In this document: piece by piece, positions 1 to 64,000 of the stretch | Numbering within the stretch: the first letter of the stretch is position 1 | Layout of the letters: each line of letters begins with the position of its first letter | Assembly (NCBI GenBank): GCA_964645315.1 | Contig: CAZYBH010000001.1 | Coordinates: 32,405-96,404, forward strand | Length of the DNA: 64,000 bases | Reading direction: 5' to 3' | Origin: an uncultured Candidatus Saccharibacteria bacterium | Lineage (GTDB): Bacteria > Patescibacteriota > Minisyncoccia > Phycocordibacterales > PALSA-1337 | The notes under the pieces: model-generated | What the model was told of the DNA's origin: nothing | Databases searched by the model: none | What the model saw: only the letters and a program-made list of their open reading frames with translations | Translations under genes and position numbers: made by a program

Positions 1-135
1 TAGTGATGATCTGAATCTTTTTGAAATTACAGATTCTTTGGATAGAATCATTGAGATTATCAAGAAAGCTCCGGTTAGTGAATGGTGGAGAAATATAAAT
101 TAGACAATTGGCCCTATTTCTGTTTAAGTATAATA

Positions 136-1368
136 ATGAATTTTAAAATTCTAAAGAAAAATGGAATGAGGGCTAGAGCCGGTATAATCGAGACTGCCAA
201 TGGCAATATCGAAACACCAGCTTTTATACCTGTGGGTACAAAGGCCACGGTCAAATCATTGACTACCGAACAAGTCAAAGATTATGTCGGAGCTCAAGCT
301 GTATTGGCAAATACTTACCATCTATATTTGCAACCTGGACACGAGATTATCGAGAAAGCTGGCGGTCTTGCCAAGTTTATGAATTGGAAAGGTCCGACAT
401 TTACCGATTCTGGCGGTTTCCAAGCCTTTTCTTTGGGTTCTGGTTTTGGCAAAAATAAAGTGGGCAAAATTGTTCAAAAGAAAGATGTCGTAGAGCCGGA
501 TCAAATAGACGAAAATATTGATCAAAATAATAATGAAATTGCTTTGGCTAAGCTCAATGATGATGGGGTAGAATTCAAATCGGTTATAGATGGTTCCACT
601 CATTTTTTTACTCCCGAAAAGTCGATCGAAATACAAAATGCTATTGGAGCGGATATTATTTTTGCTTTTGATGAGTGTATTTCTCCTCAAGAATCTTTCG
701 AAAAACAAAAGAAGGCCATAGACAGGACGGCTCTTTGGGCTGAGAGATGCATAGTGGAGCACAAACGCATAAGTCAGACTTCTGCAAATAAGTCAGCTTT
801 ATTTGGTATAGTGCAGGGTGGTCGCTATGAAGAATTGCGTAAGTACAGTGCCAAGACTATAGGTGCTATGGATTTTGCCGGTTTCGGTATCGGTGGCTCA
901 TTTGACAAAGACGATATTGGCACTGCTGTCGGCTGGGTCAACGATATTCTTCCGGAAGACAAGCCTAGACATCTACTGGGTATCGGTGATCCAAAGGATT
1001 TGATTTTGGGAATAGAAAACGGTGTCGATACCTTCGACTGTGTGGCTCCGACTAGGATTGCACGCAATGGCACAGCATATTGTCGGACAAAAAATTCAGA
1101 GAATGGCGATAAGTACACCATTAATCTACTAAATGCGAAGTTTATAAATGATTCTTTGCCGATAGATAAAGATTGTACTTGTTATACATGCAAAAATTAT
1201 TCTAGAAGTTATTTAGCTCATCTATTTCGAGCAAAAGAGATGCTTGCGGCGACCCTGGTCTCCATTCACAATTTATTTTTTGTCGTTGATCTAGTCAAGC
1301 AAGCTAGACAAGCTATTTTGGATGATAGGTGGGAAGAGTTTAAATACTATATCTCCTTGGGTTTGTAA
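136..1368 (+). CDS. tgt: queuine tRNA-ribosyltransferase (tRNA-guanine transglycosylase), with an internal insertion
   Basis: N-terminus MNFKIL..RARAGIIETANGNIETPAFIPVGT matches the Tgt start (ORF track 82..1368, start trimmed to the conserved Met). The Zn-binding C..C.C motif lies near the C-terminus. An ~40-aa D/N-rich insertion lies around aa 140-180. Confidence 0.85.
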   Translation: MNFKILKKNGMRARAGIIETANGNIETPAFIPVGTKATVKSLTTEQVKDYVGAQAVLANTYHLYLQPGHEIIEKAGGLAKFMNWKGPTFTDSGGFQAFSLGSGFGKNKVGKIVQKKDVVEPDQIDENIDQNNNEIALAKLNDDGVEFKSVIDGSTHFFTPEKSIEIQNAIGADIIFAFDECISPQESFEKQKKAIDRTALWAERCIVEHKRISQTSANKSALFGIVQGGRYEELRKYSAKTIGAMDFAGFGIGGSFDKDDIGTAVGWVNDILPEDKPRHLLGIGDPKDLILGIENGVDTFDCVAPTRIARNGTAYCRTKNSENGDKYTINLLNAKFINDSLPIDKDCTCYTCKNYSRSYLAHLFRAKEMLAATLVSIHNLFFVVDLVKQARQAILDDRWEEFKYYISLGL

Positions 1369-2363
1369 TCATTTGGAGCGCGCTCCAACCACCAATTCAT
1401 TTCATCTAGCTTGAGTAAACCTTCTTTGGCTCCTATATATTGGGCGACTGACATTGCATTTATCGGTGCAAGCATGAGGGCTTCGAGTGGGGTCTTGCCC
1501 AAAGCCAAAGCCGAAACGAATGTCGCAGACCAAGCATCACCGCAACCGGTCCTCTCAAGAGGGGGCTTGGGATCTGGATATATAGGCATATGATAGTAAT
1601 GATCACCATCAAACATATATGAACCTCGAGGGCCATCTGTAATGACTGGAAGTTTGATACCTAAGTTGTGGAAATAGCCAAGCATTGATTTTGGATCAGT
1701 TTTGAAACTTGGCCCACCGTGTTTGGTTGATTGGAGGATTCTCTCCGCCTCTTCGAGATTCACTACGAGCACATCGGCCCTCTTGTATATTTCTTCAAGT
1801 TTATTGAAACCCAATCTTATCTGACTTGATCCAGGTTGGAAGGCTAGCTTTATCTCAGGATTGGCTTTGAGATGCTCGATAATATCATGATGATATGAGG
1901 ATGAATTTGTTCCTACTGATGTAAGATAAATCCACTTTGTCGCTGGAATCTTGGGTAGTTTGTAATCATAATCTATGTGATTGACCAAAATAGTCCTATC
2001 GACATCATACCAAAGGACAAAATGATAATTTGTCGGCTTGCCTTTATTGACTTTGACTAGAGAGATATCGATATTATTTTGGGATAAATCTTTGCGACAA
2101 GCTAAGCCATTTTGATCATCGCCGACATTTGATATCAATGAAGTCTTGAGACCAAGTCTAGTGGCTGTAAGAGAAGCGTTGGCGGCATTGCCTGTGGCAT
2201 TTATTATTTTTGAAAATTCAAAAGGGACCTTGTCTCCAAAACGGAGACAAAGCTCACATGTATGATGATTGAGCTTACAATTTAGATGAGCATCTTTGAG
2301 GCGGATGAAAGCGTCTATGGTGATATCGCCAATGCAAACAATATCAAATTTTTTTCCAAACAT
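1347..2363 (-). CDS. PfkB-family carbohydrate/ribokinase-like kinase
   Basis: N-terminal IVCIGDITIDAF (glycine-rich substrate lid). C-terminal DRTGCGDAWSATFV anion-hole / catalytic Asp motif typical of the ribokinase/PfkB fold. Confidence 0.75.
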   Translation of the reverse strand: MFGKKFDIVCIGDITIDAFIRLKDAHLNCKLNHHTCELCLRFGDKVPFEFSKIINATGNAANASLTATRLGLKTSLISNVGDDQNGLACRKDLSQNNIDISLVKVNKGKPTNYHFVLWYDVDRTILVNHIDYDYKLPKIPATKWIYLTSVGTNSSSYHHDIIEHLKANPEIKLAFQPGSSQIRLGFNKLEEIYKRADVLVVNLEEAERILQSTKHGGPSFKTDPKSMLGYFHNLGIKLPVITDGPRGSYMFDGDHYYHMPIYPDPKPPLERTGCGDAWSATFVSALALGKTPLEALMLAPINAMSVAQYIGAKEGLLKLDEMNWWLERAPNDYKPKEI

Positions 2364-2395
2364 GGGGATATTATATCATGAATATGTGATAAGAT

Positions 2396-3277
2396 ATGTT
2401 TATGAAAACTCTAAGAGAATATTTGACTTTAGCAAAAGAGAAAAAAGTGGCAGTTGGTCATTTCAATGTTTCTTCGATAGATGGTATTTGGGCAGTAGCC
2501 GATGCTGGCAAAGCCATGAATGCTCCAGTTATTATCGGTGTTTCGGAAGGTGAAAGGGATTATATCGGGGTAAAGCAGGTGGCAGAAGTGGTCAGGAGCA
2601 TTCGAGAGGAGCGTGGCCAACCCATTTTCCTCAATGCTGATCATACATATTCTGTCGAAAGGGTAAAAGAAGCCATTTTAGCTGGTTTTGATTCAGTAAT
2701 ATTTGATGGTGCCGGTCTAAGCTTCGAAGAGAATGTCAAAAATACAAAAGAGTGTGTAGAGTTCGCAAAAGAACACAAATCTCTTATGGGGCAAAGTATT
2801 CTTATAGAGGGTGAGCTTGGATATATTGGCAAATCTTCCAAAGTACTAGATGAAGTACCACTTGGCGCTATCACCACTACAGAATCTATGACCAAGCCGG
2901 AAGATGCAAAAACATTTATAGAAATGACTGGCATAGACTTACTTGCACCTGCAATAGGCAATATCCACGGCATGATCCGAGGTGGTGATCCAGCTCTAAA
3001 TACTGTAAGAGCAAAAGAGATTTGTGATGCAATACCAGTACCTATAGTCCTTCATGGTGCTTCTGGCAATACTCCTACCGATATCAAGAAGACCATAGAA
3101 GCTGGGGCGGTCATAGTCCATGTCAGTACTGAGCTAAGAGTGGCATATAGAGCTGGTCTTATGAAGGCTTTGGCTATAGATCCAGATGAGGTTTCTCCAT
3201 ATAAGTATTTCAAACCAGCCAAGCTTGCTATGCAGAGGGTTGTTGAGGAAAAAATTAATATCTTTGGTATAATATAA
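2396..3277 (+). CDS. fba: class II fructose-bisphosphate aldolase (Fba / tagatose-bisphosphate aldolase family)
   Basis: LAKEKKVAVGHFNVSS.., NAPVIIGVSEG, LNADHT and LHGASG.. motifs of class II Zn-dependent aldolases. Confidence 0.85.
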   Translation: MFMKTLREYLTLAKEKKVAVGHFNVSSIDGIWAVADAGKAMNAPVIIGVSEGERDYIGVKQVAEVVRSIREERGQPIFLNADHTYSVERVKEAILAGFDSVIFDGAGLSFEENVKNTKECVEFAKEHKSLMGQSILIEGELGYIGKSSKVLDEVPLGAITTTESMTKPEDAKTFIEMTGIDLLAPAIGNIHGMIRGGDPALNTVRAKEICDAIPVPIVLHGASGNTPTDIKKTIEAGAVIVHVSTELRVAYRAGLMKALAIDPDEVSPYKYFKPAKLAMQRVVEEKINIFGII

Positions 3278-3279
3278 AC

Positions 3280-3531
3280 ATGTCATCAGGCGTAGAATTC
3301 GAAGAAGATAGTTTCAGTCGTTCATACGGCCAAGCCACACCTGGTCAAAGTTTTTCGCCCAGCTTAGCAAGTATGGGTTATGCAGACCCAAATCTTCCAA
3401 AAGGCATGGCCGGTTGGCTTATGAAGAAAGGTATAGTCAAGAGTCCACAAGGTGCACAGATGATGCTTGTTGGTATAATTATCTTCAATTGCATTGTTAC
3501 TGCTGTATTTTTAACAATATTATTAAAATAA
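3280..3531 (+). CDS. small hypothetical protein with C-terminal transmembrane helix
   Basis: ORF only. Hydrophobic C-terminus MMLVGIIIFNCIVTAVFLTILL. No recognisable family. Confidence 0.3.
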   Translation: MSSGVEFEEDSFSRSYGQATPGQSFSPSLASMGYADPNLPKGMAGWLMKKGIVKSPQGAQMMLVGIIIFNCIVTAVFLTILLK

Positions 3532-3653
3532 ATTTTATGTTTACAAAAAAATCCAATTTACCAAAGTCAACAAAGATGATTATGATAGCAGTTATTGCAT
3601 CAAATATCTTCGTTATTTATGCAGTAGTAAGTGGTTTGGTCTAATAAATTTAC

Positions 3654-4289
3654 ATGATTATACACAAACAAAATAAAACCAAGTGGTTCAATAGAGGTTT
3701 TACCCTCATCGAACTTCTTGTCGTTGTTTCTATTATAGGTATGCTTTCTTCAGTTGTTTTGGTCTCTGTGCAGGGGGCGAGGAATAAGGCGAAAGATGCT
3801 AAATTGATTTTGGAAGTTAAAGAATTACAGAAAGCTTTGGAATTGTATAGATTGGACAATGGTAAATATCCCGGCAATGTAGCGGGTGAACACTATTATC
3901 ATGGAACAAGGAATAACTGCATTGGAAATCCTGGTGATGGAGGTGCTCAAAATGGTCATACCCTGACTGAGGCTGGTATGTTTGATAATACTTTTACTTC
4001 TAAGTATATGCCAACTCTACCTACTGAATTGGTTTCATGTGGAATTTACTACATTGCTTTTTCAAATTCTGCAGAGGAAAGTTCTATTAATTGTATTGAT
4101 GGAAATAACGTTACTGTTCAACCAGATGGATATAATGGAAATAATAATAAAATAGCTGGTACGAATGCAAATGCTTATTTAATTTTGATTAAACCTCTAA
4201 CAAATATATCGACCGTATCTTTCCCTGTAATTGCTTGGCCCGTAAATCCAGATCCTTCAACAAGGTGTGTATTGGGTCCAGTTATGTAA
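3654..4289 (+). CDS. type IV pilin-like / pseudopilin protein (class III signal peptide)
   Basis: N-terminus ..RGFTLIELLVVVSIIGMLSS... = prepilin peptidase cleavage/methylation motif G|FTLIE followed by a hydrophobic helix. Confidence 0.8.
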   Translation: MIIHKQNKTKWFNRGFTLIELLVVVSIIGMLSSVVLVSVQGARNKAKDAKLILEVKELQKALELYRLDNGKYPGNVAGEHYYHGTRNNCIGNPGDGGAQNGHTLTEAGMFDNTFTSKYMPTLPTELVSCGIYYIAFSNSAEESSINCIDGNNVTVQPDGYNGNNNKIAGTNANAYLILIKPLTNISTVSFPVIAWPVNPDPSTRCVLGPVM

Positions 4290-4396
4290 AATAAATCGTT
4301 AAATACCTATAGTAATATTCCAAAATATGCTTTGACTATTTTCTGTATCCGTGTATAATAGCTCGCATGCTGTCATTAGATATAAAAAAGAGAGAT

Positions 4397-5032
4397 ATGA
4401 AGGTTGGAGCAGACACTATTCGCAATAGTGGCTCTATGCCTGCTGTCTTCTATGGTCCAAAAGAGACCTCAACTCCTATTATTGTAGATTCTATAGCCTT
4501 CAAAAAGGCTTGGAAGAAGGCTGGTTCTTCTTCTGTTATTATTTTGAAAGACGAAAAGGGCAATGAACACGAATCACTTATCCACGATGTAGATGTTCAT
4601 CCTCTTACCGATGAGCCAAGACATGCCGACTTCTATGTTATCGAAAAAGGCAAGAAAGTCCGCGTTGCCATTCCACTTATTTTCGAAGGTTCATCTCCAG
4701 CAGTCAAAGACTTGGGTGGTATTTTGGTCAAAGTTCGCCGTGATCTTGATATAGAGGCTGCTCCAAGAGATTTGCCTCAAAACCTTATTGTCGATATTTC
4801 AAAGCTTGCTCTATTGACCGATGTTATTACTGCAAAAGATATAGCTGTACCAAGCGGTGTTGAGATCAAGATCGGTTCAGATGAGGTTATCGCTTCGATC
4901 GCTGTTGCCAAGGAAGAAGTAGAAGAAGCTCCTACAGCGATAGATGTTTCCGCTATCGAAGTTGAGGCAAAGGGTAAGGAAGCAAAGGAAGGTGAAGCTC
5001 CTGCTGATGCTCCAGCTCCAGAAAAGAAATAA
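4397..5032 (+). CDS. rplY: 50S ribosomal protein L25 / general stress protein Ctc
   Basis: MKVGADTIRNSGSMPAVFYGPKE.. L25/Ctc N-terminal domain plus an acidic A/E/P-rich C-terminal tail typical of Ctc-form L25. Confidence 0.8.
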   Translation: MKVGADTIRNSGSMPAVFYGPKETSTPIIVDSIAFKKAWKKAGSSSVIILKDEKGNEHESLIHDVDVHPLTDEPRHADFYVIEKGKKVRVAIPLIFEGSSPAVKDLGGILVKVRRDLDIEAAPRDLPQNLIVDISKLALLTDVITAKDIAVPSGVEIKIGSDEVIASIAVAKEEVEEAPTAIDVSAIEVEAKGKEAKEGEAPADAPAPEKK

Positions 5033-5202
5033 TTTTTCATTAGTGCATAAGTCTGACATCTGCATATACAAAATACTGCCAAAAGCAGTTTTTTGTTGAT
5101 TTTGCTTATTGCATATGTCACACATATGTATACCAATATTCTATTTGCTATTCTTTTTTTATAGCTATGCTAAAATTAGGCGGTACCAATAATAAATTTT
5201 TT

Positions 5203-5787
5203 ATGAAAAGAAAAAATCGTGGTTTTACGCTGATCGAACTTTTGGTTGTAATAAGTATCATAGGAGTCTTATCTTCGATCACATTGGTCTCGGTACAAGC
5301 TGTCAAAAATAAAGCAAAAGAAGCAAAAGGTTTTGTTGAAGTCAAAGAGCTTGTTAAGGCTTTAGAGCTGTACAAACTAGACAACAATAGTTATCCAGGT
5401 TTGCCGGATACATATTACGTTAGCTCTCAAAATGGGGTAGCTAAAACCTGTGATCAAGGTCAGGGTACGCTATGGACAAGTGTATTCGATGCAAATTTTA
5501 CCGGTAAGTATATGTCCAAGTTGCCGACCGAAAGTCAACCTTGCGGTATTATATATGTTAAGTATTCTGCCGATAATTCTGGAAATCCAACTATTACTTG
5601 TAACATATCGATTGATTCAACTCTTGGGTCATACAATAAGAGTCAATATGAATATTTCCTTATTTTGCTGACTGATTCAAACGGTATATATAAAAATCTT
5701 GGCTATGTTACTTGGCAATATCCTGGTGGAGCTGGTGGGCCTATAGTCCAAGCAGATCAAAAGTGCTTACCTGGTCCAGCGAAATAA
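5203..5787 (+). CDS. type IV pilin-like protein (second copy)
   Basis: KRKNRGFTLIELLVVISIIGVLSS.. prepilin motif. Paralogous to 3654..4289 (shared KAKEAK..VKEL.KALELY.LDN..YPG). Confidence 0.8.
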   Translation: MKRKNRGFTLIELLVVISIIGVLSSITLVSVQAVKNKAKEAKGFVEVKELVKALELYKLDNNSYPGLPDTYYVSSQNGVAKTCDQGQGTLWTSVFDANFTGKYMSKLPTESQPCGIIYVKYSADNSGNPTITCNISIDSTLGSYNKSQYEYFLILLTDSNGIYKNLGYVTWQYPGGAGGPIVQADQKCLPGPAK

Positions 5788-5796
5788 CAAAATTAA

Positions 5797-6666
5797 ATGA
5801 AAAATAGAGGATTTACCCTAATCGAATTGCTCGTAGTAGTTAGCTTGATAGGCATGTTATCTTCCATAGTTCTTGTCTCATTGCAGGCTGCTCGCGATAA
5901 GGGTCGTATAGCTTCTGCCATTATATTTTCTACCTCTATGTATCGCGGTTGGGGAGCGGATGCTTTTGGTGTATGGAATTTCGATGAGGCGAATAATGGA
6001 GATAATGCTCAGGATCAAGGTGCTTACGGTATTACATTGACCAAAGCTGCTGACGCTTCAGTTAGGTCTTCCGTGACACCTCTTTCATCTGGTAAATCGA
6101 TTGATTTTACTAATTCTGTTGCAGGTGATGCAGCAAGTTTCACTTCTGGTGATATTTCTACAAAAAATATATCTTTAACAAATTACACTGTAAGTCTGTG
6201 GATTTATCTAAACGATACCTCAAATTCTAAGGGTGTACCAATTTCAGTAAATACAATATCTGGTAGGGCAATTTTGTTTAATCTATCAACAATTGACACA
6301 ACCCCCTTTACATTATTTGCAGGTCCACAACTTGCTAATTGTGGAGGTGGCAGTACTTCTTTTTCAAATAAACCAAGTCCCCAGAAATGGATCAATTATG
6401 CATTTACTTGGGATAAATCTACTCAAGAGGTTAGATTATATGTTGATGGAAAGTACACAGCATCTTTAACTGGTTGTAATTCAAGTATTGGTAATGGGTC
6501 GTGGACGGCTCAATCTGTCTATGTGGGTAACTTTTCTGCAGGAGCTTCCCATTTTATTAAAGGTCTTGTAGACGAACTAGCAATCTATCCAAGCGTCCTC
6601 ACCGCATCCCAAATTCAAGAAATATATGCACAGGGATTGCCTAGACATATTGCCAAAAAGGACTAA
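5797..6666 (+). CDS. type IV pilin-like protein with C-terminal lectin/LamG-like beta domain (third copy)
   Basis: MKNRGFTLIELLVVVSLIGMLSS.. prepilin motif. The long C-terminal S/T/N-rich beta-rich region resembles concanavalin/LamG-like pilus adhesin domains (inference). Confidence 0.7.
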   Translation: MKNRGFTLIELLVVVSLIGMLSSIVLVSLQAARDKGRIASAIIFSTSMYRGWGADAFGVWNFDEANNGDNAQDQGAYGITLTKAADASVRSSVTPLSSGKSIDFTNSVAGDAASFTSGDISTKNISLTNYTVSLWIYLNDTSNSKGVPISVNTISGRAILFNLSTIDTTPFTLFAGPQLANCGGGSTSFSNKPSPQKWINYAFTWDKSTQEVRLYVDGKYTASLTGCNSSIGNGSWTAQSVYVGNFSAGASHFIKGLVDELAIYPSVLTASQIQEIYAQGLPRHIAKKD

Positions 6667-6709
6667 ATAATTTGCTAGGTTTAACCTCACAAAGTGTTAT
6701 AATAAAATT

Positions 6710-8056
6710 ATGAGAAAGGCGATTTTTTTGTTAATAACCGCTATTTTTTGTAGTTTTTTTGCATCTCAAGCATTGGCAGAGACTGCTTTGACGGATGAAC
6801 AAAGAGTGATGCTACAACAAGAATTGGCAAAAGTAGAGGCAGAGCAAAAGCAGGCTGCTATAGAGCTTGCAAATGCTCAGCAAAAGAGCGCCTCATTGGC
6901 AAGAGATATACAGGTTTTGGATGCCAAGATTAGAGCGGCACAGCTTGAGATAAAGGCCAAAAATATTTTGATACAGAGCCTAGGCAATGACATTTCCAAA
7001 AAGGTAAATAAAATAAATGACCTTGAAGATCGTATCGATAAGGGTAGGGATACTTTGGCTCAGATTTTGAGGAAGACAAATGAGATTGATCAAGTCTCGA
7101 TACCGATACTCCTATTATCTCAAAAGACTATTACAGGTTTTGTAAATGATTTGGATCAATTTGAATTGGTCCAAGAGAGTCTTCGGGATGTGGTGACAGA
7201 ACTCAAATCTGATAAGGCTTCGACTACGGTGGAAAAGGAGATACTAGATACTAGAAGAAATGCCGAAATGGATGCAAAATATGTTATCCAACAGCAACAA
7301 AAAAATATCGAAAGTGATCAGATAGAACAAAAGGAGTTATTGGCTTTGAGCAAAGGTGCCGAAAAATCATACACCAAGCTTATTGCCGAAAAGCAGGCAA
7401 GAGCAGCGCAGATCCGCTCGGCTTTGTTTGCCTTGAGAGATGCTGCTTCTATTCCATTTGGTCAGGCTTTGCAGTACGCTACTTTGGCCTCAAATAAGAC
7501 TGGCATAAGACCAGCTTTTTTGCTCGCTATTATTACTCAAGAATCAAACTTGGGTAGCAATGTGGGCAAATGTTATGTCACAAATCTTCAGACTGGAGCT
7601 GGTATAAATGCAAAGACGGGCAATAGTGTCCAAAATGTTATGAATCCCACTCGCGATATTCCAGCCTTTGTAGAAATTTTGAGCAAAATAGGTGGTGAGC
7701 CAACGAAACAAGTTGTCTCATGCCCACTAAGTGTCGGTTGGGGAGGAGCTATGGGTCCTGCTCAGTTTATCGCTTCGACATGGCTACTTATTGAAGATCG
7801 AGTAGCAAATTCTCTCGGTATAAATAGTATGCCAGATCCTTGGAATCCAGGACATGCCTTTATGGCTTCAGCTCTGTATTTGAGCGATTTGGGTGCCAAT
7901 ACCAAGACTTATACAGCAGAAAGAAACGCGGCTTGTAAATATTATTCTGGTAGGTCTTGTGGTTATGCTACTGGTAATACTTCATATGGCAATAGTGTCG
8001 TATCGCTCGCAGACAAAATACAACGTACTATGATTGATCCTTTGCAAGGATTGTAG
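6710..8056 (+). CDS. secreted coiled-coil protein with C-terminal lysozyme-like (lytic transglycosylase/SLT-like) domain
   Basis: Signal peptide. Q/E/K-rich coiled coil, aa 30-230. C-terminal FLLAIITQESNLG ... GPAQFIASTW resembles SLT-domain motifs (E-S ... GLMQ-like). Confidence 0.55.
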   Translation: MRKAIFLLITAIFCSFFASQALAETALTDEQRVMLQQELAKVEAEQKQAAIELANAQQKSASLARDIQVLDAKIRAAQLEIKAKNILIQSLGNDISKKVNKINDLEDRIDKGRDTLAQILRKTNEIDQVSIPILLLSQKTITGFVNDLDQFELVQESLRDVVTELKSDKASTTVEKEILDTRRNAEMDAKYVIQQQQKNIESDQIEQKELLALSKGAEKSYTKLIAEKQARAAQIRSALFALRDAASIPFGQALQYATLASNKTGIRPAFLLAIITQESNLGSNVGKCYVTNLQTGAGINAKTGNSVQNVMNPTRDIPAFVEILSKIGGEPTKQVVSCPLSVGWGGAMGPAQFIASTWLLIEDRVANSLGINSMPDPWNPGHAFMASALYLSDLGANTKTYTAERNAACKYYSGRSCGYATGNTSYGNSVVSLADKIQRTMIDPLQGL

Positions 8057-8059
8057 AAT

Positions 8060-8215
8060 GTACTACGCGTCATTCTCACTGATCCAAGCGTCATTCCTAC
8101 TGATGCAAGCGTCATTCCCGCGAAGGCGGGAATCCAGGATTACGCAAACTGAGTTGGATTCCCGCCTTCGCGGGAATGACGCAGGATGGTAATGACGCAG
8201 GATGGGAATAATGCA
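8060..8215. repeat. symmetric repeat array: three direct ~22-bp units (gcgtcattc...) then the same three inverted; the inner pair is a perfect 27-bp inverted repeat
   Basis: gcgtcattcccgcgaaggcgggaatcc at 8109-8135 and its exact reverse complement ggattcccgccttcgcgggaatgacgc at 8155-8181. Flanking gcgtcatt / aatgacgc units. Lies between convergent genes. Confidence 0.8.
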
Positions 8216-8228
8216 AAACCAATATCTT

Positions 8229-10202
8229 TTAAATCGTAAGTATAACCGGTATAACCATCGGCCTCTTGGCAGTCTTGTTTAGGAGGAATTTTGAGACAGC
8301 GTCGGTGATATTGTCTTTTACAAAATCAACATTAATCGGATTTTGACCACGCGTAGACTTCTCTATCGTCTCTTTTATTACTAATCTGACTTCATGCAAT
8401 AGATCTTGTGATTCTCTCAAATATACGAAACCACGAGAGATAATGTCTGGAGATTTCTTGAGCTTACCATTGATTGCATTGATTATGCCGAAGACAATGA
8501 ATATGCCATCTTGAGCAAGCATTTGTCGATCACGAATGACTACATCTTGAACATCACCGACAGAGAAACCGTCGACTAGGACAAGACTATTTGCGGCTTT
8601 TTCTTTGAGTTTTACTATCTTTTTTCCTCCTTCTTGGATCTCGATGATTGAACTATTGTCTGGAATAACTACGTCTTCTTCTTTGAGACCATTTGCCTCT
8701 TTTGCTATGTCGCCATGGACTCGAAGCATATAGTGATAACCGTGTAATGGTATGAAGAATTTTGGATGAATTTTCTTGTGTATCCAAGCTGTCTCATCTC
8801 TATTGGCATGTCCAGAAGAGTGGACGTCAGCGATACGATAGTGAATTATCTTTGCTCCTTGTCTTGAAAGATTATCTTTTAGTTTTTGAACTGCTCTTTC
8901 ATTTCCAGGAATAACTGATGATGAAAGCATAATCGTATCTCTTGGAGTAATTTTGATCTTAGTATGAGTTTTATTTGACATACGCATCATTGCGGCAAAT
9001 TCGTCTCCTTGAGCACCTGTAGCCAGAATAATGATCCTTTCTGGAGGATAGGACTCTATCTCGTCACTAGAAATCATTGTTTCGTTTTTTGCTTTAAGCA
9101 AACCTAGATGTTTACAAATCTCGATATTAGATTTCATACTTCGACCCTCGACTACGACTTTTTTGCCATACTTTTCTGCGAAATCGATAATACGAAGAAG
9201 TCTTTCGAGTAGAGAAGAGAAGGTGGCAATAATGAGTCTACCTTGAACATTTTTTATTATTTCCTCAATATTTTTGTGAACGGTCTTTTCTGGAATTGAG
9301 AAACCTGGATTTTCGACATTGGTCGAATCGGCCATAAGAAGTAGAACGTTTTCATTTTTGAAGGCGCGATCGTATTCAGCCTCTTCTTCTACTGTAGGGA
9401 TACCATCGACATGGTCTAGTTTGAGGTCTCCGGTATGGACGATAGATCCGAAAGGAGTCTGTACTATGATACCCATAGCATCTGGTATTGTGTGGGTAAC
9501 AGCGAAGAATTTGATCTTAAGACCGCCTAAGGTCAAAGTCTCTTCTTTCTCCACTACCTTGATATCTAGTTTTGGAACATGAGTAAATTCTTCTTGTCTC
9601 TTTTGGATCAAAATAGAGGTAAGGAGTCTAGTATATAGAGGAGGATTACCGATCCTTGGCATGATATAGGGGATACCACCTATATGATCTAGGTGACCGT
9701 GAGTGATGATTACGGCACGGATCTTGTCTTGCCTCTCTTCGAGATATTTTGTATTTGGCAAAATATAATCGATGCCCGGTGTGTTTTCATCTTTAAATTG
9801 AAAACCGATATCGATCACCACAATATCATTGCCATATTCGATTGCGGTCATATTTCTACCAATCTCTTCTACTCCACCCAAAGGTACAATACGGATAGAA
9901 TCTGGAGCCAAAGCAGGGATGACATCTTCTGATTTGGAATGAGTCAATGGTCTTGCGGGCGCTGGTCGACGATTGCCTTTGGTCGATTCTTTACGGATGA
10001 CATTCATCCTTGCTCCAGCTACATGTCTTAGCATTTCTGGGTGCTTCCTTAGGCCCTTGCCAAGTACTACTCTATGGCCAGGATGTGCTGTCTTTGTGGC
10101 GTCACTTTGTCCTTCTGTAGGCCTTGGACCGCTTGTGAAGGTGCGTATCGGTGGCTTGGAGCGACGGTGATTATTATTGAATTGTCTTTGATTGTTATTC
10201 AT
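8229..10202 (-). CDS. rnj: ribonuclease J (metallo-beta-lactamase / beta-CASP RNase) with K/R/N-rich N-terminal extension
   Basis: VVIDIGFQF..ENTPGIDYILP, IITHGHLDHIGGIPY (HxHxDH), beta-CASP and C-terminal domain. ~130-aa basic low-complexity N-terminal extension. Start Met uncertain. Confidence 0.85.
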   Translation of the reverse strand: MNNNQRQFNNNHRRSKPPIRTFTSGPRPTEGQSDATKTAHPGHRVVLGKGLRKHPEMLRHVAGARMNVIRKESTKGNRRPAPARPLTHSKSEDVIPALAPDSIRIVPLGGVEEIGRNMTAIEYGNDIVVIDIGFQFKDENTPGIDYILPNTKYLEERQDKIRAVIITHGHLDHIGGIPYIMPRIGNPPLYTRLLTSILIQKRQEEFTHVPKLDIKVVEKEETLTLGGLKIKFFAVTHTIPDAMGIIVQTPFGSIVHTGDLKLDHVDGIPTVEEEAEYDRAFKNENVLLLMADSTNVENPGFSIPEKTVHKNIEEIIKNVQGRLIIATFSSLLERLLRIIDFAEKYGKKVVVEGRSMKSNIEICKHLGLLKAKNETMISSDEIESYPPERIIILATGAQGDEFAAMMRMSNKTHTKIKITPRDTIMLSSSVIPGNERAVQKLKDNLSRQGAKIIHYRIADVHSSGHANRDETAWIHKKIHPKFFIPLHGYHYMLRVHGDIAKEANGLKEEDVVIPDNSSIIEIQEGGKKIVKLKEKAANSLVLVDGFSVGDVQDVVIRDRQMLAQDGIFIVFGIINAINGKLKKSPDIISRGFVYLRESQDLLHEVRLVIKETIEKSTRGQNPINVDFVKDNITDAVSKFLLNKTAKRPMVIPVILTI

Positions 10203-11959
10203 TATTTTAATATTTTCCAAACCTTTTCTCGATTGATGTACCAATCATTGATTGAATTCCATCGATCGGAAGGGTTGGTTATGTTATTGATAATTTTTTT
10301 ATTTTGAAAATTGTTAATTATTTCTTTTGGTAATATATAAGTAAATTCTGGTGAATAAAGAAATATTGCAGGTATGTCATTTTTTATGTATTTTTCTAAT
10401 TCTGTATACTTGTCTTTATTATCTTTTTCATCACTACTTGTTCGAATCTTTTCGAGTAGATCATCGACATGACTATTTGCATACATTGCTACATTTAGAC
10501 CGGGAGCATTGCGTTGTGATGAGTGCCAGTACGCATATAGATCTTTGTCTTTACCTATTTGTTGGCCGAATAATAGAGCATCAAACTTTCTTGGTCTAAT
10601 TATACTTTGGTAAAGTTCGGAGGAATCGTAAATTTTGATATTGACCTTTGCTCCTATTTCTTCCCAAGAATCCTTTAGGATTTGGGCGGTTTTCTTTAGG
10701 TCGGGAGTATCGGCTGTGTAAAGATCGAAGGTTAGGACTTGAAGAGTGTTTTTTGAGCCTTTCTTTTCGTAGACATTCGTCTCTTTATTCATTTGCCAGC
10801 CGTTCTTTTCGAGTAATGACTTCGCTAGATCAGGATTTCTTCTTGGAATGTTTTCGACTTGTTTGAGCTCGGAAAGTGGCAATGGTCCTGTAATAGCCAA
10901 ACCATAACCTTCCAAACCATTATCAATTATCTCTTTTCTATCGACAGCAAAATCCAAGGCTTGTCTCACTTCTTTTGTAGCAAGTATTGGATTGCTATTT
11001 TGATTGAAGAAGACGCCAAATATTCTCGGTAATGGTACGCTGATCGGATCGAATCCTTGTAAACTCAATTCTTTTGCATTTTCTGGCGATATAGAAGATA
11101 GGCTAGATATTGTGCCCGATTGTAATTGATCTACGGCATTTTCTTCATCTGCGTAGAAATAGAAGTTAATCTTTTCTATATACGGTTTCTTCGAATAGTA
11201 TTTACTTGATGAAACTAGGCTCAATGATGTAGGTATACCACCTTTATCTTTTAGGATATTTTTGAATTGATATGGTCCAGACCCAAGTGGTTGGATATTG
11301 TAATCACTAAAGACAAATTGATCATCATTTATACTATTCCAAATATGTTTCGGAAGTATACCCACAGTAGTATTTGTAATAAAAGGTGCATAAGGCTGTT
11401 TCAAAACGAAGACTATTTCTTCTGGAGAAATAACATTGATTGTTACATTATTCCAATCTGCTTTCTTTGGACTTTTCAAAAGTGGATTTTGGATTTTTTG
11501 AATGGTAAAGGCTATATCTTCGGTAGTAAGCTTGGATCCATCATGGAAATAGACATCAGGTCTAATCTTGAATGTATATTTGAGACCATCGTCAGATATA
11601 GCATAATCTTGGGCTATATCTGGTACAAGTTTATCGCCATCATATTTCATCAAACCTGAATAGACCAAAGCTGATATATCTCTATCGGCATCTGTTATGG
11701 CGAGGACGGGATTTATCATATGAGGAAGTCCGATAAGACCTTCATCTATCTCGCCTCCATAGCTCGGCACATCGATTTTGAACATATCGCTAACCTTTAG
11801 AGCCATAATCATCGATGTGAGTACAGCAATGGCAACTAAGATAGCGAAAATGGTCTTTTCTGTAATGCTAAATTTGTTTATGTATTGCATTATAAGATCG
11901 CCACTTCTTATACGAAATTCTTTTTCATTTTTGGGATTCACGATAAATAGAACCTTCAA
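10202..11959 (-). CDS. ABC transporter substrate-binding protein, family 5 (peptide/nickel type), membrane-anchored
   Basis: N-terminal TM anchor. GLPHMINPVLAITDADRDISALVYSGLMKYDGD and overall SBP_bac_5 (OppA/DppA-like) architecture. Confidence 0.7.
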   Translation of the reverse strand: MKVLFIVNPKNEKEFRIRSGDLIMQYINKFSITEKTIFAILVAIAVLTSMIMALKVSDMFKIDVPSYGGEIDEGLIGLPHMINPVLAITDADRDISALVYSGLMKYDGDKLVPDIAQDYAISDDGLKYTFKIRPDVYFHDGSKLTTEDIAFTIQKIQNPLLKSPKKADWNNVTINVISPEEIVFVLKQPYAPFITNTTVGILPKHIWNSINDDQFVFSDYNIQPLGSGPYQFKNILKDKGGIPTSLSLVSSSKYYSKKPYIEKINFYFYADEENAVDQLQSGTISSLSSISPENAKELSLQGFDPISVPLPRIFGVFFNQNSNPILATKEVRQALDFAVDRKEIIDNGLEGYGLAITGPLPLSELKQVENIPRRNPDLAKSLLEKNGWQMNKETNVYEKKGSKNTLQVLTFDLYTADTPDLKKTAQILKDSWEEIGAKVNIKIYDSSELYQSIIRPRKFDALLFGQQIGKDKDLYAYWHSSQRNAPGLNVAMYANSHVDDLLEKIRTSSDEKDNKDKYTELEKYIKNDIPAIFLYSPEFTYILPKEIINNFQNKKIINNITNPSDRWNSINDWYINREKVWKILK

Positions 11960-11971
11960 AGCTCTATGGTA

Positions 11972-12193
11972 TTAGATGAGGTTTATGAGAGCTGAGATGG
12001 CAAATAGGATTGCTACGACTATTGTTGTATTGAAGAGGACTTTTTCGAAGCCTCTACGGGTATGAAATGCAGAACTAAAATTGTCGCTTCCACCGAAAGC
12101 ACCACCGACTTGGGCGCCAGTTTTCTGAATCAAAATTATGGCAATAAGTATCACCGACAGAATCAACTGAATGTATGGAAGGAGTGACTTCAT
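11972..12193 (-). CDS. secG: preprotein translocase subunit SecG
   Basis: 73 aa, two TM helices. ILIQKTGAQVGGAFGG..FSSAF matches the SecG glycine-rich loop. Confidence 0.8.
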   Translation of the reverse strand: MKSLLPYIQLILSVILIAIILIQKTGAQVGGAFGGSDNFSSAFHTRRGFEKVLFNTTIVVAILFAISALINLI

Positions 12194-12238
12194 TGGGATT
12201 AGTCTAGCACACTTTTTGATTTTTGCAAGGATTGCTAT

Positions 12239-14074
12239 TTATCTTACGAAATAGCTAGCAAAATCAATAATAGAATAAAATACTGTAGCGCTTAAGCTTT
12301 TGAATAGGAAAGATTGATTTGTAGGGCTTGGAGATGGGTTGGGAGTAGGTGTAGCTGTCGGTGTACTTGTGATGGTCGGTGTTGGACTAGGTGTCGGAGT
12401 GGCATTTACACTTGGTGTTGCATTTGTGCTTGAGCTTGGACTTGGGCTTGGATTTGATTGGGTAGTATTTGTAGGGCTAGGACTTGGGGAATTGCTTGGA
12501 CTTGTGGAAGGACTTACTCTGATAGTCTGGCTTGGACTTGGGCTAGGTGAAGGAGTTATCCTGATCGTCGGACTTGGTCTCGGACTTGTACTTGGACTTG
12601 GAGTTCTTGAACTAACATTTGGACCAGATGAAGGGCTTGGAGAAGGTCTTGTATTTGAACTTGTATTAAGATTTTGATTTGGATTACCAGAACTTGTATT
12701 TGTTGAATTGCCACTTATATTTGGGTTTGAGCTCGTAACTTGATCTGAATTTTGGCCAGAACTTGATTTTATAAATTTGGAAATAGGAGTTTCAGGTGTT
12801 GGACTTGGAGTAAAACTTACTACCTCGACGGTTTTATTGAAGACTGATTCGTATGTATAAGAAGCTCCATCTACTACTCTTTGCCAAGCACTAGAAGTCA
12901 CGTCTTTTATTACGTCAGCAAAGTTGAGCTTTTCTAGTGGCGCATCTGCTTGTACGTTTTGGGCATTTTTATTTTTTGTTTGGTCGAAGCATATAGCATC
13001 TTTTCTTATTGTATTCATGCCGTCTTCCTGAGTAGCCTTACTTTTCTTGAATTCTTTTTGGAGTCTGGTAAATTCATCAACCCTTTCTTGCATCTTGATA
13101 ATAAGACGATTGCTTAAATTGTCATTTAGGGTTTCCAAAAATGCCGGTGGCAAATCTCTTGTCGTAAAACCATTTGCCACATACTGACTATCGACGCTTG
13201 GATATGAGACATTTACGCTGATAGTTTTGTTTGATGGATTTTTGGGATCTTTATTTTGAGTATCCAAAATCTCGATTTTTATAATAGCGGTATTTCTGTC
13301 AATTTCATCTCCTGAAAAATAATTTTTGAAAGCTATATATGAAGGCATATCCATAAGCAAAAGGTCATTGGCCATATTATTTGCTTTGTTAATAACTCTT
13401 ATTAGATCTATGATACCCAGCTTTTGACTACCATTTTTATTTAAGAAATCTTCTATATCAGATAGATTTTTGTATATTTTGGTATTTTGTTCTTTATTGG
13501 GCAATAGAAAAGTATTGAAATATATCTTTTTTGCATCTCCAGATTGTACGATATTTTTTGTGCCGACAATGTTATCGATTTTGCAATAAGCTTTGTGGCC
13601 TATATATTTATCAAAAGAATCTTTATTTATTGCTCCCTTAGGGACAATAAAGAAAATGAGATTTTGATTTTGGACTGAGTTTGAATTTTTCAATTCGGCA
13701 AGAGTGGCACTTATACTTGTATAGCTCTTTTCACTTATGTCCTTTAGAAGATCTAATTTTTCAAGACTTTGATTTATAGCATTTAACTTGGTTTTGTACT
13801 CTTCAACCGTCGAATATTTGTCATAGCAAATTGATTCGTTTTTGGCGCTTGATGCAATCTCCGGGTATCGGTTCAATTGATCTTCAGAATAACATTGTCG
13901 GAAATCATTTAGGTTTTCGCTATTTTCCAAATCGTAATGAGTCAATGATCCGGTCTTTGCATCATAACTATCGTATCCTTGACGAACTTCAGCTTTTGAA
14001 ATACATGGTGAAAAAAATACCAAAAATAATCCAGTTGTAACCATAAGGCTTTTATATGGAAAATTTTGGCCCAT
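12239..14074 (-). CDS. large secreted protein with C-terminal S/P/T-rich low-complexity tail (putative surface protein)
   Basis: Signal peptide (MVTTGLFLVFFSPCISKA). ~180-aa SPSPSPT... tail. No recognisable catalytic motif. Confidence 0.55.
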   Translation of the reverse strand: MGQNFPYKSLMVTTGLFLVFFSPCISKAEVRQGYDSYDAKTGSLTHYDLENSENLNDFRQCYSEDQLNRYPEIASSAKNESICYDKYSTVEEYKTKLNAINQSLEKLDLLKDISEKSYTSISATLAELKNSNSVQNQNLIFFIVPKGAINKDSFDKYIGHKAYCKIDNIVGTKNIVQSGDAKKIYFNTFLLPNKEQNTKIYKNLSDIEDFLNKNGSQKLGIIDLIRVINKANNMANDLLLMDMPSYIAFKNYFSGDEIDRNTAIIKIEILDTQNKDPKNPSNKTISVNVSYPSVDSQYVANGFTTRDLPPAFLETLNDNLSNRLIIKMQERVDEFTRLQKEFKKSKATQEDGMNTIRKDAICFDQTKNKNAQNVQADAPLEKLNFADVIKDVTSSAWQRVVDGASYTYESVFNKTVEVVSFTPSPTPETPISKFIKSSSGQNSDQVTSSNPNISGNSTNTSSGNPNQNLNTSSNTRPSPSPSSGPNVSSRTPSPSTSPRPSPTIRITPSPSPSPSQTIRVSPSTSPSNSPSPSPTNTTQSNPSPSPSSSTNATPSVNATPTPSPTPTITSTPTATPTPNPSPSPTNQSFLFKSLSATVFYSIIDFASYFVR

Positions 14075-14175
14075 GCCTAATTATAACTTAAATTTCTGTC
14101 AGTATATACTTCACAAAGTGACTATTATGTATATAATGTTTTTTATTAGCTTATTATTACTTTAATCATAAAACA

Positions 14176-14487
14176 ATGAAAGACATATCAAAGAAAATCA
14201 AACCATTGCAAGATCGAGTCCTCATTAAAGAAGATGATGAAAGTAAAGAAAAGAAAACTTCTTCAGGGATAATAATTCCCATTACCGTAAATGAGGATAA
14301 AGGTAGCAAAAAGGGTAGTATTGTCGCTGTAGGTCCTGGTCACTATGAACAAGGTAAACTCATACCTATCGGTCTTAAAGTGGGTGATGAAGTCTTATTC
14401 CAATGGGGCGATAAGATCAAAATTGAAGATCAAGAATATTATTTAGTCAAAGAAAACGAGATTTTAGCAGTTATAAATTCAAAATAA
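14176..14487 (+). CDS. groES: co-chaperonin GroES
   Basis: IKPLQDRVLIK...SGIIIP...KGSIVAVGPG mobile loop/roof hairpin. Directly upstream of groEL. Confidence 0.9.
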   Translation: MKDISKKIKPLQDRVLIKEDDESKEKKTSSGIIIPITVNEDKGSKKGSIVAVGPGHYEQGKLIPIGLKVGDEVLFQWGDKIKIEDQEYYLVKENEILAVINSK

Positions 14488-14488
14488 T

Positions 14489-16126
14489 ATGGCCAAGAAA
14501 ATTCTCTACAATGAAGAGGCTCGAAAAGCTCTCAAAAATGGTATCGATGCAGTTGCAAATGTAGTCAAGATCACTATCGGTCCACGCGGTCGCAATGTGG
14601 TCTTGGATAAGGGTTACGGTTCGCCTACTATTACAAATGACGGCGTTTCTATTGCAAAAGATATTACTCTCAAAGATAAGTTCGAAAACTTGGGAGCAGA
14701 GATAGTCAAAGAAGTGGCAAATAAGACAAATGATATAGCGGGTGACGGTACGACTACAGCTACGGTCCTCATCCAATCTATAGTCAATGAAGGTATCAAG
14801 GAGACAAATCTAGGTGTCAATGCTATGGGACTTCGATCTGGTATCGAATCCGCTTCAAAAGATGTCGTCGAAGCTTTGAAAAAGATCTCTACACCCATTA
14901 AGACCGATGAAGAGATTAAGCAAGTTGCCACTATTTCTGCTGAGTCAGAAGAATTGGGCAAGATTATCGCTGATACAATAAAGAAGGTAGGCAAAGATGG
15001 TGTAGTTACGGTAGAAGAATCTCAATCGACAGAATTGGAATCAGAAATAGTAGAGGGTATACAATTTGATAAAGGTTATGTGTCCGCCTACATGATTACA
15101 AATGCCGAGAGGATGGAAGCAGAATATTCTGATCCGGCAATACTCATTACTGATAAGAAAATCTCATCTATCAAAGAGATTTTGCCTTTATTGGAACAAT
15201 TGGCTAAGACCGGCAGGAAAGATTTGGTAATTATTGCCGAAGATGTCGATGGTGAGGCTTTGACTACTTTTGTATTGAATAAATTGCGAGGTACATTCAA
15301 TGTTTTAGCAATTAAAGCTCCAGGATATGGTGATAGCAAAAAAGAAATGCTTAGTGATATAGCTGTTACCATTGGAGCAAAAGTTATTACCGAAGATATT
15401 GGCTTGAAATTAGAAAATGCTGATTTGTCTGTTTTGGGCAAAGCTCGAAAAGTTATTTCAACGAAAGATAGTACGGTCATTGTTGGAGGTAAGGGTAAGA
15501 AGTCAGAAATAGAAAATAGAATTGCTCAAATAAAAAAGCAAAGAACTCTTACCGATTCAAAATACGAGGGTGAAAAACTGGAAGAAAGGATCGCCAAACT
15601 TTCAGGTGGAGTGGCTGTGATCAGAGTCGGTGCAGCGACTGAGACTGAGATGAAATATTTGAAACTAAAAATTGAAGATGCTGTAAATGCTACGAAGGCT
15701 GCTATCGAAGAGGGTATAGTCCCAGGTGGAGGTGTAGCTCTTATTCGCTCCGGTCTTGAAGTAGAAAAATTACTTACAAATAAAAAGGGTTTGACCAAAG
15801 AGCAAGAGCTTGGTTACAAAATTGTTTTGAAAGCTCTTTCTGCACCGACCAAGCAAATAGCCATAAATGCAGGCAAGGAAGACGGTGCAGTCATCGTAGA
15901 TAAGATCCGAAATGGTAAAGGCAATATCGGCTACGATGCTCTCAAGGATGAAATGGTTCCTGATATGATAAATCGTGGTATTGTCGATCCGGTCAAGGTT
16001 ACAAGATTGGGTGTCGAAAATGCTTGTTCTGCCGCTTCTATTCTCCTTACTACCGAGGCTGCTATAGCCGATGAACCAGAGCCAAAGAAAGAAACTTCAC
16101 CAAATAGTCCAGATATGGGATACTAG
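14489..16126 (+). CDS. groEL: chaperonin GroEL
   Basis: MAKKILYNEEARKAL..., AGDGTTTATVL, GGGVALIR. 545 aa. Confidence 0.95.
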   Translation: MAKKILYNEEARKALKNGIDAVANVVKITIGPRGRNVVLDKGYGSPTITNDGVSIAKDITLKDKFENLGAEIVKEVANKTNDIAGDGTTTATVLIQSIVNEGIKETNLGVNAMGLRSGIESASKDVVEALKKISTPIKTDEEIKQVATISAESEELGKIIADTIKKVGKDGVVTVEESQSTELESEIVEGIQFDKGYVSAYMITNAERMEAEYSDPAILITDKKISSIKEILPLLEQLAKTGRKDLVIIAEDVDGEALTTFVLNKLRGTFNVLAIKAPGYGDSKKEMLSDIAVTIGAKVITEDIGLKLENADLSVLGKARKVISTKDSTVIVGGKGKKSEIENRIAQIKKQRTLTDSKYEGEKLEERIAKLSGGVAVIRVGAATETEMKYLKLKIEDAVNATKAAIEEGIVPGGGVALIRSGLEVEKLLTNKKGLTKEQELGYKIVLKALSAPTKQIAINAGKEDGAVIVDKIRNGKGNIGYDALKDEMVPDMINRGIVDPVKVTRLGVENACSAASILLTTEAAIADEPEPKKETSPNSPDMGY

Positions 16127-16130
16127 TATA

Positions 16131-16805
16131 ATGAAATTTTTCTTTAGCATAGTCATAATTCTTCTTTTAGTCTTTTTAGGCTTTATCGGTTTTGAGGTCT
16201 ATAAATACCTCGACGAGAAAAATTCTCTGCAATTTTCACCTATAGTCCTAGACACTGCAAGTTCTACTGATCTTGTGTCAAATTCTACTTCTACAAGTAT
16301 TGTTACAAAAGCAGATATATCTAAGTGGAAAATGATAGACAATAGTGAATTGGGTTATAGCGTCAAATATCCAGACAATCTTATAGTCAATAAAGATGAA
16401 TTATCTTTGATTCTAGCTTTTCCAAAGAAAGCCTATTTTCACTGGCCTTTGGAAGATGAGTTCAAGGTTACGATTACAGCTACATCAAGTTGTAAGACCG
16501 ATAAGTTACAAAAAATCACCATCAATGATAAAGACTTATATCTAGTATCAGAGATTGAAGATGGTGCTGTCGGTACCATTACAAAAGAGAAAACCTATGA
16601 ATTTGATGGAAATGGATCTTGTTACAAAATAATTGTAACTTCAAGAGGTAGGAATACAGCAAGCCTTTATGTTGATGATCCTGCTTTGATCAAGAAGTAT
16701 GACAAACAACACGAAGATGAAGTAAGGGCAGTTTGGGACATAATAAATTCGATAATCTACAGTTTTGAAATAAAAGAGATACCTGCTGGAGATATTGAAA
16801 GCTAA
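16131..16805 (+). CDS. hypothetical membrane-anchored secreted protein
   Basis: N-terminal TM helix MKFFFSIVIILLLVFLGFIGF, then a soluble domain with no recognised motif. Start trimmed from ORF-track 16071 to avoid overlap with the groEL stop. Confidence 0.4.
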   Translation: MKFFFSIVIILLLVFLGFIGFEVYKYLDEKNSLQFSPIVLDTASSTDLVSNSTSTSIVTKADISKWKMIDNSELGYSVKYPDNLIVNKDELSLILAFPKKAYFHWPLEDEFKVTITATSSCKTDKLQKITINDKDLYLVSEIEDGAVGTITKEKTYEFDGNGSCYKIIVTSRGRNTASLYVDDPALIKKYDKQHEDEVRAVWDIINSIIYSFEIKEIPAGDIES

Positions 16806-16882
16806 TTGAATAAGTTGGGAAAATATGCTAGGATACTCTAAACCCTAACAAGGCTTTAGTAGCTTATAAAAAAATATTATTT

Positions 16883-17557
16883 ATGAAGAAGTCAACTTTA
16901 TGGTCTCTTATAGTTTTGGTCGTTATTATTATCGTTTTGGTCATCTATGGTGGTGGCAATAAGTCCAATACACCAAGTGGTGAAGCAAACAATGAGCCTT
17001 CGACATCGTCTGTACCAGTTATCGAGACGACCAAGGTCTCATCCAAGACATCCAAATTCGAAAATGCAGAACTAGGATTTGCAGTTAGCTATCCTTCTAC
17101 ATGGCAAGCCGAAAATACCGATCAAGGCGTTACATTTATTATCCCAATCGACAAAGATCAGGTCTCAACAATGGCAAAACTTCAAGCAGATGTTACTGTC
17201 TTGGCCTCAAAATGTGCCTTCCCAGCAGTCGTAACAGTCAAAGAGCGTGGCACATTGAAAGTTGGCAATTTGACAGCAAACATGATCTCTATGTCAAACA
17301 GTGTACAAGGTCGTGCTTATTTCAATCGCATGTACTCATTACAAAAAGATAGTCTCTGTTACATGTTCTCATTTGCTTCTATCGCTCTATCACCAGAAAG
17401 CAAAGGTTTGACTGGTTCAAATATTACTCAAGCTCAAAACAACAACAAAGCTTTGACAACAACTTCAGATACAGATTTCACCAACCTAGTTAAGTCATTT
17501 ACTTTCGTTGAGTCAAAAGCTGGTCAAGACGAATCAAAGGTTAATCCTACAAAATAA
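16883..17557 (+). CDS. hypothetical membrane-anchored secreted protein
   Basis: N-terminal TM MKKSTLWSLIVLVVIIIVLVIYGGG, then an S/T-rich linker. No family recognised. Confidence 0.4.
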   Translation: MKKSTLWSLIVLVVIIIVLVIYGGGNKSNTPSGEANNEPSTSSVPVIETTKVSSKTSKFENAELGFAVSYPSTWQAENTDQGVTFIIPIDKDQVSTMAKLQADVTVLASKCAFPAVVTVKERGTLKVGNLTANMISMSNSVQGRAYFNRMYSLQKDSLCYMFSFASIALSPESKGLTGSNITQAQNNNKALTTTSDTDFTNLVKSFTFVESKAGQDESKVNPTK

Positions 17558-17559
17558 CA

Positions 17560-18114
17560 ATGAAGAAAATTACATTAATAATTTTGGCTATAGTAGTTAT
17601 TGTTGCTATATACGCTATAGCTAGCTACAACAGTCTTGTTACTCTCAATGTCTCAGCAGATACTCAGTGGAAACAAGTAGAGACTGATTATCAGAGAAGA
17701 TTTGATCTTATCCCAAATCTAGTAGAGTCAGTCAAAGGAAGCATGAAGCAAGAGCAAGCCGTTTTCACCGCTATTGCTGATGCAAGGACAAAGTATTCTG
17801 GTGCCAAGACTGCCGATGAGAAAGCTCAAGCTGCAGGTCAAGTCGAAAGCGCTCTCGGAAGATTGCTCGTCATTACCGAAAATTACCCTAGTCTCAAATC
17901 ATCAGAAGCTGTCCAATCCCTCATGTCTCAGCTCGAAGGATCCGAAAACCGCATTAGCGTACAGAGGATGAGATACAATGACACAGTCAAATCTTACAAT
18001 CTCAAAGTTATGAGATTCCCTAGCTCGATCGTCGCTTCAATGTTCGGTTTCAGCCAAAGATCATATTTCGAAGCTCAAAAAGGCGCAGAGGTCGCACCCG
18101 CAGTTAAGTTCTAA
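17560..18114 (+). CDS. lemA: LemA family protein
   Basis: N-terminal TM plus YNSLVTLNVSADTQWKQVETDYQRRFDLIPNLVESVKG.. matches the LemA family signature. Confidence 0.8.
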   Translation: MKKITLIILAIVVIVAIYAIASYNSLVTLNVSADTQWKQVETDYQRRFDLIPNLVESVKGSMKQEQAVFTAIADARTKYSGAKTADEKAQAAGQVESALGRLLVITENYPSLKSSEAVQSLMSQLEGSENRISVQRMRYNDTVKSYNLKVMRFPSSIVASMFGFSQRSYFEAQKGAEVAPAVKF

Positions 18115-18191
18115 AGACAAGAGAATTAGAGAGTTAGAAAAATAGAGTTTACATTTTCTACCTATTATCTCTACTCTCATTTCTACAAAAT

Positions 18192-19061
18192 ATGAAGAAA
18201 CTATTCATCACGATTATATTGTTAGTTCTTCCGATTATAGTTTTCGCTTACAAAAGCCCTGGCAAACCTCAGGGCTTTGTAAGTGATTTTGCAAATATAA
18301 TTGATTCCAAAACCCGTCTTGATCTAGAAAATAAGCTGACTCAATTTGAAAAACAAAATGGGGTAGAAATTGCTATAGTGACCGTAAATAATCTAGACAA
18401 GGAAACGGTTGAGACATATGCAGTAAAGCTTTTCGAAGAATGGAAAATAGGCAAATCTGGGAAAGATAATGGTATTTTGCTTCTGGTCGCCCCAAATGAA
18501 AGGGAAGTTAGGATAGAAGTGGGATATGGTCTTGAGGGTACTATTACCGATCTTCTTGCCAATAAGATTATTCAGCAAGAGATCATTCCCCAATTTAAGA
18601 GAAATAATTATTCAGAAGGCATTGCAAATGGAGTAAATTCTATTATTGGCATTATAAGCAAAGATATCGATCCTGCTATATACGATCCTGATAAGTCTGA
18701 CATGCCAATTTTCGACAGAGTTGATCCTAGAATTATTATATTTATATTTTTCATCTCTTTCGGTGCGGTAATGAGATTTTTATCCAAGACCAAATCTTGG
18801 TGGTTGGGTGGTATTATGGGTGGTGTTTTGGGTTTGATAATAAGTATTTTTGTCGGTTTTCTTTACTTCGGTCTTACTCTAACTATTATCCTTACAATTT
18901 TCGGATTAATCCTTGATTATAATGCCTCCCGAAAGGGCCCTGGCGGCTTCGGTGGTGGTCGTGGAGGTTTCGGAGGATTTGGTGGGGGCCATAGTGGTGG
19001 TGGCTTCGGCGGTTTCGGTGGCGGTTTCTCCGGTGGTGGTGGCAGTAGTGGGAGGTGGTGA
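18192..19061 (+). CDS. TPM-domain (TLP18.3/Psb32/MOLO-1) protein with TM segment and Gly-rich C-terminal tail
   Basis: FVSDFANIIDSKTRLDLENKL..FEKQNGVEIAIVTV..LFEEWKIGKSGKDNGILLLVAPNEREVRIEVGYGLEG = TPM phosphatase-like domain. C-terminal GGFGGGRGGFGGFGGG repeats. Canonical partner of LemA. Confidence 0.75.
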   Translation: MKKLFITIILLVLPIIVFAYKSPGKPQGFVSDFANIIDSKTRLDLENKLTQFEKQNGVEIAIVTVNNLDKETVETYAVKLFEEWKIGKSGKDNGILLLVAPNEREVRIEVGYGLEGTITDLLANKIIQQEIIPQFKRNNYSEGIANGVNSIIGIISKDIDPAIYDPDKSDMPIFDRVDPRIIIFIFFISFGAVMRFLSKTKSWWLGGIMGGVLGLIISIFVGFLYFGLTLTIILTIFGLILDYNASRKGPGGFGGGRGGFGGFGGGHSGGGFGGFGGGFSGGGGSSGRW

Positions 19062-19147
19062 TTTGGTGAGAACTAGTATGTGCATATGTCTGACTTATGC
19101 AAAGAATTATAAACGCAGCTTCATTAAAATCAAATGTAATGGACAAA

Positions 19148-19723
19148 TCAGGCCCGAATATCACTATATCTTGGCGAGAATTTCAATTGATTTGAAATGT
19201 CAGTGATCAAATCGGCCAGAGTAATTCCTTTGAGTTTTGCTCTGTGTTCAGCTTGTTCAAGATTATTGACAGCAATAACTTTTTGACTGATGGACTGTAT
19301 GCCGATATTACCTACTACAGCATTGTCAATAATATCATAGGCAATTGACTGTATGTTTAGGGGTGTTCCTGAAAGAAAGTTTTCAATAGTCGGATCAAGG
19401 CCTCTACGAATTATTGAATGAATATTATTAAGGGGAACATAATCAATTTCATAATTAGGGCCTATAAGTTTTGGATTATTGTAACTATTTTTCCCAATTT
19501 TCCAATTTGTTGGAACTTTTATCTCTGCTGGCTTTTCAATTATGAAATCTAAATCGACATCTTTAGACATTGGAATGCCATAAAGATCCTGAATTATACT
19601 TCTGAACACAAATCCACCAATTAACCATGCTTTTCCCTTGGAACTTTTCCTAATTATTTCTACAGCTTCCTTAAACTCATGATAATTATTAGCGACTTTT
19701 AAAAAAGATTGGGTGTAATCCAT
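19148..19723 (-). CDS. hypothetical protein, possible minimal nucleotidyltransferase-fold protein
   Basis: AWLIGGFVFRSIIQDLYGIPMSKDVDLDFII resembles the hG[GS]...[DE]h[DE]h Pol-beta NTase core. Weak. Confidence 0.3.
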   Translation of the reverse strand: MDYTQSFLKVANNYHEFKEAVEIIRKSSKGKAWLIGGFVFRSIIQDLYGIPMSKDVDLDFIIEKPAEIKVPTNWKIGKNSYNNPKLIGPNYEIDYVPLNNIHSIIRRGLDPTIENFLSGTPLNIQSIAYDIIDNAVVGNIGIQSISQKVIAVNNLEQAEHRAKLKGITLADLITDISNQLKFSPRYSDIRA

Positions 19724-19840
19724 GATTTTCTAGATCATATTGATAGTAGCATATTTAACTCGAATTTCTATCAGATATTTATTTAACCTGAAGATGTTTA
19801 GCTGATTGCAGAGCAAGTCTACTTTATGGGGTACAGATCA

Positions 19841-19859
19841 GCGGAGGGTAAGGGATTCG
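19841..19859. repeat. 19-bp direct duplicate of the tRNA-Ser 3' end (gcggagggtaagggattcg), putative att remnant
   Basis: Identical to 20007-20025 (3' acceptor/T-arm of the minus-strand tRNA). The intervening 147 bp is GC-rich. Confidence 0.7.
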
Positions 19860-20007
19860 GTCACGAGTTTCCTCGCTGCAGCTCGGAACTCGCGACCCCG
19901 ACTTGCGGCTCGGCGTGCTCGCCTCGCACGCTCCGTCTTTCTCATCTCCTTACTCTCTCGCAATATAATTCACTCAAAGGTCATTTAGACCTTTTCGCGA
20001 ATTATTG

Positions 20008-20092
20008 CGGAGGGTAAGGGATTCGAACCCTTGGTGAGTTGCCCCACACACGCTTTCCAAGCGTGCGCACTAGACCACTATGCGAACCCTCC
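20008..20092 (-). tRNA. tRNA-Ser (anticodon GGA) with long variable arm, discriminator G, no encoded CCA
   Basis: Reverse complement folds as a cloverleaf: acceptor GGAGGGU/ACCCUCC, D-loop AGUGGUCUA, anticodon stem CACGC/GCGUG with loop UUGGAAA (U33, anticodon GGA, A37), 16-nt variable arm, T-loop UUCGAAU. Confidence 0.8.
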
Positions 20093-20175
20093 TTTGCACT
20101 CGTCCATAATAAACTAGAGATGAAGTACTAGCAAATATGTGTGTCCGGGAGGTTGCACATCCCGAATAGAATTTT

Positions 20176-20184
20176 GTGGTATAA
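20176..20184 (+). promoter_or_regulatory. extended -10 promoter element (tgGTATAAT) upstream of small ORF
   Basis: TGnTATAAT 20 bp upstream of the AGGAGG RBS of ORF 20205..20423. Confidence 0.45.
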
Positions 20185-20204
20185 TATGACCAGAAGGAGG
20201 TAGC

Positions 20205-20423
20205 ATGAAAATGAATCACAAAAAGTCTCCAGTTGGTACAAGTGGGACCGGTCGGGAGGTTACTGTGAGAATCAGTGTTCATCGGGTAAATTTGGAGCGA
20301 GGTGGTAATTCTCCTGGACTCGTTCCAACTTCCAATCCCATTCCGGCAAATCATCAGGCCGGAAATCGTGGCCAAGCTATGCAAGATGAGACTTGGCCTC
20401 ACGGTCGCGTCTATAGCGACTAA
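20205..20423 (+). CDS. small hypothetical protein (72 aa), GC-rich, island-borne
   Basis: Strong RBS gaAGGAGGtagcATG. Immediately followed by an intrinsic terminator. GC content much higher than the host genes. Protein is low-complexity with no TM. Confidence 0.45.
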   Translation: MKMNHKKSPVGTSGTGREVTVRISVHRVNLERGGNSPGLVPTSNPIPANHQAGNRGQAMQDETWPHGRVYSD

Positions 20424-20425
20424 AT

Positions 20426-20459
20426 AAAACCGCTTCATGGGTCAGGGGAAGCGGTTTTG
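20426..20459 (+). terminator. rho-independent terminator (aaaccgcttc..gaagcggtttt)
   Basis: Perfect 10-bp stem followed by a T-run directly after the stop codon at 20423. Confidence 0.7.
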
Positions 20460-20460
20460 A

Positions 20461-20500
20461 AATTATAAACAAAAACCCCAGCTGTGTGCGTCCCGACGCA
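20461..20500 (-). terminator. rho-independent terminator for minus-strand ORF 20582..20997
   Basis: On the minus strand: cagctggcagtgcgtcgggacgcacacagctg hairpin followed by ggggttttt. Confidence 0.55.
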
Positions 20501-20581
20501 CTGCCAGCTGAGGTCCCGATTCCGCCACGGGCCAATACCGCGACAGTTTCGAAATCATCCTATTCTATAGCTTGAGTGGAG

Positions 20582-20997
20582 TCAAGCCACGTGTTCGAGC
20601 CGGGTGTGGTCGATAGTAATGGGTGCGAGTCGGAGAGTGCCACGGTCGAATTCTTCGACGAGAGAAGACAGTTGCAATCTTCCTGCCTCGTCTGAAGTAT
20701 CCGTTTCGTAATCAAACTCACCCTCAACACCGATTCCACAGGCGACGATGATGGTTTTGGCTCCATGGCGTCGGATTTGTTTGGTCAGACCTCGGGATCC
20801 TTCGAAGTGATGGACGAGGACGAGGTTCGCTTCTTCGCAGTTCAGATTGGCAGTAACAAGATCACTCGGATTTCCATTGAGATCCTGATCATCAATGGCG
20901 ATTTTGATTGCCCTGTGAAGCCGACTGCACCAGAAAGCATCGCAAAATCCTTCGGCAATCTGTTTATTTGTGCCAACCACAATCAATTTCCTCATGT
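20582..20997 (-). CDS. hypothetical GC-rich protein (137 aa), possibly flavodoxin-like/Rossmann-like fold
   Basis: RBS AGGAGGaaacATG. MRKLIVVGTNKQ.. ...TIIVACGIGVEGEF. Compositionally foreign (GC-rich). No confident family. Confidence 0.45.
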
Positions 20998-21150
20998 TTC
21001 CTCCTGTTAGGGGTTCTGTTTTCCAGTAAAACCATACTCCTGTATTCAAATTATGTCAAACTTATTATTTGGGTAATATCAGTTAATTAATATTATTCTA
21101 GGTACTCATAGTTAAAGTTTTATCTTTGACTGTTCAAAATAAATAAACAG

Positions 21151-21167
21151 AAAACCCCCAGAGGGGG
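21151..21167 (-). terminator. rho-independent terminator (ccccc-tct-ggggg + T-run) for minus-strand ORF 21189..21467
   Basis: aaaacccccagaggggg on the plus strand, giving a hairpin plus U-run on the minus strand just downstream of the stop. Confidence 0.55.
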
Positions 21168-21188
21168 TGTTCGTTCGCTTTATTGTTT

Positions 21189-21467
21189 TCATCCAAAGAG
21201 TTCTTCAAGAGCCATTTTGATTAGACGCCTCGTTTTTATTTTTGTTTTTAGTTGGATTTGCTTTCCCTTTCGGATATTTTTTTCGCGAATGACTTTGGTT
21301 TTTATGGACTTAAAATTTGGATCTTCCGTGGCATTCCTGATTATTTTTACTTTGGAACGACCGGCCAAGTAACCCTTCAGGAATTTCTTGAAATACTTCC
21401 TTCTGACTTGACTTGACATAACCCTTTGTTCAACCACATGCTTGGAGGGCGGGGGAGTTGATTCCAT
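21189..21467 (-). CDS. small highly basic hypothetical protein (K/R-rich, 76-92 aa)
   Basis: ORF plus downstream terminator. Sequence ..RRKYFKKFLKGYLAGRSKVKIIR..KTRRLIKMALEELFG. Possibly a nucleic-acid-binding protein. Start Met ambiguous (21467 or 21419). Confidence 0.35.
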   Translation of the reverse strand: MESTPPPSKHVVEQRVMSSQVRRKYFKKFLKGYLAGRSKVKIIRNATEDPNFKSIKTKVIREKNIRKGKQIQLKTKIKTRRLIKMALEELFG

Positions 21468-21666
21468 ACCATTGTGGTGTTTTAGTTGAAAAGAGGTACA
21501 AAGTTCAGTCTAGGATATTACCTTGAAAATGTTTTTTTGCCAAATTATATTCATACAGAAGTCTGACATATGCATTGCAGAAGTCAGACTTCTGTATCTA
21601 TGTGTATTTCTATGTCTCTGCTTTGGTATAATGAATATTATAAATAAAATAACTAATTATTAAAAA

Positions 21667-22407
21667 ATGGACTTAAAAAATAAAGTAGCGATAGTTACAG
21701 GAGCAAAGCAGGGTATAGGTTTCGGTATTGCAAAAGTCTTGGCCAGTAGAGGTGCAAAAGTCGTGGTGAGTGATCTCGATGCATCAGAATGCGATTTGGC
21801 GGTAAATAAATTGAAAGAGCTAGGCTATGAGTCTATGGGCATAGCATGCGATGTTTCCAAAAAATCTGAAGTAGAAAATTTGATAAAAAAGACTGTGGAG
21901 GATTTTGGCAGTTTGGATATCTTGGTCAATAATGCAGGAATATTTCCATTTGTACCATTTAAGGATATGAAAGAATCAGATTGGGACAAAGTCATAAATG
22001 TAAATTTGAAAAGTATATTTTTTACTGTTCAAGAAGCACTAAAGGTGATGAAAGATGGAAGCAAGATAGTCAACATCTCTTCTATAGCGTCATTTGTTGG
22101 TTTCGAAGGATTGACTCATTATTGTGCATCCAAGGGTGCTATAAATGCTTTTGTCAGAGCTTTGGCATTGGAGCTTGCTCCTAGAAAGATCAATATAAAC
22201 AATGTCGCTCCTGGTGCCATCGACACTCCTGGTGCTACTGGAGCAATAGATAATAAAACAAAAAATGCGTATATAGAGGCGATACCTTGGAAGAGATATG
22301 GTCTCCCAGAGGATATTGCTCATACAGTTGCATTCTTGGCTTCTGAGGGCGCCGATTATATTACAGGGCAAACAATAGTGGTCGATGGGGGATGGACTCT
22401 AAAATAG
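21667..22407 (+). CDS. SDR-family oxidoreductase (3-oxoacyl-ACP reductase FabG-like)
   Basis: VAIVTGAKQGIGFGIA (TGxxxGxG), NNAG, catalytic S..YxxxK (YCASKGAI), PGAIDT. Confidence 0.85.
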   Translation: MDLKNKVAIVTGAKQGIGFGIAKVLASRGAKVVVSDLDASECDLAVNKLKELGYESMGIACDVSKKSEVENLIKKTVEDFGSLDILVNNAGIFPFVPFKDMKESDWDKVINVNLKSIFFTVQEALKVMKDGSKIVNISSIASFVGFEGLTHYCASKGAINAFVRALALELAPRKININNVAPGAIDTPGATGAIDNKTKNAYIEAIPWKRYGLPEDIAHTVAFLASEGADYITGQTIVVDGGWTLK

Positions 22408-22448
22408 CATTTGCCTTTTTCGAGCTAATTTGCTAGTCTTTGGAAACC

Positions 22449-22802
22449 ATGTTAATGATCAGATTACAAAGAACTGGAAGGAAACACGAACCAACATTTC
22501 GTGTGGTTTTGACTGATTCCAAGAATGGTCCAAAAAGTGGTAAGTACAAATTGAATTTGGGTTGGTATGATTCGAGGATTGATAATGATGCAAAAAAGCA
22601 ATTGGACACTGAAGCTATCAAGTCATGGATGTCCAAGGGTGCAAAACTATCAGTTACTCTTCACAACTTCCTTGTCGCTTCGAAGGTTATCGAAGGCAAG
22701 AAAGTCAACGCTCTACCAAAGAAAACCGTTCAAAAGAAAGCAGAAGAAGCTCAAGCTCCAAAAGCCGAGACTCCTTCGGTCACTCCTACTCCACAGGCCT
22801 AA
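22449..22802 (+). CDS. rpsP: 30S ribosomal protein S16 with K/A/E-rich C-terminal extension
   Basis: MLMIRLQRTGRKHEPTFRVVLTDSKNGPKSGKYKLNLGWYD matches the S16 N-terminus. Start Met 22449 or 22455. Confidence 0.85.
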   Translation: MLMIRLQRTGRKHEPTFRVVLTDSKNGPKSGKYKLNLGWYDSRIDNDAKKQLDTEAIKSWMSKGAKLSVTLHNFLVASKVIEGKKVNALPKKTVQKKAEEAQAPKAETPSVTPTPQA

Positions 22803-22880
22803 ATTGTTAGACAGTATATTGTCTGATAAAATTGTGGAGTACAGATTATTCTGTACGATTTATGAAATAATATAAAGAAT

Positions 22881-23222
22881 ATGCAGCAAGATCAGCAATT
22901 TTTGGATTTCGTTATTAAGGCTCTAGTAGACAATCCAGGTGAGGTTAAGATAAATAGAACGGTAGATGAAATGGGTGTGTTACTTACTCTTGAAGTAGGT
23001 GCCGCTGATATGGGCAAGATTATCGGTAGACAGGGCAACACAGCAAAAGCTATTAGGACATTGCTAAGAGTAGTCGGTATGAAAAACAACTCTCGTGTCA
23101 ACCTCAAGATCAATGAACCAGTAGGTGGTTTGAAATCTCGAGAAGAAGCTCCTGCAGTCCCACTTTCTACCCCAAATTCAAAGACTGTAGATGAGGCTAT
23201 GGCTGATCTCAAATTGGGATAA
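22881..23222 (+). CDS. KH-domain RNA-binding protein (YlqC/UPF0109 family)
   Basis: GKIIGRQGNTAKAIRTLL GxxG KH motif. Conserved position between rpsP and trmD. Confidence 0.75.
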   Translation: MQQDQQFLDFVIKALVDNPGEVKINRTVDEMGVLLTLEVGAADMGKIIGRQGNTAKAIRTLLRVVGMKNNSRVNLKINEPVGGLKSREEAPAVPLSTPNSKTVDEAMADLKLG

Positions 23223-23276
23223 AACAAATTTGTATAATACAAAAAACTGTGGTATAGTATTGCCACAGTTTTTTGT

Positions 23277-23987
23277 ATGATTACATTTCATAATATAACT
23301 CTTTTTCCAGAAGCCTTTGATTCATATATCGGAGCTTCGATAATCAAAAGAGCAATAGAAAAGAAAAAAATTAAAGTGGTAAATTATAATCCACGGGATT
23401 TCGTCGTTGCAAAAAATAAAGGCAAATTAACTTACTCAGATAGACGAGTCGATGATCGACCATACGGTGGTGGTCCGGGTATGGTTATTGAAGCATTGCC
23501 TGTGATCAAGGCTATAGACAAGGCAGCGGGGAAATATCTTAGAAATGCAAAATCAAAGAAGGATGTCAAAATTATCTTTTTTAGTCCAGGTGGAGAGCAG
23601 TTTTCAAATGAAATAGCCGAAGATTATAAGAAATATAAACATATTGTATTGGTTTGTGGTCGTTACGAAGGTATCGATGCTAGGATCAAAAAAGCATTTC
23701 CTATGGTCGATATCTCTGTCGGTCCATATGTCCTTACTGGTGGCGAATTGCCAGCAATGATATTGATCGATGCTATATCTCGAAGAGTACAGGGTGTTCT
23801 CGGCGACTCAGCATCGGTAGAAGAAAATCGTATTGCAAGCCGTGATGTATATACGCGTCCAGAAACTATTATTTACAAAAAGAAAAAGTATTCCGTACCA
23901 AAGATTTTGCTTTCCGGTCATCATTCAAATATTGATTCGTGGAAGAAAAAAGTAAATCAAAATAAAAAGTCAAATTTTTATCATTAG
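23277..23987 (+). CDS. trmD: tRNA (guanine37-N1)-methyltransferase TrmD
   Basis: ITLFPEAF..., GGGPGMV, VCGRYEGIDARI, VGPYVLTGGELPAM SPOUT-knot motifs. Confidence 0.9.
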   Translation: MITFHNITLFPEAFDSYIGASIIKRAIEKKKIKVVNYNPRDFVVAKNKGKLTYSDRRVDDRPYGGGPGMVIEALPVIKAIDKAAGKYLRNAKSKKDVKIIFFSPGGEQFSNEIAEDYKKYKHIVLVCGRYEGIDARIKKAFPMVDISVGPYVLTGGELPAMILIDAISRRVQGVLGDSASVEENRIASRDVYTRPETIIYKKKKYSVPKILLSGHHSNIDSWKKKVNQNKKSNFYH

Positions 23988-24097
23988 GAAATGATTTCTA
24001 TAATTTGTAATCTTGTTTTGATAAAAATAAATTTGGTAAAATTGTACTAGTAATAATATTACTGAAATGCCTGCAAATTATCAGTTAATATAAAATC

Positions 24098-24433
24098 ATG
24101 AGTCATATGACATTATTACCATTACAACAGGATTATGTTACAAAGTCCGAATTTGAATCTTTTCGAGATGATGTTCGAGAACGTTTTGATAGTATCGATA
24201 ATAGATTCAGCGTTATAGATCAAAAATTTGAAAGTTTCAAAGATGAGATAATCAACACTCTTAGAGATGATTTTGCTAGACAAACTGGTATTATTTTGGA
24301 GACATTTCAGCACAATCTCAAAGCATCGATGGAGTATATGGAATCAAGACTGGACAAGAAGCTCGACAAATCAGAATTTTATGAGTACATGGAGCTTCAT
24401 TTCCCAAAACGATCCAAAAAACCAATAAAATAG
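24098..24433 (+). CDS. hypothetical alpha-helical protein (111 aa)
   Basis: ORF only. Predicted coiled-coil-like repeats (FESFRDDVRERFDSIDNRFSVIDQKFESFKDEII). Confidence 0.4.
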   Translation: MSHMTLLPLQQDYVTKSEFESFRDDVRERFDSIDNRFSVIDQKFESFKDEIINTLRDDFARQTGIILETFQHNLKASMEYMESRLDKKLDKSEFYEYMELHFPKRSKKPIK

Positions 24434-24707
24434 CAAATAATCTCTTATATAGGATTATTTGTCAGTAAACTGTGGATAAACTATTGACATGGCCAATATA
24501 ATCTGCTAGGCTCTTCCTAACTTCGCAGATTGTGTTCTGCCGTGTCAATCGAGGCTTCGGCCAAGAAAGACCTATAGCGAGGGATTATATAGGCCTACAT
24601 TAATCCTAAAGTGCAAAATATAAAATAAATCCTCATTTCATTTCGAACCATTATTAATGGTCCATTTTTTGTTCGCGCGTTTCTATTATAAAAATATTTT
24701 TATCAAT

Positions 24708-27700
24708 ATGCCTACAACAGGTTTGCGCCCAAAGAAATTCTTTTCCCGATATAAGGAACCATTGACCGAAATGCCTCACTTGGTCGAATCGCAACTTTCT
24801 TCATTTGCTCAATTTGTCGAAAGTGGTTTCGAAAACTTGCTTAAGGAATTTTCTCCAATTACAGATTATTCTAGCAAGAAGTTCGAATTGACCATTAGTG
24901 ATATGGAGCTAGTCCGACCAAAGTTCGATGAGCACTATGCAAAAAACAATAAGATGAACTATGAGGGTCAGCTTAAGGTCAAAGTTACTCTCAAAAATAA
25001 ATCTCTAAATGTAACCAAACAACAGGAAATGTTTTTGGCTGATTTTCCATTGATGACAGATCATGGAACATTCATCATAAACGGTGTCGAAAGATTGATT
25101 ACTCCACAGCTCGCTCGTTCATTTGGTATTTTCTTCACATCAGAAGAAGTAAAAGGCAAAAGCTTCTTCGGTGCAAAGATTATTCCAGCACGAGGAGTCT
25201 GGATGGAAATAGAGACTGATAGCGATGGTTCTATATATTGTCGTATTGATCGCAAGAGGAAATTCCCAGTTACATCACTTCTAAGGATCCTTGGAGCAAA
25301 AAATAATGAGGAGATTTTTGCTCTATTCAAAGGCAATCCAGAAATGAAAAAAGCTTTAGAGCTCACTTTGGCCAAGGATCATGCCAAGACCCAAGACGAA
25401 GCTTTCGTTGAGATCTATAAGAGATTGAGAGATGGTGATCTAGCTACTGTCGAAAATGCAAAGTCATTCATCCAGGCAATATTGGAGCCAAATCGCTACG
25501 ATCTATCAAGGGTCGGTCGTTTCCGTTTCAATAAGCGTTTCGAAAAGCCTATGGACGAAAAGTCTCTCGAAAGAAGGACTCTAAACCTCGATGATATAGC
25601 TACAACCATATCTCACATCGTTACATTGAGCGTTACTCCAGATATGCAAGCTGATGATATCGATCACTTGGGTTCAAGAAGAGTTAGATTTGTCGGTGAA
25701 TTGCTCGAAGCAAGGATCAGACTTGGTCTAACCCAGATGAAGAGAAATATTCAAGACAAGATGTCGACAGTCGAACCAGATGTCACTCTTCCAGTCTCAT
25801 TCATTTATCCAAGACCACTTCAAGCAAGAATAAAAGAATTCTTTACAACCAACCAATTGTCTCAGTTCATGGAACAGACAAATACTTTGGGAGAAATAGA
25901 AAACTTGCGTACTCTTACCGCCCTTGGTCCCGGAGGTCTTTCTCGAGATCGTGCAGGATTCGAAGTTCGCGACGTCCACCCATCTCACTACGGAAGACTT
26001 TGTCCTATTCATACTCCAGAAGGTCCAAACATCGGTCTTGTGCTAAGATTGTCAATGTATGCAAGGGTCAATGATTTCGGCATGATTGAGACTCCTTATG
26101 CAAAAGTCAAAAACAGCAAGGTTACAAAAGAAATTGTCTATCTAAATGCTCTAGAAGAAGAGAACTTCAAGATCGCACATGCGGCTACTCCTTATGGCAA
26201 AGACGGATCAATCTCTATAGATGAAGTTGAAGTCCGTGTAAATGGAAAGCCATTTATGGTCAAAAAAGATGAAGTAGATTATATAGACGTTTCTACAAAT
26301 CAAGCGTTTTCTGTCGCTACATCACTTATTCCATTCTTGAATCATGACGATGCAACAAGAGCGCTTATGGGATCGAACATGTTGAAACAAGCTACACCTT
26401 GTCTTGTTCCAGAGGCACCTTTTGTCGCTACTGGTATAGAGGCCAAGGCAGTCTTGGATACAAATAGACTGGTCATCGCTCCAGAAGATGGTGAGATAAC
26501 TCATGTCGATGCAAAGCAAATCTCTCTCAAGTCAAGTAAGACAGGCAAGACAATCACATTCAATCTTGTTCTCTTTTCAAGAACAAACGGTTTCACCGCT
26601 TTCCATCAAAGACCTATAGTCAATCTAGGAGATAAGGTCAAGAAGGGAGATGTTTTGGCGGATACTTCTACATCCGAAAATGGTCAGATCGCTCTCGGTC
26701 ACAATGCTCTAGTGGCCTTCATGTCTTGGTCTGGTTCAAACTACGAGGACGCAATTATCCTTTCAGAAAGAGTTGTAAAGAATAGTAAATGGTCTTCTGT
26801 CCATATCGAAGAGATAGTAGTCAATGTTCGTGATACCAAACTTGGTCCAGAAATCACAACTTGTGATATTACAAATGTTAGCGAAGCAAAACTCAAGAAT
26901 CTAAATGAAGAGGGTATTGTCCGAGTCGGTGCTGAAGTCCGTACCGGTGATATTTTGGTTGGTAAGATTTCTCCAAAGGGTGAGACCCAACTTACTCCAG
27001 AAGAAAGATTGCTCCGCTCTATCTTCGGCGAAAAAGCTCGCGATGTGAAAGATACCTCAAAGAGAATGGAAAACGGCAAGAGGGGTCGTGTTATCTCAGT
27101 CAAAATCTTCTCAAGAGAAAATGGAGACAAACTAGAATCAGGTATTATCAAGAAAATTTATATCGAAATCGCTCAAGTTCGAAATATCTCTGTCGGAGAC
27201 AAGATGGCGGGTCGTCACGGAAACAAGGGTGTTATCTCAAAGATTCTCCCAGAAGAAGATATGCCATATATGGAAGATGGAACACCTATCGATGTTATCC
27301 TTACACCACTTGGTGTGCCTTCTCGTATGAACCTCGGTCAAATTCTCGAATTGCACCTCGGTCTTGCCGCAAACAGTCTTGGTTATCAAGCTATCGTTCC
27401 TCCATTTACCGGAGCTACTGATGCTGAGATCAAAGAAGAATTGGTAAAGGCAGGATTCGATAAGTCTGGCAAGATGCTATTACGAGACGGTCGTACCGGT
27501 GAACATTTCAAGCAACCAGTAGCAGTCGGATATATGTACATCTTGAAACTTCACCACATGGTCGAAGACAAGATTCATATGCGTTCTATCGGTCCTTATT
27601 CTCTTATCACTCAGCAACCTTTGGGAGGAAAGGCTCAAGGTGGAGGTCAAAGATTCGGAGAAATGGAAGTCTGGGCTTTGCTTGGTCACGGTGCCGCTCA

Positions 27701-27896
27701 TACTCTACGTGAAATTCTTACAGTCAAATCAGACGATATAATCGGCCGTTCACAGACATTTGATTCGATAGTCAAGGGTGAAAGATTGAAGCAACCAAAC
27801 TTACCAGCATCATTTAATGTTCTTTTGAAGACTTTGCGTGGTTTGGCCTTGAATGTGGAATTAACAAATAAACCTCAAGTCGAAGAGGAAGCATAA
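24708..27896 (+). CDS. rpoB: DNA-directed RNA polymerase beta subunit
   Basis: Full set of RpoB conserved regions (e.g. GPGGLSRDRAGFEVRDVHPSHYGRLCPIHTPEGPNIGL, NMLKQA, GRHGNKG, GGQRFGEMEVWAL). Start at MPTTGLRPKKFF. Confidence 0.95.
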   Translation: MPTTGLRPKKFFSRYKEPLTEMPHLVESQLSSFAQFVESGFENLLKEFSPITDYSSKKFELTISDMELVRPKFDEHYAKNNKMNYEGQLKVKVTLKNKSLNVTKQQEMFLADFPLMTDHGTFIINGVERLITPQLARSFGIFFTSEEVKGKSFFGAKIIPARGVWMEIETDSDGSIYCRIDRKRKFPVTSLLRILGAKNNEEIFALFKGNPEMKKALELTLAKDHAKTQDEAFVEIYKRLRDGDLATVENAKSFIQAILEPNRYDLSRVGRFRFNKRFEKPMDEKSLERRTLNLDDIATTISHIVTLSVTPDMQADDIDHLGSRRVRFVGELLEARIRLGLTQMKRNIQDKMSTVEPDVTLPVSFIYPRPLQARIKEFFTTNQLSQFMEQTNTLGEIENLRTLTALGPGGLSRDRAGFEVRDVHPSHYGRLCPIHTPEGPNIGLVLRLSMYARVNDFGMIETPYAKVKNSKVTKEIVYLNALEEENFKIAHAATPYGKDGSISIDEVEVRVNGKPFMVKKDEVDYIDVSTNQAFSVATSLIPFLNHDDATRALMGSNMLKQATPCLVPEAPFVATGIEAKAVLDTNRLVIAPEDGEITHVDAKQISLKSSKTGKTITFNLVLFSRTNGFTAFHQRPIVNLGDKVKKGDVLADTSTSENGQIALGHNALVAFMSWSGSNYEDAIILSERVVKNSKWSSVHIEEIVVNVRDTKLGPEITTCDITNVSEAKLKNLNEEGIVRVGAEVRTGDILVGKISPKGETQLTPEERLLRSIFGEKARDVKDTSKRMENGKRGRVISVKIFSRENGDKLESGIIKKIYIEIAQVRNISVGDKMAGRHGNKGVISKILPEEDMPYMEDGTPIDVILTPLGVPSRMNLGQILELHLGLAANSLGYQAIVPPFTGATDAEIKEELVKAGFDKSGKMLLRDGRTGEHFKQPVAVGYMYILKLHHMVEDKIHMRSIGPYSLITQQPLGGKAQGGGQRFGEMEVWALLGHGAAHTLREILTVKSDDIIGRSQTFDSIVKGERLKQPNLPASFNVLLKTLRGLALNVELTNKPQVEEEA

Positions 27897-27937
27897 AAAA
27901 GATTCAAAATAAAAAATAAAAAATCTAAAATACTATT

Positions 27938-30900
27938 ATGCAAAATACACCAATAAAAAAACAAACCGACCCAACACAATTCGACTTGATTCGTTTGACT
28001 TTGGCATCTCCAGACAAGATCGCAGAATGGTCATTCGGAGAGGTGACCAAGCCTGAGACAATCAACTATCGTACCCAAAGATCAGAGAAGAGTGGTCTAT
28101 TCGACGAGAGAATATTCGGTCCAGACCATGATTATGAATGTTATTGCGGTAAGTACCGAGGCATTCGCTACAAAGGTATAGTCTGTGAGAAGTGCGGAGT
28201 CGAGATCACTCGTTCTATAGTTCGAAGAGAGAGAATGGGTCATATCGAATTGGCTTCACCAGTGTCTCATATCTGGTTCCTAAGAATCGTTCCTTCTAGG
28301 ATTGGTCTTATCTTGGGTATGACATCAGCCGATCTAGAAAAGGTTATTTACTTCGCTGGTTATATTGTCACCAAGATCCATCAGGAGGAGAAAGATAAAT
28401 TCTTGAAGGATCTCGATTCCGAATTTAAGAGCAAGGTCAAAACAGCTCAAGATGATAAGACAAAAGATGCTCTAAAAGAATTGGTCATCAATGCCAAGAA
28501 GGAGATCGATAGTCTTGTAGAAGGCTACGTCATGGATGAAGTGACATATCACAAATATGCTATCAAGTACGGCTCAGTCTTCGAAGCTGGCATCGGTGCA
28601 GAAGTAGTCTATGAATTATTGAAGAAAATTGATCTAAATAAGCTTGAAGGTGAATTGGTCAAAGCTCTAGAAGAGGCAAGTTCTGCAGATCGTGATCGTG
28701 TCTCAAAGAGGTTGGCTTTGGTCAAACAGATGATCAAATCAAAAGTTCGCCCAGAATGGATGTTCTTGGTCAGAATTCCTGTCATACCACCAGGTTTGCG
28801 TCCAATGGTCGCTCTTGATGGAGGAAGATTTGCTACTTCAGATGTCAATGATCTATACCGAAGAGTTATAAATCGAAACAACCGTCTTTTGAAATTAAAG
28901 GAAATCAATGCTCCGGAAGTTATTTTGAGAAATGAAAAAAGAATTCTTCAGGAGGCAGTCGATGCACTTATCGACAACTCTATCAGACACAGTACTTCAG
29001 CTGGTGCTGCAGCGATCGCTGCCCAAAAGCGCGCACTCAAGTCTCTTTCTGACAGTTTGAAGTCAAAGAGAGGATTGTTCAGACAAAATCTCTTGGGTAA
29101 GCGTGTAGACTATTCTGGACGTTCAGTTATCGTCGTCGGTCCAGAACTTCGACTTGATCAGTGTGGATTGCCAAAGCATATGGCTTTGGAATTGTTCCGA
29201 CCATTCGTCATCTCCGGTCTATTGAAGAGGGAATTGGCATACAATATCCGTGGTGCAAATCGTCTTATCGATGATGGAGCAAAAGAAGTCTGGGAAATTC
29301 TAGAAGAAGTTATCAAGGATCGTTATGTTCTTTTGAACCGCGCTCCTACCTTGCACAGACTTGGTATTCAAGCATTCCGTCCTATTCTTATCGAAGGAAA
29401 TGCTATCCAAGTCCACCCTCTAGTCTGTACCGCTTTCAACGCTGACTTCGATGGAGACCAGATGGCCGTCCACGTTCCACTTTCCGATGAAGCACAATTG
29501 GAGGCAAAGATGATCATGGCTTCAGACAAAAATATTTTAAAGCCTGGTAACAATGATCCTACTGTTGCTGCAAAGATGCTAGATATTGTCCTAGGATGTT
29601 TCTGGGTTACAAAGACTGTCCCAGGTGCCAAAGGTGAGAACAAATATTTCGAAACTCCTGATGCTGCTATTCTTGCAAATAGCTTTGGTGATATAGATTT
29701 GAGAGCAAAGATCAAGGTCCTAGCTCCAAAAAATGATAAGTATGCAAAATTCAATGAAGGTCTATTTGAGACCACAGTCGGAAGGATTCTATTCAACAAC
29801 GTCTTGCCAGAGGATATGTCATACATCAATGAAGAAATTTCAAGAAAAGTCCTGGGTCAAATCATCGATGATGTCATAGTCACAAGGGGTGCCGAAAATG
29901 TCGCTCCAGTACTCGATAAGGTCAAACAATTCGGATTCGGTTATGCCACATATTCAGGTACTACATGGGGTATAGACGATATCATGGTCCCAGAAGCCAA
30001 AAAAGACATCGTTGCAAAGGGTAAATCTCTATCAGATGTAGTCAATAAGCAATTTGAAGAAGGTCTACTTTCAGAAGAAGAAAGAATCAGAAAGCATATT
30101 GAGATCTGGCAAAAGACCAAGGGAGAAGTCGAAAAGGCTATTCCTCAAACACTCGATAAGATGGGATCCGTCTACGACATGGTCACTTCAGGAGCTAGAG
30201 GTTCTCTTTCACAGATCACTCAAATGGTCGGTATGAAAGGTCTCATCGCCTCAGTCTCTGGAGAAACAATCGAATTCCCAATTCTATCTTGTTCTAAGGA
30301 AGGTTTGACACCTATTGAATATTTCATCACCACTCACGGTTCAAGAAAGGGTCTTACTGATACCGCTCTAAACACAGCTAAGGCAGGTTATCTTACAAGA
30401 AAATTGTTCGTTGTTGCTCAAGATGTCGTAGTTTCTGAGACAGATTGTGGTACAAGTTCATATATTACAATTCATAAGCAGACAGCATCAGGACTAAATA
30501 TTCCTTTGTCAAAGAATATTAGAGGAAGGATCTTGGCCGATGATATCAAGACTTCAGACGGCAAAGTCCTCTTCGAAAAGGGTCATATGTTATCGAAGAA
30601 AGATGCCCAAAAAGTCGAGGAAGCTGGTGTACAAGATGTCAAAGTCCGATCACCACTTTCATGTAAGACAGTACGAGGTGTCTGTGCAAAGTGTTATGGT
30701 CTAGATTTGGGTAAAAATGGCTTGGTCAATCTCGGTGAAGCTGTAGGAACGGTCGCCGCTCAAGCGATCGGTGAACCAGGTACTCAGCTTACAATGAGAA
30801 CATTCCACGCCGGAGGTTCTGCTTCACAAGGTGGAGACATCACATCTGGTCTTCCAAGAGTCGAGGAAGTCTTCGAAAAGAGAAGGCCAAAGAATCCTGC

Positions 30901-31618
30901 TGTCGTCGCTACCGTAAATGGTGTCGTCACTGGCATGAAAGATTTGGGTAAAGAAAAAGTTATATTTGTTATCCCAGAAATCGAAGATAAGGGTAAGTCA
31001 AAGGCTTCAGAGATCGAATACACATTCCCATATCGTCGTACTGTTATGGTCAAGGTTGGTGATAAGGTCAAGAAAGGTCAATTGTTGACAGACGGTTCTG
31101 CCGATATCGATGAGGTCTTCGAATATGGAGGTGAAGAACAAGCAAAGGATTATGTCATCTCAGAAGTCAATAAAATTTACGAATTACAAGGTGAGACTGT
31201 GGCTCGCAAGCACATCGAGCTTATAGTCAAGCAGATGTTCAGTCGCAGGAAGGTCGTAGAAGCTGGAAATACAAATCTTACCGAAGGTATGATCGTCGAT
31301 GAGACTCAACTTCTAGAAGAGAATGCTGAAGCAAAGGCAAACGGTGGAAGTCCAGCAAAAGTAGAAAAGATTGTGATGGGTATTACCGAAACATCACTTT
31401 CGAGGAAGAGCTTCCTATCCGCTGCTTCATTCCAACACACGACTCGTGTTCTTATCTCAAACTCAGTCCGTGGTGCAAGCGATGATCTAACTGGTCTAAT
31501 GGAAAATGTCATCATCGGTCGCTTGGTCCCAGCTGGTACAGGTTACAAAGGATCTCCAAAGAAAGATATGGTAGATGCTTTGAAAGGAGATGAGGTGGTA
31601 GGTGAGGAGGAGGTGTAA
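27938..31618 (+). CDS. rpoC: DNA-directed RNA polymerase beta' subunit
   Basis: Zn-finger CYCGKYRGIRYKGIVCEKCG, NADFDGDQMAVHVP catalytic motif, trigger loop and so on. 1226 aa. Confidence 0.95.
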   Translation: MQNTPIKKQTDPTQFDLIRLTLASPDKIAEWSFGEVTKPETINYRTQRSEKSGLFDERIFGPDHDYECYCGKYRGIRYKGIVCEKCGVEITRSIVRRERMGHIELASPVSHIWFLRIVPSRIGLILGMTSADLEKVIYFAGYIVTKIHQEEKDKFLKDLDSEFKSKVKTAQDDKTKDALKELVINAKKEIDSLVEGYVMDEVTYHKYAIKYGSVFEAGIGAEVVYELLKKIDLNKLEGELVKALEEASSADRDRVSKRLALVKQMIKSKVRPEWMFLVRIPVIPPGLRPMVALDGGRFATSDVNDLYRRVINRNNRLLKLKEINAPEVILRNEKRILQEAVDALIDNSIRHSTSAGAAAIAAQKRALKSLSDSLKSKRGLFRQNLLGKRVDYSGRSVIVVGPELRLDQCGLPKHMALELFRPFVISGLLKRELAYNIRGANRLIDDGAKEVWEILEEVIKDRYVLLNRAPTLHRLGIQAFRPILIEGNAIQVHPLVCTAFNADFDGDQMAVHVPLSDEAQLEAKMIMASDKNILKPGNNDPTVAAKMLDIVLGCFWVTKTVPGAKGENKYFETPDAAILANSFGDIDLRAKIKVLAPKNDKYAKFNEGLFETTVGRILFNNVLPEDMSYINEEISRKVLGQIIDDVIVTRGAENVAPVLDKVKQFGFGYATYSGTTWGIDDIMVPEAKKDIVAKGKSLSDVVNKQFEEGLLSEEERIRKHIEIWQKTKGEVEKAIPQTLDKMGSVYDMVTSGARGSLSQITQMVGMKGLIASVSGETIEFPILSCSKEGLTPIEYFITTHGSRKGLTDTALNTAKAGYLTRKLFVVAQDVVVSETDCGTSSYITIHKQTASGLNIPLSKNIRGRILADDIKTSDGKVLFEKGHMLSKKDAQKVEEAGVQDVKVRSPLSCKTVRGVCAKCYGLDLGKNGLVNLGEAVGTVAAQAIGEPGTQLTMRTFHAGGSASQGGDITSGLPRVEEVFEKRRPKNPAVVATVNGVVTGMKDLGKEKVIFVIPEIEDKGKSKASEIEYTFPYRRTVMVKVGDKVKKGQLLTDGSADIDEVFEYGGEEQAKDYVISEVNKIYELQGETVARKHIELIVKQMFSRRKVVEAGNTNLTEGMIVDETQLLEENAEAKANGGSPAKVEKIVMGITETSLSRKSFLSAASFQHTTRVLISNSVRGASDDLTGLMENVIIGRLVPAGTGYKGSPKKDMVDALKGDEVVGEEEV

Positions 31619-31716
31619 TAAAAAGTTCAAAATTATAAATGCAAAATGCAAAGTTGAATCGCATTGCGATAAAACTTTGCATTTTGTGTTTTGAACTTCT
31701 CACCTATGTCAGTTAT
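31591..31716. repeat. ~125-bp direct-repeat module, copy 1 (contains last 8 codons of rpoC plus a bidirectional-terminator-like hairpin caaaatgcaaagtt..aactttgcattttg)
   Basis: ~90% identical to 33740-33863. First 44 bp (tgaggtggtaggtgaggaggaggtgtaataaaaagttcaaaatta) identical. Confidence 0.85.
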
Positions 31717-31731
31717 CTTCAATTATTTTGT

Positions 31732-33708
31732 TTATTTTAGAATATTTACAATTCCTCTGTCTGCATCAACCTCTATCTCATCTCCATCTTTTAATACCTG
31801 AGTGGCAAATTTGGTACCTATTATGCAAGGTTTTTGCATTTCTCGAGCAATAATTGCAGCGTGACAAGTAATACCACCCTCATCAGTAACAAAGGCGAGG
31901 GCTTTCTTCATTGCTGGTACCATATCTGGAGTCGTCATGGGTGAGACAATAATTTCTCCATCGAGCATCTGTTCGACTTGATCTTTCCTTTTAACAATTC
32001 TGACAATTCCTTTAACTTTTCCTTTAAAGGCACTTTGTCCATTCAGTAAGTTATCGCCGTGATCTATTTTTTCAATCTCAAATTCGAATTCTGGAAATTT
32101 ATTAACTAAATTTTCGAATGATATTGTGCCAACAAAAATATCAGGAACTAGTGCAAAGCCGCTGTCTCGTTTCTCGAGTTGGTCTTTATCGATCTTGCCA
32201 CCCAGTTCTTCACGAGTGATATATACAACCAAATAACCTAGATCAGGATAAATATTATTGAGCGCCTTCCAGATGGCAGTATTACATTCAGCAAAGAGAA
32301 CATCCTTTTCTCTAAATTTCTTTGCTTTTTCTTTATACTCTTCTGGTACTTTTTCGTTCATTAGTGCTGCATATAAGATCACAAAATCAGATACTTCGTC
32401 ATAAACGAAATCGATAAAAGTCTGAAGGTCTGAAATTGTTGTGATCTCTCTTTTCCACCATTCCTCAATTTCTGCAAGCCTCTTGTAGTAGTTATCGTAA
32501 ATTTCATCGAAGAATTTTTTATCGGATTTAAACTTTTCCAAAATTTGATCAAGAAGCCAATGGTTTGCTTTTGTGTTCTCCCACACCTCCTCGACACCAT
32601 CCTTCATATAATAGAGATATGGTGGATTATACGGATAATCCTTAAGTCCAAGCTTCTTAATTAAACCTTCTTTGTTTGCTGCAAACCATGCTTGTTGCAT
32701 GATGATCGAGAAATTACGTGTATACGCTTTGATAAAGGTCTGTTTTTGTTGAATGAAAGTTTTATTTGAAAGTGTCGTTATGGGTCTACTTTGTACAATG
32801 TAAAATTTTCCATTTTGATTAGCCCACTCGATATCACAAGGAAAACCGTAGTGATTTTCGATTTTCATTATTATTTCTGAAAGTTCGAGAATTTGTGCTT
32901 CGTTTAGGACTTGTGATGAGGCTTTGGATTCAGGTACCTTTTTCCACTCATTGCCACCTGTATGAGATCGATGTAAAGCACGGTCTTGAGTTGAAACATT
33001 TATATCAATAATTCTACGAGGATCTTTTTCAACAACGTAACTATCAGGGGTGATTTGACCTGATACGATCGCCTCGCCGAGACCAAAACCAGCCTCGATG
33101 ATTAGTTGATTATAATCTTCAGTTACTGGGTGTACAGAGAAAGCAATTCCAGATACTTCTGATTCAACCATTTTTTGTACCACGACTGCTACAGATATCT
33201 TGGTAGTGTGAAGTCCCTTTTCAAATCGATAAAAGATGGCACGAGGAGTAAATAAGGATGCCCAGCAGTGTTTGATCTTATCAAGTAGATCCACTTCGGT
33301 GGTATTCAAGTAAGATTCAAGCTGTCCAGCCCAAGCATGTTCTTTACCATCCTCGGCTGTGGCAGATGATCGGACTGCAACAAATTCCGAATCGAGTTCT
33401 TTAAAGAATCTACTGATCTCAATGGCAATATCCTTTGGCATTTCCTTCGAAAGAATTAGATCTTTAATCTGTTCTGATGCAGACTCAACTGTATGAATTT
33501 CTTGGTGGTTAACTTTATCAAGAATTGCATCAATTTCTTGAATGAGATCAGTCTCTTGGATAAAACGTTCAAATGAGTTGGACAAAATCACAAAACCAGG
33601 AGGAACAGGAATTCCTGCTCGTGTCATTTCACCAAGTGAAGCACCCTTACCACCTGCAATAGTGGCATCATTTTTAGATAGATTTTTGAAGGCTCTGATA
33701 AGCTCCAT
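31732..33708 (-). CDS. PEP-utilising enzyme family protein (PPDK-N ATP-grasp + C-terminal phosphohistidine swivel domain); pyruvate,water dikinase-like / rifampin-phosphotransferase-like architecture
   Basis: N-terminal ATIAGGKGASLGEMTRAGIPVPPGFV (PPDK_N nucleotide-binding). C-terminal GGITCHAAIIAREMQKPCIIGT (PEP-utilizers mobile His domain). The ORF-track N-terminus (to 33822) is encoded by the repeat and is probably not translated, so the start is set at MELIRAF. Confidence 0.75.
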   Translation of the reverse strand: MELIRAFKNLSKNDATIAGGKGASLGEMTRAGIPVPPGFVILSNSFERFIQETDLIQEIDAILDKVNHQEIHTVESASEQIKDLILSKEMPKDIAIEISRFFKELDSEFVAVRSSATAEDGKEHAWAGQLESYLNTTEVDLLDKIKHCWASLFTPRAIFYRFEKGLHTTKISVAVVVQKMVESEVSGIAFSVHPVTEDYNQLIIEAGFGLGEAIVSGQITPDSYVVEKDPRRIIDINVSTQDRALHRSHTGGNEWKKVPESKASSQVLNEAQILELSEIIMKIENHYGFPCDIEWANQNGKFYIVQSRPITTLSNKTFIQQKQTFIKAYTRNFSIIMQQAWFAANKEGLIKKLGLKDYPYNPPYLYYMKDGVEEVWENTKANHWLLDQILEKFKSDKKFFDEIYDNYYKRLAEIEEWWKREITTISDLQTFIDFVYDEVSDFVILYAALMNEKVPEEYKEKAKKFREKDVLFAECNTAIWKALNNIYPDLGYLVVYITREELGGKIDKDQLEKRDSGFALVPDIFVGTISFENLVNKFPEFEFEIEKIDHGDNLLNGQSAFKGKVKGIVRIVKRKDQVEQMLDGEIIVSPMTTPDMVPAMKKALAFVTDEGGITCHAAIIAREMQKPCIIGTKFATQVLKDGDEIEVDADRGIVNILK

Positions 33709-33739
33709 ATTGTATATACTAGCATACCCGAGCTCCTTT

Positions 33740-33863
33740 TGAGGTGGTAGGTGAGGAGGAGGTGTAATAAAAAGTTCAAAATTAAAAATGCAAAATGCAA
33801 AGTGAATCGCACTGCTATTCACTTTGCATTTTGCGTTTTGAACTTTTCACTTATGTCAGTTAT
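33740..33863. repeat. ~125-bp direct-repeat module, copy 2 (includes duplicated rpoC 3'-end fragment gaggtggtaggtgaggaggaggtgtaa)
   Basis: See 31591-31716. Lies immediately upstream of the PEP-utilising gene start. Confidence 0.85.
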
Positions 33864-33935
33864 ATTCAAATAAAACAAGGTGGCCTTCGACCATTTTGTT
33901 TTACAAATATTTTCAATTGTGTACAATATGTACAT

Positions 33936-34187
33936 ATGAAGATACTGACAACAACGCAGGTTCGCAAAACTATTGGTAAGATGATAAATCAGGTCAAATA
34001 TTATGGGGAGGTTTTTGGTATTGGCAGAAGGAATTCAATCGACGCTCTCTTGATTCAATTTCCAGAATCATACAATAAAGACTTAAATGATATAACAAAC
34101 ATTAATTCTAACTCAAAAAGCTTCGATTTCTTGAAAGATGAGCCTGAAACTTATTCATTATCTGATCTCAAGGAAACCTATGTCTAA
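33936..34187 (+). CDS. type II antitoxin, Phd/YefM-like
   Basis: MKILTTTQVRKTIGKMINQV..GEVFGIGRRNSIDALLIQFPESY. 4-codon overlap with the downstream PemK/MazF toxin. Confidence 0.6.
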   Translation: MKILTTTQVRKTIGKMINQVKYYGEVFGIGRRNSIDALLIQFPESYNKDLNDITNINSNSKSFDFLKDEPETYSLSDLKETYV

Positions 34188-34509
34188 AGGAGAGATTGTT
34201 CTTATACCATTTCCATTTACCGATTTATCTGGCAATAAACTTCGACCAGCTCTAATTTTACATAGTAGTAGGAATGGAGAAGACTGCATTGTTTCATTCA
34301 TTTCGTCGGTACGTTCTCGTTCAAGAGATAAATATAATATTCCACTAGATCCAGATGCAGAAAATGGAATCAAAAATCCTTCAGTTATCAAAATCAATAA
34401 GATTGCAACATTGCAAAAGAAGCTGATTCTAGGTAGATTGGGTGTAGTGGATCGGATTACACTAAATAAAATTGATGCACAATTGACTGATTTGTTTGCG
34501 CTCAAATAA
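34180..34509 (+). CDS. mazF: type II toxin, PemK/MazF family endoribonuclease
   Basis: MSKGEIVLIPFPFTDLSGNKLRPALIL matches the PemK/MazF N-terminal signature. ~110 aa. Confidence 0.75.
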   Translation: MSKGEIVLIPFPFTDLSGNKLRPALILHSSRNGEDCIVSFISSVRSRSRDKYNIPLDPDAENGIKNPSVIKINKIATLQKKLILGRLGVVDRITLNKIDAQLTDLFALK

Positions 34510-34575
34510 ATATTGCAAAAAGTATTTATTATAGAAAAGTCTGTTATCTTTTGCATAATGAGCTATACTTCATAC

Positions 34576-36375
34576 ATGAATCGTACTGCCGTAGAAGAAA
34601 TAAAAGCTAGAATACCGATAGAGGAGCTTATAGGCTCATATATCAAGATCGAGAAATCTGGTCGTGCTTTGAAGGCGCGATGTCCATTTCATAATGAGAA
34701 AACTCCCTCATTCTTCATTTCTCCAGAGCGCGGTGGGTATTATTGTTTCGGTTGCGGGGCAAAAGGAGATATATTTTCATTTGTCGAACAATTCGAAGGT
34801 TTGGATTTCAAAGGGGCACTCAAGGTCTTGGCCGAAAAAGCTGGCGTACCACTTGTATTCGAGAAGAAGAGCGACAGCGAGAGAGACAAATTATTTGAAG
34901 TAATGGAGATAACGGCAAGATACTTCCAAGACAATCTCAAAAATTCAAAACAAGCCTTAGAATATCTCAAAAAGCGCGGTCTCAAAGAAGAGACAATACA
35001 TAGTTTTAGAATAGGTTGGGCTCCAGATGGCTGGCAAAATCTCCATGATCATTTGTCCAAAACGGGCTGGAAAGATGAGGTTCTAGAAAATGCTGGTCTT
35101 ATCAAGCAAAGTGATAAAGAAGATGAAATCTCGGCTCATGGCGGGTCGAAAAATATTTCTACAAAAAAGAGATACTATGATCGCTTCCGAGGCAGGATAA
35201 TGTTTCCGATCACAGACTCTAGTGGAAGAATAGTTGCATTCACCGGCAGAATACTGGTCGATGATGGCAAATCCGCAAAATATCTCAATAGTCCGGAGAC
35301 GCCGATTTTTATTAAATCAGATATTTTGTTTGGTCTAGACAAAGCCAAGAGTGACATTCGCAGACTCAATTATTCTATCTTGGTCGAAGGTCAAATGGAT
35401 CTCATCTTGTCTCATCAATCCGGTCTCAAAAATACGATTGCAGCTTCGGGTACAGCTCTTACCGACAATGAAAAAGGTCAAAATGGGATGGTTAGCAACT
35501 TGGGCCTAGTCCGACGACTTAGTCAAAATATGATTATTGCTCTTGATTCTGACAAAGCTGGCAAGACTGCGACTATGAGGGCTGTTGTCGCTACAGCTAT
35601 AGGTCTTGGCATATCTATCAAGATCGCAGATGCTACGTCTCTTGGTCTATTGGGCAAAGATCCGGCCGATATAATTTTGGAGAATCCAGAAAATTGGAAA
35701 AATGTTCTAAAAAATTCCAAACATGTAATTGAGTTTGAGTTGGGAAATATTTTGAAAGAAATAAACGATCATCATAAACTTGCAAAAGCTGTTCGAGATC
35801 GGATTTTTCCATTTCTCTCAAAGATGGACAGTGAGATGGACAAAGCTTTTTATATAAAAATGATTGCTGAGAAAGCGGTATTTAGCGAGCAGGCGATCAT
35901 TGAGGATTTGAGAAAATATGAGAAGACCGTCACGAATAAGGATGTTGCAAAGAATATCAATGAGACCAAAAACAGTGGTTTTGTAGCAAATCGCAAAGAT
36001 ATTGTAGAAAAAAGATTATTTGGACTTATAAATTTGTTACAAAAAAATAACAAATCTTTGGCTGATAAATATCAAGAAGAAGTCAAAAAGATTGCTGGTG
36101 AATATTTCACTGAAATGGAAAATAGCCTAAATCAAAATATCGACGAAATAAATCTCGAAGCAGAAATGTATTTCGGCAGTGATTTGTCGCGAATCGATTT
36201 TCATATGAAAGATCTGATCAAAAACTTCGAACTTGATCGTATCAATGAAGAATTGACTAGATCGATGATTGCTCTTCGTAAAGCCGAAAAAGACGGCAAC
36301 GCCACTCTTCTTGCCGAATTAGCCAAGAAGTGCCAAGTTCTCTCGATCCGTAAATCCGAATTGGGTAGGGTGTAG
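34576..36375 (+). CDS. dnaG: DNA primase DnaG
   Basis: Zn-ribbon CPFHNEKTPSFFISPERGGYYCFGCGAKGD. TOPRIM region (ILVEGQMDLI, ALDSDKAGKTA). Upstream of rpoD. Confidence 0.9.
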   Translation: MNRTAVEEIKARIPIEELIGSYIKIEKSGRALKARCPFHNEKTPSFFISPERGGYYCFGCGAKGDIFSFVEQFEGLDFKGALKVLAEKAGVPLVFEKKSDSERDKLFEVMEITARYFQDNLKNSKQALEYLKKRGLKEETIHSFRIGWAPDGWQNLHDHLSKTGWKDEVLENAGLIKQSDKEDEISAHGGSKNISTKKRYYDRFRGRIMFPITDSSGRIVAFTGRILVDDGKSAKYLNSPETPIFIKSDILFGLDKAKSDIRRLNYSILVEGQMDLILSHQSGLKNTIAASGTALTDNEKGQNGMVSNLGLVRRLSQNMIIALDSDKAGKTATMRAVVATAIGLGISIKIADATSLGLLGKDPADIILENPENWKNVLKNSKHVIEFELGNILKEINDHHKLAKAVRDRIFPFLSKMDSEMDKAFYIKMIAEKAVFSEQAIIEDLRKYEKTVTNKDVAKNINETKNSGFVANRKDIVEKRLFGLINLLQKNNKSLADKYQEEVKKIAGEYFTEMENSLNQNIDEINLEAEMYFGSDLSRIDFHMKDLIKNFELDRINEELTRSMIALRKAEKDGNATLLAELAKKCQVLSIRKSELGRV

Positions 36376-36462
36376 TTTGCATATGTCTGACATATGCTAG
36401 TGTGCTTGCCAAAGGGTCAAAAATGCCCTAGAATGAGGCTTAATTAATAGTAATCTCTTCCT

Positions 36463-37671
36463 ATGAGTAAAACAAAAAAAGCGACCAAAAAAGCGGTTCG
36501 TAAGGGTTCGGTAGCTCGAGTTAAGCCTCAAAAGAACAAGAAAATTGCAGGTAAGAAGCCAGCGAAAGAGGTCAAGATGAGCAAGGCGGACAAAGCAAAG
36601 GACTTCGAGTCGAAGGCCAATAAACTCATCCAAAAAGGACGAGATCGAGGTTTCGTGACTTATGATGAGATTTTGAAAGAATTTCCTCAGATCGAAAATG
36701 ACATCATATTTCTAGATGAATTGTATTCAAAATTGGTCTCAGCAAATGTCGATGTTCTTGAAGGTGGAGGATTGCTAGAAGTAGAAGATCTAACAGTCAA
36801 AAAGGGTCAGGGTGGTATATCTCGCAATCCGGATTCTGCTTACGATTCGATCCAGATGTATCTCAAAGAGATTGGTCAGTATCCACTTATCAATGCTGCA
36901 CAAGAAAAGGAGCTGGCAAAAAGAATTTTGGCTGGTGACAATGAAGCCAAAAATCTTTTGGCAAAAGCCAATTTGAGATTGGTGGTTTCTATTGCAAAAA
37001 AATACGTCGGTCGCAGTCCAGATCTTACTCTTCTTGATCTTATCCAAGAAGGAAATCTAGGACTATTTAGAGCTGTAGACAAATTTGATTGGACAAAAGG
37101 TTTCAAATTTTCTACCTATGCTACATGGTGGATCAGACAAGCTATCACCCGTGCTTTAGCCGATCAATCAAGGACTATTCGTGTGCCAGTACACATGGTC
37201 GAGACTATCGCAAAATACAAACAGGTTGTTAGAAGGCTCAGTCATGAATTGGGTCGTGAACCATTGGCCGAAGAGATTGCTATGGAGATGGACATGGATG
37301 TCGACAAGATTTATCAGATTGAGAAGATCGAACAAGATGTAGTCTCACTCGAAAATCCAGTAGGTGATGATGGTGATGATGGCAAATCTACCCTTCAAGA
37401 TTTTATTCCTGACGACAAAATCCTTTCTCCAGAGCAAGAGTCTTCAAGGAGAATATTGCGTGATCAGGTAAATATGATTTTGAATGATTTGTCCGAAAAA
37501 GAAAGAAAGATTTTGGAAATGAGACACGGTCTAAATGACGGTATAACTCATACACTAGAAGAAGTGGGCAAGGAATTTGGCGTTACTCGCGAACGTATTA
37601 GACAGATTGAAGCCAAGGCACATGAGAAGATTAGACAGCATGAAAATATAAATAGACTTAAGAATTACTAG
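36463..37671 (+). CDS. rpoD: RNA polymerase primary sigma factor (sigma-70/RpoD) with lysine-rich N-terminal extension
   Basis: Regions 1.2-4: [90 protein letters not shown]. Confidence 0.9.
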
Positions 37672-37793
37672 GTAGAAGGCAAAAGTTAAAAGGCAAAATT
37701 TAAGGTTTAAAGTAGAAAGTGTTCATAATAATTAATTAATTTACTCTTATAACTCATATGAGCTTGTTACTTTTGACTTTTGATTTTTAACTT

Positions 37794-40769
37794 TTGCCTT
37801 ATATTCACATGCCCAATTTCAACCAACAATACCAATCTCTAAATAAAGTTCAAAAAGAAGCTGTTGATACTATTGAGGGTCCGGTTATTGTTATTGCTGG
37901 GCCTGGTACTGGCAAAACGACTATCCTTACTCTAAGAATAGCAAATATCTTACAGAAGACTGACACTGCACCAGAAAATATTTTGGCTCTGACCTTCACT
38001 GAATCTGGTGCATATGTTATGCGCAAAAAACTTGTTGACCTTATCGGCTCATCCGCCTACAAGGTCAATATCCATACATTCCACGGTTTTGCCGAAAAGA
38101 TTATAGAGAAATACCCAGATTATTTCCCGCGAATTATCGGTTCAAAAGTCATAACCGATGCCGAACAGATTAAAATCATCGAAAATCTAATTCAATCAAA
38201 AGAAATTGAGATTTTGAGACCATTTGGCGATCCAAATTATTATGTAAGGCCTATACTATCTGAGATCAATACGCTGAAACGCGAAAACATTTCACCAAAA
38301 CAATTTCTTCAAAATGTAAAAAAAGAAATAAATGGCGCCAAAATTACAAAAAAAGGAGATAAAGAAATTTCCAAAACTGAATTGGAAAAAATTCAAAAGA
38401 GAAATGATAAAAATCTAGAATTAGCAAATATTTTTGAGAAATATGAGGCTAAATTAGCTGAGCTCAAATACTACGATTTCAATGATATGCTTCTTGAATT
38501 GATAAGAGTTTTGGAGAAAGAAGAAAATTTCAAACTTATTTTGCAAGAAAGCTATCAATATATCTTGGCCGATGAGCATCAAGATGCCAACTCTGCTCAA
38601 AATAAAATATTGGAATTACTCTCCGATTTTCATGATTCACCAAATCTATTTATTGTCGGTGATGATAAGCAGGCTATATATCGTTTCCAAGGAGCATCTT
38701 TGGACAATTTTCTTTATTTCAAGGATAAATATAAGGATGCAAAAGTTATAGAATTGACTCACAACTATCGATCACAACAGGGTATTCTCGACGCTTCTCA
38801 TAGCCTCATTTCCAATAATCCGGCAATTCCTGGAAGGGAAAGGGCGAAGTTGATTTCACTTCAGATCGGCAGTAGGCCGATAAAAGTCTATGAATTTGCA
38901 AAACAGGAAGATGAGTTTCAGCACATTATTTTTGAAATAAAAGACTTCATAAATGATGGTTATAGGATTGAAGAATTGGCGATCTTGTATAGGACAAATA
39001 GTGAGGCTGATCAAATAGCAAAAGCTCTAAAAAAAGCGGGAATTTCTTATAGAATTGAATCTGACTACAATATTCTCGATGAAATTGATCCGTCAAAATT
39101 GATTATTATTTCAAGAGCGATAAACGATCTTTCAAACGATGAGAACCTAGGCAAAACATTGCTTTTGAATGAATTTGACTGTGATCCGGGTACAGTTTCT
39201 GCTTTGTTCAATATTTCAAAAAAAGATAAATTACCGCTCTTTTCACTAATCAATAATTCATCAAATAGCACTAAGACTAAAAATATAGACAAAAAGGATT
39301 TGGAACAAGTCAAAGCTGTATATGATAAATTGGCTAATTGGTCAAAAATTGCTCAATATGAAAGTTATCCAAATCTATTACAAAAAATAATAGAGGAAAC
39401 AAACATTTTATCCAATATTATAAAAGATGAAAACTCCTTACCACGTTTGTCTGCCTTGGAAGATTTCTTTTCTCAAGTGACAAAAATTTCCAAAGCCAAA
39501 AAGACTTTTTTGCTCAAGGATTTTATCGAATATGTAGATATTGTCGCTGATCATGGTCTTGTAACCAAAAGAGATTATACAGATCATATTGAAGGGGTCA
39601 GATTGATGACCGCTCATCGTTCCAAGGGTTTGGAATTTGATCATGTTTTTATTATAAATTGTTATGATGGAAATTGGGGAAATAGAAGCAAAAGAAATCT
39701 ATTCAACATTCCAATTATCGAAAAGGCCAGAGATTCTGGGAATATAGAAGATGAAAGGAGGCTGTTTTATGTCGCCCTTACAAGAGCTAGAGAGTCCGTT
39801 CATATTTCATTTTCTAGATTGCTAGGTGATAAAGAAGCGGTGATAAGTCAGTTTTTGACCGAGATCGATGAGGTCAATATGCATTATACTGAGCCGGTCT
39901 TGATCAAGTCCGATACAAGCGATTTGGATATATCTAAACCCAAAATAAAAAATGATTTATCAATTTTAAATCCAAGTTTTGTCAAATCAAAGTTCATTGG
40001 CCAACCACTTTCGGTTACTCATCTAAACAATTATCTTGAATGTCCTTGGCAATATTTCTTTGTAAACCTGATTAGGATCCCTCAAGTAGAGACCAAGCAT
40101 CAGGTCTACGGTACGGCAGTCCATACTGCTTTGAGAGCCTTTTTTGAGGCTTACAAGGATGATAGGGATATACCCAAAAGAGAATTGTTAGAAATATTTG
40201 AGTATCATATAAATAATTCTTCAATGGATAGTGATGATAAGGTCGAATCAATTAAAAAAGGTAAAAATGCTTTGTCAGGATATTATGATGAATATGCAGG
40301 TACTTGGAATAAAAATTTATTTACCGAATATGGTATTAAGATTCCAAATTTTGAAATTGATAAAAAAAATAGTATTACACTTACTGGCAACTTGGATAAG
40401 ATCGAATTGATAGACAAAAATCATGTAGCCGTTATTGATTACAAAACCGCAAAGCCAAAATCAAGAAATGAAATAGAGGGCAAAACAAAAGATGCTGATG
40501 GTAATTATAAGAGGCAATTGGTATTTTATAAATTGCTTCTTGATCTTGAAGATAAATACAAAATGAGTAGTGGTACGATTGATTTTATTGAACCCAATGA
40601 TCGTGGTTTGTATAAGAAGGAGCAGTTTATTATAGAGCAGGATGAGGTTAATACTCTAAAAGAAATTATTAAGAAAGTAGCAAATGAGATTATTAATCTA
40701 GATTTTAGTGATAAATATTGCGATAACAAAGATTGTAGATATTGTAATTTGGCGAAGGTTATAAAGTGA
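37794..40769 (+). CDS. UvrD/PcrA-type superfamily-1 helicase fused to C-terminal PD-(D/E)XK (RecB/Cas4-like) nuclease domain with Cys cluster
   Basis: Walker A AGPGTGKTTIL, UvrD motifs (YILADEHQDANSAQ, LFIVGDDKQAIYRFQGA, TAHRSKGLEFD). C-terminal ..GNLDKIELID..VIDYKTAKP (D..ExK-like) plus C..C..C (CDNKDCRYC) consistent with an Fe-S RecB-family nuclease. Confidence 0.75.
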   Translation: MPYIHMPNFNQQYQSLNKVQKEAVDTIEGPVIVIAGPGTGKTTILTLRIANILQKTDTAPENILALTFTESGAYVMRKKLVDLIGSSAYKVNIHTFHGFAEKIIEKYPDYFPRIIGSKVITDAEQIKIIENLIQSKEIEILRPFGDPNYYVRPILSEINTLKRENISPKQFLQNVKKEINGAKITKKGDKEISKTELEKIQKRNDKNLELANIFEKYEAKLAELKYYDFNDMLLELIRVLEKEENFKLILQESYQYILADEHQDANSAQNKILELLSDFHDSPNLFIVGDDKQAIYRFQGASLDNFLYFKDKYKDAKVIELTHNYRSQQGILDASHSLISNNPAIPGRERAKLISLQIGSRPIKVYEFAKQEDEFQHIIFEIKDFINDGYRIEELAILYRTNSEADQIAKALKKAGISYRIESDYNILDEIDPSKLIIISRAINDLSNDENLGKTLLLNEFDCDPGTVSALFNISKKDKLPLFSLINNSSNSTKTKNIDKKDLEQVKAVYDKLANWSKIAQYESYPNLLQKIIEETNILSNIIKDENSLPRLSALEDFFSQVTKISKAKKTFLLKDFIEYVDIVADHGLVTKRDYTDHIEGVRLMTAHRSKGLEFDHVFIINCYDGNWGNRSKRNLFNIPIIEKARDSGNIEDERRLFYVALTRARESVHISFSRLLGDKEAVISQFLTEIDEVNMHYTEPVLIKSDTSDLDISKPKIKNDLSILNPSFVKSKFIGQPLSVTHLNNYLECPWQYFFVNLIRIPQVETKHQVYGTAVHTALRAFFEAYKDDRDIPKRELLEIFEYHINNSSMDSDDKVESIKKGKNALSGYYDEYAGTWNKNLFTEYGIKIPNFEIDKKNSITLTGNLDKIELIDKNHVAVIDYKTAKPKSRNEIEGKTKDADGNYKRQLVFYKLLLDLEDKYKMSSGTIDFIEPNDRGLYKKEQFIIEQDEVNTLKEIIKKVANEIINLDFSDKYCDNKDCRYCNLAKVIK

Positions 40770-40836
40770 AAAATGCAAAGTGCAAAGTGCAAAGTTTAAT
40801 CACATCGTGTAAACTTTGCACTTTGCATTTTTCACT
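40764..40836. terminator. long perfect hairpin (gtgaaaaatgcaaagtgcaaagtgcaaagttta / taaactttgcactttgcatttttcac), bidirectional-terminator-like; same family as the hairpins at 31640 and 33800
   Basis: 26-nt arms between convergent genes (helicase stop 40769, dsbA-like stop 40855). A-run and T-run on both sides. Confidence 0.7.
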
Positions 40837-40854
40837 TTTAACTTTATTTTGCAC

Positions 40855-41670
40855 TTACTTCAACAAACTCTCAATAATACCTGTAATCATGGCACTTGGC
40901 ATCGCTCCAGACATGACAATAGTCTTTTTGTCATCGGCCACATAGAGCAGATCTTCTGGTATACGATATTGGACTAGGGCACTTTTGAGATAATTTATTG
41001 AGTTTTGATTGATGTTTCTGTCTAGGACAAAGAAACTTGTAGGTGTGCCTGTAACTCCGGCATTTATACCACTCAATGACTGTTTGCTTATGGATGTCTT
41101 GGCTTTTTCGCTATCCATACATTCTGCAAAATCTACAGTATTTAGACCCAAATCCTTTGCCAAAATCGGTAATTGTTTTTGATCAAGACCGTTTGGGCTT
41201 TGGCCGGTTACTGACGGAGTAAGTTCGTAGAGCTTCTTTTGGTAGTCCCAAAAGGCTTTTTTGCCACCGACTGTGCCGGCGCATTCTATCGCTATAGATT
41301 CATTTCGAGCATTTGGATGCAAGATATTGCCATTTGAGTCTGGTGTATCGAGAGGGAATGATCTATAGACCCAAGCGATCTTGCCGGTTGATCCGTACTT
41401 TGCCATAATCTCATGCATTGTGCTATTGAATACTTTGCAGAATGGACATGAAGGATCAGAATACTCTACGATTTTGATCGATGCATCTGGATTGCCTAGG
41501 ATATTGTCTTCTTTTGTAACGGGAGCAAGATTGACTGAGACTGAGCTCTTGTCTTCTTTTGAAGAAATTTGTTCGACTGGCTTTTTGACATATATGATAG
41601 CAGCGGCAATTATTGCCGCTGAAATTATTATTGCACTAGGAATATTTATAGAGCTTGATTTTGTTTCCAT
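40855..41670 (-). CDS. DsbA-like thiol:disulfide oxidoreductase, membrane-anchored
   Basis: N-terminal TM. Thioredoxin-fold CPFC active site (DPSCPFCKVF). Confidence 0.75.
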   Translation of the reverse strand: METKSSSINIPSAIIISAAIIAAAIIYVKKPVEQISSKEDKSSVSVNLAPVTKEDNILGNPDASIKIVEYSDPSCPFCKVFNSTMHEIMAKYGSTGKIAWVYRSFPLDTPDSNGNILHPNARNESIAIECAGTVGGKKAFWDYQKKLYELTPSVTGQSPNGLDQKQLPILAKDLGLNTVDFAECMDSEKAKTSISKQSLSGINAGVTGTPTSFFVLDRNINQNSINYLKSALVQYRIPEDLLYVADDKKTIVMSGAMPSAMITGIIESLLK

Positions 41671-41687
41671 GATTTTTTATTAGATTA

Positions 41688-42263
41688 TTAGAATGGTAAT
41701 GTAAATGTCATTGCATTTGACTCGGATATTTCCCATGAATTTGTATCGAGCTTTAATTCCTTTGTACCGCCAAGATCTTTGTATTTCAAATGTTTATTTT
41801 TCATTGCAAAATCGTACAAATCTCTAGTGAGCCTTACATCTTCTATACAGTATGATACTAGTTTATCAAGTTCTCCGTTTTGCCACCAATGTATAGCATC
41901 AAGACCATGTCCGGTTTTATTTTTGCCTAGAGTAGCTTCACCGACTGTATCAAGTTTCAATCTTCGACCTAAGACTTTTTGCATTTCCTTCATAAGGTCT
42001 AGACTTTTGATCTTGGACAGATCCCCAGGATAGTATTTGTTGAGTAGTGGTATATCGAAATGGTCTCCATTCCAAGTTATAAGCATATCAGCTTGTTCGA
42101 ATATAGGCCAAAGTTTATTGAAATCATTTTCAAAATAACTTGAAAATTGGCCAGTCTCTGAATCGTGAATACAGACTACAGAAATATCCAAATCAACTGG
42201 ATCATTTGAGCCTACATCCTGAAAGATGTTCTTTGTTTCAAGATCAAAAGTAATTTGTCGCAT
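41688..42263 (-). CDS. DEDD-family 3'-5' exonuclease (DnaQ/RNase-T-like fold)
   Basis: Exo I ITFDLETKN, Exo II WNGDHFDIPLL, Exo III H..YCIEDVRLTRDLY. Confidence 0.65.
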   Translation of the reverse strand: MRQITFDLETKNIFQDVGSNDPVDLDISVVCIHDSETGQFSSYFENDFNKLWPIFEQADMLITWNGDHFDIPLLNKYYPGDLSKIKSLDLMKEMQKVLGRRLKLDTVGEATLGKNKTGHGLDAIHWWQNGELDKLVSYCIEDVRLTRDLYDFAMKNKHLKYKDLGGTKELKLDTNSWEISESNAMTFTLPF

Positions 42264-42267
42264 TTGT

Positions 42268-43557
42268 TTAATTGATGATAAATTTGTGTTCTTCTCCGTT
42301 ATTTAGGTCTTTGATTTTGAGGTTGCCGGTACGGACTTCTTCTTCGCCAATACAGATGACCTTCGGAATGCCTCGTTTATTTGCATTTGAAATTTGATCG
42401 CCAACTTTTTTGTTTGATATATCTACAAATATTTTCATACCTTTTTGGCGCATCTTTTGAGCTAGATCGAGAGCATAGGGAGTGTTTTCTTTGCCCAAAA
42501 TACATATAGCAATATCAGCCACAAGCGCTTTTTTTGGTAAGGTATTGTAGGTTTCCATTATGTCTTTTGCGATGAGGTCTCCAGCTCCAAAACCGACTGC
42601 GGGTACTTTGTCATTTCCAAATAGTGATATGAGATCGTCATACCTGCCACCGCCGAATACTGAGCGACGATTGGCTGGATTGAGATCGAAAATCTCAAAC
42701 ACGGTGCCTGTATAATAGTCGAATCCTCTCATAAGGGTTTGGTCGAAACGGACATTGTTGATGCCGAGATTTCCAAGTCCAGAAATGACCTTTTTGATCT
42801 CATTTAATCCTTGATGTTCTTCTTTTGTTTGAGGTAAGTTTGATGTAAACTCTTCGAAATTTTTTGAATTGAGTAGAGTAATGAATCTCGCTGACTTATC
42901 ATTGTCATCAAGTAATTCTTGGACTCCAAGAGCAAAAGCTTCTGGTTTGATCTTGTCTTTTTTGTCTATGAGCTTGGATAATTTGTATGATTTGTCATCA
43001 TCCAGTGAAAATACTTCCTTGGTGACATAGTTCATCACCTTTCGATTGTTTATTCTTATCTCGAAATCTGTATCACGAAGACCATAAGACTTCACAATAT
43101 CGTATGCAAGGTTGATTATTTCGATCTCAGCGCTGATATCTTCGACGCCGAAAATATCTGCATTGAGTTGCCAATGCTCGCGAGTGCGACCGCGCTGGGG
43201 TTGCTCGTAGCGAAATAGATTTGGGATGGAATACCATCTGACGGGGAAGGCAAGCTCGCGCTTTTTGTGAGCGATCATCCTACCTACGGTCGGAGTCATC
43301 TCTGGTCTGAGTGTCACTTCACGATCGCCACGATCTGTAAAAGTATAGGTCTGTTCGTTTACGATCTCTTCACCAGACTTGGCACGATAGAGCTCGGCGG
43401 GTTCGAGGACTGAGGCGCCGTATTCTTCATAGCCGTATTTCTCGCAATTTGTACGCCAAATGTCGAAGATGGATTTTTCGATAGCCATGTCCTCGGGGTA
43501 GAAGTCTCTTACACCTTTGTATGGCTCTGTACTAAGCTTTTTGTTGAATAATGACAT
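42268..43557 (-). CDS. hisS: histidyl-tRNA synthetase
   Basis: Class II motifs. FRYEQPQRGRTREHWQLNADIFG (motif 2). His-specific HisA/HisB regions. C-terminal HGTP anticodon-binding domain. Confidence 0.9.
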   Translation of the reverse strand: MSLFNKKLSTEPYKGVRDFYPEDMAIEKSIFDIWRTNCEKYGYEEYGASVLEPAELYRAKSGEEIVNEQTYTFTDRGDREVTLRPEMTPTVGRMIAHKKRELAFPVRWYSIPNLFRYEQPQRGRTREHWQLNADIFGVEDISAEIEIINLAYDIVKSYGLRDTDFEIRINNRKVMNYVTKEVFSLDDDKSYKLSKLIDKKDKIKPEAFALGVQELLDDNDKSARFITLLNSKNFEEFTSNLPQTKEEHQGLNEIKKVISGLGNLGINNVRFDQTLMRGFDYYTGTVFEIFDLNPANRRSVFGGGRYDDLISLFGNDKVPAVGFGAGDLIAKDIMETYNTLPKKALVADIAICILGKENTPYALDLAQKMRQKGMKIFVDISNKKVGDQISNANKRGIPKVICIGEEEVRTGNLKIKDLNNGEEHKFIIN

Positions 43558-43878
43558 ACGACCATTGTATCAGAATTATTTTTTTAGTGAAATACAAAAA
43601 AGGCCGCGATGCACAACTCACACGTAGTGGTCATACATCCGGCCCGGTGAGTTGCGAGACATTACCAGCATCGATACCTCGAGGTTCGCTATGATGGCTA
43701 GTCATGGGATGGGTGTCTAATCCACCTTTTCGCAACTGATTTGAGTGTAGCATAACATCATTATTGATGCAAGGCATCATCTACCCACTCTACACCTTGT
43801 AGCCACGATTTTGGCAAGCAGAATATGGCTCAACAGAGCAACATTTGTGAGGTTTAACCTCGCAAAATGCAAAAACAC

Positions 43879-43906
43879 TTGACAAAGTTGATGGATATGC
43901 TATACT
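43879..43906 (+). promoter_or_regulatory. sigma-70-type promoter TTGACA-N16-TATACT (module copy A), preceded by palindrome tgtgaggtttaacctcgcaa
   Basis: -35 at 43879-43884, -10 at 43901-43906. ~80-bp module shared with 53881-53960. Confidence 0.6.
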
Positions 43907-43913
43907 ATTTACA

Positions 43914-44247
43914 GTAAGAACATTGAATACGACTGAATCGCACGCACCATAATGGGTTTGAAATTTGAACCTAATATGGTGCGCGCGACGACAGCTGAAT
44001 CTGAGGGTCAGGGGGAGGTACGCCCCAACCAAGCCTAATAGGCTAAACTCATGGTTCAGTGTACCTGGAGGAAACTTCGGGGATCAGTCGCTAGCGGCCA
44101 GCCCTTAAATAGGGCGCTTCATCTCCGATGTCACAGGAGAACGAGCATTGTGCTCGTAAGCAGAAAAACGTCCGAAAGGACGAAACATAGATGCTAGTGA
44201 CGGCATCAGGGCGCGGAGGATGAATCTTCCGCGCCCCTTTCTTTTTG
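43914..44247 (+). ncRNA. candidate structured RNA A (~330 nt, GC-rich, unidentified; ends in intrinsic terminator)
   Basis: GC-rich block in an AT-rich genome. No ORF with an RBS. Starts just after the consensus promoter. Ends with hairpin gggcgcggagga/tcttccgcgccc plus a T-run (44208-44247). Identity (RNase P/SRP/tmRNA/other) could not be established by eye. Confidence 0.45.
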
Positions 44248-44278
44248 TAAATAAATTTCAATTATTTCTCTGTAGAAA

Positions 44279-44315
44279 CTGTGTACAAAAACCCCGAGGT
44301 CTCGCCTCGGGAGAG
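44279..44315. repeat. third, diverged copy of the 52-bp repeat family (ctgtgtacaaaaaccccgaggtctcgcctcgggaga)
   Basis: Similar to 53829-53880 and 54388-54439. Contains hairpin cccgagg-tctcg-cctcggg. Confidence 0.7.
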
Positions 44316-44336
44316 TGGCTATGTTAGGATAACATT

Positions 44337-45314
44337 ATGAAACGGATAATAATAAAAGAGGGTCCAGTAGTTTTCCTTCGAAATGTTATTGTTATGGAAT
44401 TATTGGCTACGCTACTTTTTATTGGCGCATCTTATTTGGCAAATTACGAGCAATTGTTCCTAGGTTTCCATTTCAATAAATACGTGACCTATGGAAATTT
44501 CATGGTGACCTTATTTTCCGCTTTTCAGATTATTTATATCCTGGCTCTATTTTTTGATTGGTATTTGAAATATTTTGAAATTAGAGAAAAAGAAATAGTA
44601 AAACACACCGGCCTTATTTTCAAAAGTAAGAGATCTGTTTCCTTGCTCCATATTGTAGCAGTAGAGACAAGTCAAAGTCCCATAGATAGGATATTGAAGC
44701 ATGCTACTTTGACCTTGGAACATGATAATGGTCGCATAACTAAGATTCGCAATGTAGCTGGTTATGAAGAATATGTAGAAATGATAAAGCAGACTATAGA
44801 CAATTCTCTCAAAAAACCTATACATTCAAGAAGTTTACAGATGTTTCTCAAAGAAGGTGAAGGATTATTTTTGGAATTTAAGCAGACATTGCGTTATGAC
44901 ATCAGGAAAAAGACAATTAGCAAGGATGTAGAGAGGGCGGTGATCAAGACTATTGCCGGATTTATGAATGCTGATGGAGGTACGCTTATCATTGGTGTCG
45001 ATGATGATGGCAAGGTCGTCGGTCTCAAAAATGACTTTGCTACTCTAGCCAAAGCCAATCGAGACGGTTTCGAAAATCATCTTATCAATCTTGTAAAGAC
45101 AATGCTTGGAGTAAAGTTTGCAAACTATATCCATATTAGATTTGAATATTTCAATGGCAACGAAGCCTGTATTGTTGCAGTAGATCCGAGTCATAAACCT
45201 GCCTATATTCCAAATTCCGATGGCAAAGAAGAATTCTTTGTCCGCATGGGTAATTCTACCCAACCATTCTCAATGAGTGAGGCGGAAGAGTATATAAAGA
45301 CGAGGTGGAAATAG
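44337..45314 (+). CDS. membrane protein with N-terminal bPH (YdbS/YdbT-like) domain and C-terminal AlbA_2/Schlafen-like (divergent AAA, putative DNA-binding) domain
   Basis: Two TM helices. DWYLKYFEIREKEIVKHTGLIFKSKRSVSLLHIV (bacterial PH). EFKQTLRYD..VIKTIAGFMNADGGTLIIGVDDDGKVVGL (AlbA_2 signature). Confidence 0.6.
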   Translation: MKRIIIKEGPVVFLRNVIVMELLATLLFIGASYLANYEQLFLGFHFNKYVTYGNFMVTLFSAFQIIYILALFFDWYLKYFEIREKEIVKHTGLIFKSKRSVSLLHIVAVETSQSPIDRILKHATLTLEHDNGRITKIRNVAGYEEYVEMIKQTIDNSLKKPIHSRSLQMFLKEGEGLFLEFKQTLRYDIRKKTISKDVERAVIKTIAGFMNADGGTLIIGVDDDGKVVGLKNDFATLAKANRDGFENHLINLVKTMLGVKFANYIHIRFEYFNGNEACIVAVDPSHKPAYIPNSDGKEEFFVRMGNSTQPFSMSEAEEYIKTRWK

Positions 45315-45403
45315 GTTGCAATCTTAAAAATTAAATCTTAAATCTAAAATCTTGGCATGCATCTCAAATCTGTAGCTTGTTAGACTCAACTTTGAACTTC
45401 TCA

Positions 45404-47224
<1,821 letters not shown>

Positions 47225-47289
47225 TTGATATAAAAAGGAGCCTTTGGCTCGGTCCTTAAGTAAAGCATAAAAATAGGCGTGAAGTCAAG

Positions 47290-47750
47290 AAGAGGATATC
47301 GAAGGATGTCGGAGGATGTTGCACATCCTTTGTGAGGTTAAACCTCACAAAATAAACCGAGCTCCCAGAGGGAGCTCGTGTATGGACGAATCAGAGATCG
47401 TTCTGTCCGTCTATCCGCGGGAGGCGTGGTGGATGTTGGACGTTCCCGATGTTGAAGACGGCCGACAATCGAGACCAAACCTGTCATTGGGCCGTCTGGC
47501 CCGATTGGGTTTGGAATGGTTGGTCGGAGCCTTTTTGGGTCGTTCCATTCCAGGATCCCATCCGCGATGTTGTCGATCACTCATGGTGTTTTCCAATAAA
47601 TTCCAACCCCTCACTGGAGCTGGTTCGAGTAAATATACTACATCATTTATAAAAAAATGCCAATGGGGATTATTACCTCAGGGGATGTACCCCTCTATTT
47701 CATCGGGGCAAGACACATCCTTTGGCGAAAAAGTTTTATCTTTTCTTTAT
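47290..47750. other. GC-rich ~0.45-kb islet of uncertain nature (possible structured RNA or foreign DNA remnant)
   Basis: Marked GC excess. Contains palindrome tgtgaggttaaacctcaca, hairpin gagctccc-aga-gggagctc, and motifs shared with 20151 (ggaggttgcacatcc) and 62885 (gatgtaccc.tctatttcat.gggg). ORF-track ORFs here on both strands overlap each other and lack RBSs. Confidence 0.5.
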
Positions 47751-47791
47751 GGAAAATTCATAAGAATTTCATTTGGTTTTGATAGAGTACA

Positions 47792-48931
47792 GTGATGAGT
47801 GAAATAAAAAAAGAAAAATGTGAATTTCCAAATAATCCACCAAGTGCAGTTTCGGCAATCGATCAGCTACTGGCTTTTTGTGTAGACATCAGGGCTTCCG
47901 ATATTCATTGCGATCCCGAAGAATTGTCGATCAAAGTTCGGGCTCGCGTTGACGGCATAATGCAATTGATCGGCTATTTACCAAAAAAACTTTATCAAGA
48001 GTTCATTACAAGACTCAAGATCCTTTCAGGTACAAGGACTGATCTTCATCTAGTACCCCAAGACGGCCGATGGAGAGCTTCGGTTGATGGGTATTACTAC
48101 AATATTCGCATTTCATTTATGCCCACTTATTACGGAGAAAATGCAGTACTTAGGATATTACCGGCTCGAGCAGATGATATAGAGACTTTCGTTGGGCTTG
48201 GTTTTAGTGCGAATCATCAAGATCTCATCAGAACTTCTCTTAGTTACAAAAACGGCCTAATCCTTGTCACTGGTCCGACCGGATCGGGCAAGACTACGAC
48301 ACTTAGATCGTGTCTTGGTCTCATTGCTCGCGAACCTATTTCCATCATCACTCTTGAGGATCCGGTCGAATACGAAATCCAAAATGTCAGACAAATCCAC
48401 ATCCGGCACGATCTTGGTGTAAGTTTCGCTTCAGCTTTGAGATCGTGCTTGAGACAAGATCCCGATGTCATTATGGTGGGAGAGATTCGAGACTCTGAGA
48501 CTGCCAAGATTGCGATCCACACAGCTCTCACTGGTCATTTGGTCTTATCTACATTACATACAAATTCTGCTCTTGAGACAATACCTAGACTTATCGATAT
48601 GGGTGTCGATGACTATCTTCTATCATCCACTTTGCGCTTGATTATATCCCAAAGGTTAATTCGTAAAGTTTGCATAAGATGTCACTTCAAGACTTGTGAA
48701 CAGTGCAATTATACTGGTTACAAGGGTAGAGCTGTCATCGCGGAAGTGCTAGAAGTCGATCAAGTTTTGGCCCATTTGATCTACAAAAAAGCCGATCTGG
48801 AACAAATAAAAAAGCACATATTTTCTCGTGGTTTTATCCCAATATACGAAGATGCATGCGAAAAAGTCGATTGGGGCATGACCACAAAACAAGAAGTAAT
48901 GAATATCCTAAATAGCCATGACAAAAAATAA
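47792..48931 (+). CDS. type II secretion / type IV pilus assembly ATPase (GspE/PilB family)
   Basis: Walker A VTGPTGSGKTTTL, Asp box, Walker B IMVGEIRD, His box, tetracysteine CIRCHFKTCEQCNYTGYKG. Confidence 0.85.
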   Translation: MMSEIKKEKCEFPNNPPSAVSAIDQLLAFCVDIRASDIHCDPEELSIKVRARVDGIMQLIGYLPKKLYQEFITRLKILSGTRTDLHLVPQDGRWRASVDGYYYNIRISFMPTYYGENAVLRILPARADDIETFVGLGFSANHQDLIRTSLSYKNGLILVTGPTGSGKTTTLRSCLGLIAREPISIITLEDPVEYEIQNVRQIHIRHDLGVSFASALRSCLRQDPDVIMVGEIRDSETAKIAIHTALTGHLVLSTLHTNSALETIPRLIDMGVDDYLLSSTLRLIISQRLIRKVCIRCHFKTCEQCNYTGYKGRAVIAEVLEVDQVLAHLIYKKADLEQIKKHIFSRGFIPIYEDACEKVDWGMTTKQEVMNILNSHDKK

Positions 48932-49967
48932 TTTTAAAATAAAAAAGTCTGATCTCATATTGTTTTTTAATCGTTTGGAAATGTATATTTCATCTGGTTT
49001 TGCTATCGACAAGGCTCTTGCGATAATCGCTTCAAGTTCGGGCAAAAGACTCAAGAGACCGCTCGATCTTATTGGTAATGATCTCGGTAGTGGCGAGCAT
49101 TTGTCCAAATCTCTATTACGAAGATTTTCTATAAATTCCAGTTTATTCAATTTGATTGAGAATGGCGAAAATTCTGGCAGGCTAAAGGAATCACTGATAT
49201 TTTGTTCAGAATTATTGGAGAAGGAGAGCAATCTCCAAAAAAAGTGCCTTGGTGCTCTTACATATCCACTTGTCATCGGTATATTTTCTTTCGGTCTGAC
49301 ACTATTTCTCATTCAAGGTGTTATGAAACAGATTATACCCTTGCTCCGAAGCCTCAAGATTGCTTTGCCTATTAGTACAAAAATACTTATTTTCTTCTCA
49401 TCTTTTATAACAAAATATTATTTATTGATAATTATATTTTTGATTATCATAGTGCCACTTTCTCATTTTATTTATAAGAAATATCAAATCACAAAGTACT
49501 TATTTCAAAAGTTTCTTATCAAGATTCCTATTTTGGGCAAGACAATAATTCAATATCAAGCTTTTATAGTGACAAAATCCATAGGCTCACTCCTTAGGGC
49601 AGGACTCGGTATAGATTCTGCTTATAGAGATGTCTTTTTTCATTGTCGCCTCATTCCATTCCGCGATCATTTCATGGCATATTCAAGACAGATCACTGAA
49701 GGCTTGCCAGTCTATATTCCTTTTTCCAAATTTCATTTAGCCATATACATACCAGCTCTTATCGAAGCTGGCGAGCTTTCTGGTCAATTGGCAAATTCCT
49801 TTATCAAATGTTCTGACTTGATAGAGAAGGATATGGATAGTTTTATCAAAAGATTTACCGTACTTATCGAACCATTGATGATGATTTTGGTCGGTAGCAT
49901 TGTCGGCTTTGTCGCTGTTTCGATTATGTTACCGATTTATAGCATTTCAAATACCCTCCAAAAATGA
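48918..49967 (+). CDS. type II secretion system protein F / PilC-like inner-membrane platform protein
   Basis: Two GspF-type repeats with 3 TM segments. Overlaps the GspE stop (operon). Confidence 0.7.
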   Translation: MTKNNFKIKKSDLILFFNRLEMYISSGFAIDKALAIIASSSGKRLKRPLDLIGNDLGSGEHLSKSLLRRFSINSSLFNLIENGENSGRLKESLIFCSELLEKESNLQKKCLGALTYPLVIGIFSFGLTLFLIQGVMKQIIPLLRSLKIALPISTKILIFFSSFITKYYLLIIIFLIIIVPLSHFIYKKYQITKYLFQKFLIKIPILGKTIIQYQAFIVTKSIGSLLRAGLGIDSAYRDVFFHCRLIPFRDHFMAYSRQITEGLPVYIPFSKFHLAIYIPALIEAGELSGQLANSFIKCSDLIEKDMDSFIKRFTVLIEPLMMILVGSIVGFVAVSIMLPIYSISNTLQK

Positions 49968-51367
49968 AAAATTCAAATCGTCCAAATTTACGAGGAAGTC
50001 TGCTTTTAGATTTTATGATGGCTTTTTCTATTGGTCTATTATTTACAAATTTTATATACACCATAAATAGTCAGACAAGATTATTATTAAATAAAGCCGA
50101 GGATAGCATTGATTTTATTTCCAACTATCAAGTTTTGAAGGGTCAAGTTTCTTCACAAAATTTGCAATCTATATCCTCATCATCATTTATCATGGCCAAA
50201 AAAAGCTATGGCAATTATTTTATCCAAAATTACTTTTTGAGTACCAGTTCAGATCATTTATTGAATGAAATATTTACAAATATTCAAGTCGAGAAGTCAG
50301 ATGGTAAGGATTTATGCAATCCACTCATCCATGAAGAATATCCAATTGGATCCTATGAAGATTACAAAGATCTAACAAGTAACGGTACAAGTACTTATGG
50401 TATATCGATTAGGAATATAAATATACCTATTTCTGTCGACAATATTCCCACAGATTTCCTGGTTCGCAGTGGTATTGCCTATATTAGTCTCGATTCAAAC
50501 ATCCAAAATGATCCAGATATAATTGTGATCGATATAAGAGGTGAGCCAAAGATATTGTCTAGCCTCAATACTGGCCCTGGTATATCGTCTCTGGCTTTTG
50601 TTGGAGATCGGATATTTGCTTCGGTTTTAAGTACTACAAATCAGGTCCAGATTATTGATTTGGACAATAATCGCAAATTAAGCTTAGTAACAAAATACAA
50701 ATTACCATTACCATATGCGACGGCGACACCACCGCTTGGTAGCAGTATTAGTTTCAACTATCCATACATTTATCTAGGCACAAATAAATGGGACGGTGAT
50801 GAATTTAATATTCTGTCTCTGACTGGTAATTCTCTTACAAGAAATTCCGGTTTTGAAGTGGGAAGTAAGGTCAATTTTATAGATTACGATGCCAAAAGTA
50901 TATATTTATCTGGCTCAAACCAAAATCAATTATTGAGATTGGACTATGAAGGGAGTTCAATTTTGCAAAGTGAGAGATTTGGTCCGAGCGGTTACGAAAG
51001 ACAAGAGGGCAAAGTCACGCATATATTTGAAGATTCATTATATTTTGGCCGCACCAGTGGCGGTTTTGATTTGCCAAATGATCATGAAATATTCTCATTT
51101 CCTCATACTTTAGCCGATACAAAATTTGACAATCCATACTCGATAAATATCACCGGCGGTATATATGGCATTGTCGCCGACAAAAATAGCCTCTTTGCAA
51201 TAACGAGAATTCCCAATTCAGAATTATTAGTATTTGATAGAAATCTCCATACAATCCAGAACGTCTCATTGCCAATAAGTCCAAAAGCATTGCATTGTGA
51301 TATGGACAAGCTTTATGTCCTTGCAAATAATGCTCCATTTATCAGTGAAATAACAATAAAAAAATGA
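49964..51367 (+). CDS. hypothetical pilus-associated protein with degenerate prepilin-like N-terminus (RGSLLLD + hydrophobic helix) and large beta-rich domain
   Basis: Stop/start overlap with gspF. N-terminal TM after a G|SLLLD-like motif. Rest has no recognised family (PilY1-like or minor-pilin-like is speculative). Confidence 0.5.
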   Translation: MKNSNRPNLRGSLLLDFMMAFSIGLLFTNFIYTINSQTRLLLNKAEDSIDFISNYQVLKGQVSSQNLQSISSSSFIMAKKSYGNYFIQNYFLSTSSDHLLNEIFTNIQVEKSDGKDLCNPLIHEEYPIGSYEDYKDLTSNGTSTYGISIRNINIPISVDNIPTDFLVRSGIAYISLDSNIQNDPDIIVIDIRGEPKILSSLNTGPGISSLAFVGDRIFASVLSTTNQVQIIDLDNNRKLSLVTKYKLPLPYATATPPLGSSISFNYPYIYLGTNKWDGDEFNILSLTGNSLTRNSGFEVGSKVNFIDYDAKSIYLSGSNQNQLLRLDYEGSSILQSERFGPSGYERQEGKVTHIFEDSLYFGRTSGGFDLPNDHEIFSFPHTLADTKFDNPYSINITGGIYGIVADKNSLFAITRIPNSELLVFDRNLHTIQNVSLPISPKALHCDMDKLYVLANNAPFISEITIKK

Positions 51368-51513
51368 ATAAAAAAGGCTTTACTCTTATTGAGACTATCA
51401 TGTACATATTTTTAACATCTTTTTTGCTTTCAAATCTTATAAATTTTGGCTTCTATATTTACAGAGATAATAATAAAAATAATGAACAAATTAATAACCT
51501 TTTTTCAAAATAG
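51364..51513 (+). CDS. unannotated mini pseudopilin-like ORF (49 aa) MNKKGFTLIETIMYIFLTSFLLSNLINFGF...
   Basis: Not in the ORF track (short). Perfect prepilin motif KKG|FTLIE plus a hydrophobic helix. ATGA overlap with the upstream gene stop. Confidence 0.5.
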   Translation: MNKKGFTLIETIMYIFLTSFLLSNLINFGFYIYRDNNKNNEQINNLFSK

Positions 51514-51865
51514 AAAAAGTGATAATAGGGGTTTCGTCGCTTTTACTGCTAGTTTTATTTTGGTCTTTTCTTTATTTTATTTCAGCTTGATTTTATTAGA
51601 AAATAGCTTTAGCGCCTATGATTTTGCAAAAAGAAATGAGTATCGTATTCAGGGCAATTTCAATATAAAATTTTGCCAGAATTATGCAAAACTGATGATC
51701 TCAAAAGATTACTATCTTTCTGGTTATTTCAGTTTGTCATTCGGTTGCTCCCTATTTTTTATTAGAAATGGAAATGCTGTCCAAGTACAAGCGAGTACAA
51801 CTATTGGAGATATTGTATTTAGAGATACAAAACTTTATGAGATAGGCAATTATGAAATAAAATAG
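51482..51865 (+). CDS. small membrane-anchored hypothetical protein (pseudopilin-like N-terminus NRGFVAFTASFILVF)
   Basis: ORF-track 51446..51865. Hydrophobic N-terminal helix after a basic stretch. Last gene of the putative pilus/secretion operon. Confidence 0.4.
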   Translation: MNKLITFFQNRKSDNRGFVAFTASFILVFSLFYFSLILLENSFSAYDFAKRNEYRIQGNFNIKFCQNYAKLMISKDYYLSGYFSLSFGCSLFFIRNGNAVQVQASTTIGDIVFRDTKLYEIGNYEIK

Positions 51866-52807
51866 CTATTTTGCTTTGAGGTGAGAATAGATATCCTCTA
51901 TCGCTTTGACGGCATCGCCTACTGCTATGTTATTTTGGTGATAGAGTCCGTCAGTGCAGTCTCCTGCTGACCAAATGCCTTTTGTATGAGTTTGCTGAGT
52001 CTTTGCATCTACCGGTATGCGGTTGAATTCATCGAGTTTGATTATCTCTTTTGCAAAATCGGTATTTGGCAATGAACCAATCTCTACGAATATTCCAGAG
52101 ACGGGTAAATCGATATCTTTGTTTGCTTTGGTGTCTCGATATACTATCGATGAGACGAATTTGTCACCTTTGACTTCGACAGGTACGGCGTTTTTTATTA
52201 TTTTGACATTTTGATTGCGACTGACCGCCTCGATAGTACCAGGGTCTGCGCGGAAATTTTCGCTACGATTCAATATGTAGACATTTTTGCAATATGCCAT
52301 GAGTTGGGCAGCGCTATCGAAGGCAGCATTTCCACCTCCGATCACAGCTACATCCATGTCAGAGTATAGCGGGCCGTCGCAGGTAGCACAGTAGGTAAGA
52401 CCCTTATGTTCGAAAATATCTGCTCCTGGGACATCGAGCTTGCGCCTATGACTACCAGAGACGATGAGCACGGTACGAGCTTCGTACCAACCCTTGTCCG
52501 TCTGGATTGAATAGCTATTTGATGGTAAATGTGGGGAAGAGGATTTTTTGATATTGATGCATTTTTCGCCTTCCCGTATATCGATCACACCGTCTGCATA
52601 GGTCTTCACGTGATTTTCGAGGCTTTTTGATAGGTCTGATCCGGATATAGCTACTGTACCGATCCAGTTTTCGATCTTTTCGGAGACAGCACTCTGACCA
52701 TACCAGTCTTTTGTAATAAAAACGGTCTTGAGCCTTTTCCTTGCTGCATAAACGCCAGCTCCTGCACCAGCTGGTCCACCTCCGATTATTGCTAGATCGT
52801 ATAACAT
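51866..52807 (-). CDS. trxB: thioredoxin-disulfide reductase
   Basis: FAD site IIGGGPAGAGAG, redox-active CATCDG, NADPH site GGGNAAFD. Confidence 0.9.
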   Translation of the reverse strand: MLYDLAIIGGGPAGAGAGVYAARKRLKTVFITKDWYGQSAVSEKIENWIGTVAISGSDLSKSLENHVKTYADGVIDIREGEKCINIKKSSSPHLPSNSYSIQTDKGWYEARTVLIVSGSHRRKLDVPGADIFEHKGLTYCATCDGPLYSDMDVAVIGGGNAAFDSAAQLMAYCKNVYILNRSENFRADPGTIEAVSRNQNVKIIKNAVPVEVKGDKFVSSIVYRDTKANKDIDLPVSGIFVEIGSLPNTDFAKEIIKLDEFNRIPVDAKTQQTHTKGIWSAGDCTDGLYHQNNIAVGDAVKAIEDIYSHLKAK

Positions 52808-52832
52808 GGGACTATTTTATCATAAATAATTA

Positions 52833-53807
52833 TTAATGGCAGACTCTTTGAAATTCGGTGCGATCTTGGATAGAAGGGGAGGTGACCGAGCTTTCATTGT
52901 AGGCATTCATGATAGAATCCTTGCCTTCAACATGGTCTAGGCCTAGAGCATGACCAAATTCATGGGCGAGTACTCTAGTCAGTTTATTGTTATCTTTGAA
53001 TTCATAAATATTGATATTTTGACCTTTATTATCTCTGACATATTCGCCCTCTTGGAATTCTGGTCCTGTACTTTGGCTGACATTATTGAAGGTACTGATC
53101 TTACCATTTATATCTTTGTTTAATGAATTCAATTCTTTAACTTTTGCATTTAATTGATCAACGAGATTATTTAGTTCGCGGTTTGCAGTATTTATATCGG
53201 TAGCTTTTTGATTTAGAGCTAGGCGCTCTCTTTCTATTTGATTGAAGCTATCTTTGCTAATTGATTTTTGTGCATTTAGCTTAGCTAAATCTTTTTCATA
53301 AGTAGATTTGCTTGCTTCATATTGGCTGACTAGATTATTTATACTTATTTTTTTGTTTTCATATTCCTTCTTTAGAGAATTGAATTGCAATTCAAGGTCA
53401 TTGTAATTAGATTTGCTATTTTCTATATTATTATTTATTTGATTTAGTTTGTCTGTCGTTCTTTGTCTTTCATCGTAGATCAAGTTAACCGCCAATTTAT
53501 AATTTGAAAAATCGGACAAGTTTTTTGCTTTTTGTTCATTGTAGATAAGGACATCATTTCCCTGGATTTTATTCCAAATAGAAGCGGAACTTTCCAATTC
53601 TTTTATGAAGCTCTCTTTTGTCTTGTCGAATCGTTCATCGAAATTGTTTACATAATAATAGATCGGTTTTGAGCAAGGTTTGTCTATACCAATATATGTC
53701 AGTATGTCTTCATAGACTGGCACATAGCGATCTTTATTGAAAATGACTATAGAAGCGGATGTAATCAGTAGAATTGATACCAAACTGTACTGCAGAGGTT
53801 TGCTCAT
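52833..53807 (-). CDS. membrane-anchored coiled-coil protein with C-terminal matrixin-like zinc metalloprotease domain
   Basis: HEFGHALGLDHVEGKDSIM (HExxHxxGxxH + Met-turn). N-terminal TM. Long N/Q/K-rich coiled coil. Confidence 0.7.
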   Translation of the reverse strand: MSKPLQYSLVSILLITSASIVIFNKDRYVPVYEDILTYIGIDKPCSKPIYYYVNNFDERFDKTKESFIKELESSASIWNKIQGNDVLIYNEQKAKNLSDFSNYKLAVNLIYDERQRTTDKLNQINNNIENSKSNYNDLELQFNSLKKEYENKKISINNLVSQYEASKSTYEKDLAKLNAQKSISKDSFNQIERERLALNQKATDINTANRELNNLVDQLNAKVKELNSLNKDINGKISTFNNVSQSTGPEFQEGEYVRDNKGQNINIYEFKDNNKLTRVLAHEFGHALGLDHVEGKDSIMNAYNESSVTSPSIQDRTEFQRVCH

Positions 53808-53828
53808 TAACTAATATTGTACATTATT

Positions 53829-53880
53829 ATTTCTGTGCAAAAACTGTGTACAAAACTCCTGAGGCCTCGCCTCGGGAAAT
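53829..53880. repeat. perfect 52-bp direct repeat, copy 1 (atttctgtgcaaaaactgtgtacaaaactcctgaggcctcgcctcgggaaat)
   Basis: Identical to 54388-54439. Contains hairpin cctgagg-cctcg-cctcggg. Confidence 0.9.
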
Positions 53881-53932
53881 GGCTCAACAGAGCCGTCGTT
53901 GCGAGGTTTAACCTAGCAAAATGTAAAAACAC

Positions 53933-53960
53933 TTGACAAATTTGATGAGTATGCTATACT
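53933..53960 (+). promoter_or_regulatory. sigma-70-type promoter TTGACA-N16-TATACT (module copy B), preceded by palindrome-like gcgaggtttaacctagcaa
   Basis: -35 at 53933-53938, -10 at 53955-53960. Module 53881-53960 ~85% identical to 43826-43906. Confidence 0.6.
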
Positions 53961-53966
53961 TATCAC

Positions 53967-54378
53967 GGATAGTTGAGATGAGCAGACCGCAGTACTCATC
54001 TCACTAGAGCGACAAGAGTTCGGTTGTGAGGGTCTATCACAATCGAAAACACGCAGTCTCGAGAGGACTGATTAGGTCTCAGTGACCTGTTGTTAAAATC
54101 TTGTTGCTCCGGAAATCGTCTCTCGGTATGGGTGCTTATTGGAAGGTAAACACTCATATAATTGATAGCACTTCCACCGCCGACTCGACAGGGCGGTGCA
54201 GGATCAGGTAATCTCGGCGAGACCGGGGTAGGGCAGAAGCCCATTACCGTTTGATGCCACTTGAGGGACGTCCTCTTGGCTAGGTAAATTCCAGATCCGC
54301 GATTCTCAGGGGTGGCTTGCGATGAGTCCGCAACCCACACAGTAATATATACCCCCGGAACGGTCCGGGGGTTTTTTC
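53967..54378 (+). ncRNA. candidate structured RNA B (~410 nt, GC-rich, unidentified; ends in intrinsic terminator cccccgga-acgg-tccggggg + T6)
   Basis: GC-rich block. No RBS-preceded ORF. Consensus promoter upstream. Strong terminator at 54352-54378. Whole unit bracketed by 52-bp direct repeats. Confidence 0.45.
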
Positions 54379-54387
54379 TTTATCCAA

Positions 54388-54439
54388 ATTTCTGTGCAAA
54401 AACTGTGTACAAAACTCCTGAGGCCTCGCCTCGGGAAAT
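54388..54439. repeat. perfect 52-bp direct repeat, copy 2
   Basis: Identical to 53829-53880. Abuts the ftsZ stop codon. Confidence 0.9.
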
Positions 54440-55641
54440 TATTTCAACCTAGACCTTCGAAGGAATGCTGGAATAGCACCCCAATCGTCATCATCATCGA
54501 CTTTTTCTTCTACTTTCTTTATTTCGACTTTTGGACTTATGATACTAGCTGGATCTTTTTTGGGTTCAACTGGAGCATTGAAGATTTTGCCTTTTTCTTG
54601 GACCCTTTTCATGATATTTGAAACCGAAGATTCGGTCGGAGCGGGGTTGATGTTTTGTTGGACTGGACTAGGCTTGCTTACGGCGCTCTCGGGGAAGCCG
54701 GTAGCAATAACGGTGATCTTGATCTCATTCTTCTTGAGCTTATCGTCTCTCACAGTACCGAAGATGATTTTTGCTTCTGGATCGATTGACTCCGTAATAA
54801 CTTTTGCTGCGTCTTGGATCTCGAACATGGTCAAATCTTCGCCACCAGCGATGGAGAACAGAACACCTTTTGCTCCGATAATAGAGACATCAAGCAAAGG
54901 TGAATTGATCGCTGCTTTGGCTGCTTCAATCGCACGATTTTCGCCACTGGCCTTGCCTATGCCCATAAGTGCTGAGCCAGCATTCTCCATGATGGTGCGG
55001 ATGTCGGCGAAGTCTATATTGATAAGACCAGGGGTCGTGATGAGGTCTGATATGCCTTCGACCGCTTGTCTCAAGATCTCATCGCACATACCGAAGGCGT
55101 TTTTGACTGTGGTCTCTTTGCCGATAGCAGAAAGAAGGCGATCGTTTGGAATGACGATGATAGCGTCTACTTCTTTGCGAAGATCTTCGAGAGCCGCTTC
55201 GGCAATGCGTGTCCTTTGTCTACCTTCGAAATAAAATGGCTTGGTCACAACTGCAACGGTAAGACAACCAAGCTCTTTTGCTGTCCTTGCTACTACTGGA
55301 CTTGCTCCGGTTCCTGTACCACCGCCGACTCCGCAGGTGACGAAGACCATGTCTGCACCCTTTACTACTTCTTGGATCTCTTCTTTTGTCTCTTCTGCAG
55401 CTCTACGACCGAGATCTGGGTTCATGCCTGTACCTAGACCGCGAGTTAGATTTTTGCCGATATTGATGCGCTTCTTGGTCAAGGAGCGGTGAAGATCTTG
55501 GGCATCAGTATTGATTGCGACGAAATCGACTCCTCTAACTTTTGAGGAAATCATGTGGTTGATTGCATTTTGTCCTGAACCACCAACTCCGAGTACTTTT
55601 ATTCGAGCAAATGCTTCGATATCTGGCGTTAAGTTTGGCAT
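54439..55641 (-). CDS. ftsZ: cell division GTPase FtsZ
   Basis: [10 protein letters not shown], tubulin signature [16 protein letters not shown]7 loop NIDFADI. Start trimmed to MPNLTPD. Confidence 0.95.
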
Positions 55642-55782
55642 GAATTTTATTCTTATTATCTTTATTGAAAAACGGTTTTCCTGTGAACATAAGCTCAAGG
55701 TATTCCTTGGTTGTATATTACCATAGGACTTTGTATATACAAGCAATTTACTAGTATATATAAAATATGTTGTATTTTTTTG

Positions 55783-56352
55783 CTATTGATTTAGGAAAAT
55801 CAAAAGTGCAACTAAAGTAACAAAAATTTCTGCATAGAAACTTGGTTGTTTGATATACATTTTCCAGAGATAATTCCAGTAGAATTTTATTGAACCAACT
55901 TCTATATGATGTTGTACAGATGCTGTTTCAAATTCATTTAGACCAGATAATTTGAATAGACAATATCTTCTTTGATTGAAAGGTCTAAGCCATTGTATGC
56001 CGTAGTCTATAGAATCAAATAGGAAATGGCTAAATGTACCAGCGAGTATAAGTATAGAAGTTGTCATAAGGAAATTTGAATTGATCAAATAGGCCAGTGC
56101 AAATATTATAAAACTAAATACCATCCAAAATAGCGGAAGATGAGTCATGAAATCTCTATGAGTCTGCTTTGTTGTTTTGAAAAGCTTTTTTGCCAAATAA
56201 AAAAGTAATAAATCTAAATCGGGCAATTCTCCAGATAAAATGCCGATAATATATAGAACGGTTAACTCGCTTGAAGAGAAACTTTGATTGATTGTTCCCA
56301 AAACGATTGTGGTAGAAATGAAACCACCAGCTAGATGACCGGGTAAGACCAT
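55783..56352 (-). CDS. polytopic membrane protein, possibly YdjM/DUF457-like membrane-bound metal-dependent hydrolase
   Basis: 4-5 TM helices. His-containing N-terminus MVLPGHLAGG.. and HFLFDSIDYG. Family assignment weak. Confidence 0.35.
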   Translation of the reverse strand: MVLPGHLAGGFISTTIVLGTINQSFSSSELTVLYIIGILSGELPDLDLLLFYLAKKLFKTTKQTHRDFMTHLPLFWMVFSFIIFALAYLINSNFLMTTSILILAGTFSHFLFDSIDYGIQWLRPFNQRRYCLFKLSGLNEFETASVQHHIEVGSIKFYWNYLWKMYIKQPSFYAEIFVTLVALLIFLNQ

Positions 56353-56353
56353 G

Positions 56354-57535
56354 TTATGGTAAGAATTGTTTTAGACCTTGTAAAATCTTCCTCCAAATTC
56401 TTTTTAGGAAAATGGATGAATTATCGAGCTCCGGACTTTCATCGGAATTGATCCCCCAAATGCATAAACCATAAGCTACTGCCCATGTCGCATCTTTGAA
56501 TGAAGACTTGGGATCGATATGATTGAGAGAACCTATCCTCGATGGTAATTTGAGATAAACCTTTGCAAGCGTGTCGATAGAATTTAGACCAGATCCGCCA
56601 CCAGTAATGATAATACCAGCAGGAAGCAAACCGTTTCTGCCAATTTTCTTGAGATGAGCTTCGATCAATTCGAATATATCTGAAAGTCTAGCAGCGATAA
56701 TCTCCTCGAGTTTTTTGCGAGGATAAGACGAGCCGGTGATCACACCGATCTTGATCTGTTCTGCTTCTTCGAGTGGTACTTTGAGACCAAGAGCGATATC
56801 GTTTGTAATATCGGTCGAGCCGATAGGGAAAACCTCAAGCGATGTCGGAATGTTATTTTCGAATACTGCTATCGAAACAGTCTCGGCGCCGATATTTGCC
56901 AAGACACAGCCGGCAATCTTTTGGGATTTGGTCAAAGTGACGAAACCGGCGGCAATCGGTGCGGCCATGACATCTTCTACTTCTATACCAGCTTCGTTTA
57001 CGGCGGAGACAAGATCAGTCACATGATGTTCGAGGCAGGTGATGAACAAAGTCTTTTGTTCGATCTTATTGCCCTTTAGACCTTCTGGTGTACCGAGAGA
57101 AGGGAAGCCGTCGATCTTGTATTGGAGAGGAATGTCGTAGATAATCCGACGATTTGCTATTTCGGCCTTAGGCATGTCTTTTTCGCATTGTTCGTGTAAG
57201 TTTTTGAGATCGAGGTTTGTAATCTCTGCGTCGGCCCGCGAGGTCATGACAAAACTATTGACTGTTGTACCCGCAAGACCTATACCAGAAATGCCGATAA
57301 AAGCTTTTTTTACTTTTATCTCGGCTTTTTCTTCGGCTATTGATACTGCCTTCTTGATGCTCATTGCTACATCACGGACATTTGTAACATAGCCATGTCT
57401 TACACCTTTTGATTCGGCCATACCGGAAGCAATAATCTTGGGTAAGCCTTTTTCGTTTTTTTCTTTGGCATTAGCAATTATGACTTTGACGTAATATGTA
57501 CCGACGTCGATTCCGGTTATTATATTTCGGGACAT
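56354..57535 (-). CDS. ftsA: cell division protein FtsA
   Basis: Actin-fold phosphate-1 motif IITGIDVGTYYVKV. Adjacent to ftsZ. ~390 aa. Confidence 0.85.
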   Translation of the reverse strand: MSRNIITGIDVGTYYVKVIIANAKEKNEKGLPKIIASGMAESKGVRHGYVTNVRDVAMSIKKAVSIAEEKAEIKVKKAFIGISGIGLAGTTVNSFVMTSRADAEITNLDLKNLHEQCEKDMPKAEIANRRIIYDIPLQYKIDGFPSLGTPEGLKGNKIEQKTLFITCLEHHVTDLVSAVNEAGIEVEDVMAAPIAAGFVTLTKSQKIAGCVLANIGAETVSIAVFENNIPTSLEVFPIGSTDITNDIALGLKVPLEEAEQIKIGVITGSSYPRKKLEEIIAARLSDIFELIEAHLKKIGRNGLLPAGIIITGGGSGLNSIDTLAKVYLKLPSRIGSLNHIDPKSSFKDATWAVAYGLCIWGINSDESPELDNSSIFLKRIWRKILQGLKQFLP

Positions 57536-57554
57536 GTTGGAGTGAAAGAGTGAT

Positions 57555-57935
57555 TTAGATTTTGAATTCTTGTCTAAGTTTCACTTCTTCATTCTCCATT
57601 TTACTACCATGGTCGTATCCTTTCAAATGGATAAGTCCGTGGATAAATAAGAAAGCAATGAAATTTTCGAAATTCCTATCAAATTTTTTTGATTCTTTAT
57701 GAGCTTCTTCTAGGCAGATGTAAATTTCACCTTCATTTTCGGAAAGTGGGAAACTCAAGATGTCGGTAGGTTGATTTTTATTTCTATAAATAAGATTTAA
57801 CTTTTTAATCTTCTCCGGTTCAGTGAAAATAAGATTCAGATTGTAATCTTTGCCCAAAGCAGACTCCTTCATCTCTTTGTAAGGATGATCAGGTATCTTG
57901 TCTTGTTTTTCTTGGTGAATAGAAAATGTATTCAT
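57555..57935 (-). CDS. ybeY: rRNA maturation endoribonuclease YbeY
   Basis: FLFIHGLIHLKGYDH = YbeY H..H.....H zinc motif. Confidence 0.8.
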   Translation of the reverse strand: MNTFSIHQEKQDKIPDHPYKEMKESALGKDYNLNLIFTEPEKIKKLNLIYRNKNQPTDILSFPLSENEGEIYICLEEAHKESKKFDRNFENFIAFLFIHGLIHLKGYDHGSKMENEEVKLRQEFKI

Positions 57936-57965
57936 ACAAATAAATAAGTGGCTCGGCCACTTAGT

Positions 57966-58211
57966 TTATTTCTTCTTCCTATCGCCTTTTGCTGGAGCTT
58001 TGCCTAGTTTGACTAGCTGTGCCATAGCTTGGCGTCTTTCGAGAAGGGTAAGTGCTCTCTGCTTGACCTTGTACTTTGATTGTACGCGAGTCTGAGATCT
58101 CAAGCTTCGAACACGAGGAATTATGCCAGAATTCTGGACTTTTCTTGTAAAACGGCGGATAACACCCAATGTATTTTCCCCAGGATTTCTTGTTACTTCT
58201 ACATTAATCAT
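57966..58211 (-). CDS. rpsU: probable 30S ribosomal protein S21
   Basis: Small basic protein. VEVTRNPGENTLGVIRRFTRKV resembles the S21 VxV..NE..ExALRRFKR motif. C-terminal K/R tail. Confidence 0.5.
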   Translation of the reverse strand: MINVEVTRNPGENTLGVIRRFTRKVQNSGIIPRVRSLRSQTRVQSKYKVKQRALTLLERRQAMAQLVKLGKAPAKGDRKKK

Positions 58212-58273
58212 TGGTAAAGAATAGCATAACTATTGATTATGTGCAAACCAAAAGATCTGAAGAGACCCGTTTC

Positions 58274-59488
58274 CTATTTATACAAATCTGCCTCAATCTT
58301 TTTCATGAACTTGGGTAGATCGGCAAGAGGGACAATATCTTGAGAATGTCTTTCGTTTTCGCGAACGATAGCGGTTTTGTCTACAGCCTCTTTTTTGCCC
58401 ATGACGATGACATAAGGAGTGTGATATCGCTCGACTGAAGAGACTTGAGCACCGAGACGATCTTTTGCCAATGAGACATAAAGAGGAATCTTGACCTTTC
58501 GTAGACTTTCGATAAGGTGCAAAGAGAGTAATTTTGATTCGATACCAAGTTGGATAAATGATGCTACTGGTCTTTTGACTTTTGTAACAGGTTTTCGATT
58601 GTCACTTTTGCTTGATTTCAAAAATAGAGAAATGCCCACACCAGGAACGTCTTTTTTGAGGGAGAGCTTCTTGCCTAATCCAGCGTATCTCATACCGACT
58701 GCCAATACTTTGCGATCTTTGCTACCTTTTTCGGCAGAGACTATCGTAAATATTGTTTCGGTAGAATATTTTTTGTTGCCGACTAGATTGTTGTTTATGG
58801 CATAAGAGATACCTAGTGCCTCTAAATATTCCAAAGTCTCTTCGAGATGTCTTCGGCTATTTTCGGAAAGGAAATCCATGGCTTTTGGAGCTTTGCTATT
58901 TAGGGCCAGACAAGATTTGTCTTCACATGCTAGTAATTCGAAAGGATCTTTTTTGAAAAGTTCACGGCAATCTGCACTCATTTCATTTATATTTTTGCGA
59001 TAATAGGCAGTCAATTCTCTTGTGAATCTTGTTAGAGATTCTTTGTCTCCGATTGAATTGATCTCAACGGAAGTATTGTCGAAACCTTCTTCTTGGAGCA
59101 TAACTCTCGCTGTCTGAATAAGGGTCGCTTCGGCTATAGGTCCTGATGAGCCGAGGATTTGGAGTTCGGCATAGCGATTGTTTTTGCTACCTTTGCATGG
59201 ATCTTTGAAATAAAACATCAAAGGCTGTGGCTGGCTTTGGAGATTTTCTTCATCGTAAGCACGCAATAGGGCAATCTTCTCCTCTACATGAAGGTCGATG
59301 GTTTTTTGGCTTTCGGTGCCATCATAGACATAGTCACCATCGGCAAATTCTTTTGCTAGATCGAGGTCTGATTTGGAAATGGACGGACTTTTCTTTGGAA
59401 TGAAACCGTAATAGACAGAAATCTCACCAATCTTGTCCAAATTGTCATAGTTAACAAACTTTGAAATTGTCTCTTTCTTTTTTTTCAT
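58274..59488 (-). CDS. class II aminoacyl-tRNA-synthetase-like protein, HisS/HisZ-family paralog (motif 2 degenerate)
   Basis: C-terminal HGTP-anticodon-like domain (KIPLYVSLAKDR..PYVIVMGKKE). Degenerate RYAELQILG in place of the catalytic motif 2. A canonical hisS exists at 42268. Confidence 0.4.
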   Translation of the reverse strand: MKKKKETISKFVNYDNLDKIGEISVYYGFIPKKSPSISKSDLDLAKEFADGDYVYDGTESQKTIDLHVEEKIALLRAYDEENLQSQPQPLMFYFKDPCKGSKNNRYAELQILGSSGPIAEATLIQTARVMLQEEGFDNTSVEINSIGDKESLTRFTRELTAYYRKNINEMSADCRELFKKDPFELLACEDKSCLALNSKAPKAMDFLSENSRRHLEETLEYLEALGISYAINNNLVGNKKYSTETIFTIVSAEKGSKDRKVLAVGMRYAGLGKKLSLKKDVPGVGISLFLKSSKSDNRKPVTKVKRPVASFIQLGIESKLLSLHLIESLRKVKIPLYVSLAKDRLGAQVSSVERYHTPYVIVMGKKEAVDKTAIVRENERHSQDIVPLADLPKFMKKIEADLYK

Positions 59489-60070
59489 TTAATTTTGATT
59501 ATACTGGCCAGGATATGTGGTAATTTTGTTTAGTGGAAATAATCTGATCGCTGGTCTGCCTATGATAAGATCTCTATCCAGAGGTCCCCAAGCTCGTGAA
59601 TCGGAACTTTCTGCTCTATTGTCTCCCATTACGAAATACTGTTTATTGTTGAGACTATATTCTGCATTGTTGAATGATTTGTGAATGCTTGCAATATAAG
59701 GTTCTTGAATCTCTTTTGTTGTAGAGCTATTGGTTATCTTTACGACGCCATTTTCGAGAGTGACAGTCTCACTAGGTAATCCGACTATCCTTTTGATGAA
59801 ATATTCTGAATGATCGTTTGGATTGACAAGGACTATGACATCGCCTCTTCTGGGCTCGTGGAATCTATAACTCAAGCGATCGATAATGAGGAATTGTCCA
59901 GTCTTGAATGTAGGGTCCATAGAAGTGCCGACAACAATGAAAGGTTCAAAAATAAAATATCGTACGATTGTAGCGATAATTATTGCTATAACAATGACCT
60001 TTATCCATTCCCATGCTTCATACAAAACTGGAGCCTTAAATCTAGGTATTTTGGTGTTATTGGGCTCCAT
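59489..60070 (-). CDS. lepB: signal peptidase I (LepB, S26 family)
   Basis: Catalytic GTSMDPTF (Ser), RGDVIV, GDNRAESSDSR boxes. N-terminal TM. Confidence 0.9.
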   Translation of the reverse strand: MEPNNTKIPRFKAPVLYEAWEWIKVIVIAIIIATIVRYFIFEPFIVVGTSMDPTFKTGQFLIIDRLSYRFHEPRRGDVIVLVNPNDHSEYFIKRIVGLPSETVTLENGVVKITNSSTTKEIQEPYIASIHKSFNNAEYSLNNKQYFVMGDNRAESSDSRAWGPLDRDLIIGRPAIRLFPLNKITTYPGQYNQN

Positions 60071-60145
60071 ATGGCACTAATAATAGCACAAAAAACCGAT
60101 ATATACAAATTAGATTTTATTTGATATTTCAAGTATACTTTTTGC

Positions 60146-60733
60146 ATGTCATACATAATTGCAGGTCTAGGAAATCCAGGTGAGGAATATATTGATACAA
60201 GACACAATACCGGTCGGATCGTTTTGGATTATTTGGCAAAGGAACATGAAGCTCAATTCCAATTTGATAAGAAGTCTGAAGCACAAGTTGCAAGTACAAA
60301 AATCGCCAAGGAAAAAGTTATTCTTCTCAAACCAGAGACCTTTATGAATAATTCTGGTAAGTCTATTTCTTATTTTGTCAAAAATCCAAAGCAAGCCGAA
60401 AAATTGATCGTTATTTACGATGATTTTAGTCTACCTTTGGGGAAGATACGCATTTCATTCAACAGAAGCTCTGGTGGACACAATGGTGTCGAATCAATAA
60501 TCAAGGCGGTCAAGACTGAGGCTTTTGTTCGGATCAGGATTGGCACAGCAAAAGAGAATGCAAAAGGTCATGCCAAGCTCATAAATGGCGAAGATAAGAT
60601 AGAAAAATTCATTTTGGGTAAGTTCAAAGATGATGAAATAAAAGAGCTCAAAAAAGTATCCAAGATAGTCTTGGAAGCTGTAGAAGTTTTGATCAAAGAG
60701 AGCAGGGAAAAGGCTATGAGTCTATTCAATTAA
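60146..60733 (+). CDS. pth: peptidyl-tRNA hydrolase
   Basis: IAGLGNPGEEYIDTRHNTG, IVIYDDFSLPLGKIR, GGHNGVESI. Confidence 0.9.
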   Translation: MSYIIAGLGNPGEEYIDTRHNTGRIVLDYLAKEHEAQFQFDKKSEAQVASTKIAKEKVILLKPETFMNNSGKSISYFVKNPKQAEKLIVIYDDFSLPLGKIRISFNRSSGGHNGVESIIKAVKTEAFVRIRIGTAKENAKGHAKLINGEDKIEKFILGKFKDDEIKELKKVSKIVLEAVEVLIKESREKAMSLFN

Positions 60734-60772
60734 AACAAAAATCACCCGATGGGTGATTTTTGTTTTATTCTA

Positions 60773-62017
60773 TTACTTCTTCTCGCCGATGAATGTCAAT
60801 GCCATCTTTTGTTCCTTTGGATCAAATAGGGAAATCTTGAAATTGTAAACCTTACCCAATTCTAGATTCTTGCGTAGTTTCTCTTCCGAACCAAATTCTG
60901 AAACATGGACAAGTCCTGCTACACCTTCTTCGATCGAAGCTAGGGCGCCATGCTTATTGAACTTGATGATAACACCTGAGACCGTCATGTCTTTTTGATA
61001 CTTCTTGCTTGCTTCGGTCCAAGGATTGGTCTTCAATTGCTTCAATGATAGAGAAATCTTGCCGTCTTTGATCTCGATAATCTTTGCCTTGATGCTTTGA
61101 CCGACTTTGACAAAGTTTCTTGGATCATCGACTAGACCCCAATCAATTTCGGAGATATGGATAAGACCTTCCAAACCTTCTTCTAATTTTACGAAGACAC
61201 CGAAGTCTACAATGCCAGTAATAGTACCGCTTACAGTATTGCCGACCTCATACTTGCTAACGATCTTTTCTTTTTCTTTTGATTCCGAACCCTTCTCGGA
61301 GAAGATCAATTTGCCCTCCTTAGGATCGGCGGTGATAATGGAGACTTGTAGTCTTGTGCCGACGAGTTTCTTCAATTCTTCCAAAATCTTGTCTTTATCA
61401 CCATCGGAAATGCGAGGATAGTGATCGGTCTTGAGTTGGGAAGCTGGTAGGAATCCCAATATACCTTGCCATTCGATAAGAAGACCACCCTTGTTTGCTT
61501 CTTTGACTGGTAGGTCTAGGACTTTCTTTTCTTTGATAGCGATCTCAGCTTCATTCCAAATAAGAGCTTGTCTTGCTTCCTTGAGAGAAAGTTCTAGATA
61601 GCCTTCTTTGTGAGAATTGTCGACAATCTTTGCGGCGATGACATCACCAACATTGATCTTCTTTATTACATCGCGGGCGATGATAAATTCACGACCATAA
61701 ATTATACCGGTACCAAATGGTGCTAGATCGACATAGACTGATGACTTCTCAATGGCTATCACTGGACCCTCTACCAAATCTCCAATGATTGGAGGATTCT
61801 TAAGGTTGACAGATAATTTGCCCATAAAAGATGCCTTTTGAGCATCGGTAAGCTCCATTTCATCTTTTGCTACAACTTTGTCTGATTTTTTGTCAGATTT
61901 CTTGGTTGTTTTGGTCTTTTTTTCTTCTGTTTGGACCTCTTCCTTTGTCTCGCTCTTGTTTTCTGTAATTTCTTCTTGCTTTACACCAGTAAGTGTTTCT
62001 TTTAGTTTTTTGAACAT
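60773..62017 (-). CDS. rpsA: 30S ribosomal protein S1 (four S1 domains) with K/E-rich N-terminal region
   Basis: Repeated S1 OB-fold motifs (GxV.G.V..I..FG.FV.L..G..GL.H.SE.). Start trimmed to MFKKLKE. Confidence 0.8.
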   Translation of the reverse strand: MFKKLKETLTGVKQEEITENKSETKEEVQTEEKKTKTTKKSDKKSDKVVAKDEMELTDAQKASFMGKLSVNLKNPPIIGDLVEGPVIAIEKSSVYVDLAPFGTGIIYGREFIIARDVIKKINVGDVIAAKIVDNSHKEGYLELSLKEARQALIWNEAEIAIKEKKVLDLPVKEANKGGLLIEWQGILGFLPASQLKTDHYPRISDGDKDKILEELKKLVGTRLQVSIITADPKEGKLIFSEKGSESKEKEKIVSKYEVGNTVSGTITGIVDFGVFVKLEEGLEGLIHISEIDWGLVDDPRNFVKVGQSIKAKIIEIKDGKISLSLKQLKTNPWTEASKKYQKDMTVSGVIIKFNKHGALASIEEGVAGLVHVSEFGSEEKLRKNLELGKVYNFKISLFDPKEQKMALTFIGEKK

Positions 62018-62179
62018 AATATTTCTTCTTCCGCTTTTTAAACTAATAATATTAATTGCGGGGTTATGAAGATCTTTAATGGCATTTTTCAAACCTTTGC
62101 CGTATGGCGAATTTAGCATAAAAGTCTAGGGTTGTCGAGGTTGACTGTGATTTTTCGTATTGCTACAATTTATCGTGAA

Positions 62180-62229
62180 GAAGACTTCGGCCGCAGATCC
62201 AATGGACTGCAATTTGGCGGAGGTTTTTT
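62180..62229. repeat. perfect 50-bp direct repeat, copy 1 (gaagacttcggccgcagatccaatggactgcaatttggcggaggtttttt)
   Basis: Identical to 63178-63227. Contains near-palindrome gcagatccaatggactgc and a T-run. Confidence 0.9.
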
Positions 62230-62234
62230 TCTTT

Positions 62235-62639
62235 TTATTTTGGAAAAACTGATATCAAAAATTTCTGATTTTTTCTATTGGTTTTTATTTGAACAAAGAA
62301 AATATTATTATTTAATGTAGTACCGGAAAACCTATATAACTTTTCATTAGATTCTTTTGAGTGAGTATTTATATTGGGGTAGGACTTTGAGTTTCTAATT
62401 AAATCCAAGCAACATAAGTAGTATTTTAATCTTCTGGTTCTATCTTTGAATGATTTTGATCTAATGTGGTCCCAGAAATAATCAAGAAATACTTTTTCAT
62501 TATTAAAATATTTTGATCGTACATAGGGTCTTCTTTTGGATTTAGATTTAATTTTATTGTATATCATAATAGCTTTACGATACACGTCTTTATATGATGT
62601 ACCCCTTAATATTATTTCTCTTGTTACATAAGGTTCCAT
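62235..62639 (-). CDS. hypothetical basic protein (134 aa) lying between the 50-bp direct repeats
   Basis: ORF only. K/R/Y-rich with no confident family. AT-rich like the host. Confidence 0.4.
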   Translation of the reverse strand: MEPYVTREIILRGTSYKDVYRKAIMIYNKIKSKSKRRPYVRSKYFNNEKVFLDYFWDHIRSKSFKDRTRRLKYYLCCLDLIRNSKSYPNINTHSKESNEKLYRFSGTTLNNNIFFVQIKTNRKNQKFLISVFPK

Positions 62640-62981
62640 GTATTTTCAATATAACAAAGTGAGGTGAAGAAATTATGAAAATTTGATGAAGAAAGGATAA
62701 ATTTTTAAAAATAATTGGTAGGATTGTCGAGGTTGATGATCTATAAGAATTTTGTTATATTTGTATCAATATAAACTTGTGGCCATTGGTTTGCACACTA
62801 AGTTGGTCATTACGGCATTGAAGCTGTTGACAAGACTATGACAAGCTCCTTAATTGGAGCTTGTGTGCTTTTTATTGGCAGGAGATGTACCCATCTATTT
62901 CATGGGGTAAATCACATGCCCAACAAAAAATCGCAACTGTGAGGTTGCGACTGCGGGTTCGGGCTCCGCTACCGAGGAGAC

Positions 62982-63083
62982 CTACTTTCCGAAGGTCTCC
63001 CGAAGGCCGTAGGCGATGAGCGCCAGTACGGCCGCCACCACGATGGTGGCACCGACGGCCTTCGCAGAGACCGCGAAGGCCAT
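62982..63083 (-). CDS. GC-rich micro-ORF encoding a 33-aa hydrophobic peptide MAFAVSAKAVGATIVVAAVLALIAYGLRETFGK (speculative)
   Basis: Read from the reverse complement of a strongly GC-rich islet (62930-63090). Single TM-like helix. No clear SD. Not in the ORF track. Confidence 0.25.
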   Translation of the reverse strand: MAFAVSAKAVGATIVVAAVLALIAYGLRETFGK

Positions 63084-63177
63084 AAATGAAAGGATCATAC
63101 AATACTATTATACACCAAATAGTATAATTGTCAAGATGGTGATGGTGATTACTCATTTTGCTAAAATTTATAATAAT

Positions 63178-63227
63178 GAAGACTTCGGCCGCAGATCCAA
63201 TGGACTGCAATTTGGCGGAGGTTTTTT
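63178..63227. repeat. perfect 50-bp direct repeat, copy 2
   Basis: See 62180-62229. Confidence 0.9.
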
Positions 63228-63252
63228 ATATTAATTATGATAAAATTCGAGC

Positions 63253-63453
63253 ATGACAATAAAGAATCAATTTACTGCCGTATATAAGAAAACCAAGGAA
63301 TGGTTTGTTGCTTGGGTAGAAGAGATTCCAGGGATTAATACTCAAGGCAAAACTATAACTGAGGCTAGAGAAAATCTCAAAAAAGCAATTTTTTTGATTT
63401 TGGAAACAAATCGCAAATCTGCTCGCAAAAATGTTCGATCATTCAGAGGTTGA
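63253..63453 (+). CDS. hicB: HicB-family antitoxin (UPF0150), apparently orphan
   Basis: FTAVYKKTKEWFVAWVEEIPGINTQGKTITEARENLKKAI matches the HicB N-terminal RNase-H-like domain. No hicA ORF recognised nearby. Confidence 0.6.
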   Translation: MTIKNQFTAVYKKTKEWFVAWVEEIPGINTQGKTITEARENLKKAIFLILETNRKSARKNVRSFRG

Positions 63454-63606
63454 TGATTATTTAGCAAAAAAGATTTGTAAAGATCTAGGTGTACCGAAAT
63501 ATTGAAACATTGAGGTTGAACCATAGTGTTCAATCACCATTTTGCTTACCTTGATAAACAGAAACCCCACCGCCGGCGAACCGGGGGTGGGGTGCGAAAT
63601 CATGTG

Positions 63607-64000
63607 CTAGCTAGCTTGCTTTGCTCGGGCGAGGCGAAAGGCCACCTCCATGGAATGTTGGTGACTGAGGATTGGATTGAACCCGACGCACGCCTCAAGA
63701 TATTGAGACATTTTCCTCTTGGCAACCTTTCTCTGCCAGATTGCCATTCTGGCTGTTTTTTTGCTGTTCGTTGTTAAAGAGCCAACGGTTTTACCTTTAG
63801 ATATCAGTTTCGAAAACTGACCCACGGTCCCAACAAGGTCTTCGCAGACGAGAATCATTCTCGCCTCACGAACAGCCGGTCCGACGATTTTTTTGACGTC
63901 GACAGCTATATGGTCTCGAACAGACAGCAGCTCTATTGTCCCAGCATTCCAGACTACTTGGAACGCTGAAACAACCTTGATCAGAGTGCGTGTGTTGAAC
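63607..64000 (-). CDS. 3' part of a GC-rich ORF that continues beyond the window end (unknown function)
   Basis: Open frame continues upstream of the ORF-track Met to the window edge (..VRDHIAVDVKKIVGPAVREARMILVCEDLVG..). A GC hairpin plus T-run terminator lies downstream at ~63565-63600 (minus strand). Confidence 0.35.
   Translation of the reverse strand, partial: FNTRTLIKVVSAFQVVWNAGTIELLSVRDHIAVDVKKIVGPAVREARMILVCEDLVGTVGQFSKLISKGKTVGSLTTNSKKTARMAIWQRKVAKRKMSQYLEACVGFNPILSHQHSMEVAFRLARAKQAS

Follow-up and report, generated by a model that had tools for sequence, protein, structure and literature searches.

What left a second copy of the end of a tRNA gene in the genome of a Candidatus Saccharibacteria bacterium, and does the GC-rich DNA around it belong to an acquired island? 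The genomes of Patescibacteria are tiny and are generally regarded as poor in mobile elements. tRNA genes serve as attachment (att) sites for tyrosine-integrase islands and prophages, and integrase-less, att-flanked derivatives are known as CIMEs (cis-mobilizable elements). We analyzed a 64-kb stretch of DNA (64,000 nucleotides, referred to here as the window). Its initial annotation had proposed, next to tRNA-Ser(GGA), either the eroded remnant of a tRNA-targeting mobile element with small ORFs as cargo or a miniature element.

The 3' end of tRNA-Ser(GGA) is duplicated

The sequence GCGGAGGGTAAGGGATTCG occurs exactly twice in the window, at 19841-19859 and 20007-20025, 166 bp from start to start. 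No third match was found even when 3 mismatches were allowed, and shuffled sequences are expected to yield 0. The first base of the copy is T-loop residue C56 and its last is the discriminator base of tRNA-Ser(GGA). The reported 19-bp copy of the tRNA 3' end, 147 bp past the gene, is exact, and its origin by chance, which the initial annotation had raised as an objection, is not borne out by the shuffles. These results support the conclusion that the repeat is real and non-random, and that it marks a duplication of the tRNA 3' end as made by insertion at the tRNA.

The GC-rich surroundings of the tRNA were also confirmed. The GC maximum of the whole 64 kb falls in the 800-bp windows from 19801 to 20301 (0.48-0.505, versus a mean of 0.387). 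The 147 bp enclosed by the two copies had been described as strongly GC-rich; this holds for the distal ~107 bp (61% GC), whereas the 40 bp beside the tRNA form an AT-rich hairpin spacer. A palindromic motif near the tRNA had been taken to link the locus with a GC-rich islet at 47.3 kb. This 15-mer, GGAGGTTGCACATCC (20148), does recur at 47314 with 1 mismatch, where 0.07 matches are expected; the recurrence is marginal. In the related genomes L003 and L007, the palindrome has not been retained at that position, and the link is weak.

The second copy closes a structured element

Read on the tRNA strand, the locus runs from the tRNA through a spacer hairpin, an inverted copy of the tRNA tail, a GC-rich core of ~85 nt and a direct tail copy from C56 into native flank (TGATCTGTACCCC...; Table 1). 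The repeat unit of 166 bp comprises the tRNA tail from C56, the spacer/terminator hairpin, the inverted tail copy and the core. The spacer hairpin is without a U-tract in the window; in L007 and L003, a second, diverged copy of it follows the tail copy. A consensus scan of the window found no promoter-like site between the tRNA and the element.

Table 1. Positions of the features at the tRNA-Ser(GGA) locus, in window coordinates
Feature	Position	Strand	Basis or remark
tRNA-Ser(GGA)	20007-20092	-	ARAGORN; Rfam RF00005 tRNA, 57.1 bits; no encoded CCA
Promoter-like site just 5' of tRNA-Ser(GGA)	20134-20106	-	Promoter scan
Spacer hairpin directly 3' of the tRNA (AATAATTCGCGAAAAGGTCTAAATGACCTTTGAGTGAATT...)	19964-20006	-	Within the 166-bp repeat unit; sequence and comparison with L003 and L007
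Structured element X (5' arm, GC-rich core, 3' arm)	19839-19963	-	Limits from covariance model
5' arm, imperfect reverse complement of the tRNA 3' end and trailer (TTGCGAGAGAGTAAGGAGATG)	19943-19963	-	Pairs with the 3' arm as stem P1
Core helix P2 (GAC-GGA-GC...GC-AA-GUC)	19900-19937	-	Folding and alignment
Core helix P3, with conserved base GGUCGCGAG/CUCGUGACC	19859-19897	-	Abuts the 3' arm; folding, alignment and core model
3' arm, exact 19-nt copy of the tRNA-Ser 3' end, C56 to discriminator	19841-19859	-	The repeat of the initial annotation
191-aa gene immediately past the 3' arm	19148-19723	-	Same strand as the element
72-aa ORF	20205-20423	+	Outside the element
137-aa orphan ORF, beta-alpha-beta pattern	20582-20995	-	3' hairpins and terminator at 20471-20513; outside the element
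92-aa K/R-rich ORF	21189-21467	-	Outside the element

The element, roughly 125 nt in length, scored 115.5 bits (E~2e-27) against covariance model R1; with filters switched off, it remained the single copy in the 64-kb window. Its predicted RNA fold has an energy of -60.8 kcal/mol (z=-5.6). With single-stranded DNA parameters, the sense strand formed the same three-way junction with z=-3.5, compared to z=-2.3 for the antisense strand. In this fold, the inverted and direct tail copies pair as stem P1 (17-20 bp) and close a junction bearing P2 and P3. We rejected an element-encoded peptide: the 35-41-aa ORF (41 aa in the window) keeps neither length nor frame in L003.

The adjoining 191-aa protein has a predicted fold like that of the head and neck in class II tRNA nucleotidyltransferases. 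As an obligatory partner of the element this nucleotidyltransferase-like gene was discarded, because L003 and L007 lack it at this site and its homologues occur in unrelated contexts. We treat it as a neighbor of the element.

The same architecture recurs behind different tRNA genes

We scanned metagenomes for the tail junction, using probes biased to tRNA-Ser; the resulting sample is small (~12 independent lineages). Besides L003 and L007, which carry the architecture at tRNA-Ser, it was found in the independent Patescibacteria contigs L080/L126/L130/L146, L082/L086/L132/L136, L090, L097, L105 and L152. Every copy lies directly 3' of a tRNA and in its orientation, and the arms always match the local tRNA. 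Homologous cores follow genes for Ser(GGA), Ser(TGA), Leu(CAA), Ile(GAT) and Val(TAC), and, by direct alignment, Arg(TCT). An arm-less core covariance model trained on Ser-linked copies only matched copies linked to Leu (32 bits, E=5e-7), Ile (23 bits, E=2e-4) and Val (29 bits, E=4e-6) tRNA genes. The Arg copies were recognized by eye and by alignment, with neither covariance model reaching E<1; Arg tRNA genes probably also host the core.

Folding was consistent across the copies. Stem P1 was closed by the arms in 15/15 folded copies, and in every one of these the tRNA-sense strand folded more stably than the antisense strand. The three-helix junction appeared in nearly all 15, with added hairpins in the Ile copy. 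In a MAFFT alignment, 88.5% of cells were paired, versus 35-45% with the partners slid. Double changes were present at 8 pairs and in 14 cells, and the covariation score was matched by none of 500 shuffles.

The 14.5-kb contig L130 carries the element behind three of its five tRNAs. The first of the copies behind its tRNA-Val lies at about 6683-6858. This copy and the one behind tRNA-Arg share terminator and core at ~90% identity, and the arms of each follow its own tRNA.

Among the copies found, no integrase or ORF common to them lies between the repeats. Rfam 15, searched at the gathering threshold and at E<=10, matched only the tRNA itself and no known RNA family. Nothing similar was detected in IMG/VR (three motif scans with covariance-model rescoring) or in phages and plasmids by blastn, and a literature search found no description of the element.

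Copies differ in occupancy and number

L014 and L023 are near-identical save for a 119-bp indel, which comprises the core and a single copy of a direct repeat of 18 bp. They form an empty/occupied pair at tRNA-Leu, with the element lacking in L014 and present in L023; this difference may have arisen by deletion between repeats already in place and not by insertion. Two successive copies lie downstream of tRNA-Ile. In L130, a 208-bp unit starting from C56 of tRNA-Arg is repeated in 2.1 copies (95% identity), and a perfect direct repeat of 80 bp in L082 extends from C56 to where the inverted arm begins. A hairpin-capped-end palindrome was rejected, since the flank repeat in L082 is direct, with the same loop orientation. 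The flanking direct repeats measured 18, 19, ~63, 80 and ~105 bp, and the outer stem is decaying in L003 and L023.

Occupancy is patchy, with no element at the tRNA-Ser(GGA) genes of L023 and L013. All three genomes of the window's clade (the window, L003 and L007) are occupied at the same tRNA-Ser site. Of the empty tRNA-Ser site for which the initial annotation had looked to sister genomes, only a counterpart at tRNA-Leu, in L014, was obtained. Across the collected loci, we found no relevant larger element bounded by a distant second tRNA-tail copy, and no autonomous recombinase-bearing relative or excised form.

Three small ORFs upstream of the tRNA

The three small terminator-bounded ORFs of the initial annotation all exist, with the ATG of the 137-aa ORF at 20995 instead of 20997. 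By inspection, the 72-aa ORF has an extended -10 element (TGgTATAAT, 20177-20185), an AAGGAGG ribosome-binding site (20194-20200) and a terminator (20426-20459). For the two ORFs on the minus strand, a consensus scan gave promoter-like sites at 21059-21031 and 21543-21515. A homologue search with the 72-aa ORF retrieved none; it is conserved in L003 and L007, though at no more than 51-57% amino-acid identity. The 137-aa ORF belongs to a family of about 5 members among billions of proteins, and its AlphaFold model has a pLDDT of 49. What the related genomes share of the 92-aa ORF is confined to the promoter, the first 12 codons and the terminator, the body being replaced. Searches of all three against Pfam, NCBIfam, PADLOC and PHROG gave nothing except a weak PADLOC match of the 92-aa ORF to Cas11 (E=0.0036).

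All three ORFs are present with the same flanks in both L003 and L007. Their dS values (0.18-0.68) compare with 0.27-1.07 for the flanking housekeeping genes, and their dN/dS ranges from 0.38 to 0.78. Contigs encoding the identical S16 protein came from the same three lineages only. The shared flanks and the flank-like dS show that they are inherited vertically within the clade, and they are fast-evolving, lineage-specific orphan protein genes. Their role as cargo can be dismissed, since their position is 5' of the tRNA and beyond the repeats, and relatives share them at flank-like dS. The relatives also share the GC profile of the region, the very observation by which the initial annotation would have called it ancestral rather than acquired.

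The absence of an integrase, also noted initially, was upheld by every search. Recombinase domains (Pfam) were absent from 8 ORFs around the tRNA and from 10 integrase-sized ORFs elsewhere in the window, a crude regular expression for the tyrosine-recombinase box-II motif gave no match, and the annotation of the syntenic relative contains no integrase within +/-10 kb.

Discussion

The element resembles several known systems in part. Like the tRNA att sites of tyrosine-integrase islands, prophages and CIMEs, it shows a direct repeat of the tRNA 3' end from the T-loop (19/19 nt in two copies here), inserted DNA that rebuilds an intact tRNA, tandem accretion at one tRNA, and gene content that varies past the outer repeat. 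Unlike islands and CIMEs, its whole unit is 150-210 bp without an ORF, the target tail is also present in inverted form, and its repeats vary from 18 to 105 bp; unlike a fixed attP, it combines one core with arms that match each of several tRNAs. No integrase or fragment of one lies within or beside the insert in the window, and the repeats bound no cargo, merely 147 bp with the 41-aa ORF that is not conserved in L003. Integron attC and CTX-phage attP(+) are folded single-strand recombination sites. In its predicted fold, the element shares with them imperfect inverted repeats that give a long stem with bulged bases and a variable distal structure, structure conserved more than sequence, a strand bias, and a stem that would recreate a duplex resembling the chromosomal target. 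It differs in having no IntI or Xer/dif-type motifs, in its target, the tRNA T-loop, and in forming a three-way junction in place of a simple hairpin.

Like MITEs and REPINs, the element is small, non-coding, hairpin-forming and non-autonomous, shows presence/absence polymorphism and reaches several copies per genome in some contigs. In contrast to these, its "terminal inverted repeats" copy the local target instead of being element specific, no fixed short target-site duplication was found, and the copies are strictly tRNA adjacent and co-oriented, with one in the 64-kb window. Mimicry of the acceptor/T-arm recalls the tRNA-like domain of tmRNA and the bacterial Y RNA YrlA, from which the element differs in lacking a T-loop, a tag ORF and any Rfam match at E<=10. 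The group I introns in tRNAs of Patescibacteria are likewise unusual RNA elements linked to tRNA genes; they exceed 200 nt and sit at 35/36 of the anticodon loop (PMC13011429), whereas the element lies outside an intact tRNA, and we rejected this identity. Hammerhead core, tmRNA tRNA-like domain and selenocysteine tRNA were ruled out by motif inspection and the lack of an Rfam match, and a retroelement primer-binding site was excluded because the 5' arm complements the genomic trailer (..GCAATA), not CCA. Background on tRNA fragments is given in PMC9897764.

Two explanations carry little weight. A 19-bp duplication by chance or slippage, devoid of biological identity, would suit a window with only two copies; zero chance matches are expected, the fold has a z-score of -5.6 and more than 10 independent assemblies repeat the architecture, a recurrence that already refutes this hardly credible account. 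The other holds that a larger integrase-bearing island at tRNA-Ser has eroded, leaving the three ORFs as surviving cargo. It draws on the direct repeat, the above-mean GC on both sides of the tRNA and the variable genes past the tail copy (in the window alone, the 191-aa gene; in L082, a toxin-antitoxin-like pair read by eye). Set against this are the position of the ORFs, their presence in all available relatives with the same flanks and flank-like dS, and the failure to find an integrase fragment. Nor can independent erosion yield one and the same covarying core of ~100 nt behind six tRNA species; a core of ~85-105 nt kept in many lineages behind at least five of them does not look like an eroded remnant. 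Relatives sharing flanks and GC profile largely refute this account, which we consider very unlikely.

A stable, host-serving structured non-coding RNA, derived from tRNA and co-transcribed with it by read-through, would be compatible with mobility, and we give it a minor share of our confidence. Its terminal stem would mimic the acceptor/T-arm minihelix of the neighboring tRNA, for example as a decoy, a processing signal or a binding platform for tRNA-end enzymes. The conserved junction with compensatory substitutions is what is expected of structured RNAs in general, and a conserved G.U pair in P3, the better tRNA-sense fold in 15/15 copies and the constant co-orientation immediately 3' of a tRNA agree with it. 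Since the spacer hairpin lacks a U-tract in the window, read-through from the tRNA promoter at 20134-20106 is plausible there. However, the promoter scan of the window gave the element no promoter of its own, and a canonical U-tract terminator separates it from the tRNA in L080, L082 and L130. It is dispensable (absent from L014 yet present in L023), its outer stem decays in L003 and L023, and no adjoining protein partner is conserved. Tandem copies, and copies with the same core and different arms in one genome, are typical of repeat elements. We lean, with some reserve, towards reading the 19-bp repeat and the adjoining GC-rich DNA as one copy of a recurrent, undescribed miniature insertion element without an integrase. 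This alternative from the initial annotation fits best, and mobility of the element is argued from the 119-bp presence/absence difference, the tandem array and the ~90%-identical cores with different arms in one contig. Several observations count against the miniature element: direct repeats of 18 to ~105 bp fit neither a fixed target-site duplication nor a single att identity block, no autonomous relative or excised form was found, and the window's clade (3 genomes) has no empty tRNA-Ser site. The L014/L023 indel could be a deletion, the origin of the inverted copy of each new target is unexplained, and a circle of 166-208 bp is an awkward recombination substrate. The Arg copies fall below covariance-model detection (E<1), and the sample, ~12 independent lineages obtained with tRNA-Ser-biased probes, is small.

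Such a miniature element would be non-autonomous, selfish and structure dependent, acting at tRNA T-loops. Each insertion would rebuild the tRNA tail and would often bring a terminator for the tRNA. Recombination probably uses the conserved fold as its substrate: in a folded single strand, P1 would recreate the duplex of the T-arm and acceptor end of the tRNA gene, and the recombinase acting on it would be encoded elsewhere. More speculatively, the copies may represent a new class of mobile element in Patescibacteria, in which a ~100-nt three-way-junction core would move between tRNA genes, gain inverted and direct copies of the local tail ("programmable," target-templated arms) and insert at C56 via a folded single-strand DNA or RNA intermediate whose stem imitates the end of a tRNA gene; we offer this as a tentative and rather doubtful extension. 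To our knowledge, insertion with target-templated arms has no described counterpart.

The GC-rich cluster of small ORFs beside this tRNA is not evidence of a recent island, and partial tRNA copies can mislead island finders that use direct repeats of tRNA fragments. The conserved fold can be used for a covariance-model census and for transcript mapping. If the family is real, elements of 150-210 bp that rebuild tRNA tails, bring a terminator of their own and adapt their arms to each tRNA would be a new route by which selfish DNA, or tRNA-linked RNA, persists in the minimal genomes of Patescibacteria.

A folded unit follows tRNA-Ser(GGA)

The window has a GC content of ~39%, and both the genes it contains and its nearest relatives in the databases place it in the Patescibacteria/CPR. 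Its genes include those for LemA, a TPM-domain protein, ribosomal protein S16, a KH-domain protein, TrmD, RpoB/C, and GroEL, and its best database matches were MAGs labelled Saccharibacteria, Paceibacterota, or Parcubacteria.

The initial annotation had reported a 19-bp copy of the tRNA-Ser(GGA) 3′ end beyond the gene. This duplication was real: the sequence GCGGAGGGTAAGGGATTCG occurs exactly twice in the window, and no third match was found there at up to 3 mismatches, with 0 expected by chance. On the tRNA strand, the copy extends from C56 in the T-loop to the discriminator base. The enclosed 147 bp had been described as GC-rich, which holds only in part. In tRNA-strand order, these consist of a 40-nt AT-rich hairpin spacer and a 107-nt segment with 61% GC. 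The latter begins with the 5′ arm (TTGCGAGAGAGTAAGGAGATG), an imperfect reverse complement of the tRNA tail. Pairing of this arm with the 19-nt copy (the 3′ arm) forms a long stem, P1, which closes a three-way junction with the core helices P2 and P3. The predicted RNA fold had a free energy of -60.8 kcal/mol (z = -5.6), and DNA parameters gave the same structure. At the same site, the closest relative, L007, carries a near-identical element in which the repeat reaches ~63 bp into the spacer, and a second relative, L003, carries a divergent version. With model filters off, no copy beyond this one was detected in the 64-kb window.

Coordinates of the features discussed (L-numbers are the loci and metagenome contigs compared)
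Feature	Locus	Position	Strand
tRNA-Ser(GGA)	window	20007-20092	minus
tRNA-tail 19-mer	window	19841-19859; 20007-20025	
Element	window	19839-19963	minus
191-aa gene	window	19148-19723	minus
72-aa ORF	window	20205-20423	plus
137-aa ORF	window	20582-20995	minus
92-aa (third) ORF	window	21189-21467	minus
Third-ORF region compared	window	~21176-21430	
Third-ORF region compared	L003	9553-9822	
Third-ORF region compared	L007	6985-7230	
15-mer	window	20148; 47314	
Palindrome	window	766; 5044; 5110; 19081; 21553-21597; 36378	
GC-rich stretch	window	47290-47640	minus
Core match after tRNA-Val(TAC)	L130	6924-7041	
tRNA-Leu terminator	L014	8060-8075	
tRNA-Leu terminator	L023	10275-10290	
HNH-like ORF	L080	~4760-5075	plus

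The architecture recurs with a conserved structure

We scanned the metagenome for the junction formed by the tRNA tail plus G. Some matches were ordinary tRNAs with a variant T-loop or scattered chance matches. Others had the architecture of the window's element in independent contigs (L082/L086/L132/L136; L090; L097; L105; L152; L080/L126/L130/L146), the last group carrying it 3′ of tRNA-Ser(TGA). The three-way junction was common to 10 diverse copies, in each of which the tRNA sense was more stable than the antisense. When a hand-drawn structure was applied to a MAFFT alignment, 88.5% of the cells were paired, compared to 35-45% when the 3′ partners were slid. Double changes affected 8 pairs (14 cells) in the same alignment, and its covariation score was reached by no shuffle. 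The distal portions of P2 and P3 show no sequence relationship from one lineage to another, being AT-rich in L152 and L097, yet stay hairpins.

The same core is found behind different tRNAs

A full covariance model detected a copy 3′ of tRNA-Leu(CAA) in L023 and a weak match 3′ of tRNA-Ile(GAT) in L021. A second model, comprising the core without the arms and trained on Ser-linked copies only, matched the Leu-linked copy with 32 bits (E = 5e-7), the Ile-linked copy with 23 bits (E = 2e-4), and a second, divergent copy behind tRNA-Val(TAC) in L130 with 29 bits (E = 4e-6). When every tRNA of the loci examined was checked for a duplicated tail beyond it, three more cases emerged, behind tRNA-Arg(TCT) in L130, tRNA-Ser(TGA) in L086, and, as a second copy, tRNA-Ile. 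In all cases, the 3′ arm starts at C56 of the adjacent tRNA, and its reverse complement forms the 5′ arm. Within L130, the first tRNA-Val copy and the Arg-linked unit are ~90% identical in terminator and core; despite this common core, the arms match their own tRNAs. The Arg copies were identified by the Val/Arg alignment and by eye, and gave no match at E<1 under either covariance model.

The units also differ in presence and copy number, which points to turnover. The tRNA-Leu surroundings of L014 and L023 are nearly the same, apart from a 119-bp indel comprising the core and a single copy of an 18-bp direct repeat. In L082, a perfect direct repeat of 80 bp begins at C56, spans the terminator, and stops where the inverted arm starts. 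L130 contains 2.1 copies, at 95% identity, of a 208-bp unit that begins at C56 of tRNA-Arg. Direct repeats ranged from 18 to ~105 bp between loci. The tail-duplication search found no tail copy after the tRNA-Ser(GGA) of L023 and L013. As separate observations, the tRNA-Leu terminators of the otherwise near-identical L014 and L023 loci share a stem with an inverted tetraloop (GAAA versus TTTC), and in L080 a candidate HNH-endonuclease-like ORF (..HHIDRNRDNNNLNNLELLCPNCH..), recognized by eye, ends just upstream of the element-bearing tRNA-Ser(TGA).

Neighboring genes and other features

The initial annotation was correct on the three small ORFs, on their expression signals, and on the peak in local GC content, and no recombinase was found. 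The proposed role of the ORFs as cargo did not hold, as they lie 5′ of the tRNA and outside the repeats, and nothing ties them to the tail repeat. The 72-aa and 137-aa genes are present in L003 and L007 with the same flanks and conserved promoters and terminators. Their dS was 0.16-0.68 and dN/dS 0.38-0.78, compared to 0.27-1.07 and 0.05-0.13 for the flanking LemA, TPM, and SDR genes. Judged by these rates, they are real, weakly constrained protein genes that diverged alongside their flanks. The 137-aa family has only ~5 members among billions of proteins, and no domain library gave a credible match for any of the three ORFs, the sole match being a weak PADLOC Cas11 (E = 0.0036) to the 92-aa ORF. 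Local GC content is ~50% in the window, L003, and L007, and an ancient acquisition by the clade ancestor is possible.

The third ORF shares its promoter, first 12 codons (MESTPPPSKHVV), and terminator among the three loci. Between these shared parts, unrelated sequence takes the place of the ORF body; the ORF is K/R-rich with 92 aa in the window and acidic with 89 aa in L003 and L007. The exchange is cassette-like and sharply bounded. Across window positions 18192-21467, the window and L007 are the closest pair for the 137-aa gene and the element, and L003 and L007 for the 72-aa gene and TPM. This mosaic identity indicates homologous exchange among related strains.

Just past the 19-nt copy, the window alone has a sequence unlike that of L003 and L007. 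A 191-aa gene lies there on the element's strand, 117 nt downstream of the tRNA-acceptor mimic. The protein had no Pfam, NCBIfam, or PDB sequence match. Its confident AlphaFold model (pLDDT 95.6) matched class II tRNA nucleotidyltransferases (CCA-adding enzymes) in the head and neck domains only (probability 1.0, TM 0.56-0.66), and the protein lacks their body and tail domains. The family has at least 76 members, is widespread across CPR lineages, and has unrelated contexts elsewhere; therefore, its position beside a tRNA-end mimic is probably a coincidence.

The 15-mer near the island start recurs as annotated, with one mismatch. Its second site falls within a GC-rich intergenic stretch upstream of typA with a predicted folding energy of -128 kcal/mol (z = -5.45). 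At the end of this stretch lie an intrinsic terminator and then two further hairpins. The stretch had no Rfam match at E<1 and represents an unclassified structured RNA or, alternatively, a small GC-rich ORF. A palindrome of ~19-21 bp, TGCA(T/G)A(A/T)GTC(T/A)GAC(A/T)T(A/C)TGCA, gave 10 matches at six loci in a 19-mer search (0.03 expected). Those checked (19081-19101 and 21553-21597) lie between genes on either side of the region studied, and the palindrome is a candidate operator or repeat element.

Nature of the element

Neither a scar nor a housekeeping RNA fits these features as well as a small selfish element does, given the T-loop-anchored unit, the rebuilt tRNA tail, tandem accretion, presence/absence variation, several copies per contig, and the lack of an ORF. 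A structured RNA co-transcribed with the tRNA is possible, most of all in the window, whose spacer hairpin lacks a U-tract. As the sole explanation, however, it is countered both by the lack of a promoter-like site ahead of the element and by the canonical terminators between tRNA and element in L080, L082, and L130.

The covarying, conserved, and strand-biased fold of the element implies that structure matters for its propagation or function. We propose a folded single strand as the substrate, on the model of integron attC and the CTX-phage attP(+) hairpin; its P1 stem would mimic the duplex at the end of the tRNA gene. Rfam, IMG/VR, and phage and plasmid collections gave no match to the element, and literature searches returned no description of it. 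The nearest topic was the group I introns that interrupt Patescibacteria tRNAs at position 35/36 (PMC13011429), which we judged to be a different thing. We rate the element as a variant within a known kind, the tRNA-targeting, non-autonomous insertion elements, and there is a real possibility that its mechanism is new.

Follow-up and report, generated by a model that had tools for sequence, protein, structure and literature searches.

The analysed DNA (the window, a whole stretch of 64,000 nt) carries a predicted stand-alone structured non-coding RNA gene, RNA A, behind a promoter module that also stands before a second, unrelated RNA, RNA B. Taken as a whole, the data are probably best explained if RNA A is an accessory RNA gene with tertiary structure that acts in trans and belongs to a family of swappable cassettes. 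A promoter, a terminator, a stable fold and strand asymmetry, which are generic to stand-alone structured RNA genes, were all found at RNA A, and no conserved reading frame was present. The coordinates of the features are listed in Table 1.

Table 1. Positions of the predicted features in the window.
Feature	Position	Strand	Remarks
Fourth palindrome site	6672..6692		Overlaps the -35/spacer of the promoter of an SLT_2-domain gene
A-prime, candidate structured segment of ~140 nt	43597..43737	-	Left part of the inserted block; folding z = -4.13
Promoter/operator module, copy A	43825..43906	+	Small hairpin, palindrome, -35, extended -10
Small hairpin GGCTCAACAGAGC of module A	43828-43840		
Palindrome TTGTGAGGTTTAACCTCGCAA, 21 bp	43845..43865	strand-neutral	Putative transcription-factor site
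-35 TTGACA of module A	43879-43884		
Extended -10 TGCTATACT of module A	43898-43906		
RNA A, ~335-nt structured non-coding RNA, predicted transcript	43913..44247	+	Start from the -10 position, end from the terminator
RNA A 5' domain	43930..44090	+	MFE and centroid structures agree
RNA A long imperfect hairpin	43943..43983	+	CCUAAU (43970-43975) opposite AAUGG (43951-43955)
RNA A 3' hairpin series	44122..44207	+	
RNA A intrinsic terminator	44209..44246	+	Stem 44209-44236, 12 pairs, 9 of them G-C; loop TGAA; tail CTTTCTTTTT
Right flank of A, common with the B cassette	44264..44315	strand-neutral	23-bp cassette end ATTTCTCTGTAGAAACTGTGTAC, then ~29-bp hairpin
Third palindrome site	47330-47350		Next to RNA C
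RNA C, separate structured RNA family conserved in the clade	~47352-47632	-	
Paralogous B cassette	53829..54439	+	Flank 53829-53880, module 53879-53960, RNA B 53967-54380, flank 54388-54439
Palindrome, module B copy	53899-53919		
RNA B terminator	54351-54372		

The predicted transcript starts about 7 nt past the -10 element and finishes at the terminator. The MFE of RNA A was -150.1 kcal/mol on the + strand, with a z of -10.06 in comparison with shuffled sequence, while the - strand of the same region gave an MFE of -128.3 and a z of -6.9. An earlier note on this DNA had described a GC-rich body of about 330 nt with no open reading frame, which was confirmed: the G+C content is 0.51 in the RNA and 0.387 in the window as a whole, the longest stop-to-stop reading frame does not exceed 68 codons, and the Logan contig annotation calls no gene over it. 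The long imperfect hairpin noted near its start and the terminator with a T-run noted at 44208-44247 were both located as well, the latter as a 12-pair stem followed by CTTTCTTTTT. In the 5' domain, a multi-branch loop is closed by the helix CGACUGA/UCAGUCG; inside it lie the long hairpin, a branched arm and a hairpin capped by GAAA (44071-44074). The CCUAAU/AAUGG segment of the long hairpin may be a motif resembling the 11-nt GAAA-tetraloop receptor. A second GAAA tetraloop lies at 44174-44177. The loops GAUGUCACA (44127-44135) and AGUGAC (44196-44201) contain the complementary segments GUCAC and GUGAC, and a loop-loop contact between them may form. About 17 nt at the 5' end are unpaired. Only copies 99-100% identical to RNA A could be recovered; in a second strain (L093), the identity was 99%, and both differences within the RNA fall at unpaired positions. 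The window and an L096-type genome share a 96-99% identical block at the RNA A region, which was recently exchanged.

Next, the promoter modules were compared. Over 82 nt, module A (43825-43906) and module B (53879-53960) show 87% identity with no gap (BLAST E = 8e-24 within the window), in good agreement with the approximately 85% reported earlier for 43826-43906 and 53881-53960, and the shared elements named at that time, GGCTCAACAGAGC, the palindrome TTGYGAGGTTTAACCTNGCAA, AAAAACACTTGACAAA and TATGCTATACT, were all found in both copies. The identity between module A and the RNA B module of L096 was 91%. A promoter scan scored each of the two promoters 11/12, as TTGACA-16-TATACT with an extended -10 TG, and ranked them as the top two TG-bearing + strand matches within the window. 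In module A, the centre of the palindrome lies about 58 nt upstream of the predicted start of transcription. The palindrome pattern gave eight strand-matches at four sites in the window, against 0.00 expected from 100 shuffles, and beyond the window its core was restricted to loci from the same clade (four times in L096, and in L098, L102 and L103). The palindrome is not specific to RNA genes, because promoters of protein genes carry it too: it was found at 6672, at the promoter of the SLT_2-domain gene (ATG at 6710, apparently leaderless), at 47330 and at the empty ftsZ-M10 site. It is therefore best described as a putative clade-wide operator-like motif for which RNA genes are not the sole setting. 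On sequence grounds, both RNAs may be transcribed and co-regulated.

The right flank of RNA A was also examined. Positions 44264-44315 hold a third copy of a 52-nt repeat, 83% identical to the copies at 53829-53880 and 54388-54439, which are identical to each other over the 52 bp (100%). A diverged third copy had been noticed at 44279-44315, and its extent proved to be slightly longer. The flank scores as a terminator on the - strand, and no matching repeat was found at the left end of the A block. The "52-bp repeat" is a 23-bp cassette end, ATTTCTCNGNANAAACTGTGTAC, joined to the terminator hairpin of ftsZ (about 29 bp), and not a transposon end. The hairpin alone is present, in a single copy, in an empty site (L102); it appears to have been duplicated upon cassette insertion, and the upstream flank copy in the window was apparently homogenised to 52 bp. 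The two ftsZ-M10 inserts whose boundaries were mapped are flanked by direct repeats of 23-52 bp, the L096 insert by repeats of 23-29 bp and the L098 insert by repeats of 47 bp (98% identity) which consist of the promoter itself. Local duplication or gene conversion could have produced such repeats as an alternative to integration.

RNA B, of about 415 nt, lies between ftsZ and the M10 peptidase gene and converges on the 3' end of ftsZ, with no downstream gene. It is 92.7% conserved in comparison with L012, and 97-99% over its first 146 nt, against 67% identity at the four-fold sites of ftsZ, and is under clear purifying selection. A reading frame in RNA B (127 codons; 114 aa) is frameshifted in L096 and L012 and had no homologue among 5.8 billion proteins. 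The RNA B allele was found in the window, L012, L096 and L097. The same site is empty in L102 and L103, which belong to the clade (78 bp each), and in L099 (27 bp), while it is occupied by different structured RNAs in L014 (about 440 nt) and L098 (about 540 nt), each behind a homologous promoter. In L101, whose FtsZ protein is the same as that of L098 and L099, a different sequence follows ftsZ. The promoters are thus homologous across the RNA alleles of this site, but the bodies are unrelated. Local alignment of RNA A with RNA B gave a shuffle-level score, as did all pairwise alignments among RNA A, RNA B, RNA C and A-prime; RNA B did not align with the L014 RNA, and no common k-mer motif beyond chance was found in six RNA bodies. 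The L014 RNA was read as a replacement and not as a fast-evolving orthologue, because the 5' domain of RNA B is 97-99% conserved across species. The G+C content of the RNA bodies is 0.46-0.51, against 0.39. The data supported the earlier proposal of two different RNAs with one regulatory cassette and one flanking repeat, since the A and B bodies are unrelated and the module and right flank are common to them. The suggestion that such loci are co-mobilised was supported by the lack of the A block in relatives, by the lack of the B cassette at the 78-bp sites within the clade, and by other genomes in which the homologous promoter at the ftsZ-M10 site precedes different RNA bodies.

RNA A itself lies in a block of about 725 bp between hisS and an AlbA_2 gene. 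The spacer between these genes is only 65-81 bp in L004 and L006, and it holds other cargo genes in L003 and L007; neither an empty site within the clade nor a recombinase nor a circular intermediate was seen for the hisS locus. A-prime ends in a terminal hairpin and U6, 40 nt before the start codon of hisS; it is missing in L004 and L006, and its weak -35 is mutated in strain L093. The position of RNA A raises the question of a cis-acting leader, that is, a riboswitch or attenuator with regulated termination at 44209-44246, for the downstream bPH_2/AlbA_2 gene. The two are co-oriented, with the ATG at 44337, 90 nt past the terminator, and the gene may depend on read-through because no good + strand promoter was found in 44250-44337. 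However, the sister cassette RNA B has no gene downstream, relatives carry the AlbA_2 gene behind spacers of 27-104 bp without a leader, and the 12-bp G+C-rich terminator has no evident alternative pairing and looks constitutive. In addition, no riboswitch family of Rfam matched, and 335 nt is large for an aptamer with an expression platform. We consider a leader unlikely.

A series of steps would account for RNA A as an accessory RNA cassette. A sigma-70 promoter close to the consensus, whose palindromic operator is centred near -58, would drive a transcript of about 335 nt, stopped at a strong intrinsic terminator. In one Paceibacteria clade, the left flank (the promoter module) and the right flank (the 23-bp end and the terminator hairpin) would form a "socket" for unrelated RNA bodies. 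Cassettes may be gained and lost at intergenic terminator regions through recombination between homologies of 23-52 bp, and the likeliest route would be single-crossover integration of a circularised cassette, which would leave the insert between direct repeats of a sequence found only once where the site is empty. The primary locus would be ftsZ-M10, and the copy of RNA A at hisS-AlbA_2 a secondary one to which the ftsZ terminator hairpin would have been carried along. The step of which we are least sure is the function of the RNA, which may be that of a trans-acting folded scaffold or protein-binding RNA; its putative role would vary between strains, for example in phage or host interaction, and it would be expressed with the palindrome regulon. 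As a broader and clearly more tentative proposal, this Paceibacteria clade may keep a portable "RNA socket" whose ornate RNA-only cassettes are exchanged between strains by repeat-mediated excision and, after DNA uptake, single-crossover integration. The set of ornate RNAs would then vary from strain to strain, with a turnover like that of defence islands, and a second locus would have captured RNA A as one of these cassettes.

The cassettes were compared with integron cassettes and Campbell-type integration, which they resemble in the fixed site, the empty and occupied alleles, and the repeats that are single-copy when the site is empty. Unlike integrons, they show no attC/attI architecture and no array, and each carries its own promoter and an RNA cargo. 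The repeats are ordinary local sequence of 23-52 bp (terminator hairpin or promoter), in contrast to integron sites: the R''-L''...L'-R' arrangement of attC with GTTRRRY was not found, and the repeat consists of the 23-bp end and a simple terminator hairpin of 8-9 bp. No integrase was present among the annotated ORFs of the window.

The RNA bodies might also be functionless foreign DNA at recombination hot spots, transcribed merely through duplication of the adjoining strong promoter. Their atypical G+C (0.46-0.51 vs 0.39), their fast turnover, the lack of homologues anywhere searched, and the toxin-antitoxin-like and other cargo genes hosted by the same hot spots are in line with this possibility. 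However, a z of -10 together with tetraloop/receptor features would not be expected of random or coding fragments, every body has its own well-formed terminator, protein homology is absent in all frames, and the purifying selection on RNA B also speaks against it, so that we regard this explanation as improbable.

Quite unlikely, in our judgement, is a mobile-element RNA, such as an omega RNA (of IscB or TnpB), an IS110 bridge RNA, an ORF-less group I or group II intron, or a self-mobilising ribozyme. The insertion shows presence/absence polymorphism, and RNA A has a structured body, intron-typical GNRA-receptor motifs and about 17 unpaired nt at its 5' end; moreover, group I introns are frequent in Patescibacteria (PMC13011429). 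However, the Pfam-scanned or contig-annotated ORFs of the 64-kb window included no transposase, recombinase, reverse transcriptase, IscB or TnpB, and the neighbouring ORFs and most others encode only housekeeping and pilus functions. Rfam gave no match to HEARO, group I (RF00028) or group II, no host gene or flanking exons surround RNA A, and the bodies at a common site are mutually unrelated. The moving unit includes the non-transcribed promoter, so the mobility is at the DNA level and not via RNA. RNA A is like the omega RNAs (= HEARO) and IS110 bridge RNAs in that these are structured, 150-400 nt long and tied to moving DNA, with an unpaired 5' segment followed by scaffold and terminator. 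It differs from them in having no partner gene in the annotated parts of the window and no HEARO match, and in that its promoter moves along.

Family searches were then considered. Rfam 15 at gathering thresholds identified only tRNA in the window and 15 related loci, and at E <= 10 RNA A, RNA B, RNA C and the L098 RNA gave chance-level matches at most; the cmscan proposed in the earlier note thus left RNA A with no family match at E <= 10. Homologues of RNA A were found neither by blastn against phages nor by pattern scans of viral contigs and metagenomes, and blastn against 104 related loci revealed no diverged ones. A covariance model of its 5' domain, run against 1.36 Mb of related loci, recovered no sequence other than its own. 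An RNA-mRNA duplex scan for targets of RNA A gave uninterpretable long-loop artefacts. Comparison by eye with SRP helix 8, T-box and the conserved regions of RNase P gave short resemblances only, which were rejected.

These searches bear on the possibility that standard models miss a strongly diverged housekeeping RNA (RNase P RNA, tmRNA, SRP RNA or 6S RNA) in RNA A or RNA B. With lengths of 335 and 415 nt, the two are in the size range of RNase P RNA and tmRNA, and RNase P RNAs of CPR bacteria below default thresholds are a precedent, the RF00010 threshold having been lowered to 5 bits for 10/35 circular CPR genomes (Lui et al., bioRxiv 10.1101/2020.03.05.979740). Those RNAs are like RNA A in phylum, in approximate size and in being missed by default Rfam thresholds (bioRxiv 10.1101/2020.03.05.979740). 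RNA A and RNA B differ from them in showing no sub-threshold RF00010 match, in being accessory and not universal, and in having alleles with no common core. The models of RNase P, tmRNA, SRP and 6S RNA gave no match to RNA A or RNA B down to about 11-14 bits, and RF00010/RF00011 gave none at E <= 10, whether the RNAs were searched alone or with flanks. RNase P RNA would be expected to show the P4 pseudoknot and the conserved sequences CR-I GAGGAAAGUCC and CR-V ACAGAA; in RNA A, GGAGGAAACUUCGGGG folds locally into a GAAA hairpin and lacks a partner strand on the 3' side. As an essential RNA, RNase P RNA is expected once in each genome of the lineage, whereas L102, L103 and L099 have an empty ftsZ-M10 site and L014 and L098 carry unrelated RNAs in it; some same-clade genomes with empty sites have the same FtsZ protein, and the unrelated RNAs substitute at the same position with different bodies that share no core motif. 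ARAGORN found no tmRNA in the window (at 75% thresholds, only scattered permuted-type noise), neither it nor Rfam detected a tRNA-like domain with a tag frame, and its intron-aware mode found no split tRNA or tRNA halves at RNA A. A housekeeping RNA is therefore highly improbable. A decayed protein-coding pseudogene, a possibility raised in the earlier note, was rejected: Pfam matched none of the six-frame fragments of RNA A, and the RNA B frame has no homologue among 5.8 billion proteins and is broken in orthologues.

As an accessory structured RNA, RNA A has likenesses among known RNAs. Ornate bacterial RNAs are often found in variable or mobile contexts. ROOL, GOLLD, OLE and raiA motif RNAs are, like RNA A, several hundred nt long and higher in G+C than the genome, with an elaborate fold containing GNRA-type tertiary motifs, independent transcription (predicted for RNA A) and a patchy distribution. 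Unlike them, RNA A has no covariance-model match and is known from one species-level lineage, and to our knowledge a promoter-sharing cassette system has not been described for ROOL, GOLLD, OLE or raiA. RNA A is also predicted to be like 6S RNA and the CsrB/RsmZ family in being abundant, stand-alone, terminator-bounded and trans-acting, and it has several GGA-containing hairpins, but it lacks a 6S-like central bubble, a repeated loop motif and an Rfam match.

Candidate-phyla bacteria have tiny genomes, and we know of almost no characterised non-coding RNAs from them. In this genome, the strongest promoters are apparently devoted to folded RNAs of 300-550 nt which are wholly different between close relatives and conserved where they are common. 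If the cassette model is true, these would be accessory genes that encode a complex RNA in place of a protein, swapped by a simple recombination route. They would also offer structural studies a set of new folded RNAs that are compact by nature, and a way to approach strain-level conflict or host interaction among uncultured episymbionts. For RNA C, five homologues were found, and both the 5' hairpin and the terminator covary among them.

The structured-RNA candidate RNA A, which lies between hisS and the AlbA_2 gene, was analyzed together with the paralogous RNA B in the ftsZ-M10 peptidase spacer and with related loci (contigs designated L003, L012, and so on). The promoter segment common to both RNAs (the module), for which the earlier note had given ~85% identity, aligned without gaps at 87% over 82 nt (BLAST E = 8e-24 within the window). 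Both copies contained the small hairpin GGCTCAACAGAGC, the 21-bp palindrome TTGYGAGGTTTAACCTNGCAA, and the proposed promoter, TTGACA-16-TATACT with an extended -10 TG, which scored 11/12 in each copy; these were the top two plus-strand TG-carrying promoter matches in the window. The start of RNA A was placed ~7 nt past the -10 element, giving a predicted transcript of roughly 335 nt that would end in the terminator-like hairpin noticed on first reading. The unit thus described, promoter, RNA, and terminator, has a strongly predicted fold.

Coordinates of the features discussed (window positions unless a related locus is named)
Feature	Position	Strand	Remarks
Module copies	43825-43906; 53879-53960		ahead of RNA A; ahead of RNA B
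RNA A	~43913-44247	+	start inferred
Multi-branch closing helix	43930-43936 with 44084-44090	+	CGACUGA/UCAGUCG, predicted
Long hairpin	43943-43983	+	CCUAAU (43970) opposite AAUGG (43951)
GAAA loops	44071-44074; 44174-44177	+	predicted
Complementary loops	44130; 44197	+	GUCAC; GUGAC
Terminator of RNA A	44209-44236	+	12 pairs (9 G-C), tail CTTTCTTTTT
A-prime	43597-43737	-	~140-nt structured segment, z = -4.1
Inserted block	about 43590-44315		apparent extent
52-nt repeat	53829-53880; 54388-54439; 44264-44315		first two identical, third 83%
RNA B	53967-54380	+
Other palindrome sites	6672; 47330
GCATAWGTCWGACWTATGC sites	767; 5045; 5111; 19082; 21555; 21577; 36379		36379 upstream of rpoD
SLT_2-domain gene	TATAAT 6698-6703; ATG 6710
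tRNA-Ser	20008-20092
RNA C	47352-47632	-	L096 18638-18985; L098 18535-18877; L006 6152-6460; L003 4741-5047
L003 segments at the ATPase-gene insert	7938-8041; 9845-10000		compared with L004 1432-1512
PPDK_N/PEP-utilizer gene	31732-33822	-	696 aa
Repeats flanking that gene	31591-31725; 33740-33872		~135 bp, direct
AAAATGCAAAATGCAAAGT/ACTTTGCATTTTG repeats	27906-27932; 31629-31699; 33778-33846; 37681-37794; 40763-40845
93-nt units	62137-62229; 63135-63227		86% identical

The G+C content of RNA A was 0.51, against 0.387 for the window. The minimum free energy (MFE) of the plus strand was -150.1 kcal/mol, compared with a shuffled mean of -99.0 ± 5.1 (z = -10.06), while the reverse complement gave -128.3 kcal/mol (z = -6.9), a difference that favours transcription of the plus strand. 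A single predicted architecture was common to the MFE and centroid structures: an unpaired 5' stretch of ~17 nt leads into a helix closing a multi-branch domain with a long hairpin, a branched arm, and a hairpin bearing a GAAA tetraloop; 3' of this domain stand five more hairpins, of which one bears another GAAA loop, and the terminator comes last. Opposed strands of the long hairpin resemble the 11-nt GAAA-tetraloop receptor, a putative tertiary contact, and another may form between the complementary sequences in two hairpin loops. In a strain with 99% identity in histidyl-tRNA synthetase (HisRS; L093-L095), three independent assemblies break or gap within RNA A (L093 by an N-gap, L094 and L095 by contig ends, ~43977-44105 in window terms), which may reflect low coverage (about 6x) or mid-RNA variation between strains.

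In RNA A the longest frames free of stops ran to 48-68 codons; none had a Pfam match at E <= 1, and no gene was called on RNA A in the Logan contig carrying an identical locus. At gathering thresholds, Rfam 15 recovered only a tRNA-Ser in the window, and at E <= 10, RNA A and RNA B, alone or with flanks, gave chance-level matches only. Neither a tmRNA nor a split tRNA was detected by ARAGORN. Searches for homologues of RNA A came up empty in phage genomes, viral contigs, and JGI metagenomes, and by blastn among 104 related loci, and a covariance model of its 5' domain found none in 1.36 Mb of related loci; with no diverged homologue at hand, the fold is a predicted one, not one supported by covariation. 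We consider RNA A likely to be a stand-alone gene for a structured RNA.

Four palindrome sites were found in the window, where none was expected. Two precede the inferred starts of RNA A and RNA B by ~58 nt, another overlaps the -35 and spacer of the SLT_2-domain gene promoter, and one lies between the terminator of RNA C, a third RNA, and the bipA promoter. Elsewhere the core was found only in same-clade loci, namely L096 (four times), L098, L102, and L103, one recurrence being an empty ftsZ-M10 site, ahead of the M10 gene. Because of this placement and same-clade recurrence, the palindrome carried by the module resembles an operator for a clade-specific regulator, and its distribution would support the co-regulation suggested by the earlier note. 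The SLT_2-domain gene itself seems leaderless, with TATAAT just 6 nt before its ATG. Another palindromic motif, GCATAWGTCWGACWTATGC, had 7 sites against 0.04 expected, and because all of them are intergenic or in promoter regions it is probably the operator of another regulator.

HisRS and FtsZ placed the window in Patescibacteria/Paceibacteria (named relatives: Paceibacterota, Taylorbacteria), and its genes are those of a core chromosome (rpoB/C, dnaG, rpoD, hisS, typA/bipA, type IV pilus genes, ftsA/ftsZ). Gene order around hisS was kept in relatives with about 80% HisRS identity, while the hisS-bPH_2/AlbA_2 spacer varied: 65 bp in L006, 81 bp in L004, an ABC-transporter ATPase gene in L003, a 910-aa gene in L007, and 779 bp in the window. 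The window spacer resembled the short ones only at its edges, over ~30 bp next to hisS and ~20 bp next to AlbA_2, and RNA A appears to be part of an inserted block consisting, in order, of A-prime, the module, RNA A, and the 52-nt flank. Among the loci examined, no in-clade empty site was found for the hisS locus. A-prime, which is not present in relatives, ends in a hairpin and U6, 40 nt ahead of the start codon of hisS, and has a -35 (TTGCAT) that is altered by mutation in L093; it could be a hisS leader/attenuator or a small RNA. L003 and L004 (1432-1512), with identical HisRS proteins, differ by the ATPase gene, whose insert has ~26-bp direct repeats AAAACTACTACAATATTTGGATTTTG on both sides.

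The block was also present, about 99% identical, in the L093-L095 strain. In or beside RNA A there were three differences, one of them 2 nt upstream of the inferred start and two inside the RNA at unpaired positions of the predicted fold. These say little about selection, because the stretch between hisS and mid-RNA C is near-identical (96-99%) in the window and the L096-type genome, against 78-89% in the remaining region; the breakpoint inside RNA C suggests a recent homologous exchange of the hisS-bipA block. Identity to the sister genome L096 was 96.4% over 45011-47433 and 78-85% over 47731-62144 (99% around hisS in L093).

In most of 80 FtsZ-anchored relatives the gene after ftsZ starts <100 bp away. 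The in-clade loci L102 and L103 (FtsZ 92%) have an empty 78-bp spacer, reading from the M10 start codon through 20 nt, the palindrome TTTGCGAGGTTTAACCTAGCAAA, tagc, and the hairpin AAAAACCCCGAGGCCTCGCCTCGGGGAAAAA to the ftsZ stop codon. The occupied site of L096, L012, and L097 (FtsZ 95%) has the palindrome, a diverged hairpin copy, and the GGCTCAACAGAGCC module, which contains the promoter and another palindrome, followed by RNA B and its terminator, ATTTCTCCGCAAAAACTGTGTAC, the hairpin, and ftsZ. Going by these layouts, the B cassette reads as a ~560-bp insertion between duplicated ftsZ terminator hairpins; in the window, homogenisation has made the upstream repeat copy a perfect 52 bp, and the first palindrome is gone. 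The three repeat copies reported earlier were confirmed, and the 52-bp repeat thus combines a 23-bp cassette end with the hairpin duplicate. The same end and hairpin follow RNA A, and since the hairpin belongs natively to the ftsZ locus, an ftsZ-type cassette is the probable source of the A cassette.

Different bodies were found at the ftsZ-M10 site. In L014 (FtsZ 91%) a recognisably homologous promoter (TGCTTGACAAAT..TTGATG..ATATGCT..GGATAG) precedes an unrelated ~440-nt RNA (z = -5.0), and in L098 the promoter precedes another unrelated RNA of ~540 nt (z = -4.6), flanked by a 47-nt direct repeat (98% identical) that is the promoter itself. With the same FtsZ protein as L098, L099 has a 27-bp empty site and L101 yet another downstream sequence. 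L013 (FtsZ 83%) carries, on the opposite strand, a structured RNA of ~330 nt (z = -3.8), and L016 has HigB/HigA-like small reading frames. The RNA bodies A, B, L014, L098, L013, and C shared no k-mers beyond chance and did not align with one another. By sequence comparison, then, homologous promoters precede unrelated bodies, and the fixed intergenic sites showed both presence/absence and allelic replacement.

Between the window and L012, ftsZ was 88.8% identical over all nucleotides and 67% at four-fold degenerate sites, and RNA B was 92.7% identical as a whole and 97-99% over its first 146 nt. These values indicate purifying selection on RNA B and suggest that such RNAs are kept by selection where shared. 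A 127-codon open frame on the minus strand of RNA B was split by frameshifts in L096 and L012, and its 114-aa ORF had no homologue among 5.8 billion proteins. Covariation in RNA B was minimal, with three sequences only.

RNA A could possibly be a leader for the AlbA_2 gene, which has no evident promoter of its own, but this reading is weakened by RNA B, which has no downstream gene, and by relatives without any leader. A mobile-element guide RNA or intron lacks both a partner gene and exon context, and the promoter belongs to the moved unit; the Pfam-scanned or contig-annotated ORFs of the window included no gene for a transposase, recombinase, or reverse transcriptase and none of Cas-like type. 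A diverged housekeeping RNA is contradicted by empty sites, unrelated alleles, and the absence of sub-threshold Rfam matches, and captured junk DNA by the fold statistics, the terminator on each body, and the selection on RNA B.

The ftsZ-M10 inserts in the window, L096, and L098 have direct repeats of 23-52 bp on both sides, and those of RNA B match sequence that is single-copy in the empty site. We propose that the cassettes circularise through recombination between their own flanking repeats and integrate by one crossover at the common module or hairpin; bodies might instead be swapped by a double crossover on both flanks. The encoded type IV pilus genes may serve DNA uptake. RNA A would be such a cassette at a secondary site, and its RNA would work in trans, as a folded scaffold or by binding protein, in a role that varies between strains. 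We hold this model of cassettes and sockets to be somewhat favoured, while any specific function of RNA A is doubtful.

RNA C is a separate family of ~280-340-nt structured RNAs conserved in the clade between pilB (T2SSE) and bipA, with its own promoter and terminator, covariation in the 5' hairpin and terminator, and no Rfam match; its middle section in the window is different from and shorter than those of L096 and L098. The PPDK_N/PEP-utilizer gene directly follows rpoC and is flanked by direct repeats that include the rpoC 3' end, and in L006 rpoC is followed straight by dnaG. This insertion signature, direct repeats of local sequence, matches that of the RNA cassettes. Repeats of the AAAATGCAAAATGCAAAGT type, along with inverted partners ACTTTGCATTTTG, occur after rpoB, rpoC, the PPDK-like gene, rpoD, and a UvrD-like gene, and look like a shared family of terminators or intergenic elements. 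Each 93-nt unit has a TTGACT-17-TACAAT promoter with TG and then a ~55-nt hairpin RNA ending in GGCGGAGGTTTTTT, and the two units are a candidate small-RNA pair.

Follow-up and report, generated by a model that had tools for sequence, protein, structure and literature searches.

Beside ftsZ in a 64-kb stretch of Patescibacteria DNA (the whole stretch that was analysed, hereafter the window), two 52-bp direct repeats enclose a GC-rich non-coding unit, raising the question of what kind of gene this is and how it came to lie there. A previous reading made without database searches (the sequence-only reading) described a self-contained promoter-RNA-terminator unit, and considered a mobile cassette or target-duplicating insertion, an essential RNA with duplicated flanks, and an uncharacterised RNA family as its possible identities.

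Genomic setting

The window is a core chromosomal region containing rpoB, rpoC, sigma-70, dnaG, groES/EL, RNase J, ftsA, ftsZ and type IV pilus genes. Its predicted proteins gave no match to an integrase, transposase, reverse transcriptase, Cas or Nop protein (the Nop-domain search of the window ORFs used a cut-off of E <= 1e-5). The closest match to its FtsZ protein is 95% identical, and all ftsZ relatives belong to Patescibacteria metagenome-assembled genomes labelled Paceibacteria, Taylorbacteria, Parcubacteria or similar. Exact-protein look-ups found no identical protein either for ftsZ or for a spurious 114-aa ORF in the RNA unit. In most of 78 ftsZ loci trxB directly follows ftsZ, with a spacer of less than 150 bp in 40 of them; the metalloprotease gene and the RNA unit that lie next to ftsZ in the window are lineage-specific additions.

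Two further observations concern the surroundings. The metalloprotease gene and hisS each have a TG-extended -10 element only about 8-9 nt before the ATG and no ribosome-binding site (window 53808-53828 and 43558-43575; L129:17630-17651), which suggests leaderless or near-leaderless mRNAs. A GC-rich stretch at 19724-20581 (0.48-0.53), which surrounds tRNA-Ser (20007-20092) and contains a doubtful 122-aa ORF without a Pfam match, may hold another non-coding RNA.

Anatomy of the locus

The unit between the repeats, cassette 1, is 507 bp long (53881-54387), and its features are collected in Table 1. The repeats are 100% identical, as the sequence-only reading had stated, and are the sole copies in the window at up to three mismatches, with none expected from shuffled sequences. 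The near-consensus promoter, the palindromic operator-like site and the strong intrinsic terminator described in that reading were likewise all located, which supports a self-contained promoter-RNA-terminator unit; the RNA 5' end is predicted from the position of the -10 element. The unit had been placed upstream of ftsZ; because ftsZ and the metalloprotease gene are both on the minus strand, it instead lies downstream of, and convergent with, ftsZ. Its GC content (0.48-0.53, against 0.39 for the whole window) is sharply elevated, as had been claimed, relative to the metalloprotease side (0.27-0.35) but is similar to that of ftsZ itself. The region folds markedly better than shuffled sequences on both strands (z = -4.86 on the plus and -4.52 on the minus strand).

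Table 1. Features of cassette 1, its neighbours and cassette 2 (window coordinates)
Feature	Coordinates	Strand	Remarks
Cassette 2	43827..44320	+	5' promoter block and 3' hairpin module in common with cassette 1
Matrixin-type (Peptidase_M10) metalloprotease gene	52833..53807	-	Start 21 bp from repeat copy 1
Repeat copy 1	53829..53880		Metalloprotease side
Small hairpin GGCTCAACAGAGCC	53881..53894	+	Cassette 1 5' edge
21-bp palindrome TTGCGAGGTTTAACCTAGCAA, operator-like	53899..53919		Centre near -58; one of four intergenic copies in the window
Sigma-70-type promoter TTGACA-16-(TG)-TATACT	53933..53960	+	11 of 12 consensus matches, TG extension
RNA1, predicted ~410-nt non-coding transcript	53966..54378	+	GC 0.52, fold z -4.9
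RNA1 intrinsic terminator CCCCCGGA-ACGG-TCCGGGGG, then T6	54351..54378	+	9-bp stem at 54351-54372
Repeat copy 2	54388..54439		ftsZ side; occupies the ftsZ terminator position
ftsZ	54439..55641	-	3' end abuts repeat copy 2

The repeat itself is a predicted intrinsic terminator of ftsZ (hairpin and T-run) followed by a 22-bp tail. On the minus strand, copy 1 reads as a degenerate terminator hairpin, CCCGAGGC-GAG-GCCTCAGG, then AGTTTTG and the tail TACACAGTTTTTGCACAGAAAT, and lies directly upstream of the TG-extended -10 of the metalloprotease gene (TGTACAAT); the first base of copy 2 is the last base of the ftsZ stop codon. This terminator-hairpin unit is referred to below as the module.

RNA1 is non-coding and matches no known RNA family

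The plus strand of RNA1 has no coding potential under genetic codes 11, 4 or 25. On the minus strand, an ORF of 114 codons, for which no Pfam match was found, is broken in the related contig L085 into ORFs of 45 and 55 aa in different frames, in agreement with the non-coding character assigned earlier. A type I toxin-antitoxin locus was rejected, as the plus-strand ORFs of 30-46 aa are not hydrophobic, one of them crosses the terminator, and several single-base indels separate the window RNA from its homolog in L003.

Searches against Rfam gave no match to RNA1 at gathering thresholds, and the RNase P RNA, SRP and 6S families gave none in 53700-54550 even at E <= 10 with relaxed filters; with both settings, the two cassettes and their relatives returned terminator-type chance matches only. 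For tmRNA, ARAGORN reports only tRNA-Ser in the window and Rfam RF00023 has no match there. The same RF00023 model finds a Patescibacteria tmRNA in L118 (E = 1e-44), so the Rfam library works on this phylum. TIGR arrays consist of alternating 8-12-nt repeats with 9-nt spacers in 36-nt units present in 5-15 copies, beside a Nop-domain Tas gene (PMC12045711). Both a TIGR and a CRISPR array were rejected, since TRF finds no tandem periodicity in 53960-54380 or in 43900-44250 (the second RNA described below) and the window has no Nop-domain Tas gene. BLAST searches of the cassette 1 element against phage and plasmid collections yielded no match, and neither the promoter nor the module was found in scans of a viral contig collection.

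RNA1 is thus far known from two sequence types in two closely related lineages, its only homologs (92.7% identity) being in the species of L003, L085 and L088. Conservation along the molecule is uneven: 4 differences in alignment columns 2-146 (97% identity), 16 in columns 147-330 (91%), 20 in columns 331-390 (67%), and none in the terminator (100% between the window and L003). Given that ftsA third codon positions are 62% identical between the two lineages, this pattern argues for selection rather than just recent transfer, and is more in line with purifying selection over the first two-thirds of RNA1, counted from the 5' end. Concerning structure, RNAalifold on the two types gives 8 wobble-preserving changes and 0 broken pairs, whereas in an unbiased projection of the two sequences onto single-sequence folds 7 pairs are kept and 13 broken on the plus strand, and 2 kept and 15 broken on the minus strand. 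The two-sequence comparison holds 0 double compensatory changes, and a covariance model of the RNA1 5' domain detected no further homolog.

Large structured bacterial RNAs such as OLE, GOLLD, ROOL, raiA and HEARO occur in GC-rich intergenic islands, and all are in Rfam. RNA1 resembles them as a stand-alone unit in the 300-600-nt range, GC-rich in an AT-rich genome, structured and patchily distributed; in contrast to them, it has no covariance-model match, is limited to two closely related lineages, and has a fold that is a prediction without double compensatory changes. In summary, RNA1 is non-coding, belongs to no known RNA family and is sporadically distributed, so the earlier suggestion of an uncharacterised RNA family is supported, with no curated family matched in Rfam. 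Its gene is probably transcribed from the predicted promoter, terminated independently and regulated through the operator-like site, and its product may be a structured, possibly protein-binding, trans-acting RNA.

Occupied and empty alleles in relatives

Contexts of metalloprotease homologs were compared with the window, reading on the ftsZ strand. In L092 (type 1, empty), the ftsZ stop is followed by TTTTT-CCCCGAGGC-GAG-GCCTCGGGG-TTTTTG, TACACAGTTTTTGCACAGAAAT, AATAATGTACAAT... and the ATG, that is, by a canonical intrinsic terminator, the 22-bp tail and the metalloprotease promoter; this corresponds to the window sequence with the cassette and one of the repeats taken out. In L085 and L088 (type 2, occupied; the species of L003), ftsZ is followed by the hairpin, TTTTTG, the 22-bp tail, the cassette and a second hairpin, which is a diverged copy (CTTGAGGCTAGACCTCGGGG) with TTTTTG, and then by a palindrome and the metalloprotease gene. 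L083 (type 2, empty) equals L085/L088 minus the cassette and one hairpin copy, save for 2 substitutions. Since ftsA is 97.5% identical between L083 and L085, these form a near-isogenic presence/absence pair. The more distant metalloprotease-bearing L093, L094, L097 and L099 have spacers of 44-166 bp without the RNA, so that RNA1 is absent from these four as well as from L083 and L092. In all, seven relatives other than L092 and L083 show short spacers that lack the RNA, and most relatives are without it. Since the site is empty in close relatives and has a single module copy there, cassette 1 carries an accessory RNA gene subject to gain and loss, and not a housekeeping RNA.

These alleles bear on whether RNA1 could be a divergent RNase P RNA, tmRNA, SRP RNA or 6S RNA with duplicated flanks, an identity with which its size would be compatible, as would the strength of its promoter and terminator and its high degree of predicted structure. 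A housekeeping RNA should be present in all close relatives, and RNA1 is missing even from a near-isogenic one. In contigs L086, L087, L089 and L091 (1-140), which come from other samples of the L085 species, the end of a DDE-transposase-like ORF (rve_2, E = 5.5e-4, under the Pfam cutoff) directly adjoins the -35 element from which RNA1 is predicted to be transcribed, which suggests that RNA1 is dispensable and explains why genome contigs L003 and L084 break at that -35. Together with the negative Rfam and ARAGORN results, obtained with a library that does recognise a tmRNA of this phylum, these findings leave the housekeeping reading, and with it the essential RNA named in the sequence-only reading, close to refuted.

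The relatives also inform the history of the repeats. Compared with L092, L083 and L085, the hairpins of both window copies show identical derived changes (CCCGAGG...CCTCAGGAG), so duplication of, or gene conversion between, the window copies was recent. In L085, 4-5 of about 27 positions distinguish the two flanking copies, whose only identical stretch is CCTCGGGGTTTTTG, about 14 bases long; this argues against target duplication by staggered cuts. A transposon-like insertion with a 52-bp target-site duplication would account for perfect direct repeats around a discrete insert and for an empty site with exactly one copy. On the other hand, no terminal inverted repeats were found at the cassette 1 ends, the second cassette carries the module without duplication, and the L085 copies have diverged although L083 and L085 are near-isogenic; 52 bp is also far above the known transposase duplications. 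Such an insertion is therefore very improbable, and an insertion sequence or MITE was rejected for the missing inverted repeats and for a duplication of 52 bp where 2-14 bp is the criterion. Of the mobile cassette or target-duplicating insertion proposed earlier, the empty-site alleles support the first, as an insertion/deletion cassette, while target duplication of the transposase type is unlikely.

The 22-bp tail is apparently part of the cassette, because in L085 it stands between hairpin and cassette and because it recurs at the 3' end of the second cassette. As this tail is otherwise found only beside cassettes, L092 looks like an excision scar and not like a never-occupied site.

Sequence identity forms a mosaic along the locus. 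Between the window and L092 it is 97-100% for about 150 bp (the module and the metalloprotease start) and about 65% farther out, and the window and L083 reach 90-97% within the metalloprotease gene stretch 53505-53654. Between L083 and L085, ftsA and trxB are 97-98% identical, most of ftsZ 77-90% and the middle of the metalloprotease gene 65-75%. Across the metalloprotease gene (52833-53807), stretches of 90-100% alternate with stretches of 55-75% in comparisons with L083, L085 and L092, among strains with 82-86% identity in ftsA. Judged by these alignments the gene is a recombination mosaic among relatives, and homologous exchange among strains is evidently frequent.

Support for the occupied arrangement in the window

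If the chromosome were empty and the cassette a separate or differently located molecule threaded through the 52 bp, the occupied arrangement would be an assembly or population artefact. Empty alleles exist in nature. Logan contigs from two other runs give independent support for the repeat, as they stop exactly at window position 53858, the point at which a k=31 graph has to end when a repeat starts at 53829. Because they terminate inside the repeat, they are compatible with either state, and the occupied arrangement of the window is given by the window assembly alone. However, L085 and L088, which come from independent assemblies, span the entire occupied locus in a related species, and a 52-bp repeat, being shorter than a standard read length, should be resolvable. 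An artefact is accordingly improbable.

A second cassette and other structured RNAs

Cassette 2 is flanked by a bPH_2/AlbA_2-domain gene and hisS. Its 5' block (43827-43906) is 86% identical to 53881-53960, covering hairpin, palindrome and promoter, and this homology begins at the hairpin 53881-53894, at most 2 nt from the repeat boundary of cassette 1. Its 3' module (44264-44315) is 84-86% identical to the 52-bp repeat, which brings the module copies in the window to three. The cargo, RNA2 (43913-44243), is predicted to be exceptionally structured (z = -11.0) and has its own terminator, no similarity to RNA1 and no match in Rfam. The pentamer TGGCT is found at both ends of cassette 2 (43826-43830 and 44316-44320) and also follows the module at locus 1. 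No convergent gene adjoins cassette 2 and there is no upstream module copy; since no convergent gene is there, the module evidently travels with the cassette. In L129 the starts of the bPH_2/AlbA_2-domain gene and hisS are 80 bp apart, against 779 bp in the window, so that the cassette 2 locus represents extra DNA too. The 5' similarity of the two cassettes may in part reflect functional constraint or a conserved promoter architecture and not shared ancestry, because the promoter is generic and the hairpin recurs in L112/L116; the 3' module is the more specific common feature.

The site downstream of ftsZ has other contents in L004 and L005, which lack the module: convergent promoters of the RNA1 type there drive other RNAs, and the covariance model of the RNA1 5' domain detects neither of them. 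The L004 RNA was considered as a diverged RNA1 on the basis of a 5' CGGAUAG and five collinear short motifs, a relationship that neither nhmmer nor the covariance model of the RNA1 5' domain supported. In L005:7345-7600 (minus strand), a promoter of the same type precedes purine-rich tandem repeats (AAGAAGAAAAGAAG...) inside a long GC stem.

Other RNA candidates were also observed. A third unit beside hisS, at about 43592-43760 (minus strand), has a TTGCAT...TATGCTACACT promoter, about 130 GC-rich nt and a T-run terminator, and is absent from L129. A GC-rich non-coding island at 47355-47650 (minus strand; z = -3.6), between the T2SSE pilus ATPase gene and bipA, has its own promoter and terminator and no Rfam match. 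Since its position is kept in L084, L092, L093 (E = 3e-22) and L094, it looks like a core RNA of the clade, unlike RNA1. At least four strongly structured, promoter-driven RNA units are thus present in the window, none with an Rfam match.

Promoter consensus and putative operator

The promoter was examined as a possible cassette marker and rejected as such, as a metagenome scan found the pattern TTGACAAA-N4-ATG-N2-TATGCTATAC on 28 contigs (L101-L128), preceding protein genes as well as many GC-rich non-coding stretches. A long promoter consensus, TTGACAAA-N4-ATG-N2-TATGCTATACT, is widespread in Patescibacteria, and the RNA1 promoter conforms to this generic consensus of the phylum. None of the 28 contigs carries a homolog of RNA1, RNA2 or the L004 RNA; L112/L116 have ATGGCTCAACGGAGC, similar to the cassette hairpin, at the same distance from the -35. 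In L109, L111, L112 and L119 the promoter drives GC-rich non-coding stretches of 300-650 nt that end in terminators and have no Rfam match, and in L112 two or three such units stand in tandem.

The 21-bp palindrome TTGYGAGGTTTAACCTCRCAA is found at four intergenic sites in the window (6672-6692, 43845-43865, 47330-47350 and 53899-53919; 0 expected by chance), at varying distances from promoters, and also upstream of the metalloprotease gene in L083, L085 and L099. It is probably the operator of a regulator, whose putative regulon would comprise both RNA cassettes, a lytic-transglycosylase-like gene and bipA and, in relatives, the metalloprotease gene.

Proposed origin and movement of the cassette

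Considering these observations, the locus is best explained, with a probability of roughly 60%, as an accessory, non-autonomous cassette for one RNA gene, whose gain and loss would proceed by recombination or slippage between copies of the terminator-hairpin module. The module would terminate ftsZ on the ftsZ strand and also travel at the 3' end of the cassette; with one module at each end of the cassette, neither the terminator of ftsZ nor the promoter context of the metalloprotease gene is lost. Recombination or replication slippage across two module copies would produce gain or loss of the cassette, leaving a single copy, while recombination in flanking homologous DNA could spread the cassette between related strains; the two copies in the window would have been created or homogenised recently. 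The anatomy and the occupied and empty allele pairs are direct observations, and the direction of individual events and the recombination mechanism are inferred from them.

RecA-dependent recombination and replication slippage are general mechanisms by which sequence between short direct repeats is deleted, and both empty alleles are the exact products expected from exchange between the flanking repeats. Such deletion accounts for loss alone; a further step is needed for how the duplication arose and for the module shared with cassette 2, and the identity of about 14 bp between the L085 copies is short for RecA-mediated recombination.

In a rival account, a site-specific recombinase encoded elsewhere in the genome would move the cassette and recognise the hairpin module as its attachment site, much as happens with integron cassettes, pdif modules or Xer-dependent elements; RNA-gene cassettes would then form a family whose cargo varies. 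Two cassettes with conserved end modules and unrelated cargo are consistent with this, as are the confinement of the L085 exchange to about 14 identical bases beside the hairpin, the position of TGGCT after the locus 1 module and on both sides of cassette 2, and the presence of three different cargos at one site (window/L085, L004 and L005). However, no recombinase gene was found in the 64-kb window, and inspection recognised neither attC nor an 11-6-11 dif-like architecture in the module; a dif-like junction judged by eye was dropped, as one junction had no half-site at all. The module occurs in three copies in the window and in none of the viral collection, L004 and L005 lack it, and the evidence comprises two cassettes. 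Movement by a recombinase is therefore unlikely.

Comparison with known systems places the accessory cassette between established categories. Like elements bounded by attL and attR (Campbell-type at gene 3' ends, or Xer-dependent), cassette 1 is an insert bracketed by direct repeats, its empty site equals the occupied one minus the insert and one repeat, it carries no recombinase, and the duplicated sequence gives the target back its function, which here means termination of ftsZ and the promoter context of the metalloprotease gene. It differs from them in being just 507 bp long with a single RNA gene as cargo, in having a terminator-hairpin module as repeat rather than a tRNA, tmRNA or dif site, and in that homologous recombination or slippage may suffice. 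With integron cassettes and pdif modules, cassettes 1 and 2 have in common conserved ends, unrelated cargo, small size, a lack of mobility genes and, for cassette 1, presence/absence polymorphism. In contrast to these, they have their own strong promoter and terminator, encode RNA and not protein, contain no recognisable attC or XerC/D-type site, are not arrayed and have no integrase nearby. An integron cassette in the strict sense (attC, a promoterless ORF and intI/attI) was hence rejected, the cargo being non-coding under its own promoter and the window devoid of an integrase.

A broader reading, which we regard as speculative and would not expect to hold in full, is that Patescibacteria of the Paceibacteria type carry a family of non-autonomous RNA-gene cassettes in which the 3' hairpin module is both a convergent terminator and a recombination site. 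Each unit would combine a strong, regulated promoter with a large structured RNA belonging to a new class, followed by a terminator of its own and the 3' module. It would enter or leave intergenic spacers via the module as an RNA-cargo analogue of integron or pdif cassettes, in genomes that have hardly any DNA to spare.

Significance

Patescibacteria genomes are tiny and tightly packed. A literature search on their non-coding RNAs found nothing relevant, and these RNAs are essentially undescribed. The window holds two RNA units with common end modules, one of which has clean presence/absence alleles in near-isogenic relatives, and RNA1 and RNA2 would be new large RNA classes if their expression is confirmed. 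If the proposed account is true, module-bounded cassettes show how RNA genes can be exchanged among episymbionts, probably by way of natural transformation, without disrupting the adjoining essential genes.
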